Below, piece after piece: positions 1 to 64,000 of a stretch of DNA of 64,000 nt. A model generated the notes under the pieces. It searched no databases, was not told where the DNA came from, and saw only the letters and a list, made by a program, of their open reading frames with translations. Location of the stretch: positions 124,001 through 188,000 of the IMG/VR virus record IMGVR_UViG_3300046653_000093. One strand, written 5' to 3'. Both the position numbers and the translations under genes were made by a program. How positions within the stretch are numbered: the first letter of the stretch is position 1; the number at the start of each line of letters is the position of its first letter.

Positions 1-96
1 TGCGTTTATATAAATGCTACTAAGGCACTTGCCGTTTTTGGATTTGGCAAGTTCATTACAGTCGTTGATTGTTATCTTCCTATATTGATTAGACAT
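1..96 (-). CDS. Partial CDS (runs off left edge): zinc-ribbon-repeat/endonuclease-associated protein
   Basis: Manual translation from ATG at 96 gives MSNQYRKITINDCNELAKSKNGKCLSSIYINA..., resembling the xTIxxxxxxAxxxGGKCLSxxYxN repeat of phage/giant-virus endonuclease-like proteins. Not in the ORF track (too short). Confidence 0.55.
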   Translation of the reverse strand, partial: MSNQYRKITINDCNELAKSKNGKCLSSIYINA

Positions 97-129
97 AGCA
101 TTCCTATCAGTAAGAATATATAATTATGC

Positions 130-810
130 CTATTTATTGCCCCATATTTCTATAAACGTTTTCTTAGACTTCAAATACAGATCTGATAATACTTTCTTCC
201 CGGTAACTCTGCCAATGTGTCTGACAGGCACATCAACAACTTTAAACTCAATACCAAGGCCCTTAGCTCTAAAGGATAGGTCAGTATCCTCGAAGTAAGA
301 TATGAACTTAGTAGAAAATGGACCAACATCGCCTTCTAGAATCAAACGATCCCAAGTAGCAACAGAGGCAGTGATATTCCATCCGCTTAGGTAGAAAAGA
401 AACCCAGTCGTAGGAAGCTTGTTCATCTCACGAACAAAGTTCAAATGAATATCTAACAGCCCAATGGTTGGACCTACAAGGAACCCATTTTGAGCCTCAC
501 GAATAATAGGCTCTGTCCACACAGAATTTTCCTCGGCAATACGAATATCATTGTTGAGGAACATTATGTTTTCATAACCGAGACTGACAGCCCTTTCGTA
601 ACCAGTATTGCACCCCTTAGCAAACCCAAGATTCTTGGAATGTCGTACGACAGACAATCTGGCTGATGATTGTAGTTGTTTGGTACTGTCTGTGCTTCCA
701 TTATCCACTACAACAAACCCATGGTCTTGTGGAAGATGGGATAGATCTGATAATGCGCGCTTTGTATATGCCCAATTGTTCCAGGCCGGAATAACGATAG
801 CTAAACTCAT
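130..810 (-). CDS. Glycosyltransferase family 2 (GT-A; WbbL/rhamnosyltransferase-like)
   Basis: Motifs IVIPAWN, VVVDNGSTD, NLGFAKGCN, FLNND and YFEDTDLSFRA. Confidence 0.9.
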   Translation of the reverse strand: MSLAIVIPAWNNWAYTKRALSDLSHLPQDHGFVVVDNGSTDSTKQLQSSARLSVVRHSKNLGFAKGCNTGYERAVSLGYENIMFLNNDIRIAEENSVWTEPIIREAQNGFLVGPTIGLLDIHLNFVREMNKLPTTGFLFYLSGWNITASVATWDRLILEGDVGPFSTKFISYFEDTDLSFRAKGLGIEFKVVDVPVRHIGRVTGKKVLSDLYLKSKKTFIEIWGNK

Positions 811-822
811 TTATTTCTCCAT

Positions 823-1944
823 TCAAGGTACGCACATGTCTATAATTTTTTGGGCTGCATTATTCCAAGTGAACTTGCTAGCAGTATCTGTCATATTTTG
901 AGCAAACCCAGCTTTCAATGAATCTAATTCAAATACAGCCCTTCGAAGTTTTTGGGCAGCGTCATCAGTATCAATCTCAAAATGAACAGCAAATGGATTG
1001 AATGCCCAATATTGATGATCTCTTGGTGCCCTTGTGATTGTGCCATCTATAAGAATAGAATTCTCATCATTACAGAAATCTAGTTGTCCACCATATCTAG
1101 GAACTACATTAACAATTCCAGAAGCTAGAGCTTCCAATGATGGTAGATGCCAACACTCAGCATAAGTAGCAGAGAAATTTATATCACAAGACTTATAGAT
1201 GTCTGCGATATTTGTTATATATGAATGGACAAACTCTACTTCGGCGTGCTGTGGAAACTTAGATTGAAAAGTTTTAAACAACGCAGTGAAGTCTATGTCA
1301 AATGGATGGTCTTTCTTGTTATGCTTGAATACTTTAGCTATCAAACATACATCATCATCCTTGGTAAAAGCTTTACCAAAAGCCTTAAGAGCTAAATGTA
1401 ATGCTTTGCGCCGATGTGGCTGGGCAATATTAAGAAGTATCTTCTTTGTCTTCCTAGTATTTAGCTTGAATGTATTATCACTCTTGAAATCTTCAAGATT
1501 TATTCCATGAGGAACTACCATCATCTTTTCTATGGGGATACCCATACTAATAAATACATCTCTAGAGAAATTAGATGAAGGAAGAACAAGGTCAGTTGAT
1601 TTGTAAAACTTAGAAAAACCTTGAAGTAATGCTAAGTACTTATCATCTGACCTTTTATTGTTGTATTCGTAATTCCAAATACCAAATCTATTCTTTGTAC
1701 CCCATTTAAGATAATTTGGCCAATTATGAGGTGCTGTGTAGCTAATTTGGCAGTCATATAATCCAGATGGTTCTTGTTTAACAAATGGCATTATATCCTC
1801 TGGTATAAATCTCTTTTCAAGTCCATCTGTAGAAATAAACTCTACATTATGTCCTAACTTAATAAGTGATCTGCCTAAATTCTGCCCAACCACACTCCAA
1901 CTATGATTTTGGCCAAATAGAAATTGTTGGATTTTTATTCTCAT
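823..1944 (-). CDS. Glycosyltransferase family 4 (GT-B)
   Basis: PSSNFSRD, VVPHGINLEDF, RRK, E-x7-E motif ECWHLPSLEALASG, C-terminal FTWNNAAQKI. Confidence 0.9.
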   Translation of the reverse strand: MRIKIQQFLFGQNHSWSVVGQNLGRSLIKLGHNVEFISTDGLEKRFIPEDIMPFVKQEPSGLYDCQISYTAPHNWPNYLKWGTKNRFGIWNYEYNNKRSDDKYLALLQGFSKFYKSTDLVLPSSNFSRDVFISMGIPIEKMMVVPHGINLEDFKSDNTFKLNTRKTKKILLNIAQPHRRKALHLALKAFGKAFTKDDDVCLIAKVFKHNKKDHPFDIDFTALFKTFQSKFPQHAEVEFVHSYITNIADIYKSCDINFSATYAECWHLPSLEALASGIVNVVPRYGGQLDFCNDENSILIDGTITRAPRDHQYWAFNPFAVHFEIDTDDAAQKLRRAVFELDSLKAGFAQNMTDTASKFTWNNAAQKIIDMCVP

Positions 1945-1982
1945 ATACTATATGAGATATTGAATTACATATCCTCGACTTA

Positions 1983-2117
1983 TTACTCGCAATCACCTGC
2001 ATCGCAAGCTACCGCTCCGGCATCCGAAACAGATGCATCAGCTTGGTGATTTGGCTTGTTGGTACAAGAGACTAATAAAACCGACAAAAACAAAAACAAT
2101 GCAACGAACCCTTTCAT
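1983..2117 (-). CDS. Small lipoprotein (44 aa)
   Basis: Manual translation MKGFVALFLFLSVLLVSC-TNKPNHQADASVSDAGAVACDAGDCE: basic N-terminus, hydrophobic core, lipobox LVSC; GGAGA RBS upstream. Not in the ORF track. Confidence 0.75.
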   Translation of the reverse strand: MKGFVALFLFLSVLLVSCTNKPNHQADASVSDAGAVACDAGDCE

Positions 2118-2131
2118 TTTATTCTCCATTT

Positions 2132-2189
2132 TAAAGCAGCAATACCCAGTCACTCATAAATGAATGGCATTAGGTAACTACTGTTTTAG
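2132..2189 (-). promoter_or_regulatory. Long imperfect RNA hairpin just 5' of the lipoprotein RBS
   Basis: On the - strand UAAAACAGUAGUUACCUAAUGCCAUUCAU pairs with AUGAGUGACUGGGUAUUGCUGCUUUA using several G-U pairs. Confidence 0.4.
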
Positions 2190-2193
2190 TTTT

Positions 2194-5193
2194 TTATGTT
2201 ACGCCAGAAGCGAACAAACCAGCAACTTGATTTGATGGAATCACCAATGGTGTATTATTCCATCCGGCTTTCTTGAGATATACCGTGATCATGATCTTGG
2301 TTCTCAATTCGTTATACAAGGCACTATTTGATATATCATTCATCGTAAGCGTCATCAAGCCAGTAGCCTGGTCCATATTTACGCCAATGATATTATCTAC
2401 AATAATACCGTAGCCATCCTGATCCATTCCATCCTGATTTGGGAATATTGATTGAATCGACACACCAAATCTCACTTGATTTTTAACAAATGCATCAAGT
2501 TTTACAGTAGTACAATCAGAAAACCTAGCCGCCGGATATCCAGCTGAAGTAAAACCATCTCCATCGTCTACAACAAGTTTCTGGAACACGTTGATTATAG
2601 CGTGATTGAACATTACCTCTTGCGGAAGTTCCAAGACAATAAAATGAATGTCAACGTCTTGCTTGAAATAGTTGCCATCCTTATCGATGATTTGCCCTTT
2701 GCCAATAATAAGATTATCCGGAACGAAGAAATCATTTCTTCCAGGATCGCATGCGCCTCCGAATTCAAATGGATCTATGCAAACAACAGGAGTTGTATTT
2801 GAGCACTGACCAGTTATTTGATCTACCAAGCTAGCAGTTGAGCTGGGAAATGTAAATGTCGCAGGAACAAGCCTGGCATTACTACTAACTTGAAGCATGT
2901 AGTCTTTCCAGAACAATATTGGGTTTACAACAAATGGTAGTGGGATAAATGGCACTGCAAGGAAAGCAGGATCATCAGCTGAAATATCCGGTATGCTATT
3001 ATAACCGTAGTATTGTAGCTCAATACTAGACAAATTAGATATATCTACTACATTTAGACTATCACCATTGATTCTAATATACCCATCGCAATTGTTGTAT
3101 CCATCATAACGACAGCAATCATAATAACCATCATAACGACCGGTTGGGTTTTGAACCTCTATTTCAAGGTGCGTAAAGCTAGAGCCTGCTGGGAATGAGT
3201 GATAGCCGTCCTTAGAAACATATGCTGAAATCCTATCAACATCTGCATGCGTAATATAGCCATCTCCATCAACATCAGCTCGAATGATCTCTAGAGTATC
3301 AAAAACCCCAGCATTAATTAGAGCCTGCGTTGATTCTAAAGATAACGATTGCCCAAGGAGAGCTGTGGCACGATCTATATCGCTTGAGTCAATAACTCCA
3401 TCGCCATTAACATCTCCATACCCATCTGTGCACAATCGTACGTTAGAAATGGTGTAACCAATACCTGCGCAATTATTATTTGGAATTAGTTTGCTACCAA
3501 TAAGCTGCTGCGAAATCAAATCAGGATTTGGATTTATTACAATAAACTTATTGCCCTTAGCTAATCCAGGGAAGATTTGAGTACCAGAAATTATGTTGTT
3601 CACTTTGGCATTGACATCTCGCGCACAGCCAATGATCAAAGGATCATTAGATTCACTCAATGTAGCCAAGTTGGCATTGGTAACGAAACTAAAACTTGGT
3701 TCGAACTGCTGGCGTGAAAAAACTGGATTGCCAGTACGCTCATCTTGTTGCTGTTGAGATTGTGATTCAATAGCTTCTACTACAGCAGTGTTTAGAGTGT
3801 TTTGCCCGGTATCTGCAAATGGGTTTTGGCCAAATGAATAATCTACAACCGCACCCAGTTCATTGACTATGGTCTTTGTAATCTGGACACCATTACCAGC
3901 ATCATAGGCCATACCATCAGCAACCTTGGCGGCATCTGACCATACTTGATACCAAATATCTTCTTCTGTAACATCTGTCCATTCACTGGTGAATATGGAA
4001 AGACGATCATCTGTACTCTGACTGTTTCCTATTCCCGTAAACAAAGTACCAACGCTACTGTCTCCGGCACGTCCAATTGAAATGGCATAATATTTACCTG
4101 GTACAATAACAGGATTTGATGCGTTACCAAGAATTGAATTGTTGTATATCAGGTCAATTGGTTGAAGAACATCAGTAAGAATGTAACCTAGATTCTGCAA
4201 GCTTTGCTTGTTGATGCTAAACTGAGTTATCGGAATAGGATTTGGATCAAATTCAATTGCCAACCCAGGCACCAATTCATTTGGAGAAGTAATGGTGCTT
4301 TGAAGCTCGTATACACTAACTACAAGCTCTCCACTCCAATCGAAATAATTGGCTATAACCGAACCATTCTTACGAACGCCAAGTAGAACGGTAATCTTCT
4401 GGATATTATTGCATTTGGCCAAAAACTTTTCAGCTACACGCGTTGTAACATCTCCAGTAGCAAATTCAAAATCTCGCTTCACAGTTGTATTGATTTGAAG
4501 AGCATCAACATTATATTGAGGCCCAATACCTGCCTGAATCGTTTGAGCTAAGGTAACCGCTGGGTTTGGAGATGAGTTTTTGAAATCTCTGAAAAATAAG
4601 TTCGGTTGCACATCTTGTGCAATCATAATAGGATCGCGAGACAACTCAAGTGCCGTTGTTTCTCGGATAACTACACGTCCCCCTAGAGCACGAGAACAAT
4701 TGTCATTACCAAGAAAGTCATTAAAGAATACCGAAAGTATTCGGGTGTAGTGTTTCTTGGTAACTTGCTTCTCTTTCTTGTAAAAGTAAAAACTATCGTA
4801 TTGTATGTTTTCCTGGAAATCCAAACCAATAATCAATACCTTGGTACTGAGACGGCCTCCAACATTCGAAAACCCATTAGCATCAGAATCAGATAGTTCT
4901 ACTTCAAGTTGATTTCCCAACTTACTATCACTCGGTTGCGCTAATGGCCTCAGACCAGTACCATCTAAATCGTGAGATGCTATCAGTGCCTCTTGATCAG
5001 AGAACATATTATCAGTATCAAAAACTACATTTTGAGCCGATGCAGATGGAAGTACGCCCGAGCCAAAGTGATTTTGTATAATCGAAGCATCAATCTTGAC
5101 ATTCCGATCTTGCTCTGTAGTCATATCGGTCTGATCGACTTGCTGACCGTCGTACCAAAGAACTTGAATTTGTGATACTGGATTTTGGTTCAT
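2194..5193 (-). CDS. Tail/baseplate-associated virion protein with a dockerin-like (paired EF-hand) domain
   Basis: Directly downstream of the wedge genes; GDVNGDGVIDSSD...ADVDGDGYITHAD duplicated Ca-binding loops; 7 DGY motifs. Confidence 0.6.
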   Translation of the reverse strand: MNQNPVSQIQVLWYDGQQVDQTDMTTEQDRNVKIDASIIQNHFGSGVLPSASAQNVVFDTDNMFSDQEALIASHDLDGTGLRPLAQPSDSKLGNQLEVELSDSDANGFSNVGGRLSTKVLIIGLDFQENIQYDSFYFYKKEKQVTKKHYTRILSVFFNDFLGNDNCSRALGGRVVIRETTALELSRDPIMIAQDVQPNLFFRDFKNSSPNPAVTLAQTIQAGIGPQYNVDALQINTTVKRDFEFATGDVTTRVAEKFLAKCNNIQKITVLLGVRKNGSVIANYFDWSGELVVSVYELQSTITSPNELVPGLAIEFDPNPIPITQFSINKQSLQNLGYILTDVLQPIDLIYNNSILGNASNPVIVPGKYYAISIGRAGDSSVGTLFTGIGNSQSTDDRLSIFTSEWTDVTEEDIWYQVWSDAAKVADGMAYDAGNGVQITKTIVNELGAVVDYSFGQNPFADTGQNTLNTAVVEAIESQSQQQQDERTGNPVFSRQQFEPSFSFVTNANLATLSESNDPLIIGCARDVNAKVNNIISGTQIFPGLAKGNKFIVINPNPDLISQQLIGSKLIPNNNCAGIGYTISNVRLCTDGYGDVNGDGVIDSSDIDRATALLGQSLSLESTQALINAGVFDTLEIIRADVDGDGYITHADVDRISAYVSKDGYHSFPAGSSFTHLEIEVQNPTGRYDGYYDCCRYDGYNNCDGYIRINGDSLNVVDISNLSSIELQYYGYNSIPDISADDPAFLAVPFIPLPFVVNPILFWKDYMLQVSSNARLVPATFTFPSSTASLVDQITGQCSNTTPVVCIDPFEFGGACDPGRNDFFVPDNLIIGKGQIIDKDGNYFKQDVDIHFIVLELPQEVMFNHAIINVFQKLVVDDGDGFTSAGYPAARFSDCTTVKLDAFVKNQVRFGVSIQSIFPNQDGMDQDGYGIIVDNIIGVNMDQATGLMTLTMNDISNSALYNELRTKIMITVYLKKAGWNNTPLVIPSNQVAGLFASGVT

Positions 5194-5195
5194 AT

Positions 5196-8100
5196 TTACT
5201 TCACATATTTAATACCAACCGTAGAAACGGCCGGCTTGAGGGCATTGATCAAGGCCTCCAACACGGTTTGGATACGAAGATCTCCTGTAACTATGTTAAA
5301 AGAATCAATGATATTGATGTCAAAATTGAAAATGCCGAAAGTTGGATCGTAAATTACCGCGAAATCATCTGTTTTTTGTACAGATTTATCGAAGTCAAGC
5401 AAGAAAGTTGTGAAAGCATCCGTAATAGATGGGTAGATGAAGTCCGTATTACTGTTGAAGTAAACGTCTCGCGGCTGTCCTGCTATTACAATAGGATCAA
5501 TTGCTTTGTTCGAAATCTTCAAGTTATCAAATCTCGCCTGAGCTCCAAAGTTTCCTGCGAAATCTTGTCCAACCGAGAACTGCTGTACAGTATCAGTAAA
5601 GTTTATATCAGATCTGAAGATTTGGCTTCCCACTCCACCGACAGCCGCCTGGCCCCAGATGACACCTTGCCCGAACAACATATTGCCTTGTCCGAATAGT
5701 TGCGCCCCTCGTTCCTCTCCATCTACGAATAGACGAATCTCATCGTTATTGTCTTTACGATTGAACTTGAATGACGCACGAATTCTATGCCATGTATCGC
5801 GAGGCCAGAACACAGGCTGTCGAACTTGATATTCTTTGCTATTGGCATTTATGGTGAAGCAAATAAAGCCCTGTGGATCTTTGGAGATTGTCAACCTATC
5901 TCCACGAACACCAGTTGGAATATATGCAACTTTTACCGGAGTGTTCTGATATGGCAATGGAGTATTCAAGATGAGAGTTCTTCCATCACTGGCAATACTT
6001 CCACCATTGAAATATTCAGTTCCCTGCAAAGTTGTATCGTTAACCAAGCGCACATACAATACGCTACTGGCTCGTCTAGATAGTTTAACACGACCCTTCG
6101 TGATGCTTACGTCTTCTTCGATGATATTAGCAGCGGCATCGAAGTATATTCTAACTCCAGGATCATTATAGGTATCATATCTTGGGCTTATCCAGAACTC
6201 AATCAAACCTTCGCTGGCTGTGTTAAGCAAACCGCCATTATCAAATATAAGGCCTCTATCTTTGATTACTATACTGTGACCAAATTTTGAATTGACACTG
6301 CTGCCAGATTGAACGTATTCCTTACTTGCAAAGGTATAGAAATCGCTATCATTAATTAGCGGTAGAGATTCACAATGGAACAAAGCTAGCGTATCTATAT
6401 TCTTAACAAACGGAGATATCTTGGTTGCTCCGGTTGTGATAGATTCCTCATTGTTACCAATCGTTTCGCCAATACGAGTATCCGTAAGTTGTCTGTTCAG
6501 AATTCTAATCTCATCAAGAATACCCTTTACTGGATTTTGTAATGTGATATCATTTCCAATTATTCCAGTTTCCTTTGTCAAAGGATCAAATGGTACGGAT
6601 AGATAAGAGGCAAAGTCAATATCATACCATCCTGGCGGCAACATAAAGGCAGAATCGGTGAAGCCTGCTATCTCCAAAAATATGAATCCGTTTTGGAATC
6701 CACTACGCCCAATGCTGATATTGTACGCAGCATAAGATCCATTGGTGAAGTACCCATCAACACTATGATCTAGTTGAATCGTATAGTTATCTATTTTGTC
6801 TATTATCTTGTAGATACCAGCCGAAGATGGCGGCGAGGTAATTTTGAGCAAGTTACCAACAATAGATGCTGGGAAGTAGCCTTGTAGATCCCTAACTATG
6901 GTATAGCCACCATAGCCATCAGATTCCAAAGAGCCACCAGACTGAGTTTGGTATGCGAACCTAATAACCGGATACAGGTTGTTTCCGTTAGGCTGTGTAA
7001 TTGTGTATGCCTCTTTTATTTCAACGGCTATACTATCGTCGTAGCCATCAATTGGAGCCACATCTACAATAATCGAATCAACTTCTTGCCATTTATTTAC
7101 TGTAAGTTTCTTACCAGGATATGTAAATGTAAGTGTTTCGCTTGTTACGGATCCCAAGGCAGCATATCCATCTAGCTTCACAGTTACTGGAACTGAGAAA
7201 TTAACATTATCTCCAGTAATACGCACTTCCAATATGCGGCCTTCTGTAAGTAAAGCATTTGAATTTTGCAAGAATGTACTTGGTTGTGTGATATCGGCAT
7301 TCTCTCCTGGTCCTGTTCCGAAAATTAAATTATCCCCATAACCGTCAACTAGGAAATTTCCAAAATCATCAATTAAGTAGATAAAACTAGTACCTCCAAA
7401 AGTTGCCTCAAAAATATATCCATCTATCACGGCTGAATTTTCTGGACCGATTGAAGTCAATGGCAATACAACAGTCTTAATAGACACATCATCCAGATTG
7501 ATTGGAGGAGGAAGCCCAGTTTTAAGTAGAGAATTATTACTCCACAGGAATACCCTATCCTTAGATCGCCTATGGTTCAAACCAAACGTTTTGATAAGCA
7601 CAGTATCGCCGGCTAGGGTGTTATCAAAAATTGTCAGAATCCTCTGGTTAAGAGTGTTCCTATCAATTGAGTAAGAAGGGACTCCAGCTCTTGTTCCTGG
7701 AATTTCACGTTCATTTCCATATCCGTCTACAATAAATACACCTATGTTCTTGTAGATATCAATCTCAGTTCCGACAATAAACTGTGGCGGATTAATGATA
7801 AATCTAGCATCATTCAAAGAAGCTGACATATTGGCACTCAAGGTCATCTGAGTCCCCGATGCATTGGATATTACATACTTACCAAACCCTTGTTCCATGA
7901 TGTCAATAGTGTACCCATCATCAAGCGCAGATAGACTTAAGGATGGAGATATTACAATATTAGATCCTTGGGTTGTTATAAGGTCATTGCCAGTTATTGA
8001 ATTTGCAAATACAACCCCAACGATCTGTTCTGGAACCACTGTTCTAAATCTATTATAAGATGCAACATCTGGAATATTACCATAGCGCGCAAGGTTTGGA

Positions 8101-11100
8101 GTTTCAAAACCGTCAACATACAGGTGCATTTCATCTCTACGATCTGAGGAGTTTAGACTCCAAGAGATACCAATAGTATGCTTTTGTCCAGAGCCCCAAT
8201 TTTGTATATCGGCGCTTACTTGGTATACATTTTTTCGGTCTGGTTGTACCAATCCAAAGCCACCACGATCCCATACTTCGAAGACCAAATACCCTCGGCC
8301 GTCCTTGTATAAAGAGAATCGATTCTGAGTTTCATTCTTACCAAAATCGAAGAAATAATGTCGATCGTCTGACATTAATTGAATGCCATCAAACGAAACA
8401 CCTGGGATATATCCATCGCCATATTCATACCCATCAGGGCTGAGAACATCATAGCCATCCAGATGGAATTCAAATTCTACTGTCGAAAGCCCAGACCGTA
8501 AAATGTCAGTATCCTCTGCAAGCCCAGGAACAAAATTCACATCATAGAATGAACCAGATGTGGTAACCGTACCCGAATATACATATCCGTCAGGAACATC
8601 CTTGGCAAGAATCTTCCAATGTTTGATATCAGTGTCATAATAAATGAATATGCCATTTCTGATAAAGATCAAAGCTGGAAGGCCCTCTGGGCTATTCTCA
8701 TCTGTTCTATTGACAGAGAATGTCCCATTCGCAATGGTTGGGTTATAACATCTAGATCCAATATAAATGTTTTCTGCTGGAACTACATAGCCATCTTTGA
8801 ATAGCTCAAAGGTCAAGGTGGCATCATTGTCGATACCATCCCAATCAGTAATAACTGACAACTCAAGAGTTCCTTCTTCCAGTCTCAAGTTGTTGGAAAT
8901 TGGAAGGGTTGCTCCATCTCCAGCTTTCAAAACTGCCAAACCCTGATCGAAGAATCCGGCAGATAAATATGGCGTTCCAAAAACGGAAGATGGTACCTTT
9001 GACAAGAAACTAACGCCTAAAGACCAAAATGCTGCCTCTACAATTTTAGGATCAATTTGGGTTACGCTGGAAATCAGTTCCTTCATTGCCGGTATTGTTG
9101 GACCTTGCGTAAATGTCTGCAAAGCTCCCTGAAGGATATCGCGGTAGATTTCACGATCCAATTCCTCATCAAATACTTGAAGCTCTGGAATTTGAACTAA
9201 AGTTCCGAAGTTCTGAAGCAAGGAGTTGCGCAAAGCTCCAATAGAATACGTTGTGTAATAAGTATCTCCTTCTTTGAATGTATTACTGGTACGATGATCA
9301 ATAACATTATCGCCCCATTCATACGAGACTAAAAGTTCATCTGTTACACTTGAATAATCAACAAAAAAATCTCCACGGTTGTAATCTACAATTGGAGTTG
9401 CCTCTCCATTCATTATAACGGTGTATTGGACATTAACAACATCACCAGAAACTGCAAATGCGTTACTTAGATAAATGACGTTACCAAGAGAATATGTATA
9501 TCCATCGACAAGCTGATATCCATCACTTACTCTGATAACACTTGTGACTTCTCCTACTTCAATGCCCGCTGATATAAATGGTACAGTAATTGTTAGAGTA
9601 CCACTTACCACCTCTTGTGATGTTTGAGCAATTCCTCCAAGGGTAATTACATTGGCCGAGATGGTTGCCGAATCTGCAAAGTTTATTGGGCTTACATGAT
9701 TGTTTAGATCGTACGCGTCATACAGACTACGAAGCGTATCGATATCATCAGTTACCGTAATCGTGTTCTCAAAAACGAAATAAGGATTCGTTGGGTCTTT
9801 GTTTGTGAAGCGCTCATCCGAAACGTCCATGAGGCTTGGTGTTGGGGTTATGGCCGCTTCTCCAAATGAAATGTAATCCAAAATCTTCGAAGGCCCAAAG
9901 TTTGGATTTATACTGTTGTAGACTTGAGAAACTGAGACAACATGAGGATTTACAGGAGAGATAACAGGAATCTTGTAAGAGACCGTTCCAATGCTAAGGC
10001 TTTGATTATTCGTAACTCCTACATATATAATACCATCGCGATAATTTATTTGATACTGACCAATAGATAGCCTGTTGGTATTAATTATCTCTGATAATTC
10101 TTGAGAATCATAATATACCTCAGTAACAAAAACATCATTCTGACTAAAACCAACGCTAGTATTAAAGCTAGACCCAATCACATCATCGGTGTTACCCATG
10201 ATATTTTGGTTCATGACTCTTATTTTTAGCACGCGAACGCTAAAGGCATTGACAAGCTCATTCTCAAGAATCAATGACTCATTCAAAACAGAAGCAAAAG
10301 ACGCCCTCTCTAGAGTGATATTGGTAATTTTTGGTGGAGTTCTTGAATCAAAGAATATCTTGTTATCAGTGATTCTTCTGAGCGTATATATTTCTCCAGT
10401 TGTTTCGTTGTAGATTCTAAAAACATCTGTAATTGGTGCGTTTATAGTATATAGCGAATCCAATGTTGCAAGGCGATTTTGAACTCGCTCATTCAAACTC
10501 TCAACATGTACATTGGCTACATAGTCAATACCAGGGACATAGGTTTGCTCAAAAAGATAGTTGATCTTTGCTGTTTGTGTCACCAATTCTCGAAGAGGGG
10601 ATGCGACAAGATCTCTAAACTCAGGAACATAGGTATAGTCTAAACGAGAAATATATGTTTTTCGGTAGTAGTAATTCATGGCCGGAGGGAAATCTCCAGT
10701 TCCATCATTTTTAATCGCTCCGTAAACGAAAACACGACCGGTTGTATAATCAACCGAATATTCTCCAGGATAATTTGGCAGACCGCCTTCACGATACGGA
10801 ATTTCATTCGAGAAAGCTGGATGAGTATCAATGAACGGAGTCGCTGAATAAGGATCTAAGAACTGAACACCGCCAGATGTTGGTATTTTATCTCCGGCCG
10901 TAACTACCGGAGCATTTTGCAGCGAAAACATCGTGGTAATTGCAGGAGCAACTTCTCTGATAACCTGATTTACCTGAACAACAGAAACGCTAGTATCATC
11001 GATGATACGACCCAACGATTTGTATTCGTAAGAAACTACAATCTTATCATTACCGCTAGGGAGCACAAAGGTTGGATCGTCTTTTAGAGTGTCATTAAGT

Positions 11101-11993
11101 TTGATTTGGTTATTGGCAAGTGTAATCAAACGACGACCGAATGCAGTATCATATTTAGGATCACTGATTTGGTATCCTAGCGTTCTAATATCGTAGGCAA
11201 AGGTATAGCCATCTGAATATTTTATTGTAACTGAAGTTAATTTGGTAACTGGAAGCTTATTCAGCGTCAACGTCAAATCATTATATGTTCCCTTTCCAAT
11301 ACCAAGTACTAAAATCTCATTGGTAACAACATCCCGTTGTAGAGTTATTGGGTCTGATGGGAAACTATCGAAAGCAATTACCCCTTGTATTGTTTCGTCT
11401 GTTGGGGTTAGTCCAACACGCCAAACTTGAAAAGCTCCCTCTTGATTAAGGCGATCCCAAGGACCAAAATTACGAGTTTTCAACTCATCTTTTACGAGAA
11501 TTTCAAGATAATTAGCTGACTTTGCCTGGCCAACATCAGCTTGGGCTTTATTCAATAAATTTGAAGTCTGATTTAATATAGTGCGTACGAATGTTTCACG
11601 AGATAGATTGTAAACACTTTGAGGACCACCCAATAATGTTACTAGGTTATCGCGAGTTGGGTTGTAATCATTCTCGGCTCCTAAGACTCTGGCAACGTTG
11701 GCACGCCCATCTTCAAGCAAGAACTGACGATTGTCTAAGCTTCTGAACTTTACAGCATTTGTAGATTGAAAAACTACCTTGTATCTAGCATATGGAGTTT
11801 GAGGTAATGTGCTAATAATGAAGATATCATCAGCGACCTCAACTGTAAGAACTTCAACATCTGGAACATTTACAACCTCAGACAACACCAATACATTTGA
11901 TTGCCCAATATCAACTGCTAGCGCGGCTGAAAACCTTACCTTAATCGTTCTGCTATCGGCCGCATTTATGTCCAATATTCTAAGATTTGCCAT
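5196..11993 (-). CDS. Very large baseplate wedge protein (P2 gpI/T4 gp7-like core) with LamG/concanavalin-like domains
   Basis: Follows gpJ-like gene. Wedge-like segment LLQNFGTLV...YRDILQGALQTFTQGPTIPAMKELI and C-terminal ALKPAVS; LamG-like strands (EGTLEL, HTIGISW...LYVDG, GILDEIRI, WHRIRASF...LFVDG, FDNLKIS); 16 DGY. Confidence 0.7.
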   Translation of the reverse strand: MANLRILDINAADSRTIKVRFSAALAVDIGQSNVLVLSEVVNVPDVEVLTVEVADDIFIISTLPQTPYARYKVVFQSTNAVKFRSLDNRQFLLEDGRANVARVLGAENDYNPTRDNLVTLLGGPQSVYNLSRETFVRTILNQTSNLLNKAQADVGQAKSANYLEILVKDELKTRNFGPWDRLNQEGAFQVWRVGLTPTDETIQGVIAFDSFPSDPITLQRDVVTNEILVLGIGKGTYNDLTLTLNKLPVTKLTSVTIKYSDGYTFAYDIRTLGYQISDPKYDTAFGRRLITLANNQIKLNDTLKDDPTFVLPSGNDKIVVSYEYKSLGRIIDDTSVSVVQVNQVIREVAPAITTMFSLQNAPVVTAGDKIPTSGGVQFLDPYSATPFIDTHPAFSNEIPYREGGLPNYPGEYSVDYTTGRVFVYGAIKNDGTGDFPPAMNYYYRKTYISRLDYTYVPEFRDLVASPLRELVTQTAKINYLFEQTYVPGIDYVANVHVESLNERVQNRLATLDSLYTINAPITDVFRIYNETTGEIYTLRRITDNKIFFDSRTPPKITNITLERASFASVLNESLILENELVNAFSVRVLKIRVMNQNIMGNTDDVIGSSFNTSVGFSQNDVFVTEVYYDSQELSEIINTNRLSIGQYQINYRDGIIYVGVTNNQSLSIGTVSYKIPVISPVNPHVVSVSQVYNSINPNFGPSKILDYISFGEAAITPTPSLMDVSDERFTNKDPTNPYFVFENTITVTDDIDTLRSLYDAYDLNNHVSPINFADSATISANVITLGGIAQTSQEVVSGTLTITVPFISAGIEVGEVTSVIRVSDGYQLVDGYTYSLGNVIYLSNAFAVSGDVVNVQYTVIMNGEATPIVDYNRGDFFVDYSSVTDELLVSYEWGDNVIDHRTSNTFKEGDTYYTTYSIGALRNSLLQNFGTLVQIPELQVFDEELDREIYRDILQGALQTFTQGPTIPAMKELISSVTQIDPKIVEAAFWSLGVSFLSKVPSSVFGTPYLSAGFFDQGLAVLKAGDGATLPISNNLRLEEGTLELSVITDWDGIDNDATLTFELFKDGYVVPAENIYIGSRCYNPTIANGTFSVNRTDENSPEGLPALIFIRNGIFIYYDTDIKHWKILAKDVPDGYVYSGTVTTSGSFYDVNFVPGLAEDTDILRSGLSTVEFEFHLDGYDVLSPDGYEYGDGYIPGVSFDGIQLMSDDRHYFFDFGKNETQNRFSLYKDGRGYLVFEVWDRGGFGLVQPDRKNVYQVSADIQNWGSGQKHTIGISWSLNSSDRRDEMHLYVDGFETPNLARYGNIPDVASYNRFRTVVPEQIVGVVFANSITGNDLITTQGSNIVISPSLSLSALDDGYTIDIMEQGFGKYVISNASGTQMTLSANMSASLNDARFIINPPQFIVGTEIDIYKNIGVFIVDGYGNEREIPGTRAGVPSYSIDRNTLNQRILTIFDNTLAGDTVLIKTFGLNHRRSKDRVFLWSNNSLLKTGLPPPINLDDVSIKTVVLPLTSIGPENSAVIDGYIFEATFGGTSFIYLIDDFGNFLVDGYGDNLIFGTGPGENADITQPSTFLQNSNALLTEGRILEVRITGDNVNFSVPVTVKLDGYAALGSVTSETLTFTYPGKKLTVNKWQEVDSIIVDVAPIDGYDDSIAVEIKEAYTITQPNGNNLYPVIRFAYQTQSGGSLESDGYGGYTIVRDLQGYFPASIVGNLLKITSPPSSAGIYKIIDKIDNYTIQLDHSVDGYFTNGSYAAYNISIGRSGFQNGFIFLEIAGFTDSAFMLPPGWYDIDFASYLSVPFDPLTKETGIIGNDITLQNPVKGILDEIRILNRQLTDTRIGETIGNNEESITTGATKISPFVKNIDTLALFHCESLPLINDSDFYTFASKEYVQSGSSVNSKFGHSIVIKDRGLIFDNGGLLNTASEGLIEFWISPRYDTYNDPGVRIYFDAAANIIEEDVSITKGRVKLSRRASSVLYVRLVNDTTLQGTEYFNGGSIASDGRTLILNTPLPYQNTPVKVAYIPTGVRGDRLTISKDPQGFICFTINANSKEYQVRQPVFWPRDTWHRIRASFKFNRKDNNDEIRLFVDGEERGAQLFGQGNMLFGQGVIWGQAAVGGVGSQIFRSDINFTDTVQQFSVGQDFAGNFGAQARFDNLKISNKAIDPIVIAGQPRDVYFNSNTDFIYPSITDAFTTFLLDFDKSVQKTDDFAVIYDPTFGIFNFDINIIDSFNIVTGDLRIQTVLEALINALKPAVSTVGIKYVK

Positions 11994-12004
11994 TACTACC
12001 TAAT

Positions 12005-15000
12005 TTATCTAGTATCAAGTTTAGCTAAAACATTGTTCGCTTGTATGTATTGATTACTCTGTGCCGTAATACTTAGTACCTGGCCAGCAGCTCCATCCTT
12101 GTTGAATTCTAAGATTCGAACACGGTCAACTCCATTTACTGTATAAGCCACATTAATAAAATCTGAAGAATCTATGGTCGTAGCCAATGCAGTTGAGTTC
12201 AATGAATTAGTGACTGCATCCTCTACATTTTGAAGAACAACAGCACTAGAAGTATCAAAACCAGGAGAAACGACAATTGCCAAAGTGATATTAACTAAGA
12301 TTGGTACGGCGGCCTTGACTAAAACATCAGCTCCGATAGGTCTTGTTCTTTCGATGTTGAATGTATTGTCCGTAATTACTTGATTTGCATTATAGTGTAT
12401 AGTGATTCTTTCATTTGGCTTAGGAGCTAAATAATCATAATATGCAGTATACCTTGTGCCCTGTACCGGCTGATTCTGAGGCGCAATAGAAAGCGTTGCT
12501 GACTGCGAAGTGGTGGAAGTAAATCCGCTGGAAATTGACACAACATCAACAAATGCAAATCTCTTTTGAGTATACAGAGTCCCACTCTTGCTGAATGATA
12601 CGTTTTCTATATCGCTGGTCTTGCTAATATAGAATGTAACTCTGATCTTATCACCAATCTTTGGCAAATTAGCATTGTTACCAACGGTGTTAGGAATTGC
12701 TATTTGCGTAGGAGTTAGGCTTGAGTTGCTAGTAGCCTCAAATTTAGAAAAACTATTATCACGAATCGAATATCCAAATACATCATAGACATGATCTATA
12801 GAAATCACTTCCGTACCAGATAGTTCCACCTTTTCAAAACCTACCAAACTTATTATTGTAAGATTGGATGGAATTGACTGATTGCTGTTCAAACCCAAAG
12901 CTGTTCGTATCAGGGATGAAAAATCTTGAACCAAACCATTCGCGGTGGCAGTTAATATTTTATCAAAAACTCCCTGGATTGTTGTGCCGGAAACAGTGAT
13001 TACGCCTGGAGAAATAGTTCCAGCAATTGTTAGCTTCAACCTAGTTGGAGCCTTTCTAAGATTGAATTCAATTGGAAGAGCTGTGTTTGGTATCGGCGAA
13101 GGATTTGGAAAGTATATATGAGTTGTCGGTTGAGTTCCAAATATATTACCTGTTCCAAAATAAAACCCATTGTCATTTCTAAAAATTGGCAATGTAGACA
13201 ATGCTGTCGAAGGAACAAGTTGATTGATGTTAGCCAAATAATTGACCTCAACAATCGTCCCGGCAACAACATTGGTTGATGATGGAAGGGTGATTACATT
13301 ATCACTAAAGCTTCCAGAAATACCATTGCTTATGAATTGATCAATGGCATTATACCTTATATTTACTAAATCTCCAATCTGCGCAGTTGTGTCCGTTGGT
13401 AAATAAACAGTAAATCCGCTAAAACTTCCATCTTTGGTACCGGTGTTGAAAACCTCGTCATTATTAGAAGACTCAACTACCGAGACAACATTTGATACCA
13501 AGCCGGTCACAACAACAGCCAACCTATTGCTGATAAGCTGTACAAAGCCATACCCATCAGTAAACACATTAATAGATACAACTGCATTTACCGGATGAGT
13601 AACTGTAACTGTTTTTGTGTTAACTCCAGTTACCACAGACTCTTCTCTGCGCACAACGTTTGAATATCCCCAATCAATACTATCTACAACGTCACGGATG
13701 TTATCAGAGGATACTTTATTATCAAAATCCCAATTTAGATCATAATTGAAAATCCAAACGTAGTCTACTTGAAGAATATCACTTACAGCTGGAAGGGTAG
13801 AACCTGAAATTGTAATGCGGCCGGTGGTGTTTTGGCTCCCTCCGTCTGGATTTTGATTTGTAACTATGTAGCGCTCTCCAGTTGTCTGGTTGAAAACTCT
13901 GGTAACCGCAGTGATTGGGGAGTGAGATAATTGAATGGATGACCGATCTGCCGGACTTACATTGCTATTTTCGTTAACTATTTGAATGTTTTGATTAACT
14001 GCACTAATCAAAGTAACATCAGAAAAATTGGTAGAGTCCTGGCTATTGAATTTACCCTTAGTAATATCCTCTGCTAAATCTCTAATCCTATCATCGACCC
14101 AATGCAAACGATCAAATCCCCATGGGCTTCCAGCGTACACACCGGTGTCTCGCAGCAATTCATAGTTTCCAGATACAACTCTAGATGCATCTACACTCTT
14201 TAGAGCGAAGTTAGAACCGCTAGAAGATCCGGTAATGCTAATGATATTGGTAACTGGCTGATTTGGCAGTTGTTGATTATTGATATCATCAATTCTCTTT
14301 CTAGAGACCGTCTTGTTGGCATCTGTGGTAATTTGCCCAAGAACAAAGTCATTCGAAGGATCAGTTGGATCATCTTTGTTGCTATGATCAAAGTATATGA
14401 ATCCGTCTATAATTTCAACCAAACGGAAGCCATAAGCGTAAAGGTCTACTTTCCCACCAGTCCCTTCAGACACAATCGTCTTGGTGCCATCTGCCGCCGT
14501 GAATACCTGTGTTCCATCGCGAGTCATTAAAGGATCGCCGGGGCCAACCACTAAACAGTCTATGACATCCGAATCTGCTATAATTGTATTCTTATAGCCA
14601 AGAGCAGTTCCGGTATTTGATCCGCTGAAAATACCAAGAATTCTACGTTTGAAAGACGAATCAGTCTCGGCTGAAGCTCCACCTTGAAAGGAAGCTGCAT
14701 TTGTGACATTTGAAACTCCAGGAATCGTAGTATTATTCAGCGAATAACTGGAAATATTTCCATTACTTCCAGTAGATGTGGCTGTTACCTGGGCCTCAAC
14801 GGCATACTGATCTGTGATTGCTGCGAAAGCTAAAGCTGCAGAATACTTCGAGGCAGTGGCTCGATAGGTGTTCTTATTGTTCACAGCTACCGTAAAGGAA
14901 TTGATGACTGTAAACGAAGCTCCATTACTTGCCGTTACCACTCCGCCGGCATTAATTGGAATATCAGCCTCAATTGAATTGAAGGTAAGGATTGCAGTAC

Positions 15001-15262
15001 CAATCGATGGAGACCCTTGCTTACGAGACGCGCCAAAATTGGATGCTAAGGCGTCCAATTCTGAACCTAAAGACAGGAATAGCGATTGAGCTGATTGAAC
15101 GCTCTGCAATTCTTCATACAAGCTTCCCAATTGAACAGCTGGGCCGTCAATAAGAAGATCACGAGCCACCTGACCAGGTTGTAGGTCAAGTTGTGGCTGC
15201 GCAGTTCTGTAAAAATCTATACTTCCGAGAACAATATCATTTGCAGTCCTAACCCGTGCCAT
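12005..15262 (-). CDS. Baseplate wedge protein, gpJ/gp6-like
   Basis: ELDALASNFGASRK, GSNGNI, VTNAASFQGGASAETDSSFKRRI, GTALGY, and C-terminal VNGVDRV; GAGGT RBS. Confidence 0.9.
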   Translation of the reverse strand: MARVRTANDIVLGSIDFYRTAQPQLDLQPGQVARDLLIDGPAVQLGSLYEELQSVQSAQSLFLSLGSELDALASNFGASRKQGSPSIGTAILTFNSIEADIPINAGGVVTASNGASFTVINSFTVAVNNKNTYRATASKYSAALAFAAITDQYAVEAQVTATSTGSNGNISSYSLNNTTIPGVSNVTNAASFQGGASAETDSSFKRRILGIFSGSNTGTALGYKNTIIADSDVIDCLVVGPGDPLMTRDGTQVFTAADGTKTIVSEGTGGKVDLYAYGFRLVEIIDGFIYFDHSNKDDPTDPSNDFVLGQITTDANKTVSRKRIDDINNQQLPNQPVTNIISITGSSSGSNFALKSVDASRVVSGNYELLRDTGVYAGSPWGFDRLHWVDDRIRDLAEDITKGKFNSQDSTNFSDVTLISAVNQNIQIVNENSNVSPADRSSIQLSHSPITAVTRVFNQTTGERYIVTNQNPDGGSQNTTGRITISGSTLPAVSDILQVDYVWIFNYDLNWDFDNKVSSDNIRDVVDSIDWGYSNVVRREESVVTGVNTKTVTVTHPVNAVVSINVFTDGYGFVQLISNRLAVVVTGLVSNVVSVVESSNNDEVFNTGTKDGSFSGFTVYLPTDTTAQIGDLVNIRYNAIDQFISNGISGSFSDNVITLPSSTNVVAGTIVEVNYLANINQLVPSTALSTLPIFRNDNGFYFGTGNIFGTQPTTHIYFPNPSPIPNTALPIEFNLRKAPTRLKLTIAGTISPGVITVSGTTIQGVFDKILTATANGLVQDFSSLIRTALGLNSNQSIPSNLTIISLVGFEKVELSGTEVISIDHVYDVFGYSIRDNSFSKFEATSNSSLTPTQIAIPNTVGNNANLPKIGDKIRVTFYISKTSDIENVSFSKSGTLYTQKRFAFVDVVSISSGFTSTTSQSATLSIAPQNQPVQGTRYTAYYDYLAPKPNERITIHYNANQVITDNTFNIERTRPIGADVLVKAAVPILVNITLAIVVSPGFDTSSAVVLQNVEDAVTNSLNSTALATTIDSSDFINVAYTVNGVDRVRILEFNKDGAAGQVLSITAQSNQYIQANNVLAKLDTR

Positions 15263-15317
15263 GTTACCTCAAAGCTACAAAATAGCATATATCCACTGCT
15301 TTCTGAATACCGGATTA

Positions 15318-15746
15318 TTAGCTAGTTACTACAGCAAAGGAAATAGGCACACTCTGGAAAGCTTTATTGATAACCGTCAGATTCACGAAGTAATATCGAG
15401 GATCATCCTTAGCTTGAACAATGGAGACGTTTTGGACTGCAGAAATTTGCTCTTCAGCTGTTACAATTTGATTGCTCTTTATTTGGTTCTGTTGGAGATC
15501 CTTCAGGCGTTCAATGCTGGCTCGCAATTGCTGAGTTGCAACATCTTGTGCAAAATCTACATCACTAGTTCCAATCAAAACCTGGCTTACTGGAGACCCA
15601 TACGCCGGAAAGAAAGGATTAGACCCCAATTGAGTGCTGACCAGCTTCAGAATATCCTGGGTTAGCTTGTCAGAATCCTCTACAATAGCCAAATCTCCAT
15701 TTTGGATAACTAAATCTCCACCAAAAAGCTTCAAATCAAATGACAT
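15318..15746 (-). CDS. Baseplate wedge/sheath initiator, gp25/gpW-like
   Basis: GDLAIVEDSDKLTQDILKLVSTQLGSNPFFPAYGS signature; size; position before gpJ. Confidence 0.85.
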   Translation of the reverse strand: MSFDLKLFGGDLVIQNGDLAIVEDSDKLTQDILKLVSTQLGSNPFFPAYGSPVSQVLIGTSDVDFAQDVATQQLRASIERLKDLQQNQIKSNQIVTAEEQISAVQNVSIVQAKDDPRYYFVNLTVINKAFQSVPISFAVVTS

Positions 15747-15760
15747 ACACTTATACTCAA

Positions 15761-17398
15761 TTATCCCTTATTTCTTACATCCCCAATTCCGCCATCCTTG
15801 GGAGATCCCTTTAGACGATCAAATATATAATCACCATATTGTAGCAAGCTGGAAACTGCCGATGTTAGCGTTTCATAAGCGGTAACAGAGTTTCCTGGAC
15901 TATTAACTCGATTCTGAGTTGCGTCATTTGCAAGTTCAGTGATACTATTTAACCTAGCCGCAGCGGAGTCATCAATCAAATTAAGTAGTGTTGGAACGTC
16001 CAATGCCCAAAGAGAAAGGTAAATGGCAATAATATCAATGAGGCCAAGCCCACTTACTTCGCCACCAATAATTTCGATTATTCTTAGAGCATCACTACCC
16101 TGTGCTTCCAATGAAGATCTTTTTGAGTTTTCATCAGCTAAATCATTCTCAAAAGTATTAGCCACATTGCTAAATTCAGATATTGTAAAATCGCCATACA
16201 CTAAAGATGAATTATCATCATTGGTTCCAATATCAACTTGTGTCTTTGCAAGAAGAGATTTAACTTTCAATTCAGATAATCTGCGTTCAATTTCCCAAGA
16301 ATCTAGGTAATAGCTTGGGACAACAAACGTAGAATTAACCACAGAACCAGATTCTGGCCCGCCCTCATTAGGCATTGGAATCCAAATTATATCTTTGCCG
16401 ATATCAGCAATTGTCTTCACTGCATTGTAATATACATTAATAAGACCTTTGTATGTCTTGAATAAATCATTTACTGTATATACATCTATCAATCCCTCTT
16501 GGAATAGTCTAGCAGCGTCATCTTCGCTAATTCCAACACCAATCAAACCAGCTTGTGTACTAATATTTGGTACCACTGTTTGAGCAGCTGTAAGCAAACT
16601 CTGTAAAACATTACTTTCACGAAGTTTAGTTCGTATGATAAATTCCAAACCTGGGCGTTTTGCATACTTACCAGATTCATATTCCAAATCTTTTTTATCT
16701 AGAAATGGCTGACCAACTAGCACACTATTAGACCCTGATTTTGGTTCTACATTCGATGTAATAACCAAATCAGTAATGAACGGTGCAAGTGGATGTGATA
16801 CGGTCTCGAACTTATTGACTATTGCAGATCCATCTGAATTCTGGAAAAATCTATTTATATATTGAGTGCGAGCCGGAATTGCCTGTGGTGTTAGCGTAAT
16901 ATCATCAAGTGATCCAACATCAATGGAAAATTTACGCTGACCATTCGGAGTTGCTAGCGAAAGCCCAAAAACAGAGGTGTCGCCATTACGTGCTGAAAAT
17001 AGATTGGTCCTATATTGAGCCCCATTCTCCCTATCAGAAATAGCCTTCTTGACACTATCAGGTATTTTGCCATCTATGCTTTTCTGATGGTCTTTATCCT
17101 TGAGTGGAAAGCCTGGACTAATTAAACTACCATCAGGAGAAATGGTGGGAAGACCAAGCATTCTATAGAACGTATGACATCTGCTTTCCGAAGGTGAGCT
17201 AGATGTGGATAGGTCAGCCTGAATTAAATCACCATTTACAACCGGAGAAACATGACTTCTATACAAATCAATTGGGCGCATAAATTTGGCCACCAAATCA
17301 TTGATGTCTAAATCAATAGCCCTAATATCATCTAATGGATCTTTTGGAAAATGATCCCCGACATTATTAAACCATGTATCTTTGGTAACAGTTACCAT
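15761..17398 (-). CDS. Hypothetical baseplate-region protein
   Basis: 545-aa ORF abutting neighbours within the baseplate operon; no recognisable motif. Confidence 0.6.
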   Translation of the reverse strand: MVTVTKDTWFNNVGDHFPKDPLDDIRAIDLDINDLVAKFMRPIDLYRSHVSPVVNGDLIQADLSTSSSPSESRCHTFYRMLGLPTISPDGSLISPGFPLKDKDHQKSIDGKIPDSVKKAISDRENGAQYRTNLFSARNGDTSVFGLSLATPNGQRKFSIDVGSLDDITLTPQAIPARTQYINRFFQNSDGSAIVNKFETVSHPLAPFITDLVITSNVEPKSGSNSVLVGQPFLDKKDLEYESGKYAKRPGLEFIIRTKLRESNVLQSLLTAAQTVVPNISTQAGLIGVGISEDDAARLFQEGLIDVYTVNDLFKTYKGLINVYYNAVKTIADIGKDIIWIPMPNEGGPESGSVVNSTFVVPSYYLDSWEIERRLSELKVKSLLAKTQVDIGTNDDNSSLVYGDFTISEFSNVANTFENDLADENSKRSSLEAQGSDALRIIEIIGGEVSGLGLIDIIAIYLSLWALDVPTLLNLIDDSAAARLNSITELANDATQNRVNSPGNSVTAYETLTSAVSSLLQYGDYIFDRLKGSPKDGGIGDVRNKG

Positions 17399-19524
17399 TA
17401 TGTACCATCCTCGGCAACATCAGCATCTCCGAATCTCTGCTTATAGCTACCACCCTCTGCGCGATACGAGTAAGATGTCTTATCAATGAATTCATAGGTA
17501 AGAACACTATCGATAATCGCAGTTGGTAATGTATCACTATCTCTATTAACAACTGTAGCAATAGACTCATTATTAACGTAAGCTGTTATCTGGCCACTGC
17601 CGGCCAAATCACTGGTAAGTGACGCAATAAAATCTCCATACCCATCATAAGTAAAGTTAGAGATAGTACCAAATGTTGGAATGGCTTTTATTAAAGCACT
17701 TAATGCTGTAGCAGCATCTGGTGTCACATTCACCGCTAATTGATTGCCTGATTTATCTCTCAATTGAACTGTTACCTGAATATCATTTTTGATAAACTGA
17801 ATGCTTGGATATAGCGAAAAACTACTAGAATATCGATCCGTTGCAGCAATCGTACCCGTGGTATAAAAGTCCAAAGACTGATTCTTCAAAGAATTAAGGC
17901 AATCTGTAATTTCATTTTGGAATATTACTGCGGTATCCTCATTTAGATTTCCACGGAATTTTGCAAGGGCCTGTGTCAAACAAGCTATCGCTCCATCAAC
18001 ATCCGGCAATGGCCCAACCTTATCTAGAACGCTTCTCATATCATTATATTCGGCATTCAATACTGCTGATTCTGAAGCAGTATCAGGTTGGCACATCAAA
18101 CCAATGAGCCCATATTGAATCAGTACCTCGTGATTTATTTTCAGGTTATAGCTAACATCTAAGAAATTGTATCCGTCATCATTTGATGGTAATTGAGATA
18201 AATTCTGAGTCGGTTTGGATACTAATGTTTGGAGAGTGGCCTGAACTCCATTGATGTAATATGGAACATAGCCATCTGGAGTAATCTCAAATACTGAACC
18301 ACCCACTAAGTTCAAAGACCCAGAAGTAATACTAGTATCAAGACTATTATTCCAAGCCGTAGGATATACATTTGGCTTTGTTGTTACGATTACATTTTGA
18401 ACGCTCATATGGCGCTCTATTCCTAAATCAGAAGGATTTCCAAAATTGCTAGGCTTGATAAATATGTTCATATCAAGCGTGTATGGAATTCGAATCAAAG
18501 CTGAGTTGTGATCAAACACATCATTGTTTGGCCAATAAATAAACCCATATTGTGGCGATGGGGTAATGATATCCAAGAATTTAAATTCTGTTGGATGATC
18601 ATCGACAAATTGCCATCGTTGAGGCCTGAGAACAAATGCAGCGGATGATCTCAAGAAATCAAACAAAGGATCTAGTGGAACAATTGAGTCAATTTCCCGC
18701 TGGTAAATTAGGCGACCAGTTTTCAGTATCAAACCATCTGGATTATTACGAATGAATGGCGGGCAAAAATCTGGAGTACAACAATCTTCAGCACCATTAC
18801 CATTCCTATCTCCGCCATTACATACAGAGCGGCCCAAAATTCCCATGAGTGGCTGAATAATGGCAAGTAACGCACTGATGCCCATTAGAATCGTGAATAA
18901 TTGCTCAATTAGACATAATAGAAATGATATCTTTTGAACTGCGGCGAGAGTAGCGTCACTATCATGTACCTGTATTGCACGTAAAAGGATTTTGATATTA
19001 TTTACTATCTGTTTGATGTAGGCAATGATTACTTTGATGATGTATTCTATCAATGCAATGAGAAGTAATATCAACGCCAATATCATAATCAGCAATGCCA
19101 ACCATGGAAACATGGATAGGAAATCTGGTAAGCATCTCTTAAATAAACGCCTAATGGCCTTCAAGGTTGACCATGGATTCATCAGAGCGCAGAAGACATC
19201 TATGATACAAAGTATCATATTCAACAATGCCTGAATGAATTTGTAGATACCTAAGAATGGAGCTATCTGATTGAATAAGCTGGCCAAGGCATCCCAAATG
19301 CCTTTGGTCATAGCATCTGTATTTGGCTGCAATTTAATCCCACCAGGGAACATGGCAAAGATTGTTTCAATCAGATTTATCAGATCTTCTGGAACGCCAG
19401 CTGGAAGGGACAGATCGCCAAATGGATTCTTTGGTACTGAAAATGGCAAACCAAGGCCTGGGATCTGTGGGCTAGGTCCCGGTGGTCCAATCGTAATGTT
19501 AGTATCAGCTGGATTGCAAACCAT
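17398..19524 (-). CDS. Baseplate-region protein with hydrophobic helices and a C-terminal invasin-like Ig domain
   Basis: FPWLALLIMILALILLLIALIEYII hydrophobic stretch; VTVQLRDKSGNQL...GTISNFTYDGYGDFIASLTSDLAGSGQITAYVN matches the Big_1/invasin-D3 pattern. Confidence 0.6.
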   Translation of the reverse strand: MVCNPADTNITIGPPGPSPQIPGLGLPFSVPKNPFGDLSLPAGVPEDLINLIETIFAMFPGGIKLQPNTDAMTKGIWDALASLFNQIAPFLGIYKFIQALLNMILCIIDVFCALMNPWSTLKAIRRLFKRCLPDFLSMFPWLALLIMILALILLLIALIEYIIKVIIAYIKQIVNNIKILLRAIQVHDSDATLAAVQKISFLLCLIEQLFTILMGISALLAIIQPLMGILGRSVCNGGDRNGNGAEDCCTPDFCPPFIRNNPDGLILKTGRLIYQREIDSIVPLDPLFDFLRSSAAFVLRPQRWQFVDDHPTEFKFLDIITPSPQYGFIYWPNNDVFDHNSALIRIPYTLDMNIFIKPSNFGNPSDLGIERHMSVQNVIVTTKPNVYPTAWNNSLDTSITSGSLNLVGGSVFEITPDGYVPYYINGVQATLQTLVSKPTQNLSQLPSNDDGYNFLDVSYNLKINHEVLIQYGLIGLMCQPDTASESAVLNAEYNDMRSVLDKVGPLPDVDGAIACLTQALAKFRGNLNEDTAVIFQNEITDCLNSLKNQSLDFYTTGTIAATDRYSSSFSLYPSIQFIKNDIQVTVQLRDKSGNQLAVNVTPDAATALSALIKAIPTFGTISNFTYDGYGDFIASLTSDLAGSGQITAYVNNESIATVVNRDSDTLPTAIIDSVLTYEFIDKTSYSYRAEGGSYKQRFGDADVAEDGT

Positions 19525-19532
19525 GATTCACC

Positions 19533-21545
19533 TTAGACAGTCCTTCCTGCAGCACCTTCGGTGGCCCTTAATACCAACCTTCCAGTAGCAGGATCTGTTG
19601 TATAGAAATAAACGCTTTCAGCATCGAAATATATATTGCTATTCACTGACTTAAATCTCATACTACCCTCAGACACTATATCAATGTTCTGTGGGGTATG
19701 AATCTTTATTCCCTGAGGATCAATTCTAATCGTATGAAAACTTCCAGAGTTCCATACTCGGATGTCAATAGTTCCATCCCTGGCTTCATTATTGAAAGTG
19801 ACTGATGGAAATCTGGAATCATCAACAATGGTTGGGCCGCCAACCTGCATTAAAATATCACCATCCAATGTGGCGGCTAATGAACGATTGAACTTATCCC
19901 GCCCAACTGCTGCCACCATCCCACCAGCACAATCTAACCACAAACTTTGGCGATCTGCGGTATTCGCTCCAATACTCACAGACAACATACCATCCAATGA
20001 TATTGTTCCACTTCGGCCACCAGCATTTGCCCCAGCGCCAGATACTATCAATTTAGAAGACACAACATCTGTAACCGGGGATACAAAGTTTATAAGACTG
20101 TTTTCATAGCCAGCGTTACCAGAGGATGAATAAGGTTTATCTACCTTGTGGAGGAATAATACATTACTTATATCATGAAATCCTGTTCCGAGTTTTATGA
20201 CGCTTCCATCTAGCCTATTTACTGGGGCTGCAAAGTTCTTGAGAGTATCTTCAGTGCTTACGAGAGATACAGCGCCTTTCCCGTGTGGTTCTAGTTGCAA
20301 ATCTGTATTGTTGGTAACATTATACAGAAGCTGACCACGATCCGTCTTATCTATAAACCCTTTGAGATTGGAAAAGTTTTCGTGGCGAACCAACACCGGA
20401 ACATTACCCGTCTCACTTGAGGCTGGAACATTCCATTTGAATTGTCCTTCTTTATCTATATCAAAGAAGAACCTGCTACGATTACGAGCATAATCACTTA
20501 CATCTGAATAATTAGGCAAATCCAATCCAGGTTTTCTGGCATTGAGTTCGAAGTGATAAGCTATACTCTTTCGAAGTTGCGTTAGCAGGTTTGTAAATGC
20601 TACATTTTGATCATCTGAAGATTTCCTAAATGACAATGAATCAACAATACCACTTGGAAGTATGCTTCTATTGATATCTAGAATGTTTCCATAGATGTCA
20701 ACAACTGTTCCAACAATTACTTCTGCTAAATAGTTTGGCTGATCCAAACTCAAACTCATCGTATCAGTACGGCTTCTCTTTCGTTGGAATGGTAATGGTT
20801 GAGAAAGATCTTGACCGGCATAAATCCTCTCTTCCGCTTCATCGTATGTATATCCAAAGCTATCGATGAATTCATAGTACATTTTCCTGCTTTCCGTTAG
20901 CGCTGGGTTTCGATTAGCCACAGCAGAAACGGATGGGAATGTACTTGGATCAAGACCAATTGGCGTGAGAGAGTTGTTGTATGTATGATCTGTTAGAGAT
21001 GAGCCTGTGACATTTCTTGTACTATCAGAATCTATATCTCGAAGAACTGTACCAGTTACTTCACGGTGTGCTTCTGTAAAGTGCATCTCATTAGCAAACC
21101 TAGAGCTCCATATGTCAAGCATCGAATCTGCTTGAGTAAATGATGTTGAATCTCCTTGGACAACACCATCTTGTGGATCTACAATTAGACCAACATCATT
21201 TTGTACCAACGTAAGCCAACGTCCTGGACGAAACTTGGTTGTTGAAATACGACGAATACCATCAGAATCATATAAGCTGGTTGAGTCTGGTTGATCATAG
21301 CTAACGAATATCCATTCGTTGCCTTGTCCCATAACCACAAAAATGTTTGTTCCCTTTGCTGGATAACCACAGGAAACCTCTCCTCTAGCACCCATCCATC
21401 CAACTGGAAGTTTTATGGGTTGCAAAGTTGGAGAAGAAGCCAATGGCAATTTAACCATCGCAACTTTTCTTTGAATATCAAAACTTTGAATCACTCCACG
21501 AATAGGAATTCCGGGAATTGATCCGATACGAGTGTTAGTTCCCAT
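19533..21545 (-). CDS. Baseplate central spike, gp5/gpV-like
   Basis: N-terminal OB-fold-like (RGVIQSFD...GYPAKGTNIFVV); C-terminal beta-strand repeats (TIRIDPQGIKIHTPQNIDIVSEGSMRF); follows the hub gene. Confidence 0.7.
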   Translation of the reverse strand: MGTNTRIGSIPGIPIRGVIQSFDIQRKVAMVKLPLASSPTLQPIKLPVGWMGARGEVSCGYPAKGTNIFVVMGQGNEWIFVSYDQPDSTSLYDSDGIRRISTTKFRPGRWLTLVQNDVGLIVDPQDGVVQGDSTSFTQADSMLDIWSSRFANEMHFTEAHREVTGTVLRDIDSDSTRNVTGSSLTDHTYNNSLTPIGLDPSTFPSVSAVANRNPALTESRKMYYEFIDSFGYTYDEAEERIYAGQDLSQPLPFQRKRSRTDTMSLSLDQPNYLAEVIVGTVVDIYGNILDINRSILPSGIVDSLSFRKSSDDQNVAFTNLLTQLRKSIAYHFELNARKPGLDLPNYSDVSDYARNRSRFFFDIDKEGQFKWNVPASSETGNVPVLVRHENFSNLKGFIDKTDRGQLLYNVTNNTDLQLEPHGKGAVSLVSTEDTLKNFAAPVNRLDGSVIKLGTGFHDISNVLFLHKVDKPYSSSGNAGYENSLINFVSPVTDVVSSKLIVSGAGANAGGRSGTISLDGMLSVSIGANTADRQSLWLDCAGGMVAAVGRDKFNRSLAATLDGDILMQVGGPTIVDDSRFPSVTFNNEARDGTIDIRVWNSGSFHTIRIDPQGIKIHTPQNIDIVSEGSMRFKSVNSNIYFDAESVYFYTTDPATGRLVLRATEGAAGRTV

Positions 21546-24500
21546 TATCCACCCCCAGCTGCATTACGAGCAGCTCCAGCGGCAGCAGCCGCAGTAGCAG
21601 CACTTGCCGAACTAGAAGAACTTTGAACGGCACCAGCTGCACCACCAGCTCCCGCCCCAGCGCCAGAACTTGCAGCACCAGCAGCGCGAGCTATCGCAAC
21701 CGAATCGTTAGACAAAACTGGTATCGGTTTTGAATCTATAAAAACATCAATGACTGTATTGGCTAAAAACAAACTAAAATTCTCTGGTGATAATGTTGAG
21801 ACGCTACATGTTCTTGCAGCATAAATAGCCGCAGATGATGGTCCTTGAGTATTGGCAACAGGATCCGCTCCAGTATCAGGAAATACCTGAACTCTAGTTT
21901 GATTAGCAGGATCTGTAAAATCTACTTGTTCAATTACAATATCGCTAGCGTTGAGTCCAAATGGCTTTGTCTTACCACTACTGCCAGTATTAAATTTCAA
22001 AGGACTCAATCCGCTAGATGTGTCACCCTCTGGCGAGATAAGCCAATCCTTAACTGTGGTTGCAAATGTAAGCATATCACTATCAAATGAATTACCTGTT
22101 ATATAATAAACTATCTTAACAAAAGGCTTTTGATTTTGGAAAGCTTGTTGGTTTAGACTTCCACTAACATAAAGTAGAATATTACCTAAAATATTCTTGT
22201 TTCGTTCACCATAACGTCCACTAAGTAAAACCTCCAAAGGATCTGAGTCTGGTGGCAATCTAGTATCATTGCCTTGAGGGGTTTGATATGTTGATATCGA
22301 AGAGACGAATGTAAGCGCCCCAAGTGATTTAGCAGACCCTAACATCTCAAATCTTTCACTGCGGTATTGATCGAAAAACCCCTTGGAACTATACAAAACC
22401 TTACCAACGATATCCAACATTGTAGGAATATACTCTCCCGGGCTATGACCATAATTAAGCTCAAGAGTTGTTGATAGATTTCCATATGAAAATGAATGAC
22501 TTACAGATTTTACATAGAAGAGCAGATTTCTATCCTCAATATAAACAACATCTCCCGGCTGATAATATTCATTATAGCCAACAATTCCAACGCTACCCTG
22601 CAGAATATTCTCACGAGCTTCTAGTAAAGCAGCAACGGCAAATGGAGCACATTGAATGTTTGGATCATTAAAGAATGGTGCTTCTATAGATTTCGGCGCT
22701 CGGAATCCATATTGATACCACATATCATAATCAACGGCATAGGCAGAGGTTACCGCATTACCATCATTGGAAGTCTGCAATCCTCCAGGGGGATCTATAA
22801 AACCTTGCCCAAACAAACCATTTACAGATACCATCGTGAATGGTGGTGGGTTTTCAGAAATTGTTAGGCTAACAATTCTATCGGCAGTAAGTATGAATCT
22901 CCGACCAGAGCCAGGGCCCAGGTCATCCTCATCTTCATACTCAATCATATGTTCTAGTATTTGAGGAATTTGAGTTTTACGATTTAGGAAAGGAGCAACA
23001 ACCGCATTAACAACCTGATCGTTCGAATTATTTGCCCCAAGGTCTGGCACAGCATTTACACTAATGCCCTCTTCCAAATTCTTAATGGCCCCCAAAGCTG
23101 ACTTTAGTAACGATTGGCGCTGTGAAACAAACTGAGCTATTTGGGTTATTAGAGCAAGTTTACTGGTTTGACTTCTCTGCCCAATGCGCGAAAATTGAGG
23201 ATCGGAAAATAATTGATCAAGCGTTGGTGGCTCTGTACCAGTCGCAATTTTAATCCTATTACGAATTACTTCTAATGTACTAGTCTGCAAATCAGGGCTT
23301 GGATTGAGCTGAGTAAAGAAAGCACTTACTTGGGTACTGGCCGTAAACTGTTTAGAATTCTTTACTTGAGTAGAGATTCTCTGTTGATAGCTAGATAAAG
23401 ATATAAGTAATGAATGAGTTGGATCCTGATCTTCTGGGTTTGATTGCTGAGAGAATTGTAATAGGTTGGTTCCAGTACCTGTATTCGTCAGGAAGTTGAA
23501 ACTTCCACCATTGGTCGAGTTTCCATTAATTAGGCTAACCATATCTTGATCCGTCAACGCTCCAAGTGCTATTGCGCGCAAACGAATATTATCTTCAACG
23601 ACTTCAATTTGAGTCAACGTATCTTTCACCTGGTTGAAATATAGACTCTCCAAAAAGTCAGGAAAAACCTTGACGCCATTAGAGTCACGGTCTTTGAACA
23701 TCTTGTAAAATACAGAGCTGGGAACTTTATTATAACCCGGTGGTCTTGTTATGATATGGCCCTGACTATTAGCGAAACATTCTAAGCTCAATAGTTTTTT
23801 AACCTGACCAATTTGTTCACCAATATTGGAGTATTGGCTATTGAATAAATCTATCTTGTTGCCAATTTTTCTCTCAAAGGCCATGATGTCAAAGTTCTTA
23901 TCATACTGATCATCTACAATGAATAGATTCTTGTCCTGATTGGCTCTAACTTGCCAAAACCTACGAGCCGTCATTGCAAACAATCTCTGTCGTAATTGTA
24001 GAGCGTCCCTTTGTTTCTGAGATTGATTTTGGCCTGGATTAGAATCTGTGGCCAAAGGATCTGCATTTACATCATTACCAATAACCGTAATACCCACATC
24101 TGGATTATTTACCGAGATGGTATTCATAAAGTTAGTTTGAGCAGTTTGAATATTTGCTTTCAAAGCTTGAATTTTCTGAGCAAACACAACGCTATCTACA
24201 GAAGATGGCACTTTCGCACCTTGGAACATATCATTCTGCTGATACAAAAGTAACTGGTCTTGTGTACGCGCCAGCTCATTCAATTGTTGAGTAAGATTTG
24301 AATTTTGCGTTGTGATATCCAGGCGTTGTTGAGCTATAAATTGTTCAGCTGCCTCATTGATAACCAATTGCTTGTGAGGCACAAAATTTCCCCAAACCAG
24401 ATTGTTTCTCTCAATCTCGGCAAGTAAGCCTTGAATATATGTTGATGCCGCTGGAAGATTGTTCAAGCCATCACGAGCCCCTAATGAATTTCCATTTTCG

Positions 24501-26671
24501 ATTGCGGCCTTCAAGAAGGTATCATAGTTATATGGAACGCCAGTTATCAAAAGAGATATAACATTCATTACATCTTGGCCAGCAAATGGCTTAGCTGTCA
24601 ATAAAATTGCTCTTTCATGTTCGGTATTTGATAGGCGATTTGGACGTTGAGTGAATGTTAATGATTGGATTCCCTGCTTCCAGCGATATACTAATCCTTC
24701 TGGATCGTGTAATACACTACGCCATGAGTCAAAAGAAATCTCCTTTGGAGCATGTGTATATAAAGTTTCTGTTGCTTGGTTTCCTTTGTTCGGTCCGCTT
24801 CTAAAAATAAGCATTCCGCTTTGAAGCAAATCCTTATTTTCCTTCAATAAAGGAGGAATATTTCCGTTTGATGGATTTGTAATTGCAGCTCCAGTAGCGG
24901 CATCAAAGCTTACATCAAATGGAGTTAGAGGATCATAAATAGACGCATTGAACACATCAGAGGATGGCTTGAAATTAACCATGCTCTTATCAAAATATCC
25001 CGTATGATCTTCGCAAGTAAAGTTGATGTTCCACTTACCATCGCTCCAATTACCAGTAACACCCTGACCTCCCTTACCGACAAGACCAGAGAAAATACAA
25101 GGTCCAGTAGGTTGATTGGTGATATCTTGCCTGAACATGCGCCATAACCAACTCGGCATATCAGGACCAACTACGCTAAGCCTTTCAAGATCGTCATAGG
25201 AAGCTCCAACTGGAGCCGACATTGAATTTATCGAACTGTTTATGTTCTTGATAATAGTATCAAATTTTTGAGTAATACTAATACCCAATTCATTTTGTTG
25301 CTTCTTGAAACCTCCGGGCATCCTGGCATCTTCATCAGTCCTGCTTGTCATCCAAATCGTAATCGTATCCATTGGCTGGATGATATATTTGCCATTAAAG
25401 AACAAACGCATTCGGTTGCGCGCATAGTTTGTTTTCAGATTACGAGTCTTCATCTCACGCTGAGAGGTTTCGTGTTGGCTCAATTGTGTAAATATATCAG
25501 AAATGATCTGTTCAAACTTCTTACGCTCAGACGCTGTTAATTGATTATTTTGGCTGATATTTCCACTAGGATTTCCGGCCAAAAATTGTGGTTCAATAGT
25601 AACACTTCCAGTTGAAAATACATTAGCGGCAGACGAAAATACTTGACTGATATTTTTAGCGTTACCAATAGAAGATAAAAAGTTGTTTATTCCAGTAGAA
25701 TATGTGAATAAAATCTCTGTTCCTTCATCATCTATGATTGCCCTAACGCGCTTTGATAGCACAGTGCCTGGGCTTATCTTGAATGTAATCTGACTGGCTA
25801 GACGACCCTGTCTTTCAAGGGCAAGATCTGATTTGAATTTATCAATCGTCTTCTGAAGCTCATTTTCAACAAATACATAATAGCTTCCTGTCCTCATCGG
25901 ATTGGTAACATCTGTAATTGCTTGATCGATATCAGCTTCGGTAATGGTTAGTAAATTATAGGGGTCTTCAAGAGTAAGGCTAGCTTGACCACCACCCCAC
26001 TCTGTAGAGACTGTGGTTTTGATTGAGGTAATATTAGTTAGCTCAAATGTTCCAGGCCCCTCTCCGACATCCTTCCCAAAGACGGCATCATAATCATTAG
26101 TAGTCCAATTACTAAATGCTCCTGGCTCAGAATATGAGATAACCTTTCGCAGCGTATCAATAGCTGCTTTTGTGGATGGGCTAAGCCCATTTGATCCTAA
26201 TGCAGTAAACAGATCATTACTAGAATCTATCAAGTCTAATAATGCTGGTGCTAAAAATGTGTTGAATCTTCCAGAATCAAATGTAAGCTGTTCAATCTTT
26301 GTTAGCTTTTCATATGCCGCTAAAATACGGCACTTATTCTGGAACAATCTTTTTGTTGCAGCTATTAATACTCTCTCTTTTTCTTCTAAGACATCTAGTT
26401 TTGAGTTATCTACCAAAGTAGAAAACATTCTCTTTTTAATTACTACATAAAAATCTGGCTGTTGAAATAGAACAGATCTTCTACGAGGCCTTATATCTCT
26501 AATAAATCCATCTTCGATATAAGTGCGCTCAGCAGACTTATCGAATTTATTAGCATAATCACCTAAACGGCTGTAGGCACCACCAGATACCGTATCCAAT
26601 GAATGAGAGGTATTTTCGCCAATTCCAAATTGATCATTAATAATACCGCCAAGGGAAGCTAAAAAACTCAT
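21545..26671 (-). CDS. Baseplate hub protein (gp27/gpD-like) with large insertions
   Basis: GQASLTLEDP, IQPMDTITIW, IFSGLV, FTCED, ECFANSQGHIITRPP, QPGDVVYI...FYVKSVSHSFSYGNLSTTLELNYG; Ala/Gly-rich C-tail. Confidence 0.75.
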   Translation of the reverse strand: MSFLASLGGIINDQFGIGENTSHSLDTVSGGAYSRLGDYANKFDKSAERTYIEDGFIRDIRPRRRSVLFQQPDFYVVIKKRMFSTLVDNSKLDVLEEKERVLIAATKRLFQNKCRILAAYEKLTKIEQLTFDSGRFNTFLAPALLDLIDSSNDLFTALGSNGLSPSTKAAIDTLRKVISYSEPGAFSNWTTNDYDAVFGKDVGEGPGTFELTNITSIKTTVSTEWGGGQASLTLEDPYNLLTITEADIDQAITDVTNPMRTGSYYVFVENELQKTIDKFKSDLALERQGRLASQITFKISPGTVLSKRVRAIIDDEGTEILFTYSTGINNFLSSIGNAKNISQVFSSAANVFSTGSVTIEPQFLAGNPSGNISQNNQLTASERKKFEQIISDIFTQLSQHETSQREMKTRNLKTNYARNRMRLFFNGKYIIQPMDTITIWMTSRTDEDARMPGGFKKQQNELGISITQKFDTIIKNINSSINSMSAPVGASYDDLERLSVVGPDMPSWLWRMFRQDITNQPTGPCIFSGLVGKGGQGVTGNWSDGKWNINFTCEDHTGYFDKSMVNFKPSSDVFNASIYDPLTPFDVSFDAATGAAITNPSNGNIPPLLKENKDLLQSGMLIFRSGPNKGNQATETLYTHAPKEISFDSWRSVLHDPEGLVYRWKQGIQSLTFTQRPNRLSNTEHERAILLTAKPFAGQDVMNVISLLITGVPYNYDTFLKAAIENGNSLGARDGLNNLPAASTYIQGLLAEIERNNLVWGNFVPHKQLVINEAAEQFIAQQRLDITTQNSNLTQQLNELARTQDQLLLYQQNDMFQGAKVPSSVDSVVFAQKIQALKANIQTAQTNFMNTISVNNPDVGITVIGNDVNADPLATDSNPGQNQSQKQRDALQLRQRLFAMTARRFWQVRANQDKNLFIVDDQYDKNFDIMAFERKIGNKIDLFNSQYSNIGEQIGQVKKLLSLECFANSQGHIITRPPGYNKVPSSVFYKMFKDRDSNGVKVFPDFLESLYFNQVKDTLTQIEVVEDNIRLRAIALGALTDQDMVSLINGNSTNGGSFNFLTNTGTGTNLLQFSQQSNPEDQDPTHSLLISLSSYQQRISTQVKNSKQFTASTQVSAFFTQLNPSPDLQTSTLEVIRNRIKIATGTEPPTLDQLFSDPQFSRIGQRSQTSKLALITQIAQFVSQRQSLLKSALGAIKNLEEGISVNAVPDLGANNSNDQVVNAVVAPFLNRKTQIPQILEHMIEYEDEDDLGPGSGRRFILTADRIVSLTISENPPPFTMVSVNGLFGQGFIDPPGGLQTSNDGNAVTSAYAVDYDMWYQYGFRAPKSIEAPFFNDPNIQCAPFAVAALLEARENILQGSVGIVGYNEYYQPGDVVYIEDRNLLFYVKSVSHSFSYGNLSTTLELNYGHSPGEYIPTMLDIVGKVLYSSKGFFDQYRSERFEMLGSAKSLGALTFVSSISTYQTPQGNDTRLPPDSDPLEVLLSGRYGERNKNILGNILLYVSGSLNQQAFQNQKPFVKIVYYITGNSFDSDMLTFATTVKDWLISPEGDTSSGLSPLKFNTGSSGKTKPFGLNASDIVIEQVDFTDPANQTRVQVFPDTGADPVANTQGPSSAAIYAARTCSVSTLSPENFSLFLANTVIDVFIDSKPIPVLSNDSVAIARAAGAASSGAGAGAGGAAGAVQSSSSSASAATAAAAAGAARNAAGGG

Positions 26672-26684
26672 AAATTACCATATA

Positions 26685-27641
26685 TCACAGTGGACGAGAA
26701 CTCTGCAAAGCGCTGTCAAGAGAGCGTATCGAAGTGGTGAAGATTGCCTGTTGAGAAGGGCTAACACTTCTCTTTGGAGTTTGGGACATCAGTGTTGAAA
26801 AAGAATAAGGGGTACCAAACGATGGATCTGAATTAGATGGGCCATTAACAGCGCTGCGATGCCAAGGCATGAAATTCAAACGAAGACCTCGCTTCTGCGT
26901 TACCGTAAACTCCAAGGTATAATCAAATTGCCCAAGCTTATCAGCTGATTCATTGACTGTCATCGAAGTGAAATAACCTCGGAATACCCAGCCCGACCAA
27001 TACATCTCAGTTTGAAAGGCAATAGACGCTAATGTTGGGCGTGGCTGCAAAGGATCTACATTTCCAGTTTTGATAACATTATTTACCTGACTGAACAGCG
27101 AATTAACACCAGATCCAACAGCGTTTCCGATTCCACCGAGTAATGTTCCAGATCCTTTGATACCACTAAACACGCCGTTACTCAAAGATGCTTGGTCTTT
27201 AGCAGCCTCTGCAGCTAGAGCTATAGGATCAAATGCAACTTGTTCGTTGCGATAGATATCATAGATAACATTGATACCTTCTACGCCAGAAGAACCAGTT
27301 GTTCCAGAGATTGAAACCTTACCAAGTTCTTCTCCCCAATATTGAACCATGTATCCACCACGAGTTCTAATTGGTGCACCAATATGTTTTGTATCTGTAT
27401 ATTTGATACTTTGTGGATTGATATACATCTCCACGATACCAAGCTCTGGCAAAAACCAACGAACCATATTCCTGGTAGCATTGGCTAGACGATAGTTTGG
27501 AATTTGAGCTTGACGAATTTGGCTTCCACTCGGAGACGGAAGAGAAGCTAAACTGGGATCCGCAGAATTTCCGGCCACTGCACCTTGAGCTGTATGAAAT
27601 GATTGGGAAGCTAGATCTGTAATTGAATCCAATATAGACAT
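26685..27641 (-). CDS. Tail tube initiator (gp48/gp54-like)
   Basis: MYINPQSI...RTRGGY..QYWGEELGKVSISGTTG and FRGYFTSMTVNESA...FDYTLEFTV; lies between tape measure and hub. Confidence 0.75.
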   Translation of the reverse strand: MSILDSITDLASQSFHTAQGAVAGNSADPSLASLPSPSGSQIRQAQIPNYRLANATRNMVRWFLPELGIVEMYINPQSIKYTDTKHIGAPIRTRGGYMVQYWGEELGKVSISGTTGSSGVEGINVIYDIYRNEQVAFDPIALAAEAAKDQASLSNGVFSGIKGSGTLLGGIGNAVGSGVNSLFSQVNNVIKTGNVDPLQPRPTLASIAFQTEMYWSGWVFRGYFTSMTVNESADKLGQFDYTLEFTVTQKRGLRLNFMPWHRSAVNGPSNSDPSFGTPYSFSTLMSQTPKRSVSPSQQAIFTTSIRSLDSALQSSRPL

Positions 27642-27642
27642 T

Positions 27643-29715
27643 TTATCTCCTTCCGGTTGCTCGCTGTCTATTCAGCGCCTCATCTTCTTGTTGTATTTGA
27701 ACCTTAATCATTTCATTGAATACCTTATGGTCTCCTAAATCAATAGCTAGGTTTACATTCATATCCTTAAAACTATGCTCAACACCTGAGGGGTTTGTTG
27801 TTGCATTATCGCCAAGCGTTGGTACTGTCGGCAACGTTATCTTGTGTACATCTGGGAGAGATGGAAGACCAAGATCTGACCGATGTCCTGGGGCTATATT
27901 AGAAACTCCGGCTTCTGCCCCTGGAGGTGGCTGATGTATCATTGTATTCTGTGTCGGTGAGGTTGCAGCAGCGTGTTTGCCACCAGATAACATAGAAAAG
28001 AAATCGTTCTTAATGCCTTCTCCAGCCCCAGCCTTTACATTGAAAGCATTCCCCATCATCTCTCCCCAGTCTGGGTTTTGCTGTTGACTGCGTTCTTTAC
28101 CATGGGAAAGCATCTCAACTCCGGCATGCATTGCACCGCCTCTATTATCTCTAATACTAGAAAGCCCCATATTTTCAGCGATTGCTCCTAAGTACTTATC
28201 GACCTCTTTGAACTCAGTATTATAAAACTTATCCTGTCTCAGACGAGCAACTTCCAATGTCTGATGAATTTTCATCATTGTAGTTTGCGTTTGCTCTTGA
28301 AGGCTAGCTCCCTTTCCAAGCTGTCTTTCTAGCGCCAATCCCTTTTCACCTTCAGCGGCACCTGGCTTCAACATATCCATTACACCAGTCTTCATGGCCT
28401 CTAAAATTCTATAAGCTTCCTCATCATTCTTAGCAATACCAGCAACACCAGTTAGATATTGCATTTGCTTATACAACTCTCCAGCAAGAGCCGGATTATC
28501 AACGGCATCTTTCCTGGTAAGAACTGGTCCTCCAAATTGGCTTTGCATTGCCGTCATTGTCTTCTTTACTACCTCATCCATGTGTCCAGTCGCAATAAGC
28601 TCATCAATTTGAAACTTACCAGCCAAGCCACCAGGGCCTCCAGTAGCTCCTGATATAAAGGCCTTCTTGGCTGTATCCATTTTTTCTATACCTTCACCAA
28701 CACTAGTAATTACTTCCTTCATAGCCTCTGGGCTAATCTTACTGTCTGCGAATGCCCTATCAAACGCATTTACAAAATTAGTAGTTGCATTGGTGTTGTC
28801 GCCTAACATCTTGAAGCTACCAGCAATGTTTAATACTGTCTGATTGAAACTCTCCATTCGGAGCTTAGAATCACCAGCTTTGTCGTGCATGTATGCCAGT
28901 GCCTCAGTGGCATCTTTCTCACTAGTGCCAAGGCGCGTATACATATCAGCTACTTGTTTTGCTGCCTCTAGCTCATTCATTTTGGCAGCGGCTGCCATTT
29001 GTGACACTCTTACAGTTTGTTCAGTATCACTCAATGATCCCGGAATTGAAGAAAGGGCTTTATTCAATTCCATTATAGAAGCAACTGTGTGCCCAGTTTC
29101 AGAAGCCGCCTTGATAGACATGTTTACGTAGCCCATATAAGCTTCGCTCATATCTTTGAATCTTTCACCCGATTGATCGGTAACGTCAGCAGCTCGTCCT
29201 TGAGCTAGAGACATACTAATCAATTCTCTTTCCAAGCTAATTACTCGATCTCTCCCTTCCAAAACAGCATTTGAAAAGTTCATTATCTTGGAGTTGCTTC
29301 CGAATATATTATTCAATACTGGCGAAATACTCTTGAAGGCCGTTGTGATTTTTTCTCCAGCTTCTAAGCCAGATTCTCCCAACTTACCCATTCCAGTAAT
29401 GTTTTTATCAATTACCCCAAGCAAATCAAAGGTTCCCTCCATTACCCCAAGCAAATCAAAGGTTCCCTCCTTTACTTTCTGCCCAACAGATGTAAGAGAC
29501 GTAAAACTGCTGAATAAATTTTGAGCGGCTTCTGCTAGCTGATGTATATGATCAGCGCCTTCTTTCCCTACATTTTTGAGTATGTCTGAAAATTTTACTG
29601 TAACTCCAGACAGGCCCTCGAATCTCTTGGCAAATTCACTCACAGCCTCCAAGGTCTTTCCCCCAAGAGCTTCAGCGAACTTTTTTAGATTCTCAAGAGA
29701 AATTGTTTCATCCAT
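27643..29715 (-). CDS. Tape measure protein
   Basis: Ala/Gly/Met-rich helical 690-aa protein after the tube and chaperone genes. Confidence 0.75.
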   Translation of the reverse strand: MDETISLENLKKFAEALGGKTLEAVSEFAKRFEGLSGVTVKFSDILKNVGKEGADHIHQLAEAAQNLFSSFTSLTSVGQKVKEGTFDLLGVMEGTFDLLGVIDKNITGMGKLGESGLEAGEKITTAFKSISPVLNNIFGSNSKIMNFSNAVLEGRDRVISLERELISMSLAQGRAADVTDQSGERFKDMSEAYMGYVNMSIKAASETGHTVASIMELNKALSSIPGSLSDTEQTVRVSQMAAAAKMNELEAAKQVADMYTRLGTSEKDATEALAYMHDKAGDSKLRMESFNQTVLNIAGSFKMLGDNTNATTNFVNAFDRAFADSKISPEAMKEVITSVGEGIEKMDTAKKAFISGATGGPGGLAGKFQIDELIATGHMDEVVKKTMTAMQSQFGGPVLTRKDAVDNPALAGELYKQMQYLTGVAGIAKNDEEAYRILEAMKTGVMDMLKPGAAEGEKGLALERQLGKGASLQEQTQTTMMKIHQTLEVARLRQDKFYNTEFKEVDKYLGAIAENMGLSSIRDNRGGAMHAGVEMLSHGKERSQQQNPDWGEMMGNAFNVKAGAGEGIKNDFFSMLSGGKHAAATSPTQNTMIHQPPPGAEAGVSNIAPGHRSDLGLPSLPDVHKITLPTVPTLGDNATTNPSGVEHSFKDMNVNLAIDLGDHKVFNEMIKVQIQQEDEALNRQRATGRR
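29411..29470. repeat. Exact 30-bp tandem duplication (in frame) in the tape measure gene
   Basis: attaccccaagcaaatcaaaggttccctcc x2, giving EGTFDLLGVM/EGTFDLLGVI. Confidence 0.95.
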
Positions 29716-30060
29716 TAACTAACCACCTTGCGCTTCTTGCGTTTTTTCTTCCCAACTTTATTGGACTCAAGAATTTGTTCACGAACCTTCTTGCTGGTTT
29801 CATCCAAATTCGTGGCCTGCACATTTGGATTCTCCTGACGGATCATTCCTTGAGCCATTTCAAGATTGGAGAAAGATCCAATAAGAATAGCCTGGTTTCT
29901 TAGCTTCTGAGCCTCTAGCTCTTGATCATGAAGCCAACTTTCATATAACCATACCTTTAAATATGCGTTAATATCCTCATAGAAAGGATCATCTGGCAAC
30001 TTATGAAACAATTTCATTAGATATCTAATGAATTGATGCTCAGGTGTCCTGACCACTTTT
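29715..30060 (-). CDS. Tail assembly chaperone, downstream (T) portion, probably reached by frameshift
   Basis: Overlaps the 3' end of 30040..30699 in the +1 frame; no obvious RBS; classic G/GT position between tube and tape measure. Confidence 0.6.
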
Positions 30061-30699
30061 GGAGATGGTTTCCGCCACCTCCTTCGCCTCTTCAACGGTC
30101 TTTGGAATATAACCGTCATAGGTTTCTTGAGTTAAGGCTTCATAGTTGTTGAATAAATGGCTTATAAGCGCATGATCCATTTCATCAATCAGATCTTTAC
30201 GAGCTAGTACTTGCTCCTCATATGGAGAATTAGATGTACCAAGAATAATATCTATTGATTGATTATCTATCAAAAACAAAGAGTGCGACAGTGCTTCAAC
30301 CCTAATTTTTGATAGGCTTGTTGGCGCGAATATCAATCGACCTTCCGAAGTTGTCAAACGCTCTGATTGTTCAACGACCTGAGCTAAGCAATTCTGCTCA
30401 AACGTCTTGAGCGTTCTCAAGCTGAAAACAACTGTGCCATTAGATGTGTCGATAGGAACATCTCTAGTCTTTCTCCCAAGTCCAGTAATAATATCTATAC
30501 GACGCCTGGCATCACCAAGACTCTTATTATCAATCTGTTCCTGATGCTCCTGGGCCTGCCTGCGTAATGTGCTGGCTAGCTCTGGAGTCATCTGAGCTGG
30601 TGGCGGCACTTGAGTTTCTTTGTCGTTTGAAACTACAAACCGCCTCTGTCCCGTTCCAGCGAAATTACTCTCACCAATTGTGCTGCTAATTCTACTCAT
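30040..30699 (-). CDS. Tail assembly chaperone (G-like)
   Basis: Position after the tube; FSLRTLKTFEQ and LISHLFNNYEAL patterns; AGGAG RBS. Confidence 0.7.
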   Translation of the reverse strand: MSRISSTIGESNFAGTGQRRFVVSNDKETQVPPPAQMTPELASTLRRQAQEHQEQIDNKSLGDARRRIDIITGLGRKTRDVPIDTSNGTVVFSLRTLKTFEQNCLAQVVEQSERLTTSEGRLIFAPTSLSKIRVEALSHSLFLIDNQSIDIILGTSNSPYEEQVLARKDLIDEMDHALISHLFNNYEALTQETYDGYIPKTVEEAKEVAETISKSGQDT

Positions 30700-30737
30700 A
30701 GATCACTCCTGTACAGCACTATATATCAGGAATTTGA

Positions 30738-31388
30738 TTATGGAAGGATGTTATCAACCACATTAATCAAACCTGCTGCATCAAGAGAGCCACGGCGCTT
30801 TCCAAGATCTGTCTGCCTTTCAAATGCATCATTATCAATGATGGGAATCTGACGAGCATTTGGAGCAGGAACAACGTTCTGGCCTTGACCGAGATATGAA
30901 TAAATATGCTCAGCTACCCAACCCATCGTTTCAGAAATAACATAATCAGAAACCTGATATGTAACTCCTAAGTTACGAATCCAAACATTCTTGATAACAG
31001 TGGTTATTACGTTATCTGAGCCATTGAATCCATCAGCATCGCTTTCGTCTGCTGCAAAAATATCCAGAATGACAATATCAAAAGGAATACGCTGAGAAGC
31101 GGCATGAATAAAGCCACGCGAAAATGCGGAAGCCATCCTCAAATTGTCGAATCTAACACGAGTGCAATCACCAGAAATATCAGTTGACTTCTGAGGAACT
31201 GAATCGATGTGGCCATCAGTTCCGACCTCATCTATCATATGAATGTTTCGGTCTTCCTTGTAGGATATGCTCTGGATAGCGCCGATTGGATTACCATCGA
31301 CTTGAATAATGATCTCAGTTGAAACGCCCGTGCGGGTAACGTTACGACCTGCATCTGTAAGAATTGAACCAGTATGTGGATATACCAT
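30738..31388 (-). CDS. Tail tube protein
   Basis: IIIQVDGNPIGAIQSISYKEDRNIHMIDEVG; immediately downstream of the sheath; AAGGTGA RBS. Confidence 0.85.
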   Translation of the reverse strand: MVYPHTGSILTDAGRNVTRTGVSTEIIIQVDGNPIGAIQSISYKEDRNIHMIDEVGTDGHIDSVPQKSTDISGDCTRVRFDNLRMASAFSRGFIHAASQRIPFDIVILDIFAADESDADGFNGSDNVITTVIKNVWIRNLGVTYQVSDYVISETMGWVAEHIYSYLGQGQNVVPAPNARQIPIIDNDAFERQTDLGKRRGSLDAAGLINVVDNILP

Positions 31389-31402
31389 TTATCACCTTTA
31401 AT

Positions 31403-33868
31403 TTAGCTATTAAGCTTACCAACGTTGATCAAAATATAAATCCAATTAGTTGGATATACTGGTTGAACAGCCACAGTAATATTCCACTGCCTTGGCTCTA
31501 CTGAATCTCTATTTACAGTCAAACCTCCATAAGTAGTGATCAACCTCTGTTGAATGAAGGTTTGCATTAGAGACTGAGCAACAGCAAACAAAGTAGCTTT
31601 GAATGTTGGAGTCTCTGCTCGTCCAATGTATGGAGCGTAAGCTCTGCGCATAGAGAAGGAGATATAATCGCGAATAAATACAATGCTAATTTCCTCTTCA
31701 GTTGGCTCAAGAGAAGAAACTGTCGTCTTGCCCCAGATTACATTACCACCACCCTGGACAGGAGTAAGTACAGTAATTCCAGAGTTTACGATATTTTCTA
31801 CAACCAATGGAGAGAAAAGCTTGTTACGCAGAATACTAAATCCAACCAATCTCTTATTCGTAAGAGGTTCTTGAATTTGTGTATTACCAGAGAAATAACC
31901 TGCTACTGCCGCCGCAATAAAGAATCCGTCAATGAGAATGTTGTTTGCCCCAGCCTGAACGACAATCTGATCAGGATAGAAGTATACAACTCGGTACGAA
32001 TCTCCAAATGCATCTGGAACACTATAGTTAGCCAAATCCTCGGTATTTCCTACCAAAATATCCGCAACTGATGCGCCTTGAATACCTTCAAGAATACCGA
32101 TGTCTTCAACTGCTGCAGGTTTATTACCAATTACATTATCCGGCGTAAGGCCCTGAATAGCGCCTATGAACAAAAGCCTTTCATGTTTATTGCGGATGTC
32201 GCTCTGTGTCTCAACATGCACTTTTCCATTCTGGAAAATAGCACTAATCGTCTGGCTTGGTAGAGGCACAACCATATCGATATCGATTGCTTCCGCTGCT
32301 GTATAAGCTTCTAGCCATCCGGCATCATAAAAGTCAGCGTCCTTGGCATCTATTAAGGTGCAACGTAGCGACTGACCAAGGCTAAGTGCCATGTCTCTGG
32401 TCCAAAGGATTCGAGCACTAGATAATGATGAATCAACAACTTCGAACTGAATACCATTCTCACTAACAAATGGGGTGGCACGCTTGATTTTTAGCTGATC
32501 TTGAACAACTGCAACAATCTCAAATGTTCCATCGTTTCCATTTATAGAATCGAATATTACCACCGAGCGTGTAGCGGCAAGGTCTTCAAGGCCAAACGCA
32601 ACGGTAGCACTTGATAGCTGAGCATAATAACCATCTACCAAGTAGCCATCGCTTACCAAAACACCATCAGCTCCTTCTTTTTGTACCGAAGACTCTTCGA
32701 CAACCGTATAGGAATATGCAAAGTTATCCAAGAATGTAGCTGGATTTTCTGTGTAGAAAGGCTCCTTATTTGGAATAATTTGAGTCTCTAGCTTGGTAAC
32801 TGGATCAGTTACAAAGAAATGAATATCGTTATCAGAATCTGGGGTAACATTCAAAGGAAGAATGAATGTAACATCATCAACATCATTGAAGCCATCGGCT
32901 GATTTAACAAGATCATATGATAAGCGTCTTGGAACTGAAGGCTTGGCTTGAATTGTATAGATGCCAGGAGTTCCGTTTGCCCATGCTAATTGAGCACCCA
33001 ACGATACTCTATTGGTAACCGATGGTTGTCCATGCTTTGCAATTACAGCATTCAAATCTGAGAAGAACTGTGGATCATTGAGTGATGCAAAAGAGATATA
33101 ACGAGCAGTAAGATTATCTCCACTTACCAAAGTTCCGCTTTGAACTTCAACAACAAAGTTGTCTCCTTCAATGAACGGCGTAGCGCCTTCCGAGATTGAA
33201 AAACTCAAAACTCCATTAGAAATAAGTATTCCATTTGATTGCCAAGTGATTTGATTTCCGTAACCGTCTAGTAGAGTTCCGCTTACCGAACCACGAGCAA
33301 TAAACTTTGCGTAACCATCGATTGGTTGTCCCATCGAATTTCGACGAACGCTTGAGCAACGAATCGTCCAAGTTTCTGGCGGGGCATTCACATCAACGAG
33401 CGTCAGATTTGAGATAGTTCCATTTCCAGAATTGCTTCCAGCCGCCAAATAGAACGAGCCTCCCTGATCTACTAATGAAGCACCCTGCAACAAAATCTCT
33501 CCAGTTGTTGGGTCTACCTCGGCATCATATCCGGGGAAGTTCCCATCAATGGTATGTTCAAACACCTTAAGTGTGATACCATTCTTGAAAAGCAAAGATC
33601 TGTTTTGAACAACTGGAGCTACGACAGTCTGCCCTTTCCCAAAAAGGAAGCGACGCCCATCAGAGCCTTTGGTTGTGGAATAAGTTGGGTCAAACCCATC
33701 GTTGCCCTTGCCATTAGCTGATCCAACAAGAACTTCTTCCGTTAAACCTTCACCAATAATAACTGGTATACGATTACCAACTGGTACGCTAACACCGGTC
33801 TGAATCGTTCTGGTTTCGGAATACGCACCAGGTACAACGCTAGAGGCTCCAGGTATGTCGGCTGCCAT
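31403..33868 (-). CDS. Contractile tail sheath protein
   Basis: N-terminal PGAYSET; C-terminal AAAVAG, EPLTNK, GITVL, WGKTT, EISIVFIRDY, VQPVYPTNWIYI; GAGGT RBS. Confidence 0.92.
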   Translation of the reverse strand: MAADIPGASSVVPGAYSETRTIQTGVSVPVGNRIPVIIGEGLTEEVLVGSANGKGNDGFDPTYSTTKGSDGRRFLFGKGQTVVAPVVQNRSLLFKNGITLKVFEHTIDGNFPGYDAEVDPTTGEILLQGASLVDQGGSFYLAAGSNSGNGTISNLTLVDVNAPPETWTIRCSSVRRNSMGQPIDGYAKFIARGSVSGTLLDGYGNQITWQSNGILISNGVLSFSISEGATPFIEGDNFVVEVQSGTLVSGDNLTARYISFASLNDPQFFSDLNAVIAKHGQPSVTNRVSLGAQLAWANGTPGIYTIQAKPSVPRRLSYDLVKSADGFNDVDDVTFILPLNVTPDSDNDIHFFVTDPVTKLETQIIPNKEPFYTENPATFLDNFAYSYTVVEESSVQKEGADGVLVSDGYLVDGYYAQLSSATVAFGLEDLAATRSVVIFDSINGNDGTFEIVAVVQDQLKIKRATPFVSENGIQFEVVDSSLSSARILWTRDMALSLGQSLRCTLIDAKDADFYDAGWLEAYTAAEAIDIDMVVPLPSQTISAIFQNGKVHVETQSDIRNKHERLLFIGAIQGLTPDNVIGNKPAAVEDIGILEGIQGASVADILVGNTEDLANYSVPDAFGDSYRVVYFYPDQIVVQAGANNILIDGFFIAAAVAGYFSGNTQIQEPLTNKRLVGFSILRNKLFSPLVVENIVNSGITVLTPVQGGGNVIWGKTTVSSLEPTEEEISIVFIRDYISFSMRRAYAPYIGRAETPTFKATLFAVAQSLMQTFIQQRLITTYGGLTVNRDSVEPRQWNITVAVQPVYPTNWIYILINVGKLNS

Positions 33869-34554
33869 TAGACCACCTCATGAATAAGTTTGTTTGTTTT
33901 GTTGTTGATACGCTTCATGCTAGCTCCCAAAATGATATTCTCTTTCGATCTGAGCGGTCTAAGATTCTCCAATCTCCATGCGTCTTTAAACCCAGGATCG
34001 GACTCGCAACTATATACATGAGTAGCCATAGGTTTGATATGATCTAATTGCCAAGTCCAAGTATTTGAATCATTTTCGCCCCATGTTTTTGGATTGTAGT
34101 TGCCCCAATTGTTCCAATTCATCCAAGGTTCGAATTTTGATTCTAAATGCAATTTCAATTCCTCAATAGAATACGGCAAAAATGCCAGAGTATCTATAAT
34201 CTTAGCGATGTTGCGGCTAGTGAGGGCATGCTTGATGCGCCTAGATACTCTTTTCTTCAACTTAATATGAACTTGATTTTCGTAATTTTCTCTATAAACC
34301 CTAACACGGTCTATATTTTTCATCTTCCAATTTTTCTTATAATCAGGATTTTCTTTGGTAAAATTTTTGGTTCTTTCTCTGGCCACGTCTGAGTTTTTTC
34401 TCTGAAAATCGCGACACTCTTCTCTCTCACAATCTATACATTTATTTCTAAAGTAAAGTGGTACTTTGTTCCTGCTTAGGCATTGCCGAAAATTTTTAGA
34501 TATCAAGTCCTTTTTGACGCCACATTTGACGCATATTCTAAGTATATTCTCCAT
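33868..34554 (-). mobile_element. Free-standing HNH-family homing endonuclease-like gene
   Basis: N-terminal CxxC...CxxC; LKLHLESKFEPWMNWNNWG, WQLDHIKP, NLRPL...EN. Confidence 0.8.
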
Positions 34555-34594
34555 ACAATCTCAGCTTTGCATTAAACTTATGCTCAGATATGCG

Positions 34595-35404
34595 TTACAA
34601 AGCCTCGATTTGATCCAGAATCGATATGGACTCACTTATTGCAATATTGGGATTTGTAACGGTTTCAGATCCCCATGCCCTGAAATCTACGCAAAAATTG
34701 ATACGCTCTACTATATTTTCTATTGGAATTAGGCGTCTCCACTCTGTACGAATATCCACGGTAATGGTTGCTTTGTAGAGTTTATCTTGTTGCCTATCTT
34801 CGCCTTCAGAAATTCCGCCAAGGGTTGGCTGCCCAGATTTCACTAACACACCGGCTTTTCTCAAACTATCAAATCTGATATCGGTAAAAAGCAGCATCAC
34901 CATACTTACCAAATTATCCCTATCTAAAATATCTCGGCTTATTACATCAATTGAAATTGTGCCTTCCCATGCACCGGCAAGGTCAATATATTTTGGAATG
35001 AAGAATTCTTTAGCATTACCGTAGCCATCAACTACGAGTTGCTTTTCATGTTCCACCACATCCCTATTTCTGTTTATTGAAATAGGAACGGATCTGGCCG
35101 AAATCATTTTTACCAGAAGAGCAGGGTAGAATATTGCATCGAACCTGAACGCCTCGCCGATGAAGATACGAGTGGTTTGTTCATCATTATTGAGTCCCGC
35201 CTCTAATGACAGATCTGTATGATCAGGAACTTTTGGATAGCCCCACTCATCAGCTACATAATGAAACCAAGAATCCTTCGCAAACTCTTCCCGGAGCATC
35301 CCGATGATGAGTTCCTTAGGATAGGCCATCAGGGTGTTTTGAACAACATGATGGATCTGGTTCAGGTCATGCCTTACAAAGCTTCCAGTTCCCGGGGTGG
35401 TCAT
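34595..35404 (-). CDS. Tail completion/terminator-like neck protein
   Basis: Upstream of the sheath; YPALLV, WEGTISIDVISRD...RDNL, LYKATITVDIRTEW pattern. Confidence 0.6.
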   Translation of the reverse strand: MTTPGTGSFVRHDLNQIHHVVQNTLMAYPKELIIGMLREEFAKDSWFHYVADEWGYPKVPDHTDLSLEAGLNNDEQTTRIFIGEAFRFDAIFYPALLVKMISARSVPISINRNRDVVEHEKQLVVDGYGNAKEFFIPKYIDLAGAWEGTISIDVISRDILDRDNLVSMVMLLFTDIRFDSLRKAGVLVKSGQPTLGGISEGEDRQQDKLYKATITVDIRTEWRRLIPIENIVERINFCVDFRAWGSETVTNPNIAISESISILDQIEAL

Positions 35405-35437
35405 ACCGAAATGCTGGATTATGGCGATACGAATAAT

Positions 35438-38400
35438 TTAGCCAAAGAATGGTCTTGGCCTATAAATTGTGATATTTGCCCACTTTGGATTTGATACATA
35501 TACATTACTTACAGTTATAAATCCAGTAGTTGTAGCCCCACCGACATATACATTGAGATCAAAAAAACCATCGGAAGCCATTACGTGATGTATTGGCATT
35601 ATCACGGTATACGTACCAGGAGTAAGTGGAGACATACTATATGTCTCCACTGGTACGGAATTTTCCGACGCAGCTGCGCTCAAAAACAAATCGCCACCTG
35701 ATGGTACGAAAACCCTTAGATAAATTTCTGCAAAGATAGTATCGCCAGTCAAAAGACTTGTAGAATACTTAACATCATTTGATGATGTATCAGGTAGCGC
35801 TGTTGTTGGGATTGTTACCGGAGCCGTTGGGCTTTGATATGCAATTCTATTATTTCCAAAAGCTAAGCCATTGGTCGTAATTATATATTGGTCATCTATA
35901 ACAAGATGACTGAAAGCATTATCTCGCACCACGCTGTTTGGAGCATGAATCCAACCACCAAAACCAAGCGTGCCATTCTGATGCTCTAACGTATTTCCAA
36001 CAACTACTGTAGGTTGCTCTGTTGCTATCGGGGGAGTAAAGAAATATATTCCCCAGCCATTTGTTGGAATATTCTTTATAACGTTACCAGTGATTGTGCC
36101 ACCACAACCCCAAATTGTTAGGTTGTAATCGAATCCATCAATCTGGTTTCCTGAGCATACAACAGAACCACCATCATTACTAGTAATAATTAGGCCAATT
36201 GGCGTAAATGGATTTGGGGGGCCTGGAATCGGTATAAGCGACAAGAACATTCCTGTATAACCAAGAATGACAACATTTCCAGACACAACACTCTTGAATA
36301 ATCCACTACTAGAAGTAGCATCAGCCTTCAAGAAATATGCATGGTTGTTAGTTACAATATTCTCAACCGGGAACTCTGGTACATCTGTAACTCCAATGCC
36401 ATATGTATATGGAGCCGCAAAGATATTTGCCGTTGCAGAAACGCCAGAATAAATAACCTCGGCTATATTATCCTGCACAAAGAATGATCCGCTCATAGCA
36501 ACATTGAATGGACTTCCCTGAACCATCCATCCTATGTATCCGAACCTGTTATTTCGAATGGATACATTAGAAACCAAAGCTCTGCTGCGTTGAAGATACT
36601 GTCCAGCATTAAGGTTATCTGGAATCCATCTTGATGTGATAATCATTCCCTGTTGAGCATCAACAGTATTTCCTGATATTACAGTATCTATAAATAACTG
36701 ACCATCATTAGCTGGGTCTGTTTCTGTATTTATAAAAGCAAGTGCCAAAGCAGTAGTCGAATTACCAAGGCCAACTGGCGTGCCACCAACAACAACAGTT
36801 CCACTATCAGAAAACCTATTGTTTGTAAATTTTCCGTTAGCAAACTCAGACCCATTTCCATAAACAGCTATGAATGGAGGCCTTTTATTTGAATCTGCAA
36901 AGAAAACACAATTATCCACTCCATAGTTATCAATGAATCCAAGATTGACCATATCTACCAATACAGCTCCCCAGTTTCCATCAGTGCCTGTCAGGCCAAT
37001 CGCGCTGGTATTGAAGAACTCATCAGGATATGTAGTCGCATAGCTAGAAAATGAAGCATCACGGTGTGGATGGTAATTTATAGTAGCTTCTTCAATTCTC
37101 CAATTACCACTCTTAAATGATAGCCCTTTGGCGCTATTTATCTCGTATGTTCCACCTTTAAGTGTAACAAAATTATTGAAGGCTAGTTGCATCTCGGAAT
37201 TGATCGTTACAGTTTTGACCTTTACCTCAGCAACTCCATATTCATTCACCCAGTTCACCAAAGCCTGTGGAGTAATAAAGTTGGCATTGTATCCGGCAAC
37301 TTGTTCCGTTGATGCCCAGGTGAAAGAACCGATATCCTGGTTGATGACATGTCTACGGGCATCAGTCACCAACAATGAAGAGAAGCCACCAGGATCTCCA
37401 ATAGTTACCATGGCTTTAGCTATAATTGTAAGGTCTTTCCTAGTATCTACAATATTTCTAAATGACAGAGATTCCACAAAGTATAGGCTATTTACCTCAA
37501 AGAATTCTACACCGGTATCTTTTACAATGGCTTTTAGCTGTCCCGTTTCAGTCACGCAAATGAAGAACTCAACAACGTTAGTGATAGAAGATCTAACTTC
37601 TGGCAGTTTTACTTCTAGAGAATCAACCGGAACAAATGCGCCATTTACAAGCGCCATACCACCATTAAAGGTTAGCACGGAATTTGTAGCATCTGAAAAT
37701 CCAAACGTAAAGCCTCTAACAACACCATTGGTATGAAGATAACGCTCACCAGCCTCAATAAATTTGATAGCTGAATCTGTAAAGTTTTCCTCTGATAATG
37801 TACCAAATTCTCTCAAATCTGTAACAGACATGAAAGCTTGATCATTGTGACTTACACCGGCTATAACGAAGTATTCCTCATTCTCTATTAGACTACCGAA
37901 TAGCTCAATGTACGTCCATCCCAAGGATGGTATCGTGGTACCAGGATCAGCAACATCGTCTCTAAACTCAATATCAATGAAATTAACAAAGGTAACATCA
38001 TAAAGTCTAATTATGGAATTCTTCTTACCATTGACAACATTACCAATATTTGCGCCATTCAAATCGCTAAGGTATATAGTAAATTCACCAGTTGATGAGT
38101 TGTATCCAATAACGTTAAGTGTAATGTAATTGCGGAAATTAGAGCCGCCATAACCCTTCAACTTTGGTGAGACTCTTCGAATATTCCATCCGGAAAGACC
38201 AGCAACTCCAGTGCCTCCAACACCACCAGATGCTGCACCTGGTATACCTGGCGTGTTAGTAATGCTATCACTCTTGGGAATTCTAGCGCGCTCAACAGAA
38301 ACAGACTTACCAAGGTTATTTATGAATACTTCATGATAGTGGTTGTATCCTAACGGATCGTCACCGACCATATTATTCAAATTGAAAAATACAGAATCAT

Positions 38401-40513
38401 CTGAAAGATAAATCTTAACAGGGCTAGGAATACTAGATAGTGTAGGATCCCCCGTTCCATGAACACCATTTATAACTGTAATGTCTGTTTCTCCAACACC
38501 ACCACAAGTGAACGAAACACTATCAATAATAAATCTTCCATATGCTGTAATATCTGGATTAGTAGGATCTATAGGTTGAACCACAATGGTTCTTCCAGCA
38601 TTCAACCCCTCAGTTGCCAGATCTAATGGAATGGTATATTTTACTGCGTTTGGATAACCAGTTACATTACTAGCTGTGGCAACCCAATATCCATCACCTT
38701 CGGTAAATCTTGGCTTTGCCAAAGAGTCTCTACGATTTCCATTGACAAAAACATTACGCCCACTAACAGGCATAATGATTAGCGTTGAAAAGTTTGCTGC
38801 TGCATCAGCACTTGCAAAAGTACCAATATGGACCGGGGTTGCAAAACCAGCACGGTGTCCACCAAGGCCTAATGCGTCATTGCCATCAACCGCATCTCCT
38901 ACAACATTTCTTACATATATTCCTGGCACCAGTGATAGTGGCGGGGCGTATTGGCCAGAAATAATGCTAAAGGCAGCTCCTCCAATAGAATCCGCCAGCA
39001 TAACACCAAACTCACCCTTGTAATTGAATGCAATAAAACGATAATTGTATCCGGCCTTTCTGAATTGTTTATTTGTCTCCTCAACAATGATATCAAGATT
39101 ATATTTACCAGGAGTTGCTCCAGCATTTCCAGTAATATCGATAGGGGCCAAATTTACAAAAGAAGATGGATTTCCATTTGGATACAATCTAAGATACAAC
39201 AAGTAATGAGTTGCATCTATCTTATTAGCATCAAAACCAATACCAATAGCTACAGCTCCGCGCGGACTTCCTAAAATAACACTATCAACACGAAGGTCTG
39301 AAGATATACTGGTATCTGGGTGAGCACCGGCCGCTGCAACAACGCCCCAAGTATCAATATTGAAATTTGGGCGATCAATTCTAGCAGATCCAAAGTATCC
39401 GTCAGTCCCATCGGCTCTAAATAGATTTGTTGATGTGACTCTAACAGACCAAGAAGATCCTGGCACAAAATTAATGGACTTTATTGGAAGCATTGCCTCA
39501 ACGCCAAAGCCGTAATTAATCCTAACAATATCTCCAACTTTTACATTTGTAAATATATTATCAAAAGAGAAGCTTGTATTTGTTGGGATGAATGTTATAA
39601 CATCATCTCCGTTTCCTATGTTATCATTTGGAGCCAACTGACTAGGCTCTGCCAAATATGCCTGAACTTTTGTTACTGGCACAACATTTACTGTGTATCC
39701 ATCAGACATCAAGTCTTGAATTAGTGCCTTCCTAGAAATTCCATTTGAATTTAGAGTTGCCCGATCAACCCCAATAGATAGGGTTTCTTGATTATCAATG
39801 AAATCTAGAGCCTCTTGAACATTTTGTGTGGTTACTGGAAGCTGCACGAATGTAGAGGCATCCACAGAAATAGCAGCTGCTGTATGAGCTAGAGCTGTAG
39901 CATTTTCGTGCCCAACCAACTCATTATTTATCTCAAGCAATGCTTCGGCGACTTGCGTGGCTGGACGAAGATGATTGTTTCTATCTAATAAACCAGTCCA
40001 CGAATAAGTATCCCTGGAATCAACATGCACTGCATTTATGTCAATATGGCTAGCAACATGTCTCGCTTTAGTCAAATTATCTACGAGAAGTACGCCACCA
40101 GAAATATGAATTAGCAAATTGCTGTTTTCTTCTGCTACAAGCTCTTGAACCAATGCAAGTTGAGACTCAGCCACTGTAATAGCCGAATGCAAATCTGTGG
40201 TGGAATAACTCAGGGCAAGCTTTGTCTCTTGAATTCCGGCATTTGACCCAACTTGATTATCGCTAATTGGAAGAGTAGCCAAACCAATAGCTTGCAAAGC
40301 CTCTGCTCTAGCATTGCCATCAGGGCCAATTAGAACAGAAATACGATCATTCACGCTAGACTTCGATCCTTGCGGATTGATACCAAGCGTTTTCTCAATT
40401 GCAAAAACGGCATCTCTAAGTTGATTGATAGCCTGAGTACCAAACTCAGAGAGATTGTCATCAATCCTCAAAATTGTCGTATCATTATCTAATGAATTTG
40501 GATATCTTATCAT
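35438..40513 (-). CDS. Large virion fiber/appendage protein with a C-terminal beta-helix
   Basis: N-terminal RYPNSLD; HTAAAISV/NVQEALD fiber motifs; Asn-ladder repeats (ISGNTV, IRNNRF, VSGNVV, ITGNVI, VVGNTL). Confidence 0.65.
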   Translation of the reverse strand: MIRYPNSLDNDTTILRIDDNLSEFGTQAINQLRDAVFAIEKTLGINPQGSKSSVNDRISVLIGPDGNARAEALQAIGLATLPISDNQVGSNAGIQETKLALSYSTTDLHSAITVAESQLALVQELVAEENSNLLIHISGGVLLVDNLTKARHVASHIDINAVHVDSRDTYSWTGLLDRNNHLRPATQVAEALLEINNELVGHENATALAHTAAAISVDASTFVQLPVTTQNVQEALDFIDNQETLSIGVDRATLNSNGISRKALIQDLMSDGYTVNVVPVTKVQAYLAEPSQLAPNDNIGNGDDVITFIPTNTSFSFDNIFTNVKVGDIVRINYGFGVEAMLPIKSINFVPGSSWSVRVTSTNLFRADGTDGYFGSARIDRPNFNIDTWGVVAAAGAHPDTSISSDLRVDSVILGSPRGAVAIGIGFDANKIDATHYLLYLRLYPNGNPSSFVNLAPIDITGNAGATPGKYNLDIIVEETNKQFRKAGYNYRFIAFNYKGEFGVMLADSIGGAAFSIISGQYAPPLSLVPGIYVRNVVGDAVDGNDALGLGGHRAGFATPVHIGTFASADAAANFSTLIIMPVSGRNVFVNGNRRDSLAKPRFTEGDGYWVATASNVTGYPNAVKYTIPLDLATEGLNAGRTIVVQPIDPTNPDITAYGRFIIDSVSFTCGGVGETDITVINGVHGTGDPTLSSIPSPVKIYLSDDSVFFNLNNMVGDDPLGYNHYHEVFINNLGKSVSVERARIPKSDSITNTPGIPGAASGGVGGTGVAGLSGWNIRRVSPKLKGYGGSNFRNYITLNVIGYNSSTGEFTIYLSDLNGANIGNVVNGKKNSIIRLYDVTFVNFIDIEFRDDVADPGTTIPSLGWTYIELFGSLIENEEYFVIAGVSHNDQAFMSVTDLREFGTLSEENFTDSAIKFIEAGERYLHTNGVVRGFTFGFSDATNSVLTFNGGMALVNGAFVPVDSLEVKLPEVRSSITNVVEFFICVTETGQLKAIVKDTGVEFFEVNSLYFVESLSFRNIVDTRKDLTIIAKAMVTIGDPGGFSSLLVTDARRHVINQDIGSFTWASTEQVAGYNANFITPQALVNWVNEYGVAEVKVKTVTINSEMQLAFNNFVTLKGGTYEINSAKGLSFKSGNWRIEEATINYHPHRDASFSSYATTYPDEFFNTSAIGLTGTDGNWGAVLVDMVNLGFIDNYGVDNCVFFADSNKRPPFIAVYGNGSEFANGKFTNNRFSDSGTVVVGGTPVGLGNSTTALALAFINTETDPANDGQLFIDTVISGNTVDAQQGMIITSRWIPDNLNAGQYLQRSRALVSNVSIRNNRFGYIGWMVQGSPFNVAMSGSFFVQDNIAEVIYSGVSATANIFAAPYTYGIGVTDVPEFPVENIVTNNHAYFLKADATSSSGLFKSVVSGNVVILGYTGMFLSLIPIPGPPNPFTPIGLIITSNDGGSVVCSGNQIDGFDYNLTIWGCGGTITGNVIKNIPTNGWGIYFFTPPIATEQPTVVVGNTLEHQNGTLGFGGWIHAPNSVVRDNAFSHLVIDDQYIITTNGLAFGNNRIAYQSPTAPVTIPTTALPDTSSNDVKYSTSLLTGDTIFAEIYLRVFVPSGGDLFLSAAASENSVPVETYSMSPLTPGTYTVIMPIHHVMASDGFFDLNVYVGGATTTGFITVSNVYVSNPKWANITIYRPRPFFG

Positions 40514-40524
40514 ATTCTTCTCAA

Positions 40525-42339
40525 TTATATTCGAATAAACTCAAAATCTCCCCAATTGTTATTACTAACAAACATTTGAGTAATAATACCTGAATCTGAA
40601 ACTCCAGCAGATGCCCAAACCTGCACACCAAATGCACCAGGTGATGACTGCGCTTGCCAATAAATAGGAATCGTAACATATTCAAGTGCAGTCGCTGCTA
40701 TTTGAAGAGTAAAGTCAGCAACATCAACTGCATCTTCATAAACTCTAATATTAAGCAAAATAGTACCGGAGGTTACATTAACCTTGAAATATATATTTCC
40801 TCTAATAATATCACCAGTAAGTACACCTGCCCAAGCAACATTTACAAAATTAGCATCAGTATCTTGTATTTGTATATATCCACCAGTGTTACTCACGGTA
40901 AAATTAATTCCATTAGTCGGAAAACCTGATTGAGCCGCAACTGTTGGTTGTTGAATAACATTTCCGCCGGAAAGACGAGTTAGAATTGTATCTAATCCCT
41001 GCGAAAAAAGAACGCCGCCATTAACAAATAAATAAACGCCAGACGGAGCTGTAACCGGAACAGCAGCGCTTTCTGTTATCTGCAGCGTACTACCAGCAAA
41101 ACTAACTTTCCCAAGATTTGAGTTTATGTTTACGTTACCATCGCCACTAAGATTGACACTGAATCCAGCGTTCAAATTTAAGTCTCCACCAATTCCGGTA
41201 TTGCTATTTTGAGCTTGAATAGTTAATGGTTGACCAGTGGCTAATGAAACTTGAGTAGTATCTTGAGATATTGTTGGGGTAACATCATCTGCACTAAATA
41301 TGACGTTAGATATGATATCACCTAAAAATGATATCCCTCCACCAGGCGAACTATATATATAAACATTTCCAGCCACATTGGTGTTCGGGTTATACCCAGA
41401 CTCTAGCCACAAATTACCAGGGCTTCCACCTGGGAAATGTGGTGCACCATTGATAATTGACTGAGCCCTAATAAACATATCAGTGGCAATTTCTACATCA
41501 TGGTCCCCTTGCGATAATAGAGCCGGATAAGCCTTATCAAACATCAGGCCAGTAGCAATAACATCAACAATACCTGGATAGCTAGTTAGATATACATTTC
41601 CTTTTTGGCCATTAAGAGTATCTCCAGATTCAAGAAATAAATTGCTAGGAGATCCAGAAGTATTCGTATTTCTCTGAGAAACGATGCGTAAATCGTTAGC
41701 TGCTCCTGAAGTGCTAATGTCGGCTTGTGTTATAACCGGATCAATAACAGAACTATTGAATTGTAAAATAGGCGAAGTCAAATCAATTGGAGCATCTCCA
41801 CTTATCAAACGTAAAGTTCCCCAATTGGCCGATGTTGAAATATTAGTGCCAGAAGCCAGCCATAATTCACCACCAGTACCTGAGAAAACAGAGTCTAAAT
41901 TACTTTGTGCTTGAATTAGAAAATATGGAGCCCCACCAGGATAATTAGCAGAATCTTGAGATATTAATGGATACGCAGCACTAGCATCAAATATCAAACC
42001 AGAATATCCTCCATCATAGCTTATCTTGAGAGGCGATGGCTCAATATCATTAGTAGTTGTGAACTCAATATCATTAGTAGTTGTGAACATCGGAATTGAT
42101 CCGGGGTTCGTGTCGATACTCCACGGTGTTCCAAGAGTCACAACATTTCCAAGCGTAATTAATAGGTTGTACAAATCAACCAACGCTTGTTGAACGTTTC
42201 CTGAATAAATCTCAGAGATATTGCTGGCTGGATGAATCCAATCCCCGCCGGTCACGTGGGCATTAAAGTCCTGCTTAGCCGTAGCGGAAAATCCAGCTTG
42301 AATAGTCCGATTAGAACCTATGAATCTAGTCCTTGCCAT
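40525..42339 (-). CDS. Fiber-like virion protein
   Basis: HPASNI...NVQQAL N-terminal motif; repeated ISQD...IQAQ...GGxLxLxxG units; C-terminal domain homologous to that of the 1691-aa protein. Confidence 0.6.
   Translation of the reverse strand: MARTRFIGSNRTIQAGFSATAKQDFNAHVTGGDWIHPASNISEIYSGNVQQALVDLYNLLITLGNVVTLGTPWSIDTNPGSIPMFTTTNDIEFTTTNDIEPSPLKISYDGGYSGLIFDASAAYPLISQDSANYPGGAPYFLIQAQSNLDSVFSGTGGELWLASGTNISTSANWGTLRLISGDAPIDLTSPILQFNSSVIDPVITQADISTSGAANDLRIVSQRNTNTSGSPSNLFLESGDTLNGQKGNVYLTSYPGIVDVIATGLMFDKAYPALLSQGDHDVEIATDMFIRAQSIINGAPHFPGGSPGNLWLESGYNPNTNVAGNVYIYSSPGGGISFLGDIISNVIFSADDVTPTISQDTTQVSLATGQPLTIQAQNSNTGIGGDLNLNAGFSVNLSGDGNVNINSNLGKVSFAGSTLQITESAAVPVTAPSGVYLFVNGGVLFSQGLDTILTRLSGGNVIQQPTVAAQSGFPTNGINFTVSNTGGYIQIQDTDANFVNVAWAGVLTGDIIRGNIYFKVNVTSGTILLNIRVYEDAVDVADFTLQIAATALEYVTIPIYWQAQSSPGAFGVQVWASAGVSDSGIITQMFVSNNNWGDFEFIRI
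42040..42087. repeat. Exact 24-bp tandem duplication (in frame)
   Basis: ctcaatatcattagtagttgtgaa x2, giving FTTTNDIE-FTTTNDIE. Confidence 0.95.
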
Positions 42340-42363
42340 ATTCTAATGCCCCAATATTGCGAG

Positions 42364-43176
42364 TTAAAGAATATCTTTGACAATATCAAATTTACGCCTC
42401 AAATACCTATCGGAATCTATAATATCTGAATACAGCCAATTAGCAATCTGTCTGCATATGTTGTTTCCATTATATTGTAAAAGTGAAGTTCTCCATCCGT
42501 TCAAAGACTTTTCTAAACATCTATCTGGTAAGCCTCCATACTCAACAAAGCAAGAATTCATTCCCCTTAAAAAATCTTCAGTACCTCTTGTAGAAAATAC
42601 CATCTGCCCTTTGTGATTTGGTCTGGATTTAGCTTTGTGAATTGCCCAACATCCATCTCCGTCAAAATAACCACGACAAAAAGCAGATAACATATCTTGT
42701 TGTATATTTGGAAATTTTAGAATCTTTGTTTTCCTTGGTAAAATGCCAAACCTCTGTAAATCAACAACCATTTTTGGAGAACAAAAAGCAAATGAATAGC
42801 ATACGGAATTTTCAGACTCAACACGTGTTAATTTGTGTTCTGATCCAAGGTCTTTTTTAAATAACCTTAAATGATCAATATCCTTTTCGGCTAATGCAAG
42901 CCTAACTTGATTCTTGAAAACACACCCATCAGCAGCAATAAAACCAGCCCAATAACAAGATTTTAAAGTGTCATTTGAAAAGAAATCATGATTTACTGGC
43001 AGATTACCATGATTATTGGACTTATAAACAATACCAAAACGCCTCATCATTGAGGATACAACGGCGTGTGAGGTATTATATTTTTCAGCTACTAACCTAA
43101 GAGAGCCTAATAATTCATAATCATTCAACAAAGATATTTTGGTTATTTCTTGAGAATTTTCAAATCTAGCATTCAT
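42364..43176 (-). mobile_element. Free-standing double-motif LAGLIDADG homing endonuclease
   Basis: YWAGFIAADG and FCRGYFDGDG motifs; N-terminal HTH-like SLRLVAEKYNTS; C-terminal YLRRK. Confidence 0.9.
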
Positions 43177-43190
43177 AAAATAATACTGAA

Positions 43191-45284
43191 CTATTCCATG
43201 TTTGATAGTATTATTGTGTGCGAATGATTTAAAACGGTACCCACAATACCCGCCGAGATCGGGTGGTTGTGCCCACGATCTATACTTGTCATTTGATTTA
43301 TTTGGGAAATATGCCTAATCTTCTCATTAATGGTGATTCTATGCATATGGGCGGGTATGCCTCCAGGGCCCATTACCATTCCAATGGAAGTAAGAATCTC
43401 AGATGGAAGAGTACTAGTGTCACGAATTGAACGAACTTGATAAATAGGATCTGTCTTACGTACACGTACTGCGGTGAACTTCTGAGCACCTGACTCAAAA
43501 AGCATAGTCCTATTTCTATCTACATCGATGATTTCATAACGCCATTCTTCAGTTCCATCTTGATTGAATCTGATTATAAAATCCCCATCCTTGACTGTTG
43601 GTGTCACCAACGTCCAACAATTAGCAATATAGGTATTCTCAATACCTGCGTCTTCACGTTTGAAATCTTCCTTGGTTGGTCCAAAGCGAACCAAAATCTT
43701 GCCGTCACTTTCACGTGGATTGAAATATTGTTCATATCCAGTTACCAAAGAAGTTCCATAAGTATCTATTCCGCGATACGTTGTATTTTCGCGTGTAGAG
43801 CTGGTATGCCGCGATTGCTTTCCTGACCATTGACGTCGAAACAAAACTACCCGCTCTCCAGTGACCTGAAGTAGATACTCCTCTCTCATATCCATGTGTT
43901 CTTGAACGCTCAACCCGCGTACGGACCCATCACATTCCGATCCATCGGCATACTCTCCACCAAAATAGGTTCCTACGCACTTTCCTGATAACCAATCTGG
44001 CAAGAATGTACGATCCCAACCCGCTTGATCGTAGATTGGAAATCCGGCATTTGCAACATCTACAACATTGAGGTTGCCAGTTCCTGATAAGATATCTGTA
44101 CGTTCCCGGAACCCATCTTTATTGGTTCTAGCATACTGCTCATCAAATCTGATGGTAACCATACCAATGGCCACATTAAGATCCTGCCAACCTTCCCAAA
44201 GGCGCACAAATGGATTGTCGTGATGATGTCGGTATCCGTCATATCCATCGATAGTATGCGGACGAGCACCGCTAGGGCCTCCATTAACCACATACCCATC
44301 AACATCCACTAGAAAGTAGTCCCCACGTTTGAATGGAATCGTTCCATTATTAATGGCAAAACTCAAAATACCATTAGAAACAATAACTCCATCAGGATTC
44401 CATATTACAGGATCTCCGTAGCCATCTAAAGCAGAGCCTGTTAGAGATCCAATCGCCCCAAACTTAGCATAGCCATCATTTTCAGAACCATCTAGCGAAC
44501 AGAAAATCTTCCAATCTTGAATTATAGATTTTCCATCTATCAATTCCAAATTTGAAATATAGCCATTACCAACATTATTTCCAACACTATAACCATCTAT
44601 ATAAGATAGACTACTCAAAATATCATCTGATAAATAACCACGTTGTAATCCAGATAGATTTGGGAAAATCAAATATTCTGGACAATGACAATGATGCTCA
44701 CGACGTTCTGAGCAATGGCAATGATGTCCCTTATCGCAATGGTGCTCTTCTGAGCAATTGCATTTTGGCCTTAATGTTCCAACATCAACATGAGAATAGA
44801 ATATTAGTTCGTGTCCAATTTTGACAACTCCAATTGGCGGGAACCCGGCAACATCATTCAAATACATGATGTCATCGGTAGCTGTCATATTCTGAACCAA
44901 AACAGCTTCTGGGGCTATTTTAGATCCTGGATCGCCATCTAAGAGCTGATCGTATAGAAGCGTTCCGGATGCATATGCAGATCCCTTTACAGCAAAATAA
45001 TAGGTTCTTCCAGGGCTAAATGCATCAAAAATATTAAGGGACAGAAACTGATCTTTGGTATTCGGCCTAACTATTAGCTTTACGCCCTCATCATAAATCT
45101 TAGTCTGATTTGTAGACCAATATATGTTGTAAAAAAGATCCCAATTACCAGGCTGCTTTTGCTGAATGTATTCCTTGTACCATTGAAGCGCAACAGTATA
45201 CCCATCCCCACCACATACCACTGTACGAACGCCATGGAGTGATGCGTCAAATGTACGCAGAAATACTGGAGGGTTGCATGCCAT
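43191..45284 (-). CDS. Neck/head-closure-like protein with FN3-like N-terminus, His/Cys insert and sheath-like domain
   Basis: VALQW...YNIYWS...PGRTYYFAVK (FN3-like); C-terminal GERVVLFRR...YGT...GY...WTL.TPTVKDGDFII...RYEI (stopper-like); HxH repeats at the C-terminus. Confidence 0.55.
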   Translation of the reverse strand: MACNPPVFLRTFDASLHGVRTVVCGGDGYTVALQWYKEYIQQKQPGNWDLFYNIYWSTNQTKIYDEGVKLIVRPNTKDQFLSLNIFDAFSPGRTYYFAVKGSAYASGTLLYDQLLDGDPGSKIAPEAVLVQNMTATDDIMYLNDVAGFPPIGVVKIGHELIFYSHVDVGTLRPKCNCSEEHHCDKGHHCHCSERREHHCHCPEYLIFPNLSGLQRGYLSDDILSSLSYIDGYSVGNNVGNGYISNLELIDGKSIIQDWKIFCSLDGSENDGYAKFGAIGSLTGSALDGYGDPVIWNPDGVIVSNGILSFAINNGTIPFKRGDYFLVDVDGYVVNGGPSGARPHTIDGYDGYRHHHDNPFVRLWEGWQDLNVAIGMVTIRFDEQYARTNKDGFRERTDILSGTGNLNVVDVANAGFPIYDQAGWDRTFLPDWLSGKCVGTYFGGEYADGSECDGSVRGLSVQEHMDMREEYLLQVTGERVVLFRRQWSGKQSRHTSSTRENTTYRGIDTYGTSLVTGYEQYFNPRESDGKILVRFGPTKEDFKREDAGIENTYIANCWTLVTPTVKDGDFIIRFNQDGTEEWRYEIIDVDRNRTMLFESGAQKFTAVRVRKTDPIYQVRSIRDTSTLPSEILTSIGMVMGPGGIPAHMHRITINEKIRHISQINQMTSIDRGHNHPISAGIVGTVLNHSHTIILSNME

Positions 45285-45298
45285 AATTACATGCTGGA

Positions 45299-45886
45299 TT
45301 ATCCTACAACATTAATATCAACGTTGAATAGGCTCGCTAATTCCAGCAGTTTTTCACGTCTCTCATCTCTTTTTTTATCATCATCTTTATCACGTGTATG
45401 ATGATCGAGCACCTGATCTACGTACTCCTCTGCCTCATCATCGCTTTTGGTATCAGAAATGTACTTAGTCTGATTGCGAAATCCTTCTTGTTCGGTAGGA
45501 TTATCAAGATAATTATCGTCAGTTGAACCAGGAGTTGCCTTGCTACCAGTAGTTTGCTGGCAAACATGAGTCATCTCATGCGGAAGATAATGATCATTTT
45601 CCTTCATCTTTTCATCGATATGAAGCCTTTCATGTGCAAGGTAATTATCATCATCTCCGCCGGTAAACAGGTCAACGTTCAAATAGATGACACCATGATC
45701 TGTACGCGCCGAAACTGGAATTTTGGCAACACAAATTGGCCACAAATCAAGCTCTTCTCTCTTGATATCATACTCCTTAAGCATGTCTTTGACTACATCG
45801 CTGTCAAAAACTCGCTTCTTGAGCTTATCAATAACAGGGGCCAGCTTCTTGTGTGGAAGGCCTTTGGTTACAATCTCTTCCGGCAT
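45299..45886 (-). CDS. HExxH metallopeptidase-like protein
   Basis: HEMTHVCQQ followed by YLDNPTEQEG; start probably at MPEEIV (45886) rather than 45946. Confidence 0.55.
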   Translation of the reverse strand: MPEEIVTKGLPHKKLAPVIDKLKKRVFDSDVVKDMLKEYDIKREELDLWPICVAKIPVSARTDHGVIYLNVDLFTGGDDDNYLAHERLHIDEKMKENDHYLPHEMTHVCQQTTGSKATPGSTDDNYLDNPTEQEGFRNQTKYISDTKSDDEAEEYVDQVLDHHTRDKDDDKKRDERREKLLELASLFNVDINVVG

Positions 45887-45911
45887 AATAAAGTGCGGGA
45901 ATATGCAGGGA

Positions 45912-46343
45912 TTATTCCTGGATGAAATCCTCGTAGAAACTATCACTCTGCTTCAGATTACTTACCTGGGAATCCCAATTGTTCCATAATTCACGGGCAA
46001 GATTGGTAAAGTCATAAAAGTTTAAAACTCCAGGATTATAGCTAATGCCATTATCAGATATAGCTGGCCCTGGAATTTTGCTAGCTACCTCAGATGCTTT
46101 CTTGGCCAGCAACACATAAGCCGCATAAGTTACCAAGATGTCTGAAAGTTGGGCTACATTCTCCTCGTCTTCATCAAAAGAAAAATATGTTATAGCTGGT
46201 ACCATATTGAACGCGCTCAGCGCTAATTGAAGAGCCAACCTAACATCATTGGTGTTGGTTTCATCACTATCAAGCCCAATACGAAATTTAACTACCTCTA
46301 CAAGATTATCTAAAACTGACATGCGAACCTCCAATGGGTTCAT
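45912..46343 (-). CDS. Head-tail-adaptor-like paralog
   Basis: Aligns by eye with the C-half of the 303-aa protein (ALSAFNMVPAITYFSFD / SLTMFNEIPHFTLFTWD; ISDNGISY / INDNGIGF). Confidence 0.55.
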   Translation of the reverse strand: MNPLEVRMSVLDNLVEVVKFRIGLDSDETNTNDVRLALQLALSAFNMVPAITYFSFDEDEENVAQLSDILVTYAAYVLLAKKASEVASKIPGPAISDNGISYNPGVLNFYDFTNLARELWNNWDSQVSNLKQSDSFYEDFIQE

Positions 46344-46346
46344 ATA

Positions 46347-46634
46347 TCAGCCTGGCGGCGGAGGTGGAGGCGGAGGTACATCTAGAGCATTTACAATTGG
46401 CATTAGCTTTGCCGGCAAGGTTCCCTTAAGTAATAAGGTTGTGCCTTGCAGTATCAACCATGGATCTCCTGGTAGAGCGCCACGAATTACCTTGAGAAAC
46501 CCTCCCAGTTTAGGATGCTTAAGAACCCAAGTATCCAGTTGACTTCGATGTCCTAATAGTAGATTGCAAATATACAGTGAAATGATCGCAATCCAAACAT
46601 AATGAACTGTAATAAATGTAATTATCTGCTGCAT
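46347..46634 (-). CDS. Small membrane protein with a poly-Pro tail
   Basis: Hydrophobic IITFITVHYVWIAIISLYICNLLL; ends in PPPPPPPG; start likely MQQII. Confidence 0.55.
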   Translation of the reverse strand: MQQIITFITVHYVWIAIISLYICNLLLGHRSQLDTWVLKHPKLGGFLKVIRGALPGDPWLILQGTTLLLKGTLPAKLMPIVNALDVPPPPPPPPG

Positions 46635-46654
46635 ATAAATATGCACTGATATTA

Positions 46655-47566
46655 TTAGAATATTTGACGTTCGCGGAGATGGCGTAAACGGCGCACTTGA
46701 GGACTTGCACCACCAACGAATGATAGGGTTCCAAGACCGAGGGGTGAGGGTTTCATGTTGTGCTTAATCAACTTACATTTTTCGTACCAAGCATCCATTT
46801 CACTTTTGTACTGAGTATTCAAAAGCTCTGCCTGTTGTGGTGGTGTAAATCCAATACCATTATCATTGATAGTGAACTCTCTACCACGCTCAATCAGAGC
46901 CTGGGCACCTAAAGCCAAATACAACGATCCTTGAACCAAAATGTCATGGAATTGCTCAATAATTGGAGTATCATCCCAAGTGAATAGGGTAAAATGAGGT
47001 ATCTCGTTGAACATGGTAAGAGATTCGCAGATAAAGGCTACCAATTCATCAACTGTAAATACATCGCAATCCTTGTAAATTGGATTGCCATGCTCATCCA
47101 TTCTACGCGCCTTGCCACGAGCCTTGAGCCTTGCCCTTAGTGATTTCACTACATTGTTGATGTTACAGATGGCAATTTGACTAAAATTAAAGCCTGGGTC
47201 ATCTCCTAGTTTATGTAACCCATCAGTATTGAGTCCTGGAAGCTGGGAGTTGAATGTAGTGAATGTATATTCACCAAGTATATTATATTCCTGATAGAGG
47301 CCACTCCAAGCATCTCTCCAAGTTCCAACTGGGGGATAAAGACCAACACAGTAATTGAATTGATATGTACCTACACCAATTCTCATGACGCCAGAACTGG
47401 TTGGACCAACAGCAACGCCACCACTAGGCTGAATAACCGTGACAGTTGGAAAGCTGTCCAAGTCAACAGGAGATCCATCAATAGCGAATTTAGCCGCAAG
47501 AGCTACAATGTCATTTGGTTGTATAATCTCTGAGCGAGGAAGAGTGGCCATACTTCTATGCGCCAT
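46655..47566 (-). CDS. Head-tail adaptor/neck-like protein with an N-terminal Ig-like domain
   Basis: N-terminal beta-rich domain (MRIGVGTYQF...GTWRDAW); helical C-half with FTVDELVAFI and NDNG motif; position in the head-neck module. Confidence 0.55.
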   Translation of the reverse strand: MAHRSMATLPRSEIIQPNDIVALAAKFAIDGSPVDLDSFPTVTVIQPSGGVAVGPTSSGVMRIGVGTYQFNYCVGLYPPVGTWRDAWSGLYQEYNILGEYTFTTFNSQLPGLNTDGLHKLGDDPGFNFSQIAICNINNVVKSLRARLKARGKARRMDEHGNPIYKDCDVFTVDELVAFICESLTMFNEIPHFTLFTWDDTPIIEQFHDILVQGSLYLALGAQALIERGREFTINDNGIGFTPPQQAELLNTQYKSEMDAWYEKCKLIKHNMKPSPLGLGTLSFVGGASPQVRRLRHLRERQIF

Positions 47567-47587
47567 TAAGCGAAGAACTTTGCGTCT

Positions 47588-50500
47588 TCAATACAGCGAG
47601 CTAAGTCCAGTATATAGTTCGGTTGCTTCGCCAAGCACATCAGCTTGTGTTGGAGTTTTAATCATCAATCGTCGTACAGACATATCTCCAGTTGATTGGC
47701 CACCAAAATGTCCAGCATTTATATATAAACGATCTACGCCAATTAAAGTACCTCCGAAATCATTCACTATAGATGTTCCTGATGGATCAATTTTCCAACA
47801 ATGAGTGCCATCAGCAGCATAAACAGCATATTGTAGGGTAGTGTCTGCTACAATTGTATTTCCTATAACAGTTTCAACGCTGCCTCCTTGGCCATAACGG
47901 ATAGCTAATAGAGTAGTACCGCTTTGCGCCAACGTAAAGCTCTGAGCAATACCAGAATCAATCTGGCCTAAATAAATTGTATTCCCAGCTTCTGTAACAC
48001 CAGTCCACCACATAATACCAATTATAAATGGTGGTGTACTGCTTCCGCCATATACTCCCCAATGATAGCCATCAATCAAACTAAGAATCTTACCAGGAGC
48101 CATTGTAGCTATGCGTCGGCCTCCAACAGGATCTGTTGTCATTTGAGGTGTGCTAGTAGCAGTAAGCACCGCAGTGCCCTCACGACTTGCCCATGATGTA
48201 ATCGTGGTACCAGTCAATGATACCCCATGTTCCATATCCCAATAACCACCAGTACTCCACGTTCCACGTTGTGGCAGATCCGGTTCAATGATAGCAAGTC
48301 GTGCTGATTGTTGATGCCTGACACGCCAAGCCTCTCGACCAATTTCAACACATTGAGGTGCTGAATAATGTATCTGCCACAGCGTGCGATCTCCACCATC
48401 CAATCGCGTTAGATATGTACCAGGAACTGTTGCGGCAACCTGATCTTGTGCTGCGCGTACTGCATCAGAACTCATGTATGTCACAGTTGGTGTTGTGGTA
48501 TTCGGGCCTAACCATTCATTCAGACGATGAATTCCGAATTGAATATTCGCACCATATAATCCACGAATCCACGAAATAAGGGCAGTCAAATCTGCGGCAT
48601 AGGTAGCGGCAAGTGTACCAATTGTATTTGCCTCTGCTTCTCCCTGGATCCATAGAGCGTCCGTGAACTCATATAGACTAGTACCAAGTGCAGCGAGTGC
48701 ACCGGCCACAGTAGCCGGCAAATATACATAATCTGCACCGCTTGGCAACCAAGAAGTAATGGGTGTGCCGCCATGCCCACAATTAATTACAATAGCAGGA
48801 ATATTATTTTTAACTGCCTCTGCCTGCCAACCTGTTCGTATGCCGGAGCCACTAGGGCCTGAAATTGGATCTGTATCCCATCCAGTCGTTGTAAGATATC
48901 CGCCATTGTCTCCTAGATAAAATGCATATCCAGGACGAGCTAGTATACCATTACCAACTAGTGTATTAGCGCCTGCCTTGATTGATACCGCGTTACTCTG
49001 ACCAAAAACCAATGTAATTGGCCATTGTGTAGGTAAGTAAGCCATTGCACGCAACTCAGTACATGATACAGTTAATTGTGGAACTGTCCACGCTGATCCG
49101 AAATGCTCTGCCAAATTTTCAACAACTGATCTTGCATTACCACCAAACAGCGTTCTGCTCGTGAAAGTTGCCGTAGTTGATGTGGCCATCACTCCACCAG
49201 CCGCCAAAGTTCCATCAATATATAAGGAGACTGAACTTGGGCCCGCAACAAGCTGCAGACATACCGGGACTGGTGCAACTGGTTGGGTTGTTAATTGAGT
49301 GACAGTGGCTCCGGCATCATTGGTTCGAGTGATAGACCAGACTCCAGTTGGATCGACACTCACTGCAAGACGGCTTGTCGTGCCATTGAGTGAGTATACC
49401 TGTCGCGCAGTACTAGTTGGGCTATGCTCTCGAACCCAAATACACATTTCGATTGTAGCTAATGTACAAGATGGTATTGAGTAGGTTAGAGCACATGAAT
49501 TACCATATCCTTCAACAAGTGCCGAATGACCAAACCAAATATCAGGTGAGAGTACAGGGCAGTAGCCATCAGTCCCCTGGGCCAGGATTAAATCAGTACT
49601 ACCACGAGCAGGAGTAATATAGGATACTTTATCTTGTTGTAAATGCACATTAGATACTGTAATTACTGGGCCAGTTAGAGGAAATCTAGATGCGCCTCTG
49701 GTGCCTATATCACACAACTGCCCTTCAGCAACATTAACTGGAATAAGATTCGTTTCATAAATAACGTCAATCCATCCATCAGTTCTCGCACTAAAGCTGT
49801 ATCCATTATGATATCCAGATGGAGTTGTTAATTCATAAATTGTATAAGAAGTATCGCTACTTGGATATCTTAAACTTTGCAATGAAGGCAATTCAATAAA
49901 TTGTGTAGATGAAAATTCAAAAAATAGATGTTTTGCGTCGTATTCAGCTCCCGGTAAATACGAGAATGTAGCCCGTATCCAGCCAACGCTAGCTAGATTT
50001 CCCGGAGCAAGTCTAGCAAGACGACTACTGGTACCTGATTCAGTCAATGCAGATGCACGCGGAATTCCATCTTTATCAAATAAACTATTGACCGCAGTAA
50101 GCCCAGTCAATGTCCACGTGCCAGCAACTGGATTATTTCCAGACAGCGGCTTAATCTGAACCGTCTGCGTCTGAGAAAAATCAAAGAGCGTTGATGTGTA
50201 CTCAGCTAGAGTGGCAATGGGCGGTGGGCCTTGCCATTCTGCCTCTGTTGCACTTATAGCAGTCAAAACTTGCCCAGGAGTTGGTGCCGCTGAGGCAGAT
50301 ATAGAAACTACCGTAGTAGCAGTCTGTAATCCAGTAGCGTATTGAGCCACACCAATTGGTGTATGTACATGAGACGCATTAGTATTATCCTGTAGATATA
50401 GAGTTACAACGGTTGTGCCGCTTCCGCCAATTTTTATAGCTTTATATTTGATTACCAATCTATCTGTTGATGTTACAGGGAACATTCCTTCGAACGGATT

Positions 50501-51091
50501 TGAATTATATAAAGTAGACGTATTACCAGTAATAATTGGTGTTGTTGTAGAAAATAAATAAGTATCGATATTACTAAGGTTACGAGAATATCCATCAATT
50601 TCTACAACTACATATCCATCATTATTATCGACGCTTATAAAAGTATCAAATGCCCATTCTCCCTGTTGCACAAAAGGCTCTCCAATTGGTACTTCTGAAA
50701 CGAACGTACCAAGGACTACCGTTTGTCCAGAAGATATTGGTGACTTTAGAGTAATTTCAGAGCCAGGAGTATATTGACTAGTTGGAGTTAGCTGATAACC
50801 ATCAGGCAACGCATACCCATCAAGATAGAATACCTCTCCTGCTGCAATGCTTGGAACTGGTGTCTGCCATTGAGCAGATGTGCCATTTATAGCCGTTACA
50901 ACTTGTCCAACGGTTGGCGCTGTCGCTGAAGAAACCGAAACTACGGTAGATGATGTTCTGATTCCGGAGGAAATCCGATCATTTGAAAGGCGAGAGTCGT
51001 TTTGTGAAACATAACCATCCGACATACTATCAAGTTTGGCGCTATCTTCAACGGTCATGAATCCAAAATCATCAGTGAATTTCTTTAACAT
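47588..51091 (-). CDS. Fiber protein with LamG-like and SGNH/SASA carbohydrate esterase domains
   Basis: GQSN, GGTPITSW, WIQGEAE, VRAAQDQVA, IHYS (DUF303/SASA pattern); duplicated TVVSVSSATAPTVGQVVTA...WQ repeat; SLYIDG. Confidence 0.7.
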   Translation of the reverse strand: MLKKFTDDFGFMTVEDSAKLDSMSDGYVSQNDSRLSNDRISSGIRTSSTVVSVSSATAPTVGQVVTAINGTSAQWQTPVPSIAAGEVFYLDGYALPDGYQLTPTSQYTPGSEITLKSPISSGQTVVLGTFVSEVPIGEPFVQQGEWAFDTFISVDNNDGYVVVEIDGYSRNLSNIDTYLFSTTTPIITGNTSTLYNSNPFEGMFPVTSTDRLVIKYKAIKIGGSGTTVVTLYLQDNTNASHVHTPIGVAQYATGLQTATTVVSISASAAPTPGQVLTAISATEAEWQGPPPIATLAEYTSTLFDFSQTQTVQIKPLSGNNPVAGTWTLTGLTAVNSLFDKDGIPRASALTESGTSSRLARLAPGNLASVGWIRATFSYLPGAEYDAKHLFFEFSSTQFIELPSLQSLRYPSSDTSYTIYELTTPSGYHNGYSFSARTDGWIDVIYETNLIPVNVAEGQLCDIGTRGASRFPLTGPVITVSNVHLQQDKVSYITPARGSTDLILAQGTDGYCPVLSPDIWFGHSALVEGYGNSCALTYSIPSCTLATIEMCIWVREHSPTSTARQVYSLNGTTSRLAVSVDPTGVWSITRTNDAGATVTQLTTQPVAPVPVCLQLVAGPSSVSLYIDGTLAAGGVMATSTTATFTSRTLFGGNARSVVENLAEHFGSAWTVPQLTVSCTELRAMAYLPTQWPITLVFGQSNAVSIKAGANTLVGNGILARPGYAFYLGDNGGYLTTTGWDTDPISGPSGSGIRTGWQAEAVKNNIPAIVINCGHGGTPITSWLPSGADYVYLPATVAGALAALGTSLYEFTDALWIQGEAEANTIGTLAATYAADLTALISWIRGLYGANIQFGIHRLNEWLGPNTTTPTVTYMSSDAVRAAQDQVAATVPGTYLTRLDGGDRTLWQIHYSAPQCVEIGREAWRVRHQQSARLAIIEPDLPQRGTWSTGGYWDMEHGVSLTGTTITSWASREGTAVLTATSTPQMTTDPVGGRRIATMAPGKILSLIDGYHWGVYGGSSTPPFIIGIMWWTGVTEAGNTIYLGQIDSGIAQSFTLAQSGTTLLAIRYGQGGSVETVIGNTIVADTTLQYAVYAADGTHCWKIDPSGTSIVNDFGGTLIGVDRLYINAGHFGGQSTGDMSVRRLMIKTPTQADVLGEATELYTGLSSLY

Positions 51092-51102
51092 GTTTATCCT
51101 AT

Positions 51103-52008
51103 TTAGACGGGACTAACCGAAGTAACACCAAATGGCCTTGATGCATTGATTGCATATGTTTCCCATTTGAATTTATATTCATTAAATGAGCTTTGTCCGC
51201 TGTTCCATGTCCAAGCAATAATAGATTCATCGTATGAACTTGTACTCGCAAAAGCAAATTGTGTTGTTGTCTGAGATCCAGGGACAATGGTTATTTCACC
51301 AATAGAACCAATAGAGGTCTCTCGGCTAAATGTGATTACAGCATCCTCTGGTAACCCTCCGGGAGGAGTTACTAACACGTAACCGTCAACCAGCGTGGCA
51401 TATCCAAAACCAACATCACTGCGTACTTCAACATCCTTTTCTGTCCAAGAAACAGAAGCTATGTATGTTCCAATCGCTGGGACACCATTAGGTATACACA
51501 GCCCATGTATATATAATCCTGTGCCTATTCGAGTCATTAGCCTTGGATAATGAACGGCCTTTGAAAGGTCTGGAAATATTACTTGCTGAACAACTGGAAC
51601 ATAATATCCATCATTTGGCCCACGATGATTAACGTGAAAACAATCGTGATGATGACGGCGATGATGGTCATGACAATGATAACCATCAAAACAACTATCA
51701 TGATCAAAATGATTATGATAGTTGTGGTTATTCCACCATCTGTGCCATTCGTGACGATCTGTGGTGTGTCTTACACATGCCGTCCATAAATGATGGTGAT
51801 GATGATGGTTAGAATATCCATCATATCCATCTGGATAGTATCCATCCGGTGGATCTGAATAATATCCGTCTGGCAGAAGATAGCCATAGCCATCTAGCCA
51901 ATTTCCATAGCCGTCCAAATCAGCAGGGTATCCGTTACTATCTAGCACTTGAACTATCAAACGAACCGTCTGTCCAGTATTAGCAAATATGTAATTTACA
52001 GAACCCAT
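51103..52008 (-). CDS. Ig-like virion protein with an inserted DGY array and His-rich segment
   Basis: Flanks resemble the N-domain of the 303-aa protein; 9 DGY; HHHHHH...HCHDHHRRHHHDC. Confidence 0.6.
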   Translation of the reverse strand: MGSVNYIFANTGQTVRLIVQVLDSNGYPADLDGYGNWLDGYGYLLPDGYYSDPPDGYYPDGYDGYSNHHHHHHLWTACVRHTTDRHEWHRWWNNHNYHNHFDHDSCFDGYHCHDHHRRHHHDCFHVNHRGPNDGYYVPVVQQVIFPDLSKAVHYPRLMTRIGTGLYIHGLCIPNGVPAIGTYIASVSWTEKDVEVRSDVGFGYATLVDGYVLVTPPGGLPEDAVITFSRETSIGSIGEITIVPGSQTTTQFAFASTSSYDESIIAWTWNSGQSSFNEYKFKWETYAINASRPFGVTSVSPV

Positions 52009-52022
52009 GCCTATATGCCCGG

Positions 52023-52496
52023 TTATTCGTCGTCAATATTTTTCTTGAAAATAGGATCTACGGCCAAAATCGGAGCACGATCTGCCGCATCCATATCTGC
52101 ATTTTCTGCGGCAAAATCTTCAGCAGACCCCTCATCCATATCCAAATCAGGAAACTCAACTTGTTCAATCTCTGGTGGTTTCCTAACAGTACGAGTTGAA
52201 CCCATATCCAAAACATGAGCCACTTCAATCTTCTTGGTAAATATCTGGGGCGCTACAGACCTAATCTTGATATGCTGTCCTTTCTTGTAAATTGAACCGC
52301 TTTGAATGCTATCATCAATCTGCTTTTTTGTGATATTATACATGGATAAGCCATTTTTCTTTTTAGCAAGCAAATTTAAGCTTTGCCCACGGCGAACTGT
52401 AATGGCTAGATCACTAATTGTAATATCTTGAAAACGATTTATATTCGTAACCCAAAGCTCTTCCGGCTTGGCTAGAGGATAAAACCTTTCCTGCAA
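52023..52496 (-). CDS. Hypothetical protein with an acidic C-terminus
   Basis: ORF 52023..52589 overlaps the csp gene; likely TTG start near 52496. Confidence 0.55.
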   Translation of the reverse strand: MQERFYPLAKPEELWVTNINRFQDITISDLAITVRRGQSLNLLAKKKNGLSMYNITKKQIDDSIQSGSIYKKGQHIKIRSVAPQIFTKKIEVAHVLDMGSTRTVRKPPEIEQVEFPDLDMDEGSAEDFAAENADMDAADRAPILAVDPIFKKNIDDE

Positions 52497-52506
52497 TCTC
52501 TGGCTA

Positions 52507-52785
52507 CTACTTTTCAACTTTATCCTCAGATACAATGGCACAATCGCAGACGGTTGTGCTGTCAGCTTCGCTGACAACAGATACTTCAATCGCCTTTGGT
52601 TGCTTTCGATTATTCAAACCAACAGAGAATATGACCTCTTGACCTTTCTTCAAAGTCTTGAAACCTTCGGTGATAATGTCAGACCAATGTATAAATAAAT
52701 CGGCTTCATCTACTCTGGAGATAAATCCGTAACCAAGCTTGGCATCAAACCAAACAACCTTTCCAACATACTTTTCTTCTTGCAT
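52507..52785 (-). CDS. csp: Cold-shock domain protein (CspA family)
   Basis: GKVVWFDAKLGYGFI (RNP1), DLFIHWSDI (RNP2), GFKTLKKGQEV; GAGGA RBS. Confidence 0.93.
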   Translation of the reverse strand: MQEEKYVGKVVWFDAKLGYGFISRVDEADLFIHWSDIITEGFKTLKKGQEVIFSVGLNNRKQPKAIEVSVVSEADSTTVCDCAIVSEDKVEK

Positions 52786-52829
52786 AATCTTCCTCTTAGC
52801 AGGTATAACCTGCGGCTTTCAGAATTATG

Positions 52830-53129
52830 CTAATATATTGCCTTCTTTTTGAGACCAATCTTAATTTCCAAAATCTCTCGCATTAGCAGACATGCAGCAA
52901 ATTCTGCCAAATCACTATAATGTTTCTCAAGAAAAGCCGTATCGTCCCATGCGAAATTGGTAAAGGGCAGAATAGAATTGAATCTAGAAAGTGCTTGATT
53001 GGCAAATTCCACCAATTGGTCTGTTGTATACACGTCATATTCACGATGACATGTATCTAGTCTCAATTTAATCAGCTTCAGAACAATATTGATATTGTTA
53101 ATGGCTACTTGACTATAATCATCAATCAT
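52830..53129 (-). CDS. Truncated head-tail-adaptor-like paralog
   Basis: NINIVLKLIKLRL...DVYTTDQLVEF...FNSILPFTNFAWDDT aligns with 303-aa NINNVVKSLRARL...DVFTVDELVAF...FNEIPHFTLFTWDDT; start likely MIDDY. Confidence 0.55.
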   Translation of the reverse strand: MIDDYSQVAINNINIVLKLIKLRLDTCHREYDVYTTDQLVEFANQALSRFNSILPFTNFAWDDTAFLEKHYSDLAEFAACLLMREILEIKIGLKKKAIY

Positions 53130-53130
53130 A

Positions 53131-53424
53131 TTAATCCACCCGAACCATTCCCTTATGTTGATCAATGGCTTCTTGATATCCGGTATCTGGTGGCAAAACA
53201 CCAACGCCATCAACTACCAAACCACCTACACAACCAATGGTCTTATGAATTTCTGCTATTCCCAGGGCAGCGATTTGATGACGCTCAAGATCAGACTTCG
53301 CTCCCTTAGCTGCATTCTGAAACTTCTCAAGAAGCTTCCTTACTTTATCTTCGCAGCCTTGCTGACGCGCCAACTGCAAAATGATTCTGATAGTCTCTCG
53401 CTCTGATTGAATTCTTCTTGTCAT
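53131..53424 (-). CDS. Hypothetical protein
   Basis: 97-aa ORF with ATGA overlap to the upstream gene. Confidence 0.6.
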   Translation of the reverse strand: MTRRIQSERETIRIILQLARQQGCEDKVRKLLEKFQNAAKGAKSDLERHQIAALGIAEIHKTIGCVGGLVVDGVGVLPPDTGYQEAIDQHKGMVRVD

Positions 53425-53750
53425 AAAAATACCTTCATTGATTCAGCTTTGGATTTGAAAGGAGGGTTGGCCAAACCAGGGATATTGCTTTTACCATTCT
53501 CTTCATATACCAATGTACGTTTATATGGCAATTTAGTAGATGGAAAAATTCCAATGATCTTGATCTGCGGAGGGGCTGCGTGAATTAGATTATGACAATT
53601 ACTACAGATGATTGCGATATTCATCTCGTGATTGCTAGTATCCGGGTCCGTCCGCTCTACAATATGATGCTTGTGAAGAACAGCTGTATTATTCTCTTCA
53701 CATATCTCACATACACTAGGAACCAGCCTTACTTTCTTACGCCTTCCCAT
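53421..53750 (-). CDS. Small HNH endonuclease
   Basis: CEIC...LHKHHI...NIAIICSNCHNLIH; start likely MGRRKK right after the IscS stop. Confidence 0.8.
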   Translation of the reverse strand: MGRRKKVRLVPSVCEICEENNTAVLHKHHIVERTDPDTSNHEMNIAIICSNCHNLIHAAPPQIKIIGIFPSTKLPYKRTLVYEENGKSNIPGLANPPFKSKAESMKVFL

Positions 53751-53751
53751 A

Positions 53752-54840
53752 TTATGTGAATATATCAGGCTTTGGACAATATTTAACGATGGCCTGAGCT
53801 GCAACTCTAGCCTCTCTATCTCCGTAATCTCCCCATTGGGAAATTCGAATATTGTCCTGAGAACTTCCACCATAACCAAGCGCCGTCATGATTGGATTCG
53901 TATTTGAGTGCAAAGATCCACAAGCAGAACCAAGGCCCACAAATATTCCTTCAGCTTCCAATTGAGCCATTACATGTGGACCCATCTTTTTCCCGATGTT
54001 CAAGAAAGTAGCATGTGGAACTCTAGTTGAATTCTCGCCAATTATTTCAATACCAATTGAACTTACTGCTGATTCAATTATAGAGCGAAATGTCAATGCC
54101 CTATGATATCTTGGCTGTAATGTCTTGATAGCTTCTTCTAATGCCACAGAAGCGGCTATAATCATTCCAGCATCAGGTGTTCCTGGCCGATCAAAGTAAT
54201 ATCTACTTCCAGTCCCAAATTCTCTCCACCATTTATTATCTCTTATATATAAGAAACCAACATTTACAGGACCACCAAATTTATGAGCCCCAAATGCAGC
54301 TATCATCAAATTTGGTATACTAGAAACATTAACTGGAATCTTACCAAGTGATTGGCTCATATCACAAAAGAATGGAACCTTAATGTTCTCTATATCTTGT
54401 ATTGTGCCAGTTTCATTCTGTACATGAATACATATAAAAGCAGACTTTTCAGGAGGTGTAAATGTACAAGCTACAATTCCGTCTTTATTTACAAATAAAT
54501 CATTGTTACCAAAGAGTTCTCTAGCTTTTATTGCCACTGATTTATGTTCGATTGTAGAACAGTATACATTCTTGAAATTCTGTTCGCGTAGAAGTTCCAG
54601 GCCCCATTCGCAGGCTTGAGTGCAGGACGAAGTAAATATGATTTGATTGGGATTTTCTGCGCCGATCAATTTGGCAATTTTGGTTCTAGCTGCCTCAATT
54701 TCAGAAGCTGCTTGCCGTCCTGGCATTGAAATTGACATAGCATGGCCATGTCCCCCAATGGACTTATTGAAGTTTATGTATGCTTCAAGAGCTTTTGGAT
54801 GAAGTGGAATATGAGCATTCGAGTCAAGAAATAATTGCAT
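53752..54840 (-). CDS. iscS: Cysteine desulfurase, IscS/NifS-like (PLP-dependent, class V)
   Basis: LDSNA, IIFTS, TIEHKSV, NETGTIQ, DMSQSLGK, AHKFGGP (PLP Lys), RPGTP, GSACGS (catalytic Cys). Confidence 0.88.
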   Translation of the reverse strand: MQLFLDSNAHIPLHPKALEAYINFNKSIGGHGHAMSISMPGRQAASEIEAARTKIAKLIGAENPNQIIFTSSCTQACEWGLELLREQNFKNVYCSTIEHKSVAIKARELFGNNDLFVNKDGIVACTFTPPEKSAFICIHVQNETGTIQDIENIKVPFFCDMSQSLGKIPVNVSSIPNLMIAAFGAHKFGGPVNVGFLYIRDNKWWREFGTGSRYYFDRPGTPDAGMIIAASVALEEAIKTLQPRYHRALTFRSIIESAVSSIGIEIIGENSTRVPHATFLNIGKKMGPHVMAQLEAEGIFVGLGSACGSLHSNTNPIMTALGYGGSSQDNIRISQWGDYGDREARVAAQAIVKYCPKPDIFT

Positions 54841-54860
54841 TAATAGTCTATATATCCCGA

Positions 54861-55373
54861 TTATACGGTGACTTCTTGAATCATTATGCTGGCATGTTCA
54901 TTAACGGTAGCAACTGGACGACATTGAGCTGTATTGGTTGCCGTTCTCCATTGAAGAAGAATGGTATGCGCTCCTGCAGCTAATCCTGTTTTCCTATATA
55001 CAATAGAAGCCACATTTGGTTGATTTGCTGCCGATGGACGAAGACCCGCTCCACGAACAGCAGCAGCATCAATATTAAGTTGTATATCCATATTTATATT
55101 AGGATTTGTATTACTAATACTTGCAGAAACTTCAATAAGTAAAACAGATCCTGCCGAAATAGTAATGGATTGAGTAAGTAACGTAACAAAAGCAGCTGAG
55201 CCTGTTGTTGTATTTGTGGCTTGTTCAGTAAATGTGCTTTGAAGTAATGTAGCTAATTGGATGGGAGTTTTAAATTCCCAACCGTCATTGGTAGCATTGC
55301 GTTTTAATATAGCATTAGCCACCCCTGCAGGTACGACCTCTGTATTAGTACAATAAAGAGCATGATCTGACAT
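54861..55373 (-). CDS. Small fiber/decoration-like virion protein
   Basis: N-terminal ILKRNATNDGWEFK shared with the 542-aa protein; beta-sandwich C-domain (GLAAGAHTILLQWR). Confidence 0.55.
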   Translation of the reverse strand: MSDHALYCTNTEVVPAGVANAILKRNATNDGWEFKTPIQLATLLQSTFTEQATNTTTGSAAFVTLLTQSITISAGSVLLIEVSASISNTNPNINMDIQLNIDAAAVRGAGLRPSAANQPNVASIVYRKTGLAAGAHTILLQWRTATNTAQCRPVATVNEHASIMIQEVTV

Positions 55374-55427
55374 AATTTACCTTGTAAAGTTTAATTTATT
55401 GCTGAAGATTAATTTTTCTCGACTATA

Positions 55428-57056
55428 TTATGGAGCAATAACTACACTTCCTTGGGCTCTCCAAGCAATCGTAGTACCTACCACACCGGTAACGTTGATA
55501 TTGACTGCCGTGCCAGTGATGGTGAATGTTGCATCTACTGTAAAACCAGTATCAGCCACAGTAGCTTCTACTTTAGTTGTTCCAACCTGAGTTACAGTTC
55601 CACCAGCTCTTCGGAAACCACCGAAAAGTTTGAATGATCCAGAAGCAGTACCATCTGATTTTCTAGCAGTAATCAAGACACTCAAAGTAACCGCATGCAA
55701 ATCTGAGGGGGTATAAGCAGTTATATCAAATGGAGTAGCATTCGTGGTTGTGGTAGTTACATTAAATGTATCTCCGGCGATATTATCCAACTTGGCTTTA
55801 TCGGTAGAGATCATGAATCCATTAACACTCTGCGTAACCGCTGCGTGAATGGTTCCACCACCTCTGGTGCCGTGTTGAGCATCAGTAGCTAGAATGCCAA
55901 CCTGAATGTCATCTGGATTGATGATAATAGATCCATCGGCATTAGCCACGGCATTGAGGGTGATATTACCACTTAGGGTACCACCACCAGTGAGACCTGA
56001 CCCGGCTCCAACTGTTGTAGTTGTTGGTACGGCACTAGCTGGCAAACCTGAAAGCTTTGTGAACTCAGCTGATGACATAAATCCGTTATTGGATCCATCG
56101 GCTAGATTGTGAGCCAAACCACCTTGGCTTCCAGCCGGTTGTTGCCCATGGCTATGAACATGAGCTGCGTCTGAGAATCTTCCTGTTGTCCCTGCCGCAT
56201 CAGTAGTTCCTACATCTTGAACATCAGAAAGCAAACCAGGAACAACACCACTAGCTGCCGCCGTTGATGAAACTTTCCCCAAACCAAAAGCTATTGGAAC
56301 TGTAGCTAAAGTACCTACAATTGCTACATATAATGAAACATTTGTTAGAGATGTTGTTGGAGTAAACGAAACAGGAAATCCATCTGATGTTCTTCTGTAA
56401 TAGAACCACAATCTCCATTTTAGATTAGCTCCAAGATCAGATCTATAGCTAAGAACTCCATAAACTTCCTGAGCATCCTGTCCAACAGGTATCGGACTAA
56501 GTACATCTGAGACCTGAGCTAAAGTACCATCAGATGTAGCAACTTGAACTGTAACACCATGCTGACCTGGAAAATCAGTTGGATTGTAAGGTTGGGTTAT
56601 GGCTGGAGTAGATCCAAGTCCACCTTGTCCAGTTCCGGTTCCTGTTTCAGCTGCAGCACTAGCAAAAGAAGGCGCAACGACCCCAAGAATACCTGAACCA
56701 GCAATTGATCCGCCCGGAGATTGACCAACAAATAGAGCGTCTGCAAGTGATAGTGGTTCACTAGTTCCAGTGGTTTGAGTTTCAGTGATTAGTGTGTAAG
56801 CCGCACGAAGTACCGAACTAACACCAACACTATCGGCATAAGAAGTAGTGGCCGCATCAGATGATCCTGGGCTTGGCGAAGCAACATTAACAATCTTCTG
56901 GCCATTAATATCAATGCTTGAAGCAGCATCATTAAGAATGGTTTCTGGAGACTTCTGTTCCCAGCCATCATTGGTAGTATTGCGCCTTAAAATTCCACGT
57001 CCGACATTGACTGGAAATTCCTCTTTACCTGGACCATATTGTGCAAAACTAGACAT
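55428..57056 (-). CDS. Fiber-like virion protein
   Basis: KIVNVASP...DAAT..Y and GFMS..(E/D)..KL fiber repeats; AGSGLTGGG; AAGGAG RBS. Confidence 0.65.
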   Translation of the reverse strand: MSSFAQYGPGKEEFPVNVGRGILRRNTTNDGWEQKSPETILNDAASSIDINGQKIVNVASPSPGSSDAATTSYADSVGVSSVLRAAYTLITETQTTGTSEPLSLADALFVGQSPGGSIAGSGILGVVAPSFASAAAETGTGTGQGGLGSTPAITQPYNPTDFPGQHGVTVQVATSDGTLAQVSDVLSPIPVGQDAQEVYGVLSYRSDLGANLKWRLWFYYRRTSDGFPVSFTPTTSLTNVSLYVAIVGTLATVPIAFGLGKVSSTAAASGVVPGLLSDVQDVGTTDAAGTTGRFSDAAHVHSHGQQPAGSQGGLAHNLADGSNNGFMSSAEFTKLSGLPASAVPTTTTVGAGSGLTGGGTLSGNITLNAVANADGSIIINPDDIQVGILATDAQHGTRGGGTIHAAVTQSVNGFMISTDKAKLDNIAGDTFNVTTTTTNATPFDITAYTPSDLHAVTLSVLITARKSDGTASGSFKLFGGFRRAGGTVTQVGTTKVEATVADTGFTVDATFTITGTAVNINVTGVVGTTIAWRAQGSVVIAP

Positions 57057-57067
57057 TTGATACTCCT

Positions 57068-57622
57068 TTAAGAAACAACTTCCACATGTGCGTGCCAGTC
57101 AATAGTACCAGATAAGCCTGTAACTATGATAACTATATTGGGCCCACTTACCGAATCGGAAACAGATAAATTTGGATCTTCTATATAATCAGGACTTGGC
57201 ACTAAATCTTGCAATATTGCAGGAGATCCTGCTCCAATACGTTTGGCAGTAAACTCCCTAACAAACTTACCAATAACAACGCCAGAGCTGCGTATTGCAA
57301 TAATAGTTGCCCGAACCGATATAGATCCACCAATAGAAATCGTATGACTATAGAGTGTTGTTGGTACTGAATTGGTTGTTGTAATAGATACAAAATCTTC
57401 ATCTGGTGATGATAAAAATTGAGTATCATCACCCCATTGAACGCTATCTTGACCGTCTATGACATGGAGACCATCAGCTGTTCCAAAAGTACCAGAAGGA
57501 GCCGCTGTGTATCTACCATATCCGTCAATCCAAGCTATAAAACCTGCTTGAACAGCCGTTTGCAAAGCTAATAAATCAAGATTAGCCAAATGAAAGCTTT
57601 GCTTAATATATAGTTCTGTCAT
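57068..57622 (-). CDS. Small virion protein, paralog of the 542-aa C-terminal domain
   Basis: TTTNSVP...VTGLSGTIDWHA versus TTTNATP...VTGVVGTTIAWRA; start likely MTELYIK. Confidence 0.55.
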   Translation of the reverse strand: MTELYIKQSFHLANLDLLALQTAVQAGFIAWIDGYGRYTAAPSGTFGTADGLHVIDGQDSVQWGDDTQFLSSPDEDFVSITTTNSVPTTLYSHTISIGGSISVRATIIAIRSSGVVIGKFVREFTAKRIGAGSPAILQDLVPSPDYIEDPNLSVSDSVSGPNIVIIVTGLSGTIDWHAHVEVVS

Positions 57623-57660
57623 ATCTACAACATGCATAAATATTAGGTATACAATTATAA

Positions 57661-59019
<1,359 letters not shown>

Positions 59020-59388
59020 TTACGTTCCTATATGCCAAATATGAACGTCTACAGTACCAATACCAGCAAAATATATCTCATTCTCTCCTCTTGGTCCAAA
59101 GTCAAGAGTTTGCCCAGAGCTAATACGCCCATGGATATTGTAACCAGAGAAAGAATATATTACGTCTGTTCCGCTAACACCAACCAACATTATTCTACGA
59201 GCCCCGCGAAAAGCTGTACGAACTTGAGGTGTTATTGGGAAAAGCGGATAGTAACCGTCATAGCCATCATAAGGTGTTCCTATCGGCGCAACATATCCAT
59301 CACCCCATGTACCACTTGTTACAGATGTGTTTGTACTTACGACCTTAAAAAAATTGTAATCCTTTCCTGTATTAACTGGCTTGCCCAT
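59020..59388 (-). CDS. Small beta-rich virion protein with a DGY-rich loop
   Basis: GAGGT RBS before MGKPVN; WGDGYVAPIGTPYDGYDGYY. Confidence 0.55.
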   Translation of the reverse strand: MGKPVNTGKDYNFFKVVSTNTSVTSGTWGDGYVAPIGTPYDGYDGYYPLFPITPQVRTAFRGARRIMLVGVSGTDVIYSFSGYNIHGRISSGQTLDFGPRGENEIYFAGIGTVDVHIWHIGT

Positions 59389-59470
59389 TATAACCTCAAA
59401 TACATACAAAAATATACCATTGAGCCTTCTAAAACTTAAATATCAAGCTAGAACATCCATATCTATTATA

Positions 59471-60253
59471 TCATGGCAAGCTCTGCCAAATTATATAGAC
59501 AGTTACAGCTCCAGTTGTCGGAGAATTAGTTTCTGTTACATTTGCGAATATCGCCTGAGATGCTGGGTATATCGCTTCAAATCCAGTTGACTGAGACATA
59601 TCACTGCCTAATGATGTTAGCGCAAATCCGCCAACAATAGATCCTACCGCTACAGATGGTATTATTGTTTGAGAAACAACTATTTGCTGCCCACCAGAAG
59701 TGGAGCCTATACTAATCGCTGAGCTAGGACTACCGCCACCAGTAATTGCTGTCTTCACTCTCAAATCAATTGATATCAATTTCCATCGACCGGAACCAGA
59801 TGGACTAGAAGTCCTAGTATCAATAAGAGTATTGGCAGTAGTTGTAAGATCAATATCAAAAGAAACAGCTATATATGGAGATGGAGCCGCTTGACCAAGA
59901 CGAGTATCTATTCTTGCAATATGTTCGCCAATATATCCGTCTATCGGAGGTGCATAGTTAACTGGTAAATATGATAGCTCTATAAAGTATCCATCAACAG
60001 GATCACTTCCACCAGCCTCATGGGTGCTTGCGTGTGTTGCTGGTGTTCTTGAATTTACATAACCTATCGTCGCATAACCATCGATAGCTAAAAGAATTTC
60101 ATTATCCACAGCCTCTACCATTTCCAGGGCGGCTGAATACCCATCCAATACAGCTCCTAGGCCATCAAGTTTAACCTTATCTGCGGCTGACATTTCTCCA
60201 TTAGCTAATTGAGAAGAAAGAAGACTTGGATCTTTGTAATTTATTGTACCCAT
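59471..60253 (-). CDS. Fiber/decoration-like virion protein
   Basis: GAGGGG RBS before MGTINY; GEMSAADKVKLDG repeat; HASTH..GGSDP module shared with the collagen protein. Confidence 0.6.
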   Translation of the reverse strand: MGTINYKDPSLLSSQLANGEMSAADKVKLDGLGAVLDGYSAALEMVEAVDNEILLAIDGYATIGYVNSRTPATHASTHEAGGSDPVDGYFIELSYLPVNYAPPIDGYIGEHIARIDTRLGQAAPSPYIAVSFDIDLTTTANTLIDTRTSSPSGSGRWKLISIDLRVKTAITGGGSPSSAISIGSTSGGQQIVVSQTIIPSVAVGSIVGGFALTSLGSDMSQSTGFEAIYPASQAIFANVTETNSPTTGAVTVYIIWQSLP

Positions 60254-60324
60254 AAAACCCCTCGCACATGCTGGCGTAGCCGCTGGTTTATCAACAACAT
60301 ACAAAAATATCCGTTGCGCTTCAT

Positions 60325-62492
60325 TTATTGAGCATAGATGCTGTATACATCATTATTTCCTGATTCAGCCACAAGCGATACAGCATTGAGTCCAGTAAGT
60401 GATAGGTTTGAAATTACGAAGGAAGCTCCATTGCCTGTATATGACAAGGTGTTATCAGCTGTAGCCATCCAGATTGTGGCTACATTTGTGGCCATATCTG
60501 GTGCAAGCATGACACAATCTACAGAACCATCAGCATTAACCGTTGCATAGCCTGAAGCCCCACCAACAACTGTACCTAAGGCACCGGTGATCAGGTTGAA
60601 GTTGGCAAATCCAGAGCCTCCACCTACTGCTAAAGCCACCCAATTTCTACCGGTTGGCTTGATACGCACTCGGAAGACAACTGGTCCTCTCACATAACCT
60701 GGTATTGTACCAACCACAGTAGATATATCATGACCGCCAGTGCTATTATCCTCTACCAGTGTTGTGTTGTTCCAAGAAGCGACTCCTGCATCAATAAGGA
60801 ATGAAAGAGTGCCTGTCACAGCCATTGTGCTTGCTACAAGCGAATAGCTTGGTATTCCATGAGCCGAGCCACCAGGAGCCGTTCTCGCCAAAGATACAGA
60901 GCTATTAGGGGTAGTCCAAGGCGCTGGAAAGAATACTGGCGTTGTTCCGTTTAGCGTGACCGAACCACTATTAGTGTAGCGGAACTGTGTTCCCGCCGGA
61001 TTTGGTGGCGTTACTAAATTAACTTTACCGTATGTAACAATATTTCCTGAACCTATAGAGTTAATATTTTCAGGCACAGCTAACTGTCCTCTAACGTTTC
61101 TGATGTCTAAACTGTGGCCCGACACTCCAGTAGTAACCAAGGTAGTTGAACTATCCACAATTAATGCATCGACAATATTATCTTTGCTGATACAAGCATC
61201 ACCATAGATGATACCTGCTGAGATTCCGGACACAAGCAACTTCCCAAAGTGGTTTCTGTTGCACCCAAGAGTTCCATTTGCACCCAAGACTACGAGCGCT
61301 GTAACTAGACCTGGAGTTTGTGCACTCGCATTCAAGTCTGAGATATCATTATCACAGAAATCAGAGCCAGTCCAAAACACGCCTGCAGTACCAATTACAT
61401 TGACAGCCTTGAGTCCGCGAATCGTATTTCGATGGCACCCACACTCATCTGCTGGGATATCAATATTGATCGAAGTTGCGATAAATGGTCCACAGCAGTT
61501 CTCACCAGTGGCCCCATCAATAGTTGAATCCCAAGTAGTATTTAACCATACCGTGTATCCAATATTCTCACTCTTGACATTGCGAACAACAGCACCACGT
61601 TGCCCTTCGATAGCAAACCCAGAACGATTCGAATCAGTGCCATCCAACCCTATCGTAATAACATTATCAACCAAGTTATCTCTACCACTAATATCAAAGC
61701 CAACTAGTGAGGTACTGGATGTTCCTGCTGTTTGCTGGATAATTCCAGGACCAATTACTGAGCATCTCCAAACAGAGATCAACTCAATGAATCGATTGTC
61801 CGCATAGGAACCATCAAAAGCACATAAAATTTTGGCATTATTCAACTTTACATTGAAATTGATTACTGGTGAATATTTATAAATGTTACTTGCAGGTATG
61901 GAGAACAATACAGGGGCATCCAAATTGACAGTTGTGCCAACAACCGATATTGCCTGAAACGAGACCCGTGCACCTTTGTTCGTACTGATCCAAAAATAAT
62001 CTCCAGCTACCAATGGTGTACCAGACCATGTAACTGTGAGACTATTAACTCTAGCCGCAGTAGCTCCAATAGATCCTATTGTGGCGGGAGTTCCTGGGTT
62101 GGCTACAATCGGGCAAGTTCCAAGACCAAAAGTAGTAGTTGTAATTATCGTATTTCCATTAAGATCTAGCGTAATATTAGAACGATATTTCCATTAAGAT
62201 CTAGCGTAATATTAGAACGAGCAGCGATAATGGTGTGATTACAAATATAAGGAAGTGTAGATTTTCTCAACTTTACGGTAGATCCATAAGGTGCCGCTTG
62301 TACAATTGTATTGATTGCAGACCAGTCATCTGTTGTCGAACCATCAATTGGAGGCCCAGCCCAAACGATTACGGAATCATTTCTAGAAACATAACCATCT
62401 GATATGTTATTAAGCTTGATGCTATCTTCCGCTTGAAAGAAACCAAAAGATTCTTCCTTCACATGTCCCGGGAATTTCTGGAATTTAGACAA
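60325..62492 (-). pseudogene. Beta-helix tailspike/fiber gene split by a 35-bp duplication (ORFs 62166..62492 and 60325..62013)
   Basis: DGSTTDDWSAIN...STVKL...Y...I...SNITLDLNG is a pectate-lyase-3-like N-terminus. Removing one repeat copy fuses the two ORFs into a 710-aa frame (...LDLNGNTIITTTTFGLG...GTPLVAGDY...). Confidence 0.8.
62151..62220. repeat. Exact 35-bp tandem duplication causing a frameshift
   Basis: tatttccattaagatctagcgtaatattagaacga x2. Confidence 0.95.
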
Positions 62493-62537
62493 GTTAACCT
62501 CAAATATTTAGCTCCATATATTTACTTACAACAATGA

Positions 62538-62551
62538 TATGCAAAAATATT
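62538..62551 (-). promoter_or_regulatory. Representative copy of intergenic motif NATA-N5-GYATN (candidate phage promoter)
   Basis: AATATTTTTGCATA here; about 15 copies at gene junctions across the window (listed in findings). Confidence 0.55.
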
Positions 62552-62559
62552 CGTTGCAT

Positions 62560-62589
62560 AAACAAAAAGCCCCGGTTTGCACCGAGGCT
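62560..62589 (-). terminator. Rho-independent terminator after the major capsid gene
   Basis: - strand AGCCUCGGU-GCAA-ACCGGGGCU followed by UUUUGUUU. Confidence 0.85.
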
Positions 62590-62621
62590 CTCTGTATTCA
62601 TTTTGAACTAACTAGCTAGCA

Positions 62622-63623
62622 TTATCCGACGATTGTTGACTTGCGAGAAGCAGCAACGGCGCGTGGGTTCACGATACCGATACCAATCTCTTCCGACACA
62701 ACCCATCCTAGTTTTAACTGTTTTGGTTCATCAGCTGGGATAACTTCGATGTCCTGACGGATTGGAAGCACACCAACGAACTCTGGGTCAGAGGCACCGT
62801 AGACTGTTCCTGGTGGAACGATCTTCGAAACCATAATGTCAGCGCCCCAGATGTGAGCATACAGACCTGTCTGAAGAATCTCACGCTGCGTAACTGGATC
62901 AATTTCACCAGCCGAGGTTCCGGAAGATGCCCAGTTAAGGATGTCCGTAAACTCATTGATGTTCATGAAGTACTTCGTTGTTACAAGGTCCCAACGATCA
63001 ATCTGAACCTTGATCTCAACCAAGTCTCTCTTCAACAGACCGCTGTCTGTGATGTCCTGCAACGTGTTTTCAACACTCGATGCTGCGTCGATAGCCGCAA
63101 AGATGTTTGCATCTTCTTGAGCCATCAATTCTTGACGGGCCTTTTGAACGGCACGGTCAATAACGTTGAATCGACGACGACGAACCTCAGAGATACGAAC
63201 TGTTGGGTTCGAATAAAGCTCGAACGTTGGCACAACGATACGATCACCGAACACACGAGACTCACCACCGGTACCATTGCTGGAAATGACGGTAGCTGCT
63301 ACGTCAATATCACGCTCATACTTCGGGTCAACGCCTTGTGGAAGAGGATCAACCACCAACAGACGACGGGCAATTCCCTGATAATCCAAGTTACGACGAA
63401 TTGGGTTCGCCATAGCCTGAGCAAGAGCAAGCTTTCCTTCCTGTGTCATAATCGCACGAGCAATAAGCTCATCGCGCTTTTCGTCATTCAAACCTGGTTG
63501 GCCCGAAAGAGCCATATTTGAAGGCTGGCCCTCTTCGAGGATCGCAGCGTACTTAACTAGCGTATTCAATGCATCCTTTACGGATGTGGCATTCATACCA
63601 CCACGGGTATCAAATAAAGACAT
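62622..63623 (-). CDS. Major capsid protein (HK97-like fold)
   Basis: PIRRNLDYQGIARRLLVVDPLPQG, ELMAQEDANIF, GWVVSEEIGIGIVNPRAV; AGGAG RBS before MSLFDT (63623); strong downstream terminator. Confidence 0.88.
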   Translation of the reverse strand: MSLFDTRGGMNATSVKDALNTLVKYAAILEEGQPSNMALSGQPGLNDEKRDELIARAIMTQEGKLALAQAMANPIRRNLDYQGIARRLLVVDPLPQGVDPKYERDIDVAATVISSNGTGGESRVFGDRIVVPTFELYSNPTVRISEVRRRRFNVIDRAVQKARQELMAQEDANIFAAIDAASSVENTLQDITDSGLLKRDLVEIKVQIDRWDLVTTKYFMNINEFTDILNWASSGTSAGEIDPVTQREILQTGLYAHIWGADIMVSKIVPPGTVYGASDPEFVGVLPIRQDIEVIPADEPKQLKLGWVVSEEIGIGIVNPRAVAASRKSTIVG

Positions 63624-63681
63624 ATATAATCTCCTAATGTTTGTTTGTAAGCTGCCAAAATCCATCAACAGCTAGCGGAAG

Positions 63682-63703
63682 AGGAGGGGAATTCCACCCC
63701 TCC
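63682..63703 (-). promoter_or_regulatory. GC-rich hairpin in the leader of the capsid gene
   Basis: GGAGGGG-tggaatt-CCCCTCC inverted repeat without a U-tract. Confidence 0.4.
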
Positions 63704-63722
63704 AAATCCATATATCGATCAA

Positions 63723-64000
63723 TTATGTAAGCGGAGGCGAGAAGTAGAACAGAGCACGGAATGCTCCACCACTTGGGTTCAGGATTGTTCCTGATGGGCT
63801 CAAGGCAGCCGTTACCAATGTGACCGGGGTTGTTACCAAGCTTCCACCCTTATAAGATTCGAAGTTCAAGAACCTTCCGACAATTGCATAACCATCAGAG
63901 TCAAAGTTCACCGAAGCGTTAGGTGTCAACAGACCAGCAGCCGTTGCGTACAACGGAGCACCAATCTTGAGGCTTGAGTTAGTTGGTACCAAGCCCGTGA
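63723..64000 (-). CDS. Head decoration/cement-like protein (partial, runs off right edge)
   Basis: LKIGAPLYATAAGLLT...AIVGRF pattern; directly upstream of the capsid gene; frame open to the window end. Confidence 0.6.
   Translation of the reverse strand, partial: TGLVPTNSSLKIGAPLYATAAGLLTPNASVNFDSDGYAIVGRFLNFESYKGGSLVTTPVTLVTAALSPSGTILNPSGGAFRALFYFSPPLT

What the first reader, a model, noticed from the sequence alone, without database searches (positions are those of the whole stretch)
51604..51915. DGY array plus poly-His segment inserted into one loop of an Ig-like domain
Seen: the paralogous domain in the 303-aa protein reads VDLDSFPTV, whereas here DLD is followed by about 100 extra residues (GYGNWLDGYGYLLPDGYYSDPPDGYYPDGYDGYSNHHHHHHLW...CFDGYHCHDHHRRHHHDCFHVNHRGPNDGYY) before VPVV. 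This is the densest DGY cluster (8 copies) and the clearest sign that DGY is displayed in an exposed, disordered insert. The Tyr/Gly/Asp plus His-rich composition recalls metal- and Tyr-crosslinked adhesive proteins (analogy only).
Basis: partly seen in the sequence, partly recalled or inferred. Interest (0 to 1): 0.7.

Follow-up and report, generated by a model that had tools for sequence, protein, structure and literature searches.

The report
Conserved DGY–histidine loop in phage protein
A small antibody-like (Ig-fold) protein of an uncultured giant phage from peat has one loop enlarged from about 15 to about 119 residues by a strictly conserved tyrosine-rich Asp-Gly-Tyr array and a histidine-rich cassette. 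It is the densest case of an Asp-Gly-Tyr motif that marks the outer virion proteins of this whole phage group, and the motif's function is unknown.

Summary
Residues 32-135 of the 301-aa ORF at 51103-52008 (-) hold 8 DGY. None of 200,000 shuffles of the insert exceeds 4.

The 303-aa "paralogue" is only a weak comparator. Orthologues are better: a 111-aa protein sits at the same syntenic place in related jumbo phages, and 118 family members were aligned.

- **Ground state:** the family is an unannotated seven-strand Ig-like sandwich. Its B-C loop is 15-16 residues, with consensus DGYG-x-R-x-DGY.
- **This protein:** the loop is 119 residues. It consists of a 35-aa DGY array, a 64-aa His/Trp/Arg/Cys cassette found only in a subclade, and a closing PNDGY. 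A tailspike-type domain sits in the F-G loop.
- **Selection:** the insert is not free-evolving. dN/dS is 0.02-0.03 for the array, the lowest in the gene, and 0.05-0.14 for the cassette.
- **Reality of the sequence:** it is identical in contigs of several peat metagenomes.
- **Wider pattern:** DGY is the most over-represented tripeptide of the genome (75 against 10 expected), is confined to the virion module, is enriched in relatives, and co-occurs with a large glycosyltransferase island.

Most likely this is an exposed, CDR-like binding surface. A glycosylation sequon or a metal-folded cassette remain open.

The parts
51103..52008 (-). Whole gene, 301 aa plus stop (P0002). It is the orthologue of a roughly 111-aa unannotated Ig-like phage protein and lies in the conserved gene run Aminotran_5 - HNH - x - CSD - 150/188 aa - [this] - 303 aa.
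51916..52008 (-). Residues 1-31: strands A and B of the beta-sandwich (MGSVNYIFANTGQTVRLIVQ...), followed by the start of the B-C loop.
   Evidence: AF2 pLDDT 89-97, strands 4-10 and 14-20. Invariant columns are listed.
51811..51915 (-). Residues 32-66: the DGY array (DGYGNWLDGYGYLLPDGYYSDPPDGYYPDGYDGYS), with six DGY. It is an expansion of the DGY turn motifs native to the B-C loop.
   Evidence: Conserved in 12 of 13 close homologues. dN/dS 0.02-0.03 with dS 0.65-1.5. A graded series of loop lengths is seen across the family.
51619..51810 (-). Residues 67-130: the His/Trp/Arg/Cys-rich cassette (22 His, 4 Cys, 4 Trp, 6 Arg, no Lys). It includes the H6 run (51790-51807), the invariant core W75..R80.T82....E87W88 (51733-51786), and the CFDGYHC / DCFH motifs with one DGY.
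   Evidence: Present in 7 of 13 homologues and absent in 6. Conservation pattern. dN/dS 0.05-0.14. AF2 shows only a short helix at 85-93, with pLDDT 35-46.
51604..51618 (-). Residues 131-135 (PNDGY): the closing DGY of the ancestral loop, directly before strand C (YVPVV).
   Evidence: Near-invariant D133, G134 and Y135. The family consensus is ..R.DGY.P.V.
51421..51603 (-). Residues 136-196: strands C to F of the Ig-like core.
   Evidence: AF2 pLDDT 92-97. VIA-align Z about 8 to MG, filamin and Ig-like domains.
51193..51420 (-). Residues 197-272: a second insertion, in the F-G loop. It is a tailspike C-terminal-type beta domain (K1-lyase_C-like) and forms the predicted trimer interface. It contains the ninth DGY, in a beta-hairpin turn (TLVDGYVLV).
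   Evidence: VIA-align Z 11.3, 10.3 and 9.8 to 9k4a, 7w1c and 7eea. Pfam PF24146 scores 18.8 bits here, below the cut-off, but 74 bits in homologue P0015. Trimer model.
51106..51192 (-). Residues 273-301: strand G and the conserved C-terminal tail (KWETYAINASRPFGVTSVSPV).

Best explanation
**Anatomy (shown).** The gene encodes the orthologue of a roughly 111-aa, so far unannotated, seven-strand Ig-like beta-sandwich protein. It lies in the head-proximal part of the virion gene module of uncultured phage-G-like jumbo myoviruses.

In the family's ground state the B-C loop is 15-16 residues with DGY at both ends (DGYG-x-R-x-DGY). Here it has grown to 119 residues in two layers:
- The DGY turn unit has multiplied into a 35-aa Tyr/Asp/Gly/Pro array.
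- A 64-aa His/Trp/Arg/Cys cassette has been inserted at a sub-site that holds other cassettes, or none, in relatives.

The F-G loop carries a tailspike-type domain that probably trimerises.

**Function (inferred).** In Ig topology the B-C and F-G loops lie at the same pole, like CDR1 and CDR3 of antibodies or the BC and FG loops of monobodies. The protein would then be a probably trimeric display scaffold on the virion surface, and the insert would be its exposed working surface.
- The tyrosine-rich array would be a multivalent, low-affinity binding patch for a conserved ligand, most plausibly a host or environmental polysaccharide.
- The His-rich cassette would add pH- or metal-dependent charge. 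It would be polycationic in acid peat water and able to bind metal near neutrality.

The same DGY unit is scattered over the other outer virion proteins of the clade, which suggests one shared ligand or one shared modification.
For: **Orthology and loop series**
- The profile search found 148 representatives, most of them 110-117-aa bare domains.
- Loop length runs 15-16 -> 19 -> 25-28 -> 33-45 -> 56 -> 76 -> 98-121 residues, with DGY number rising in step.
- The bare 111-aa orthologue sits in identical synteny in a 218.8-kb relative.

**DGY placement**
- DGY occurs in the B-C loop of 100 of 118 members (248 copies) and almost never in strands.
- DGY-rich expansions also occur in the D-E loop (L016) and the F-G loop (P0074, there with Cys and His).

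**Fold**
- AF2 with 118 sequences gives the core pLDDT 89-97 and the insert 35-53.
- VIA-align gives Z about 8 for the Ig core and Z 10-11 for the tailspike-type domain 2.
- The best, non-significant, PDB profile hit is an antibody VL domain in which the loop aligns with CDR-L1 (E 0.088).

**Selection**
- The array has Sd 10-15 against Nd 1-2 and dN/dS 0.02-0.03. The cassette is at 0.05-0.14 and the folded core at 0.09-0.18.

**Trimer**
- Complex prediction with three copies scored 0.67, against a best control of 0.01.
- The mark was reached by 20 of 30 proteins solved as pairs of one chain and by 1 of 23 solved as single chains.
- The runs agree in at least 78% of contacts, and the partner's pLDDT is at least 57.
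- The interface lies in domain 2 plus residues 3-9.
- The job used my own alignment and three copies, unlike the calibration, and the pass may reflect memory of tailspike trimers.

**Genome and clade**
- DGY is seen 75 times against 10.2 expected (z = 20) and is the top tripeptide. 69 of the 75 lie in ORFs of the 64-kb virion window, all on the coding strand.
- The DGY-coding pattern is enriched in relatives G001-G005 but only mildly in phage G and Tunturi_5.
- DGY sites turn over between fibre orthologues while their density is kept.
Against: - No experiment or proteome shows that the protein is in the virion. Its location in the particle is inferred from gene order alone.
- No ligand is known.
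- A receptor-binding paratope in an arms race would be expected to vary, yet the array is nearly invariant in this subclade. This fits a conserved ligand, a structural role or a modification signal equally well.
- That the B-C and F-G loops share one pole is taken from canonical Ig topology. It was not measured on coordinates.
- The trimer interface does not involve the insert, and orthologues lacking domain 2 would not trimerise this way.
- Low pLDDT in the insert could mean disorder, or only too few sequences, or a need for metal.
- The fold matches to the Ig core (Z about 8) are at the level the tool calls a 'common arrangement'.
Confidence: 0.45

Rival explanations
1. DGY is a sequon: a short recognition motif for a phage-encoded post-translational modification of outer virion proteins. 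The most plausible candidate is O-glycosylation of the tyrosine by the adjacent glycosyltransferase island. The B-C-loop array would then be a dense, mucin-like attachment site carrying up to 8 glycans per chain.
For: - DGY is selected at the protein level, with free codon choice and no flanking DNA signal.
- It is confined to a subset of virion-module proteins and is at background elsewhere in the genome.
- Sites are gained and lost between fibre orthologues while density is maintained, as with glycosylation sequons of viral surface proteins.
- A roughly 17-kb island lies directly downstream of the fibre genes. It holds 5 GT2, one GT1/4, a GT11, a STELLO-like glycosyltransferase, 3 nucleotide-sugar epimerase/dehydratases and an FkbM methyltransferase.
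- GT2 clusters are present in the DGY-enriched relatives G001, G002, G003 and G005. They are absent or scattered in phage G and Tunturi_5, which show little enrichment.
- Tyrosine O-glycosylation exists in bacterial S-layer proteins (PMC2943079).
- Strict conservation of an apparently unstructured array fits an enzyme recognition site.
Against: - No DGY sequon is described in the literature library searched.
- The co-occurrence rests on seven related genomes and is not phylogenetically independent.
- Phage glycosyltransferase clusters can instead glycosylate DNA (bioRxiv 10.1101/2023.12.21.572611; PMC13326640) or host polysaccharide. A Tet_JBP search found nothing, but the search was inconclusive.
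- In the one confidently modelled case (residues 208-210) DGY is simply a beta-hairpin turn. In fibre orthologues it alternates with NGD/NGN turns, so a structural turn preference explains part of the signal.
Confidence: 0.2
2. The His/Trp/Arg/Cys cassette is a small ordered domain that folds only around metal ions (Zn, Fe or Ni, or an Fe-S centre). It would stabilise or cross-link the loop, as HxH motifs do in phage tail fibres. This is compatible with the main explanation for the DGY array.
For: - A sequence signature is conserved across seven diverged homologues: W75, R80, T82, E87 and W88 are invariant, and NCFD, HC(N/H)D and DC(F/I)H are present in 4-5 of them.
- dN/dS is 0.05-0.14, like the folded domains.
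- There is a Cys/His swap at position 78 (C in five, H in P0006).
- HxH-type motifs occur in the cassette (HNH, HCH, HDH).
- Other Cys/His clusters occur in this phage's 697-aa structural protein (KCNC..HHC..HHCHC..HHCHC), in family member P0087 (four CDH..EDCRD..C.WH repeats), and mixed with DGY in P0074.
- A NifS-like cysteine desulfurase is conserved a few genes upstream.
Against: - The numbers of His (7-22) and Cys (1-6) vary widely between orthologues, and the invariant residues are not metal ligands.
- P0011 and P0013 lack the Cys-containing half.
- There is no Pfam, PDB or Atlas match.
- AF2 sees only one short helix.
- Variable ligand positions fit a compositionally selected His-rich region better than a fixed site.
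Confidence: 0.3
3. The insert is functionless low-complexity sequence produced by replication slippage, an assembly or chimera artefact, a diversity-generating-retroelement target, or a mobile insertion (intein or intron).
For: - The composition is strongly biased.
- The opposite strand is ATG/ATC-rich.
- One 9-bp unit is tandemly duplicated.
Against: - Strong purifying selection acts with saturated synonymous change.
- The DNA is identical in contigs from several runs and studies and in a second 392-kb contig.
- Seven homologues carry the cassette and twelve carry the array.
- No template repeat is present in the genome, and no reverse transcriptase in the 91%-complete contig.
- The insert is read in frame, has no endonuclease or splice-junction residues, and is shorter than any mini-intein.
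Confidence: 0.03

Closest known systems
Ig-like accessory domains on tailed-phage virions (for example T4 Hoc, or Big_2/FN3/I-set domains appended to capsid and tail proteins)
   Same: It is a small beta-sandwich encoded among structural genes and dispensable-looking. In relatives it occurs alone or fused to the N- or C-terminus of long fibre or tailspike-like proteins (P0054, P0072, P0077, P0118, P0131). The presumed role is weak adhesion to carbohydrates.
   Different: It matches no Pfam or PHROG Ig family. It has its own signature (PGQ..., DGYG.R.DGY.P, TGLY, GTY, RPFG.SSVSP). No known phage Ig domain carries a conserved DGY array or a His-rich cassette in its B-C loop.
Antibody CDR loops and tyrosine-rich synthetic binders (FN3 monobodies diversified in the BC and FG loops); own knowledge
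   Same: Insertions are concentrated in the B-C, D-E and F-G loops of an Ig-type scaffold. The composition is dominated by Tyr, Gly and Asp, the residues that dominate natural and minimalist synthetic paratopes. The profile aligns weakly with VL domains, with the loop at CDR-L1.
   Different: There is no significant sequence relationship (E 0.088). The loop is about ten times longer than a CDR. It is conserved rather than hypervariable within the subclade, and no diversification machinery is present.
K1 capsule-specific lyase / tailspike C-terminal domain (Pfam PF24146; PDB 7w1c, 9k4a; cyanophage Pam1 tailspike 7eea)
   Same: Residues 197-272 superpose with Z 9.8-11.3 and rmsd 1.6-1.9 A. Homologues exceed the Pfam cut-off. 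The predicted trimer is formed through this domain.
   Different: Here the domain is nested in the F-G loop of an Ig domain instead of ending a beta-helix tailspike. It is not the part the finding is about.
His-rich metal-binding segments: HxH iron sites of phage tail fibres (T4 gp37/gp12), His-rich tails of Hpn, SlyD and HypB, and Zn/His-rich structural proteins of marine invertebrates
   Same: It has very high His content with HxH spacing, an association with Cys and Trp, and a location in an extracellular structural protein of a probably trimeric assembly.
   Different: There is no sequence similarity to any of them. Ligand positions are not conserved between orthologues, and metal binding is untested.
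Glycosylation sequons on viral and S-layer surface proteins (N-x-S/T; the Bacteroidetes D-S/T-A/I/L/V/M/T motif; Tyr-linked S-layer glycans, PMC2943079)
   Same: It is a three-residue motif scattered over surface proteins, with site turnover at maintained density, next to a large glycosyltransferase island.
   Different: No DGY sequon is known, and no modification has been shown.

Membership tests
Ig-like beta-sandwich fold (E-set / MG / filamin-like) | A seven-strand two-sheet sandwich recognisable by structure comparison | tested here: met
   The AF2 core has pLDDT 89-97 with strands A-G. VIA-align Z is 7-8.9 to macroglobulin, filamin, Ig and small phage baseplate domains over residues about 3-292 with the insert trimmed. 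Z about 8 is only moderate. The BFVD top hit is a 122-aa uncharacterised phage protein with TM 0.72.
Any curated Ig-domain sequence family (Pfam Big_1/2/3, FN3, I-set, MG2; PHROGs) | Score above the family's curated cut-off | tested here: not met
   There are no Pfam or PHROG hits for the Ig part of P0002 or for the bare members P0023, P0024, P0025 and P0047. The Atlas shows only 'hypothetical protein' viral clusters, with one MG2-labelled cluster at rank 65.
New DGY-loop Ig family (this work; alignment A2) | Shared signature PGQ / DGY-flanked B-C loop / PDL..GYP..M / TGLY / GTY / RPFG.SSVSP, with significant profile score | tested here: met
   P0002 scores E 4.7e-44 against the family HMM. 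There are 148 representatives at E <= 1e-3 and 66 at <= 1e-10. An orthologue lies in conserved synteny.
   BLASTP E 0.32. hhalign probability 7% with E 0.005. It is the second-best hit of the family HMM in the genome, at E 0.017. The motifs line up by eye (DLD..P.V, M.RIG.G.Y).
K1-lyase_C (PF24146) for residues 197-272 | Pfam gathering score, or a clear structural match to the solved domain | tested here: met
   P0002 scores 18.8 bits, below the 27-bit cut-off. Homologue P0015 scores 74 bits in three copies. The structural Z is 10.3-11.3 at rmsd 1.6-1.9 A.
Diversity-generating retroelement target (variable region) | A reverse transcriptase and a near-identical template repeat in the genome | tested here: not met
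   There is no RVT_1 match in the 91%-complete 392-kb contig. There is no second copy of the insert DNA in the genome. The loop is conserved, not hypervariable.
Intrinsically disordered low-complexity insert | Low predicted order together with fast, composition-only evolution | tested here: inconclusive
   Low pLDDT of 35-53 is met. Fast evolution is not met: dN/dS is 0.02-0.14, and the array sequence is nearly invariant at saturated dS.
Metal-binding Cys/His domain (zinc finger / knuckle, HxH fibre site, Fe-S) | Conserved ligand positions, and a match to a known metal-binding family or demonstrated metal binding | tested here: inconclusive
   The Cys motifs are conserved in 4-5 of 7 homologues, but the invariant residues are W, R, T, E and W. 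There are no family matches. Metal binding is not testable with these tools.
Protein glycosylation sequon | Demonstrated modification at the motif by a cognate transferase | not testable with these tools
   Only circumstantial evidence exists: the glycosyltransferase island and the clade-level co-occurrence.

The most novel reading that the evidence does not exclude
Asp-Gly-Tyr is a previously unknown three-residue sequon. Through it, a clade of phage-G-like jumbo phages decorates its outer virion proteins, probably with fucose- or deoxyhexose-containing glycans on tyrosine, using its own roughly 17-kb glycosylation island. The B-C-loop array of this Ig-like protein would be a purpose-built, multi-site glycan (or cross-link) display module, and the His-rich cassette beside it a pH or metal switch.
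Probability: 0.15. Interest if true: 0.85.

Novelty: new variant of a known kind. Interest (0 to 1): 0.6.

Why it matters
Ig-like domains on phage particles are common, but their ligands and the rules that shape their loops are mostly unknown. This family offers several handles on that question.

- **A natural series:** one loop grows stepwise from 15 to about 120 residues by multiplying a single three-residue unit. It resembles a natural monobody library, and the largest versions are held under very strong purifying selection.
- **A clade-wide signal:** the same unit is the most over-represented tripeptide of the genome. It is restricted to outer virion proteins, shared by related jumbo phages from peat and lakes, and accompanied by a large sugar-biosynthesis and transferase island.
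- **Two useful outcomes:** if DGY is a binding micro-site, it points to how these phages hold on to polysaccharide-rich hosts or matrices. If it is a modification signal, it would be a new sequon and a directly testable case of programmed virion glycosylation in bacteriophages.
- **A practical substrate:** the array is a compact, well-defined peptide for the decisive experiments.
- **A pH question:** the His-rich cassette raises the possibility of pH- or metal-switchable adhesion in acidic peat.

Tried and rejected
**Negative searches**
- tblastn of the protein against 50,697 phage records found nothing. The family HMM found nothing in Bacillus phage G.
- Pfam and PHROGs on P0002 and on bare family members gave no Ig-family hit.
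- A word-index search restricted to the cassette (residues 66-135) returned only the 91%-identical P0003.
- phmmer of the cassette against all ORFs of the genome found no paralogue.
- An Atlas search with the insert gave no usable hit.
- Literature searches for DGY motifs or repeats in phages found nothing relevant. The paper on tyrosine O-glycosylation sites (PMC4397588) is not held.
- A search for Tet_JBP, which would mark DNA glycosylation as the role of the glycosyltransferase island, found nothing. The control genomes also gave nothing, so this is uninformative.

**Weak or uninformative results**
- The first AlphaFold run, with 13 sequences, was poor (mean pLDDT 49). Only the 118-sequence alignment resolved the core.
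- Foldseek against the PDB found only domain 2.
- The PDB profile search gave only non-significant hits.
- Pieces identical to the gene occur in two peat RNA libraries, but DNA carry-over cannot be excluded, so transcription is not shown.

**Hypotheses rejected**
- A DNA-level motif: codons are free, there is no flanking signal, and the plus-strand frames hold none.
- Recent slippage.
- An assembly artefact.
- A DGR target.
- An intein or intron, judged by inspection.
- DGY enrichment caused by many hidden copies of this Ig domain in the big fibre proteins. The family HMM finds none there.
Full report
**1. What is there**

The window is part of an IMG/VR virus record of 215,808 bp. A second contig of 391,957 bp, estimated 91% complete, is 100% identical over the 6.9 kb compared.

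All large ORFs run on the minus strand. They include:
- a major head protein at 62622-63668 (phrog_2522), 53% identical to gp27 of Bacillus phage G;
- a Baseplate_J protein;
- collagen-like and other fibre proteins.

This is therefore the virion module of a phage-G-like jumbo myovirus. Runs that hold the sequence are peat metagenomes and some lake-water metagenomes.

The finding lies in the 301-aa ORF at 51103-52008 (-).
- eight DGY, at residues 32, 39, 47, 55, 60, 63, 108 and 133;
- a run of six His at residues 68-73;
- 22 of the protein's 24 His and 4 of its 5 Cys.

In 200,000 shuffles of the insert's own residues none reached five DGY.

**2. It is real and it is protein-level**

The stretch is identical, without a single difference, in contigs of runs X1, X3 and X4, and in pieces from X5 and X6. 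These come from several studies.

DGY uses all four Gly codons and both codons of Asp and Tyr. The flanking bases carry no information, and the plus-strand frames of the window contain no DGY at all, against 73 on the minus strand. Tandem Repeats Finder sees only one 9-bp doublet.

There is no second copy of the insert DNA in the genome and no reverse transcriptase. Slippage, artefact and DGR explanations all fall.

**3. The right comparators**

That similarity is weak:
- BLASTP E 0.32;
- hhalign probability 7%;
- HMM E 0.017.

A protein search gave 12 close homologues of 194-303 aa. An exhaustive profile search gave 148 representatives, most of them 110-117 aa.

In related contigs the gene sits in the same run, Aminotran_5 - HNH - x - cold-shock domain - 150 aa - [gene] - about 300 aa. 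In a 218.8-kb relative the protein at that place is a bare 111-aa domain. The 301-aa protein is thus an orthologue of a 111-aa protein with two insertions.

None of these proteins matches a Pfam or PHROG family in the Ig part.

**4. Anatomy**

With the 118-sequence alignment, AlphaFold2 gives a confident seven-strand sandwich:
- residues 1-30 and 134-196 plus 273-290, pLDDT 89-97;
- a confident nested domain at 197-272;
- a low-confidence insert at 31-133 (pLDDT 35-53) with one short helix at 85-93.

VIA-align matches the core to macroglobulin, filamin, Ig and small phage baseplate domains at Z about 8. It matches the nested domain to the C-terminal domain of the K1 lyase, a Klebsiella phage depolymerase and the cyanophage Pam1 tailspike at Z 9.8-11.3.

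By strand order the finding's insert is in the B-C loop and the nested domain in the F-G loop.

A three-copy complex prediction passed its mark:
- The score was 0.67, against a best control of 0.01.
- The mark was reached by 20 of 30 proteins solved as pairs of one chain and by 1 of 23 solved as single chains.
- The runs agree in at least 78% of contacts, and the partner's pLDDT is at least 57.
- The job used my own alignment and three copies, unlike the calibration.
- The interface lies in domain 2 and residues 3-9, not in the insert.
- The pass may reflect memory of tailspike trimers.

**5. The loop across the family**

In about 80 of 118 members the B-C loop is 15-16 residues with consensus Q-T-x-DGYG-x-R-x-DGY-x-P. 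DGY is therefore native to both ends of the loop.

From there a graded series leads to 19 residues (DGYDGY), then 25-28, 33-45, 56 and 76 residues (ten DGY in P0039), and to 98-121 residues in the seven proteins that also carry the His-rich cassette.

DGY occurs in this loop in 100 of 118 members (248 copies) and essentially never in strands.

The same loop accepts other cargo:
- a roughly 75-residue beta domain in P0020, P0022, P0034 and P0119;
- a Gly/Asn/Val-rich segment in P0018, at the very sub-site where the His cassette sits.

DGY-rich expansions also occur in the D-E loop (L016). They occur too in the F-G loop of P0074, there mixed with Cys and His (DGYCDGYHGYYDGYYYDGYHDGYCDGY...). P0087 ends in four CDH..EDCRD..C.WH repeats.

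In Ig topology the B-C, D-E and F-G loops share one pole. This is own knowledge and was not measured here. The best PDB profile hit, though not significant, is an antibody VL domain with the loop at CDR-L1 (E 0.088).

**6. Two layers in the insert, both constrained**

The close homologues show two independent layers:
- The array NWLDGYGYLLPDGYYSDPPDGYYPDGY is present in 12 of 13.
- The cassette is present in 7 of 13.

Nei-Gojobori estimates against four cassette-bearing homologues:

| Region | dN/dS | Note |
|---|---|---|
| DGY array | 0.02-0.03 | 10-15 synonymous against 1-2 non-synonymous changes in 30-35 codons |
| His cassette | 0.05-0.14 | |
| Rest of the Ig core | 0.09-0.18 | |
| Domain 2 | 0.06 | Against P0003 |

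The array is the most constrained part of the gene.

In the cassette the invariant residues are W75, R80, T82, E87 and W88. The motifs NCFD, HC(N/H)D and DC(F/I)H are kept in four or five of the seven. His number ranges from 7 to 22 and Cys from 1 to 6, and the H6 run occurs only in this phage and its 91% relative.

This looks like a real module with a conserved Trp/Arg core and compositionally selected His. It does not look like a fixed metal site or like junk.

**7. DGY beyond this gene**

DGY is the most over-represented tripeptide of the genome, at 75 against 10.2 expected (z = 20). 69 of the 75 lie in ORFs of this window.
- They concentrate in the 2265-, 999-, 1167-, 697-, 821-, 277- and 129-aa proteins.
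- They are absent from the major head protein and the 1708-aa protein.

Counts of the DGY-coding pattern against the reversed-pattern control:

| Genome | Coding-strand count | Control |
|---|---|---|
| G001 | 106 | 26 |
| G002 | 51 | 4-6 |
| G003 | 83 | 17 |
| G004 | 66 | 4 |
| G005 | 70 | 0-6 |
| Bacillus phage G | 52 | 19 |
| Tunturi_5 | 33 and 23 | 17 and 14 |

The enrichment is strong in relatives G001-G005 and only mild in phage G and Tunturi_5.

In orthologues of the 2265-aa fibre (60-65% identical) three DGY sites are invariant. Many others are gained or lost, alternating with NGD, NGN, DSI, DNY or SGS.

In the one confidently modelled case (TLVDGYVLV, residues 206-214) DG forms the turn of a beta hairpin. 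The family HMM finds no hidden copies of the Ig domain in the fibres.

**8. Context that bears on mechanism**

Directly downstream of the fibre genes lies a roughly 17-kb island. It contains:
- five GT2, one GT1/4, a GT11 and a STELLO-like transferase;
- three nucleotide-sugar epimerase/dehydratases;
- an FkbM methyltransferase.

GT2 clusters are also present in G002, G003 and G005, and follow the fibre genes in G002 and G003. Phage G has none above cut-off and Tunturi_5 has two scattered ones.

This matches the DGY enrichment, but over few and related genomes. Phage glycosyltransferase clusters can also serve DNA hypermodification (bioRxiv 10.1101/2023.12.21.572611; PMC13326640). A search for Tet_JBP was uninformative.

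Tyrosine-linked glycans exist on bacterial S-layer proteins (PMC2943079). No DGY motif is described in the library searched.

A NifS-like cysteine desulfurase is conserved four genes upstream. The 697-aa structural protein carries a dense Cys/His cluster and a DGYDGYRHHH stretch.

**9. Verdict**

It should be re-based on orthologues rather than on the 303-aa neighbour.

However, 'disordered' is not a safe conclusion given the very strong purifying selection.

I rank the explanations as follows:
- An exposed, CDR-like binding surface on a probably trimeric virion-surface scaffold, with the His cassette as a charge or metal modulator: about 0.45.
- A metal-folded cassette, compatible with the first: about 0.3.
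- DGY as a modification sequon: about 0.2.
- Junk or artefact: effectively excluded.

The function is inferred throughout. What is shown is the anatomy, the family series, the selection, the clade-wide enrichment and the genomic company it keeps.

Noticed in passing
Whole window (minus strand); relatives G001-G005: DGY is the most over-represented tripeptide of the genome (75 against 10.2 expected, z = 20). It is confined to a subset of virion-module proteins. The coding pattern GAYGGNTAY is 4- to 16-fold enriched on the coding strand of related jumbo-phage contigs, but only about 2-3-fold in Bacillus phage G and Tunturiibacter phage Tunturi_5.
   Followed up: partly
window 130-1944, continuing in G000:C1:109033-124096 (locus L023): A roughly 17-kb glycan island lies directly downstream of the tail-fibre genes. 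It holds five GT2, one GT1/4, a GT11 (fucosyltransferase family), a STELLO-like glycosyltransferase, three GDP-mannose-dehydratase/epimerase-type enzymes and an FkbM methyltransferase. Its target (virion proteins, DNA or host polysaccharide) is unknown.
   Followed up: partly
window 43191-45284 (-), residues 174-204 = 44673-44765, and 44220-44249: A 697-aa structural protein carries a dense Cys/His cluster (KCNCSEEHHCDKGHHCHCSERREHHCHCPEY), a DGYDGYRHHH stretch, and HxH motifs near its C-terminus. This is a second case of DGY plus His/Cys in this phage.
   Followed up: no
window 53752-54840 (-): A class-V aminotransferase has the hallmarks of a NifS/IscS-type cysteine desulfurase (an HK pyridoxal-phosphate motif and a GSAC loop, by inspection). 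It is conserved in synteny with an HNH endonuclease and a cold-shock-domain protein inside the virion module of all relatives examined. This is an odd place for such an enzyme.
   Followed up: no
window 47588-51091 (-): A 1167-aa protein has a sialate-O-acetylesterase-type (SASA) domain, a ConA-like lectin domain and seven DGY. It is inserted between the finding's gene and the 303-aa gene. In relatives those two genes are adjacent or are separated by a different, shorter gene.
   Followed up: no
proteins P0074 and P0087 (family members from other metagenomes): P0074 carries a roughly 90-residue DGY/Cys/His/Tyr array in the F-G loop. P0087 ends in four repeats of CDH..EDCRD..C.WH. The Ig scaffold has acquired Cys/His-rich cargo repeatedly.
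   Followed up: no
window 42364-43176 (-) and 53421-53879 (-): A LAGLIDADG-type and an HNH-type homing-endonuclease-like ORF sit inside the structural module. The HNH gene is missing in one relative (L006).
   Followed up: no
G000:C1:107624-109018 (-): A tubulin/TubZ-like (PhuZ-type) protein is encoded next to the glycan island. It is a jumbo-phage hallmark.
   Followed up: no
window 2194-5193 (-), residues 592-659: A 999-aa fibre-like protein has a dockerin-type calcium-binding repeat in which the loop reads DVDGDGYITHADV. Here DGY is part of an EF-hand-like loop.
   Followed up: no
window 52023-52589 (-) against 52507-52785 (-): The 188-aa ORF as listed (TTG start) overlaps the cold-shock-domain gene by about 80 bases. 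Orthologues are 150-163 aa, so the true start is probably further downstream.
   Followed up: no
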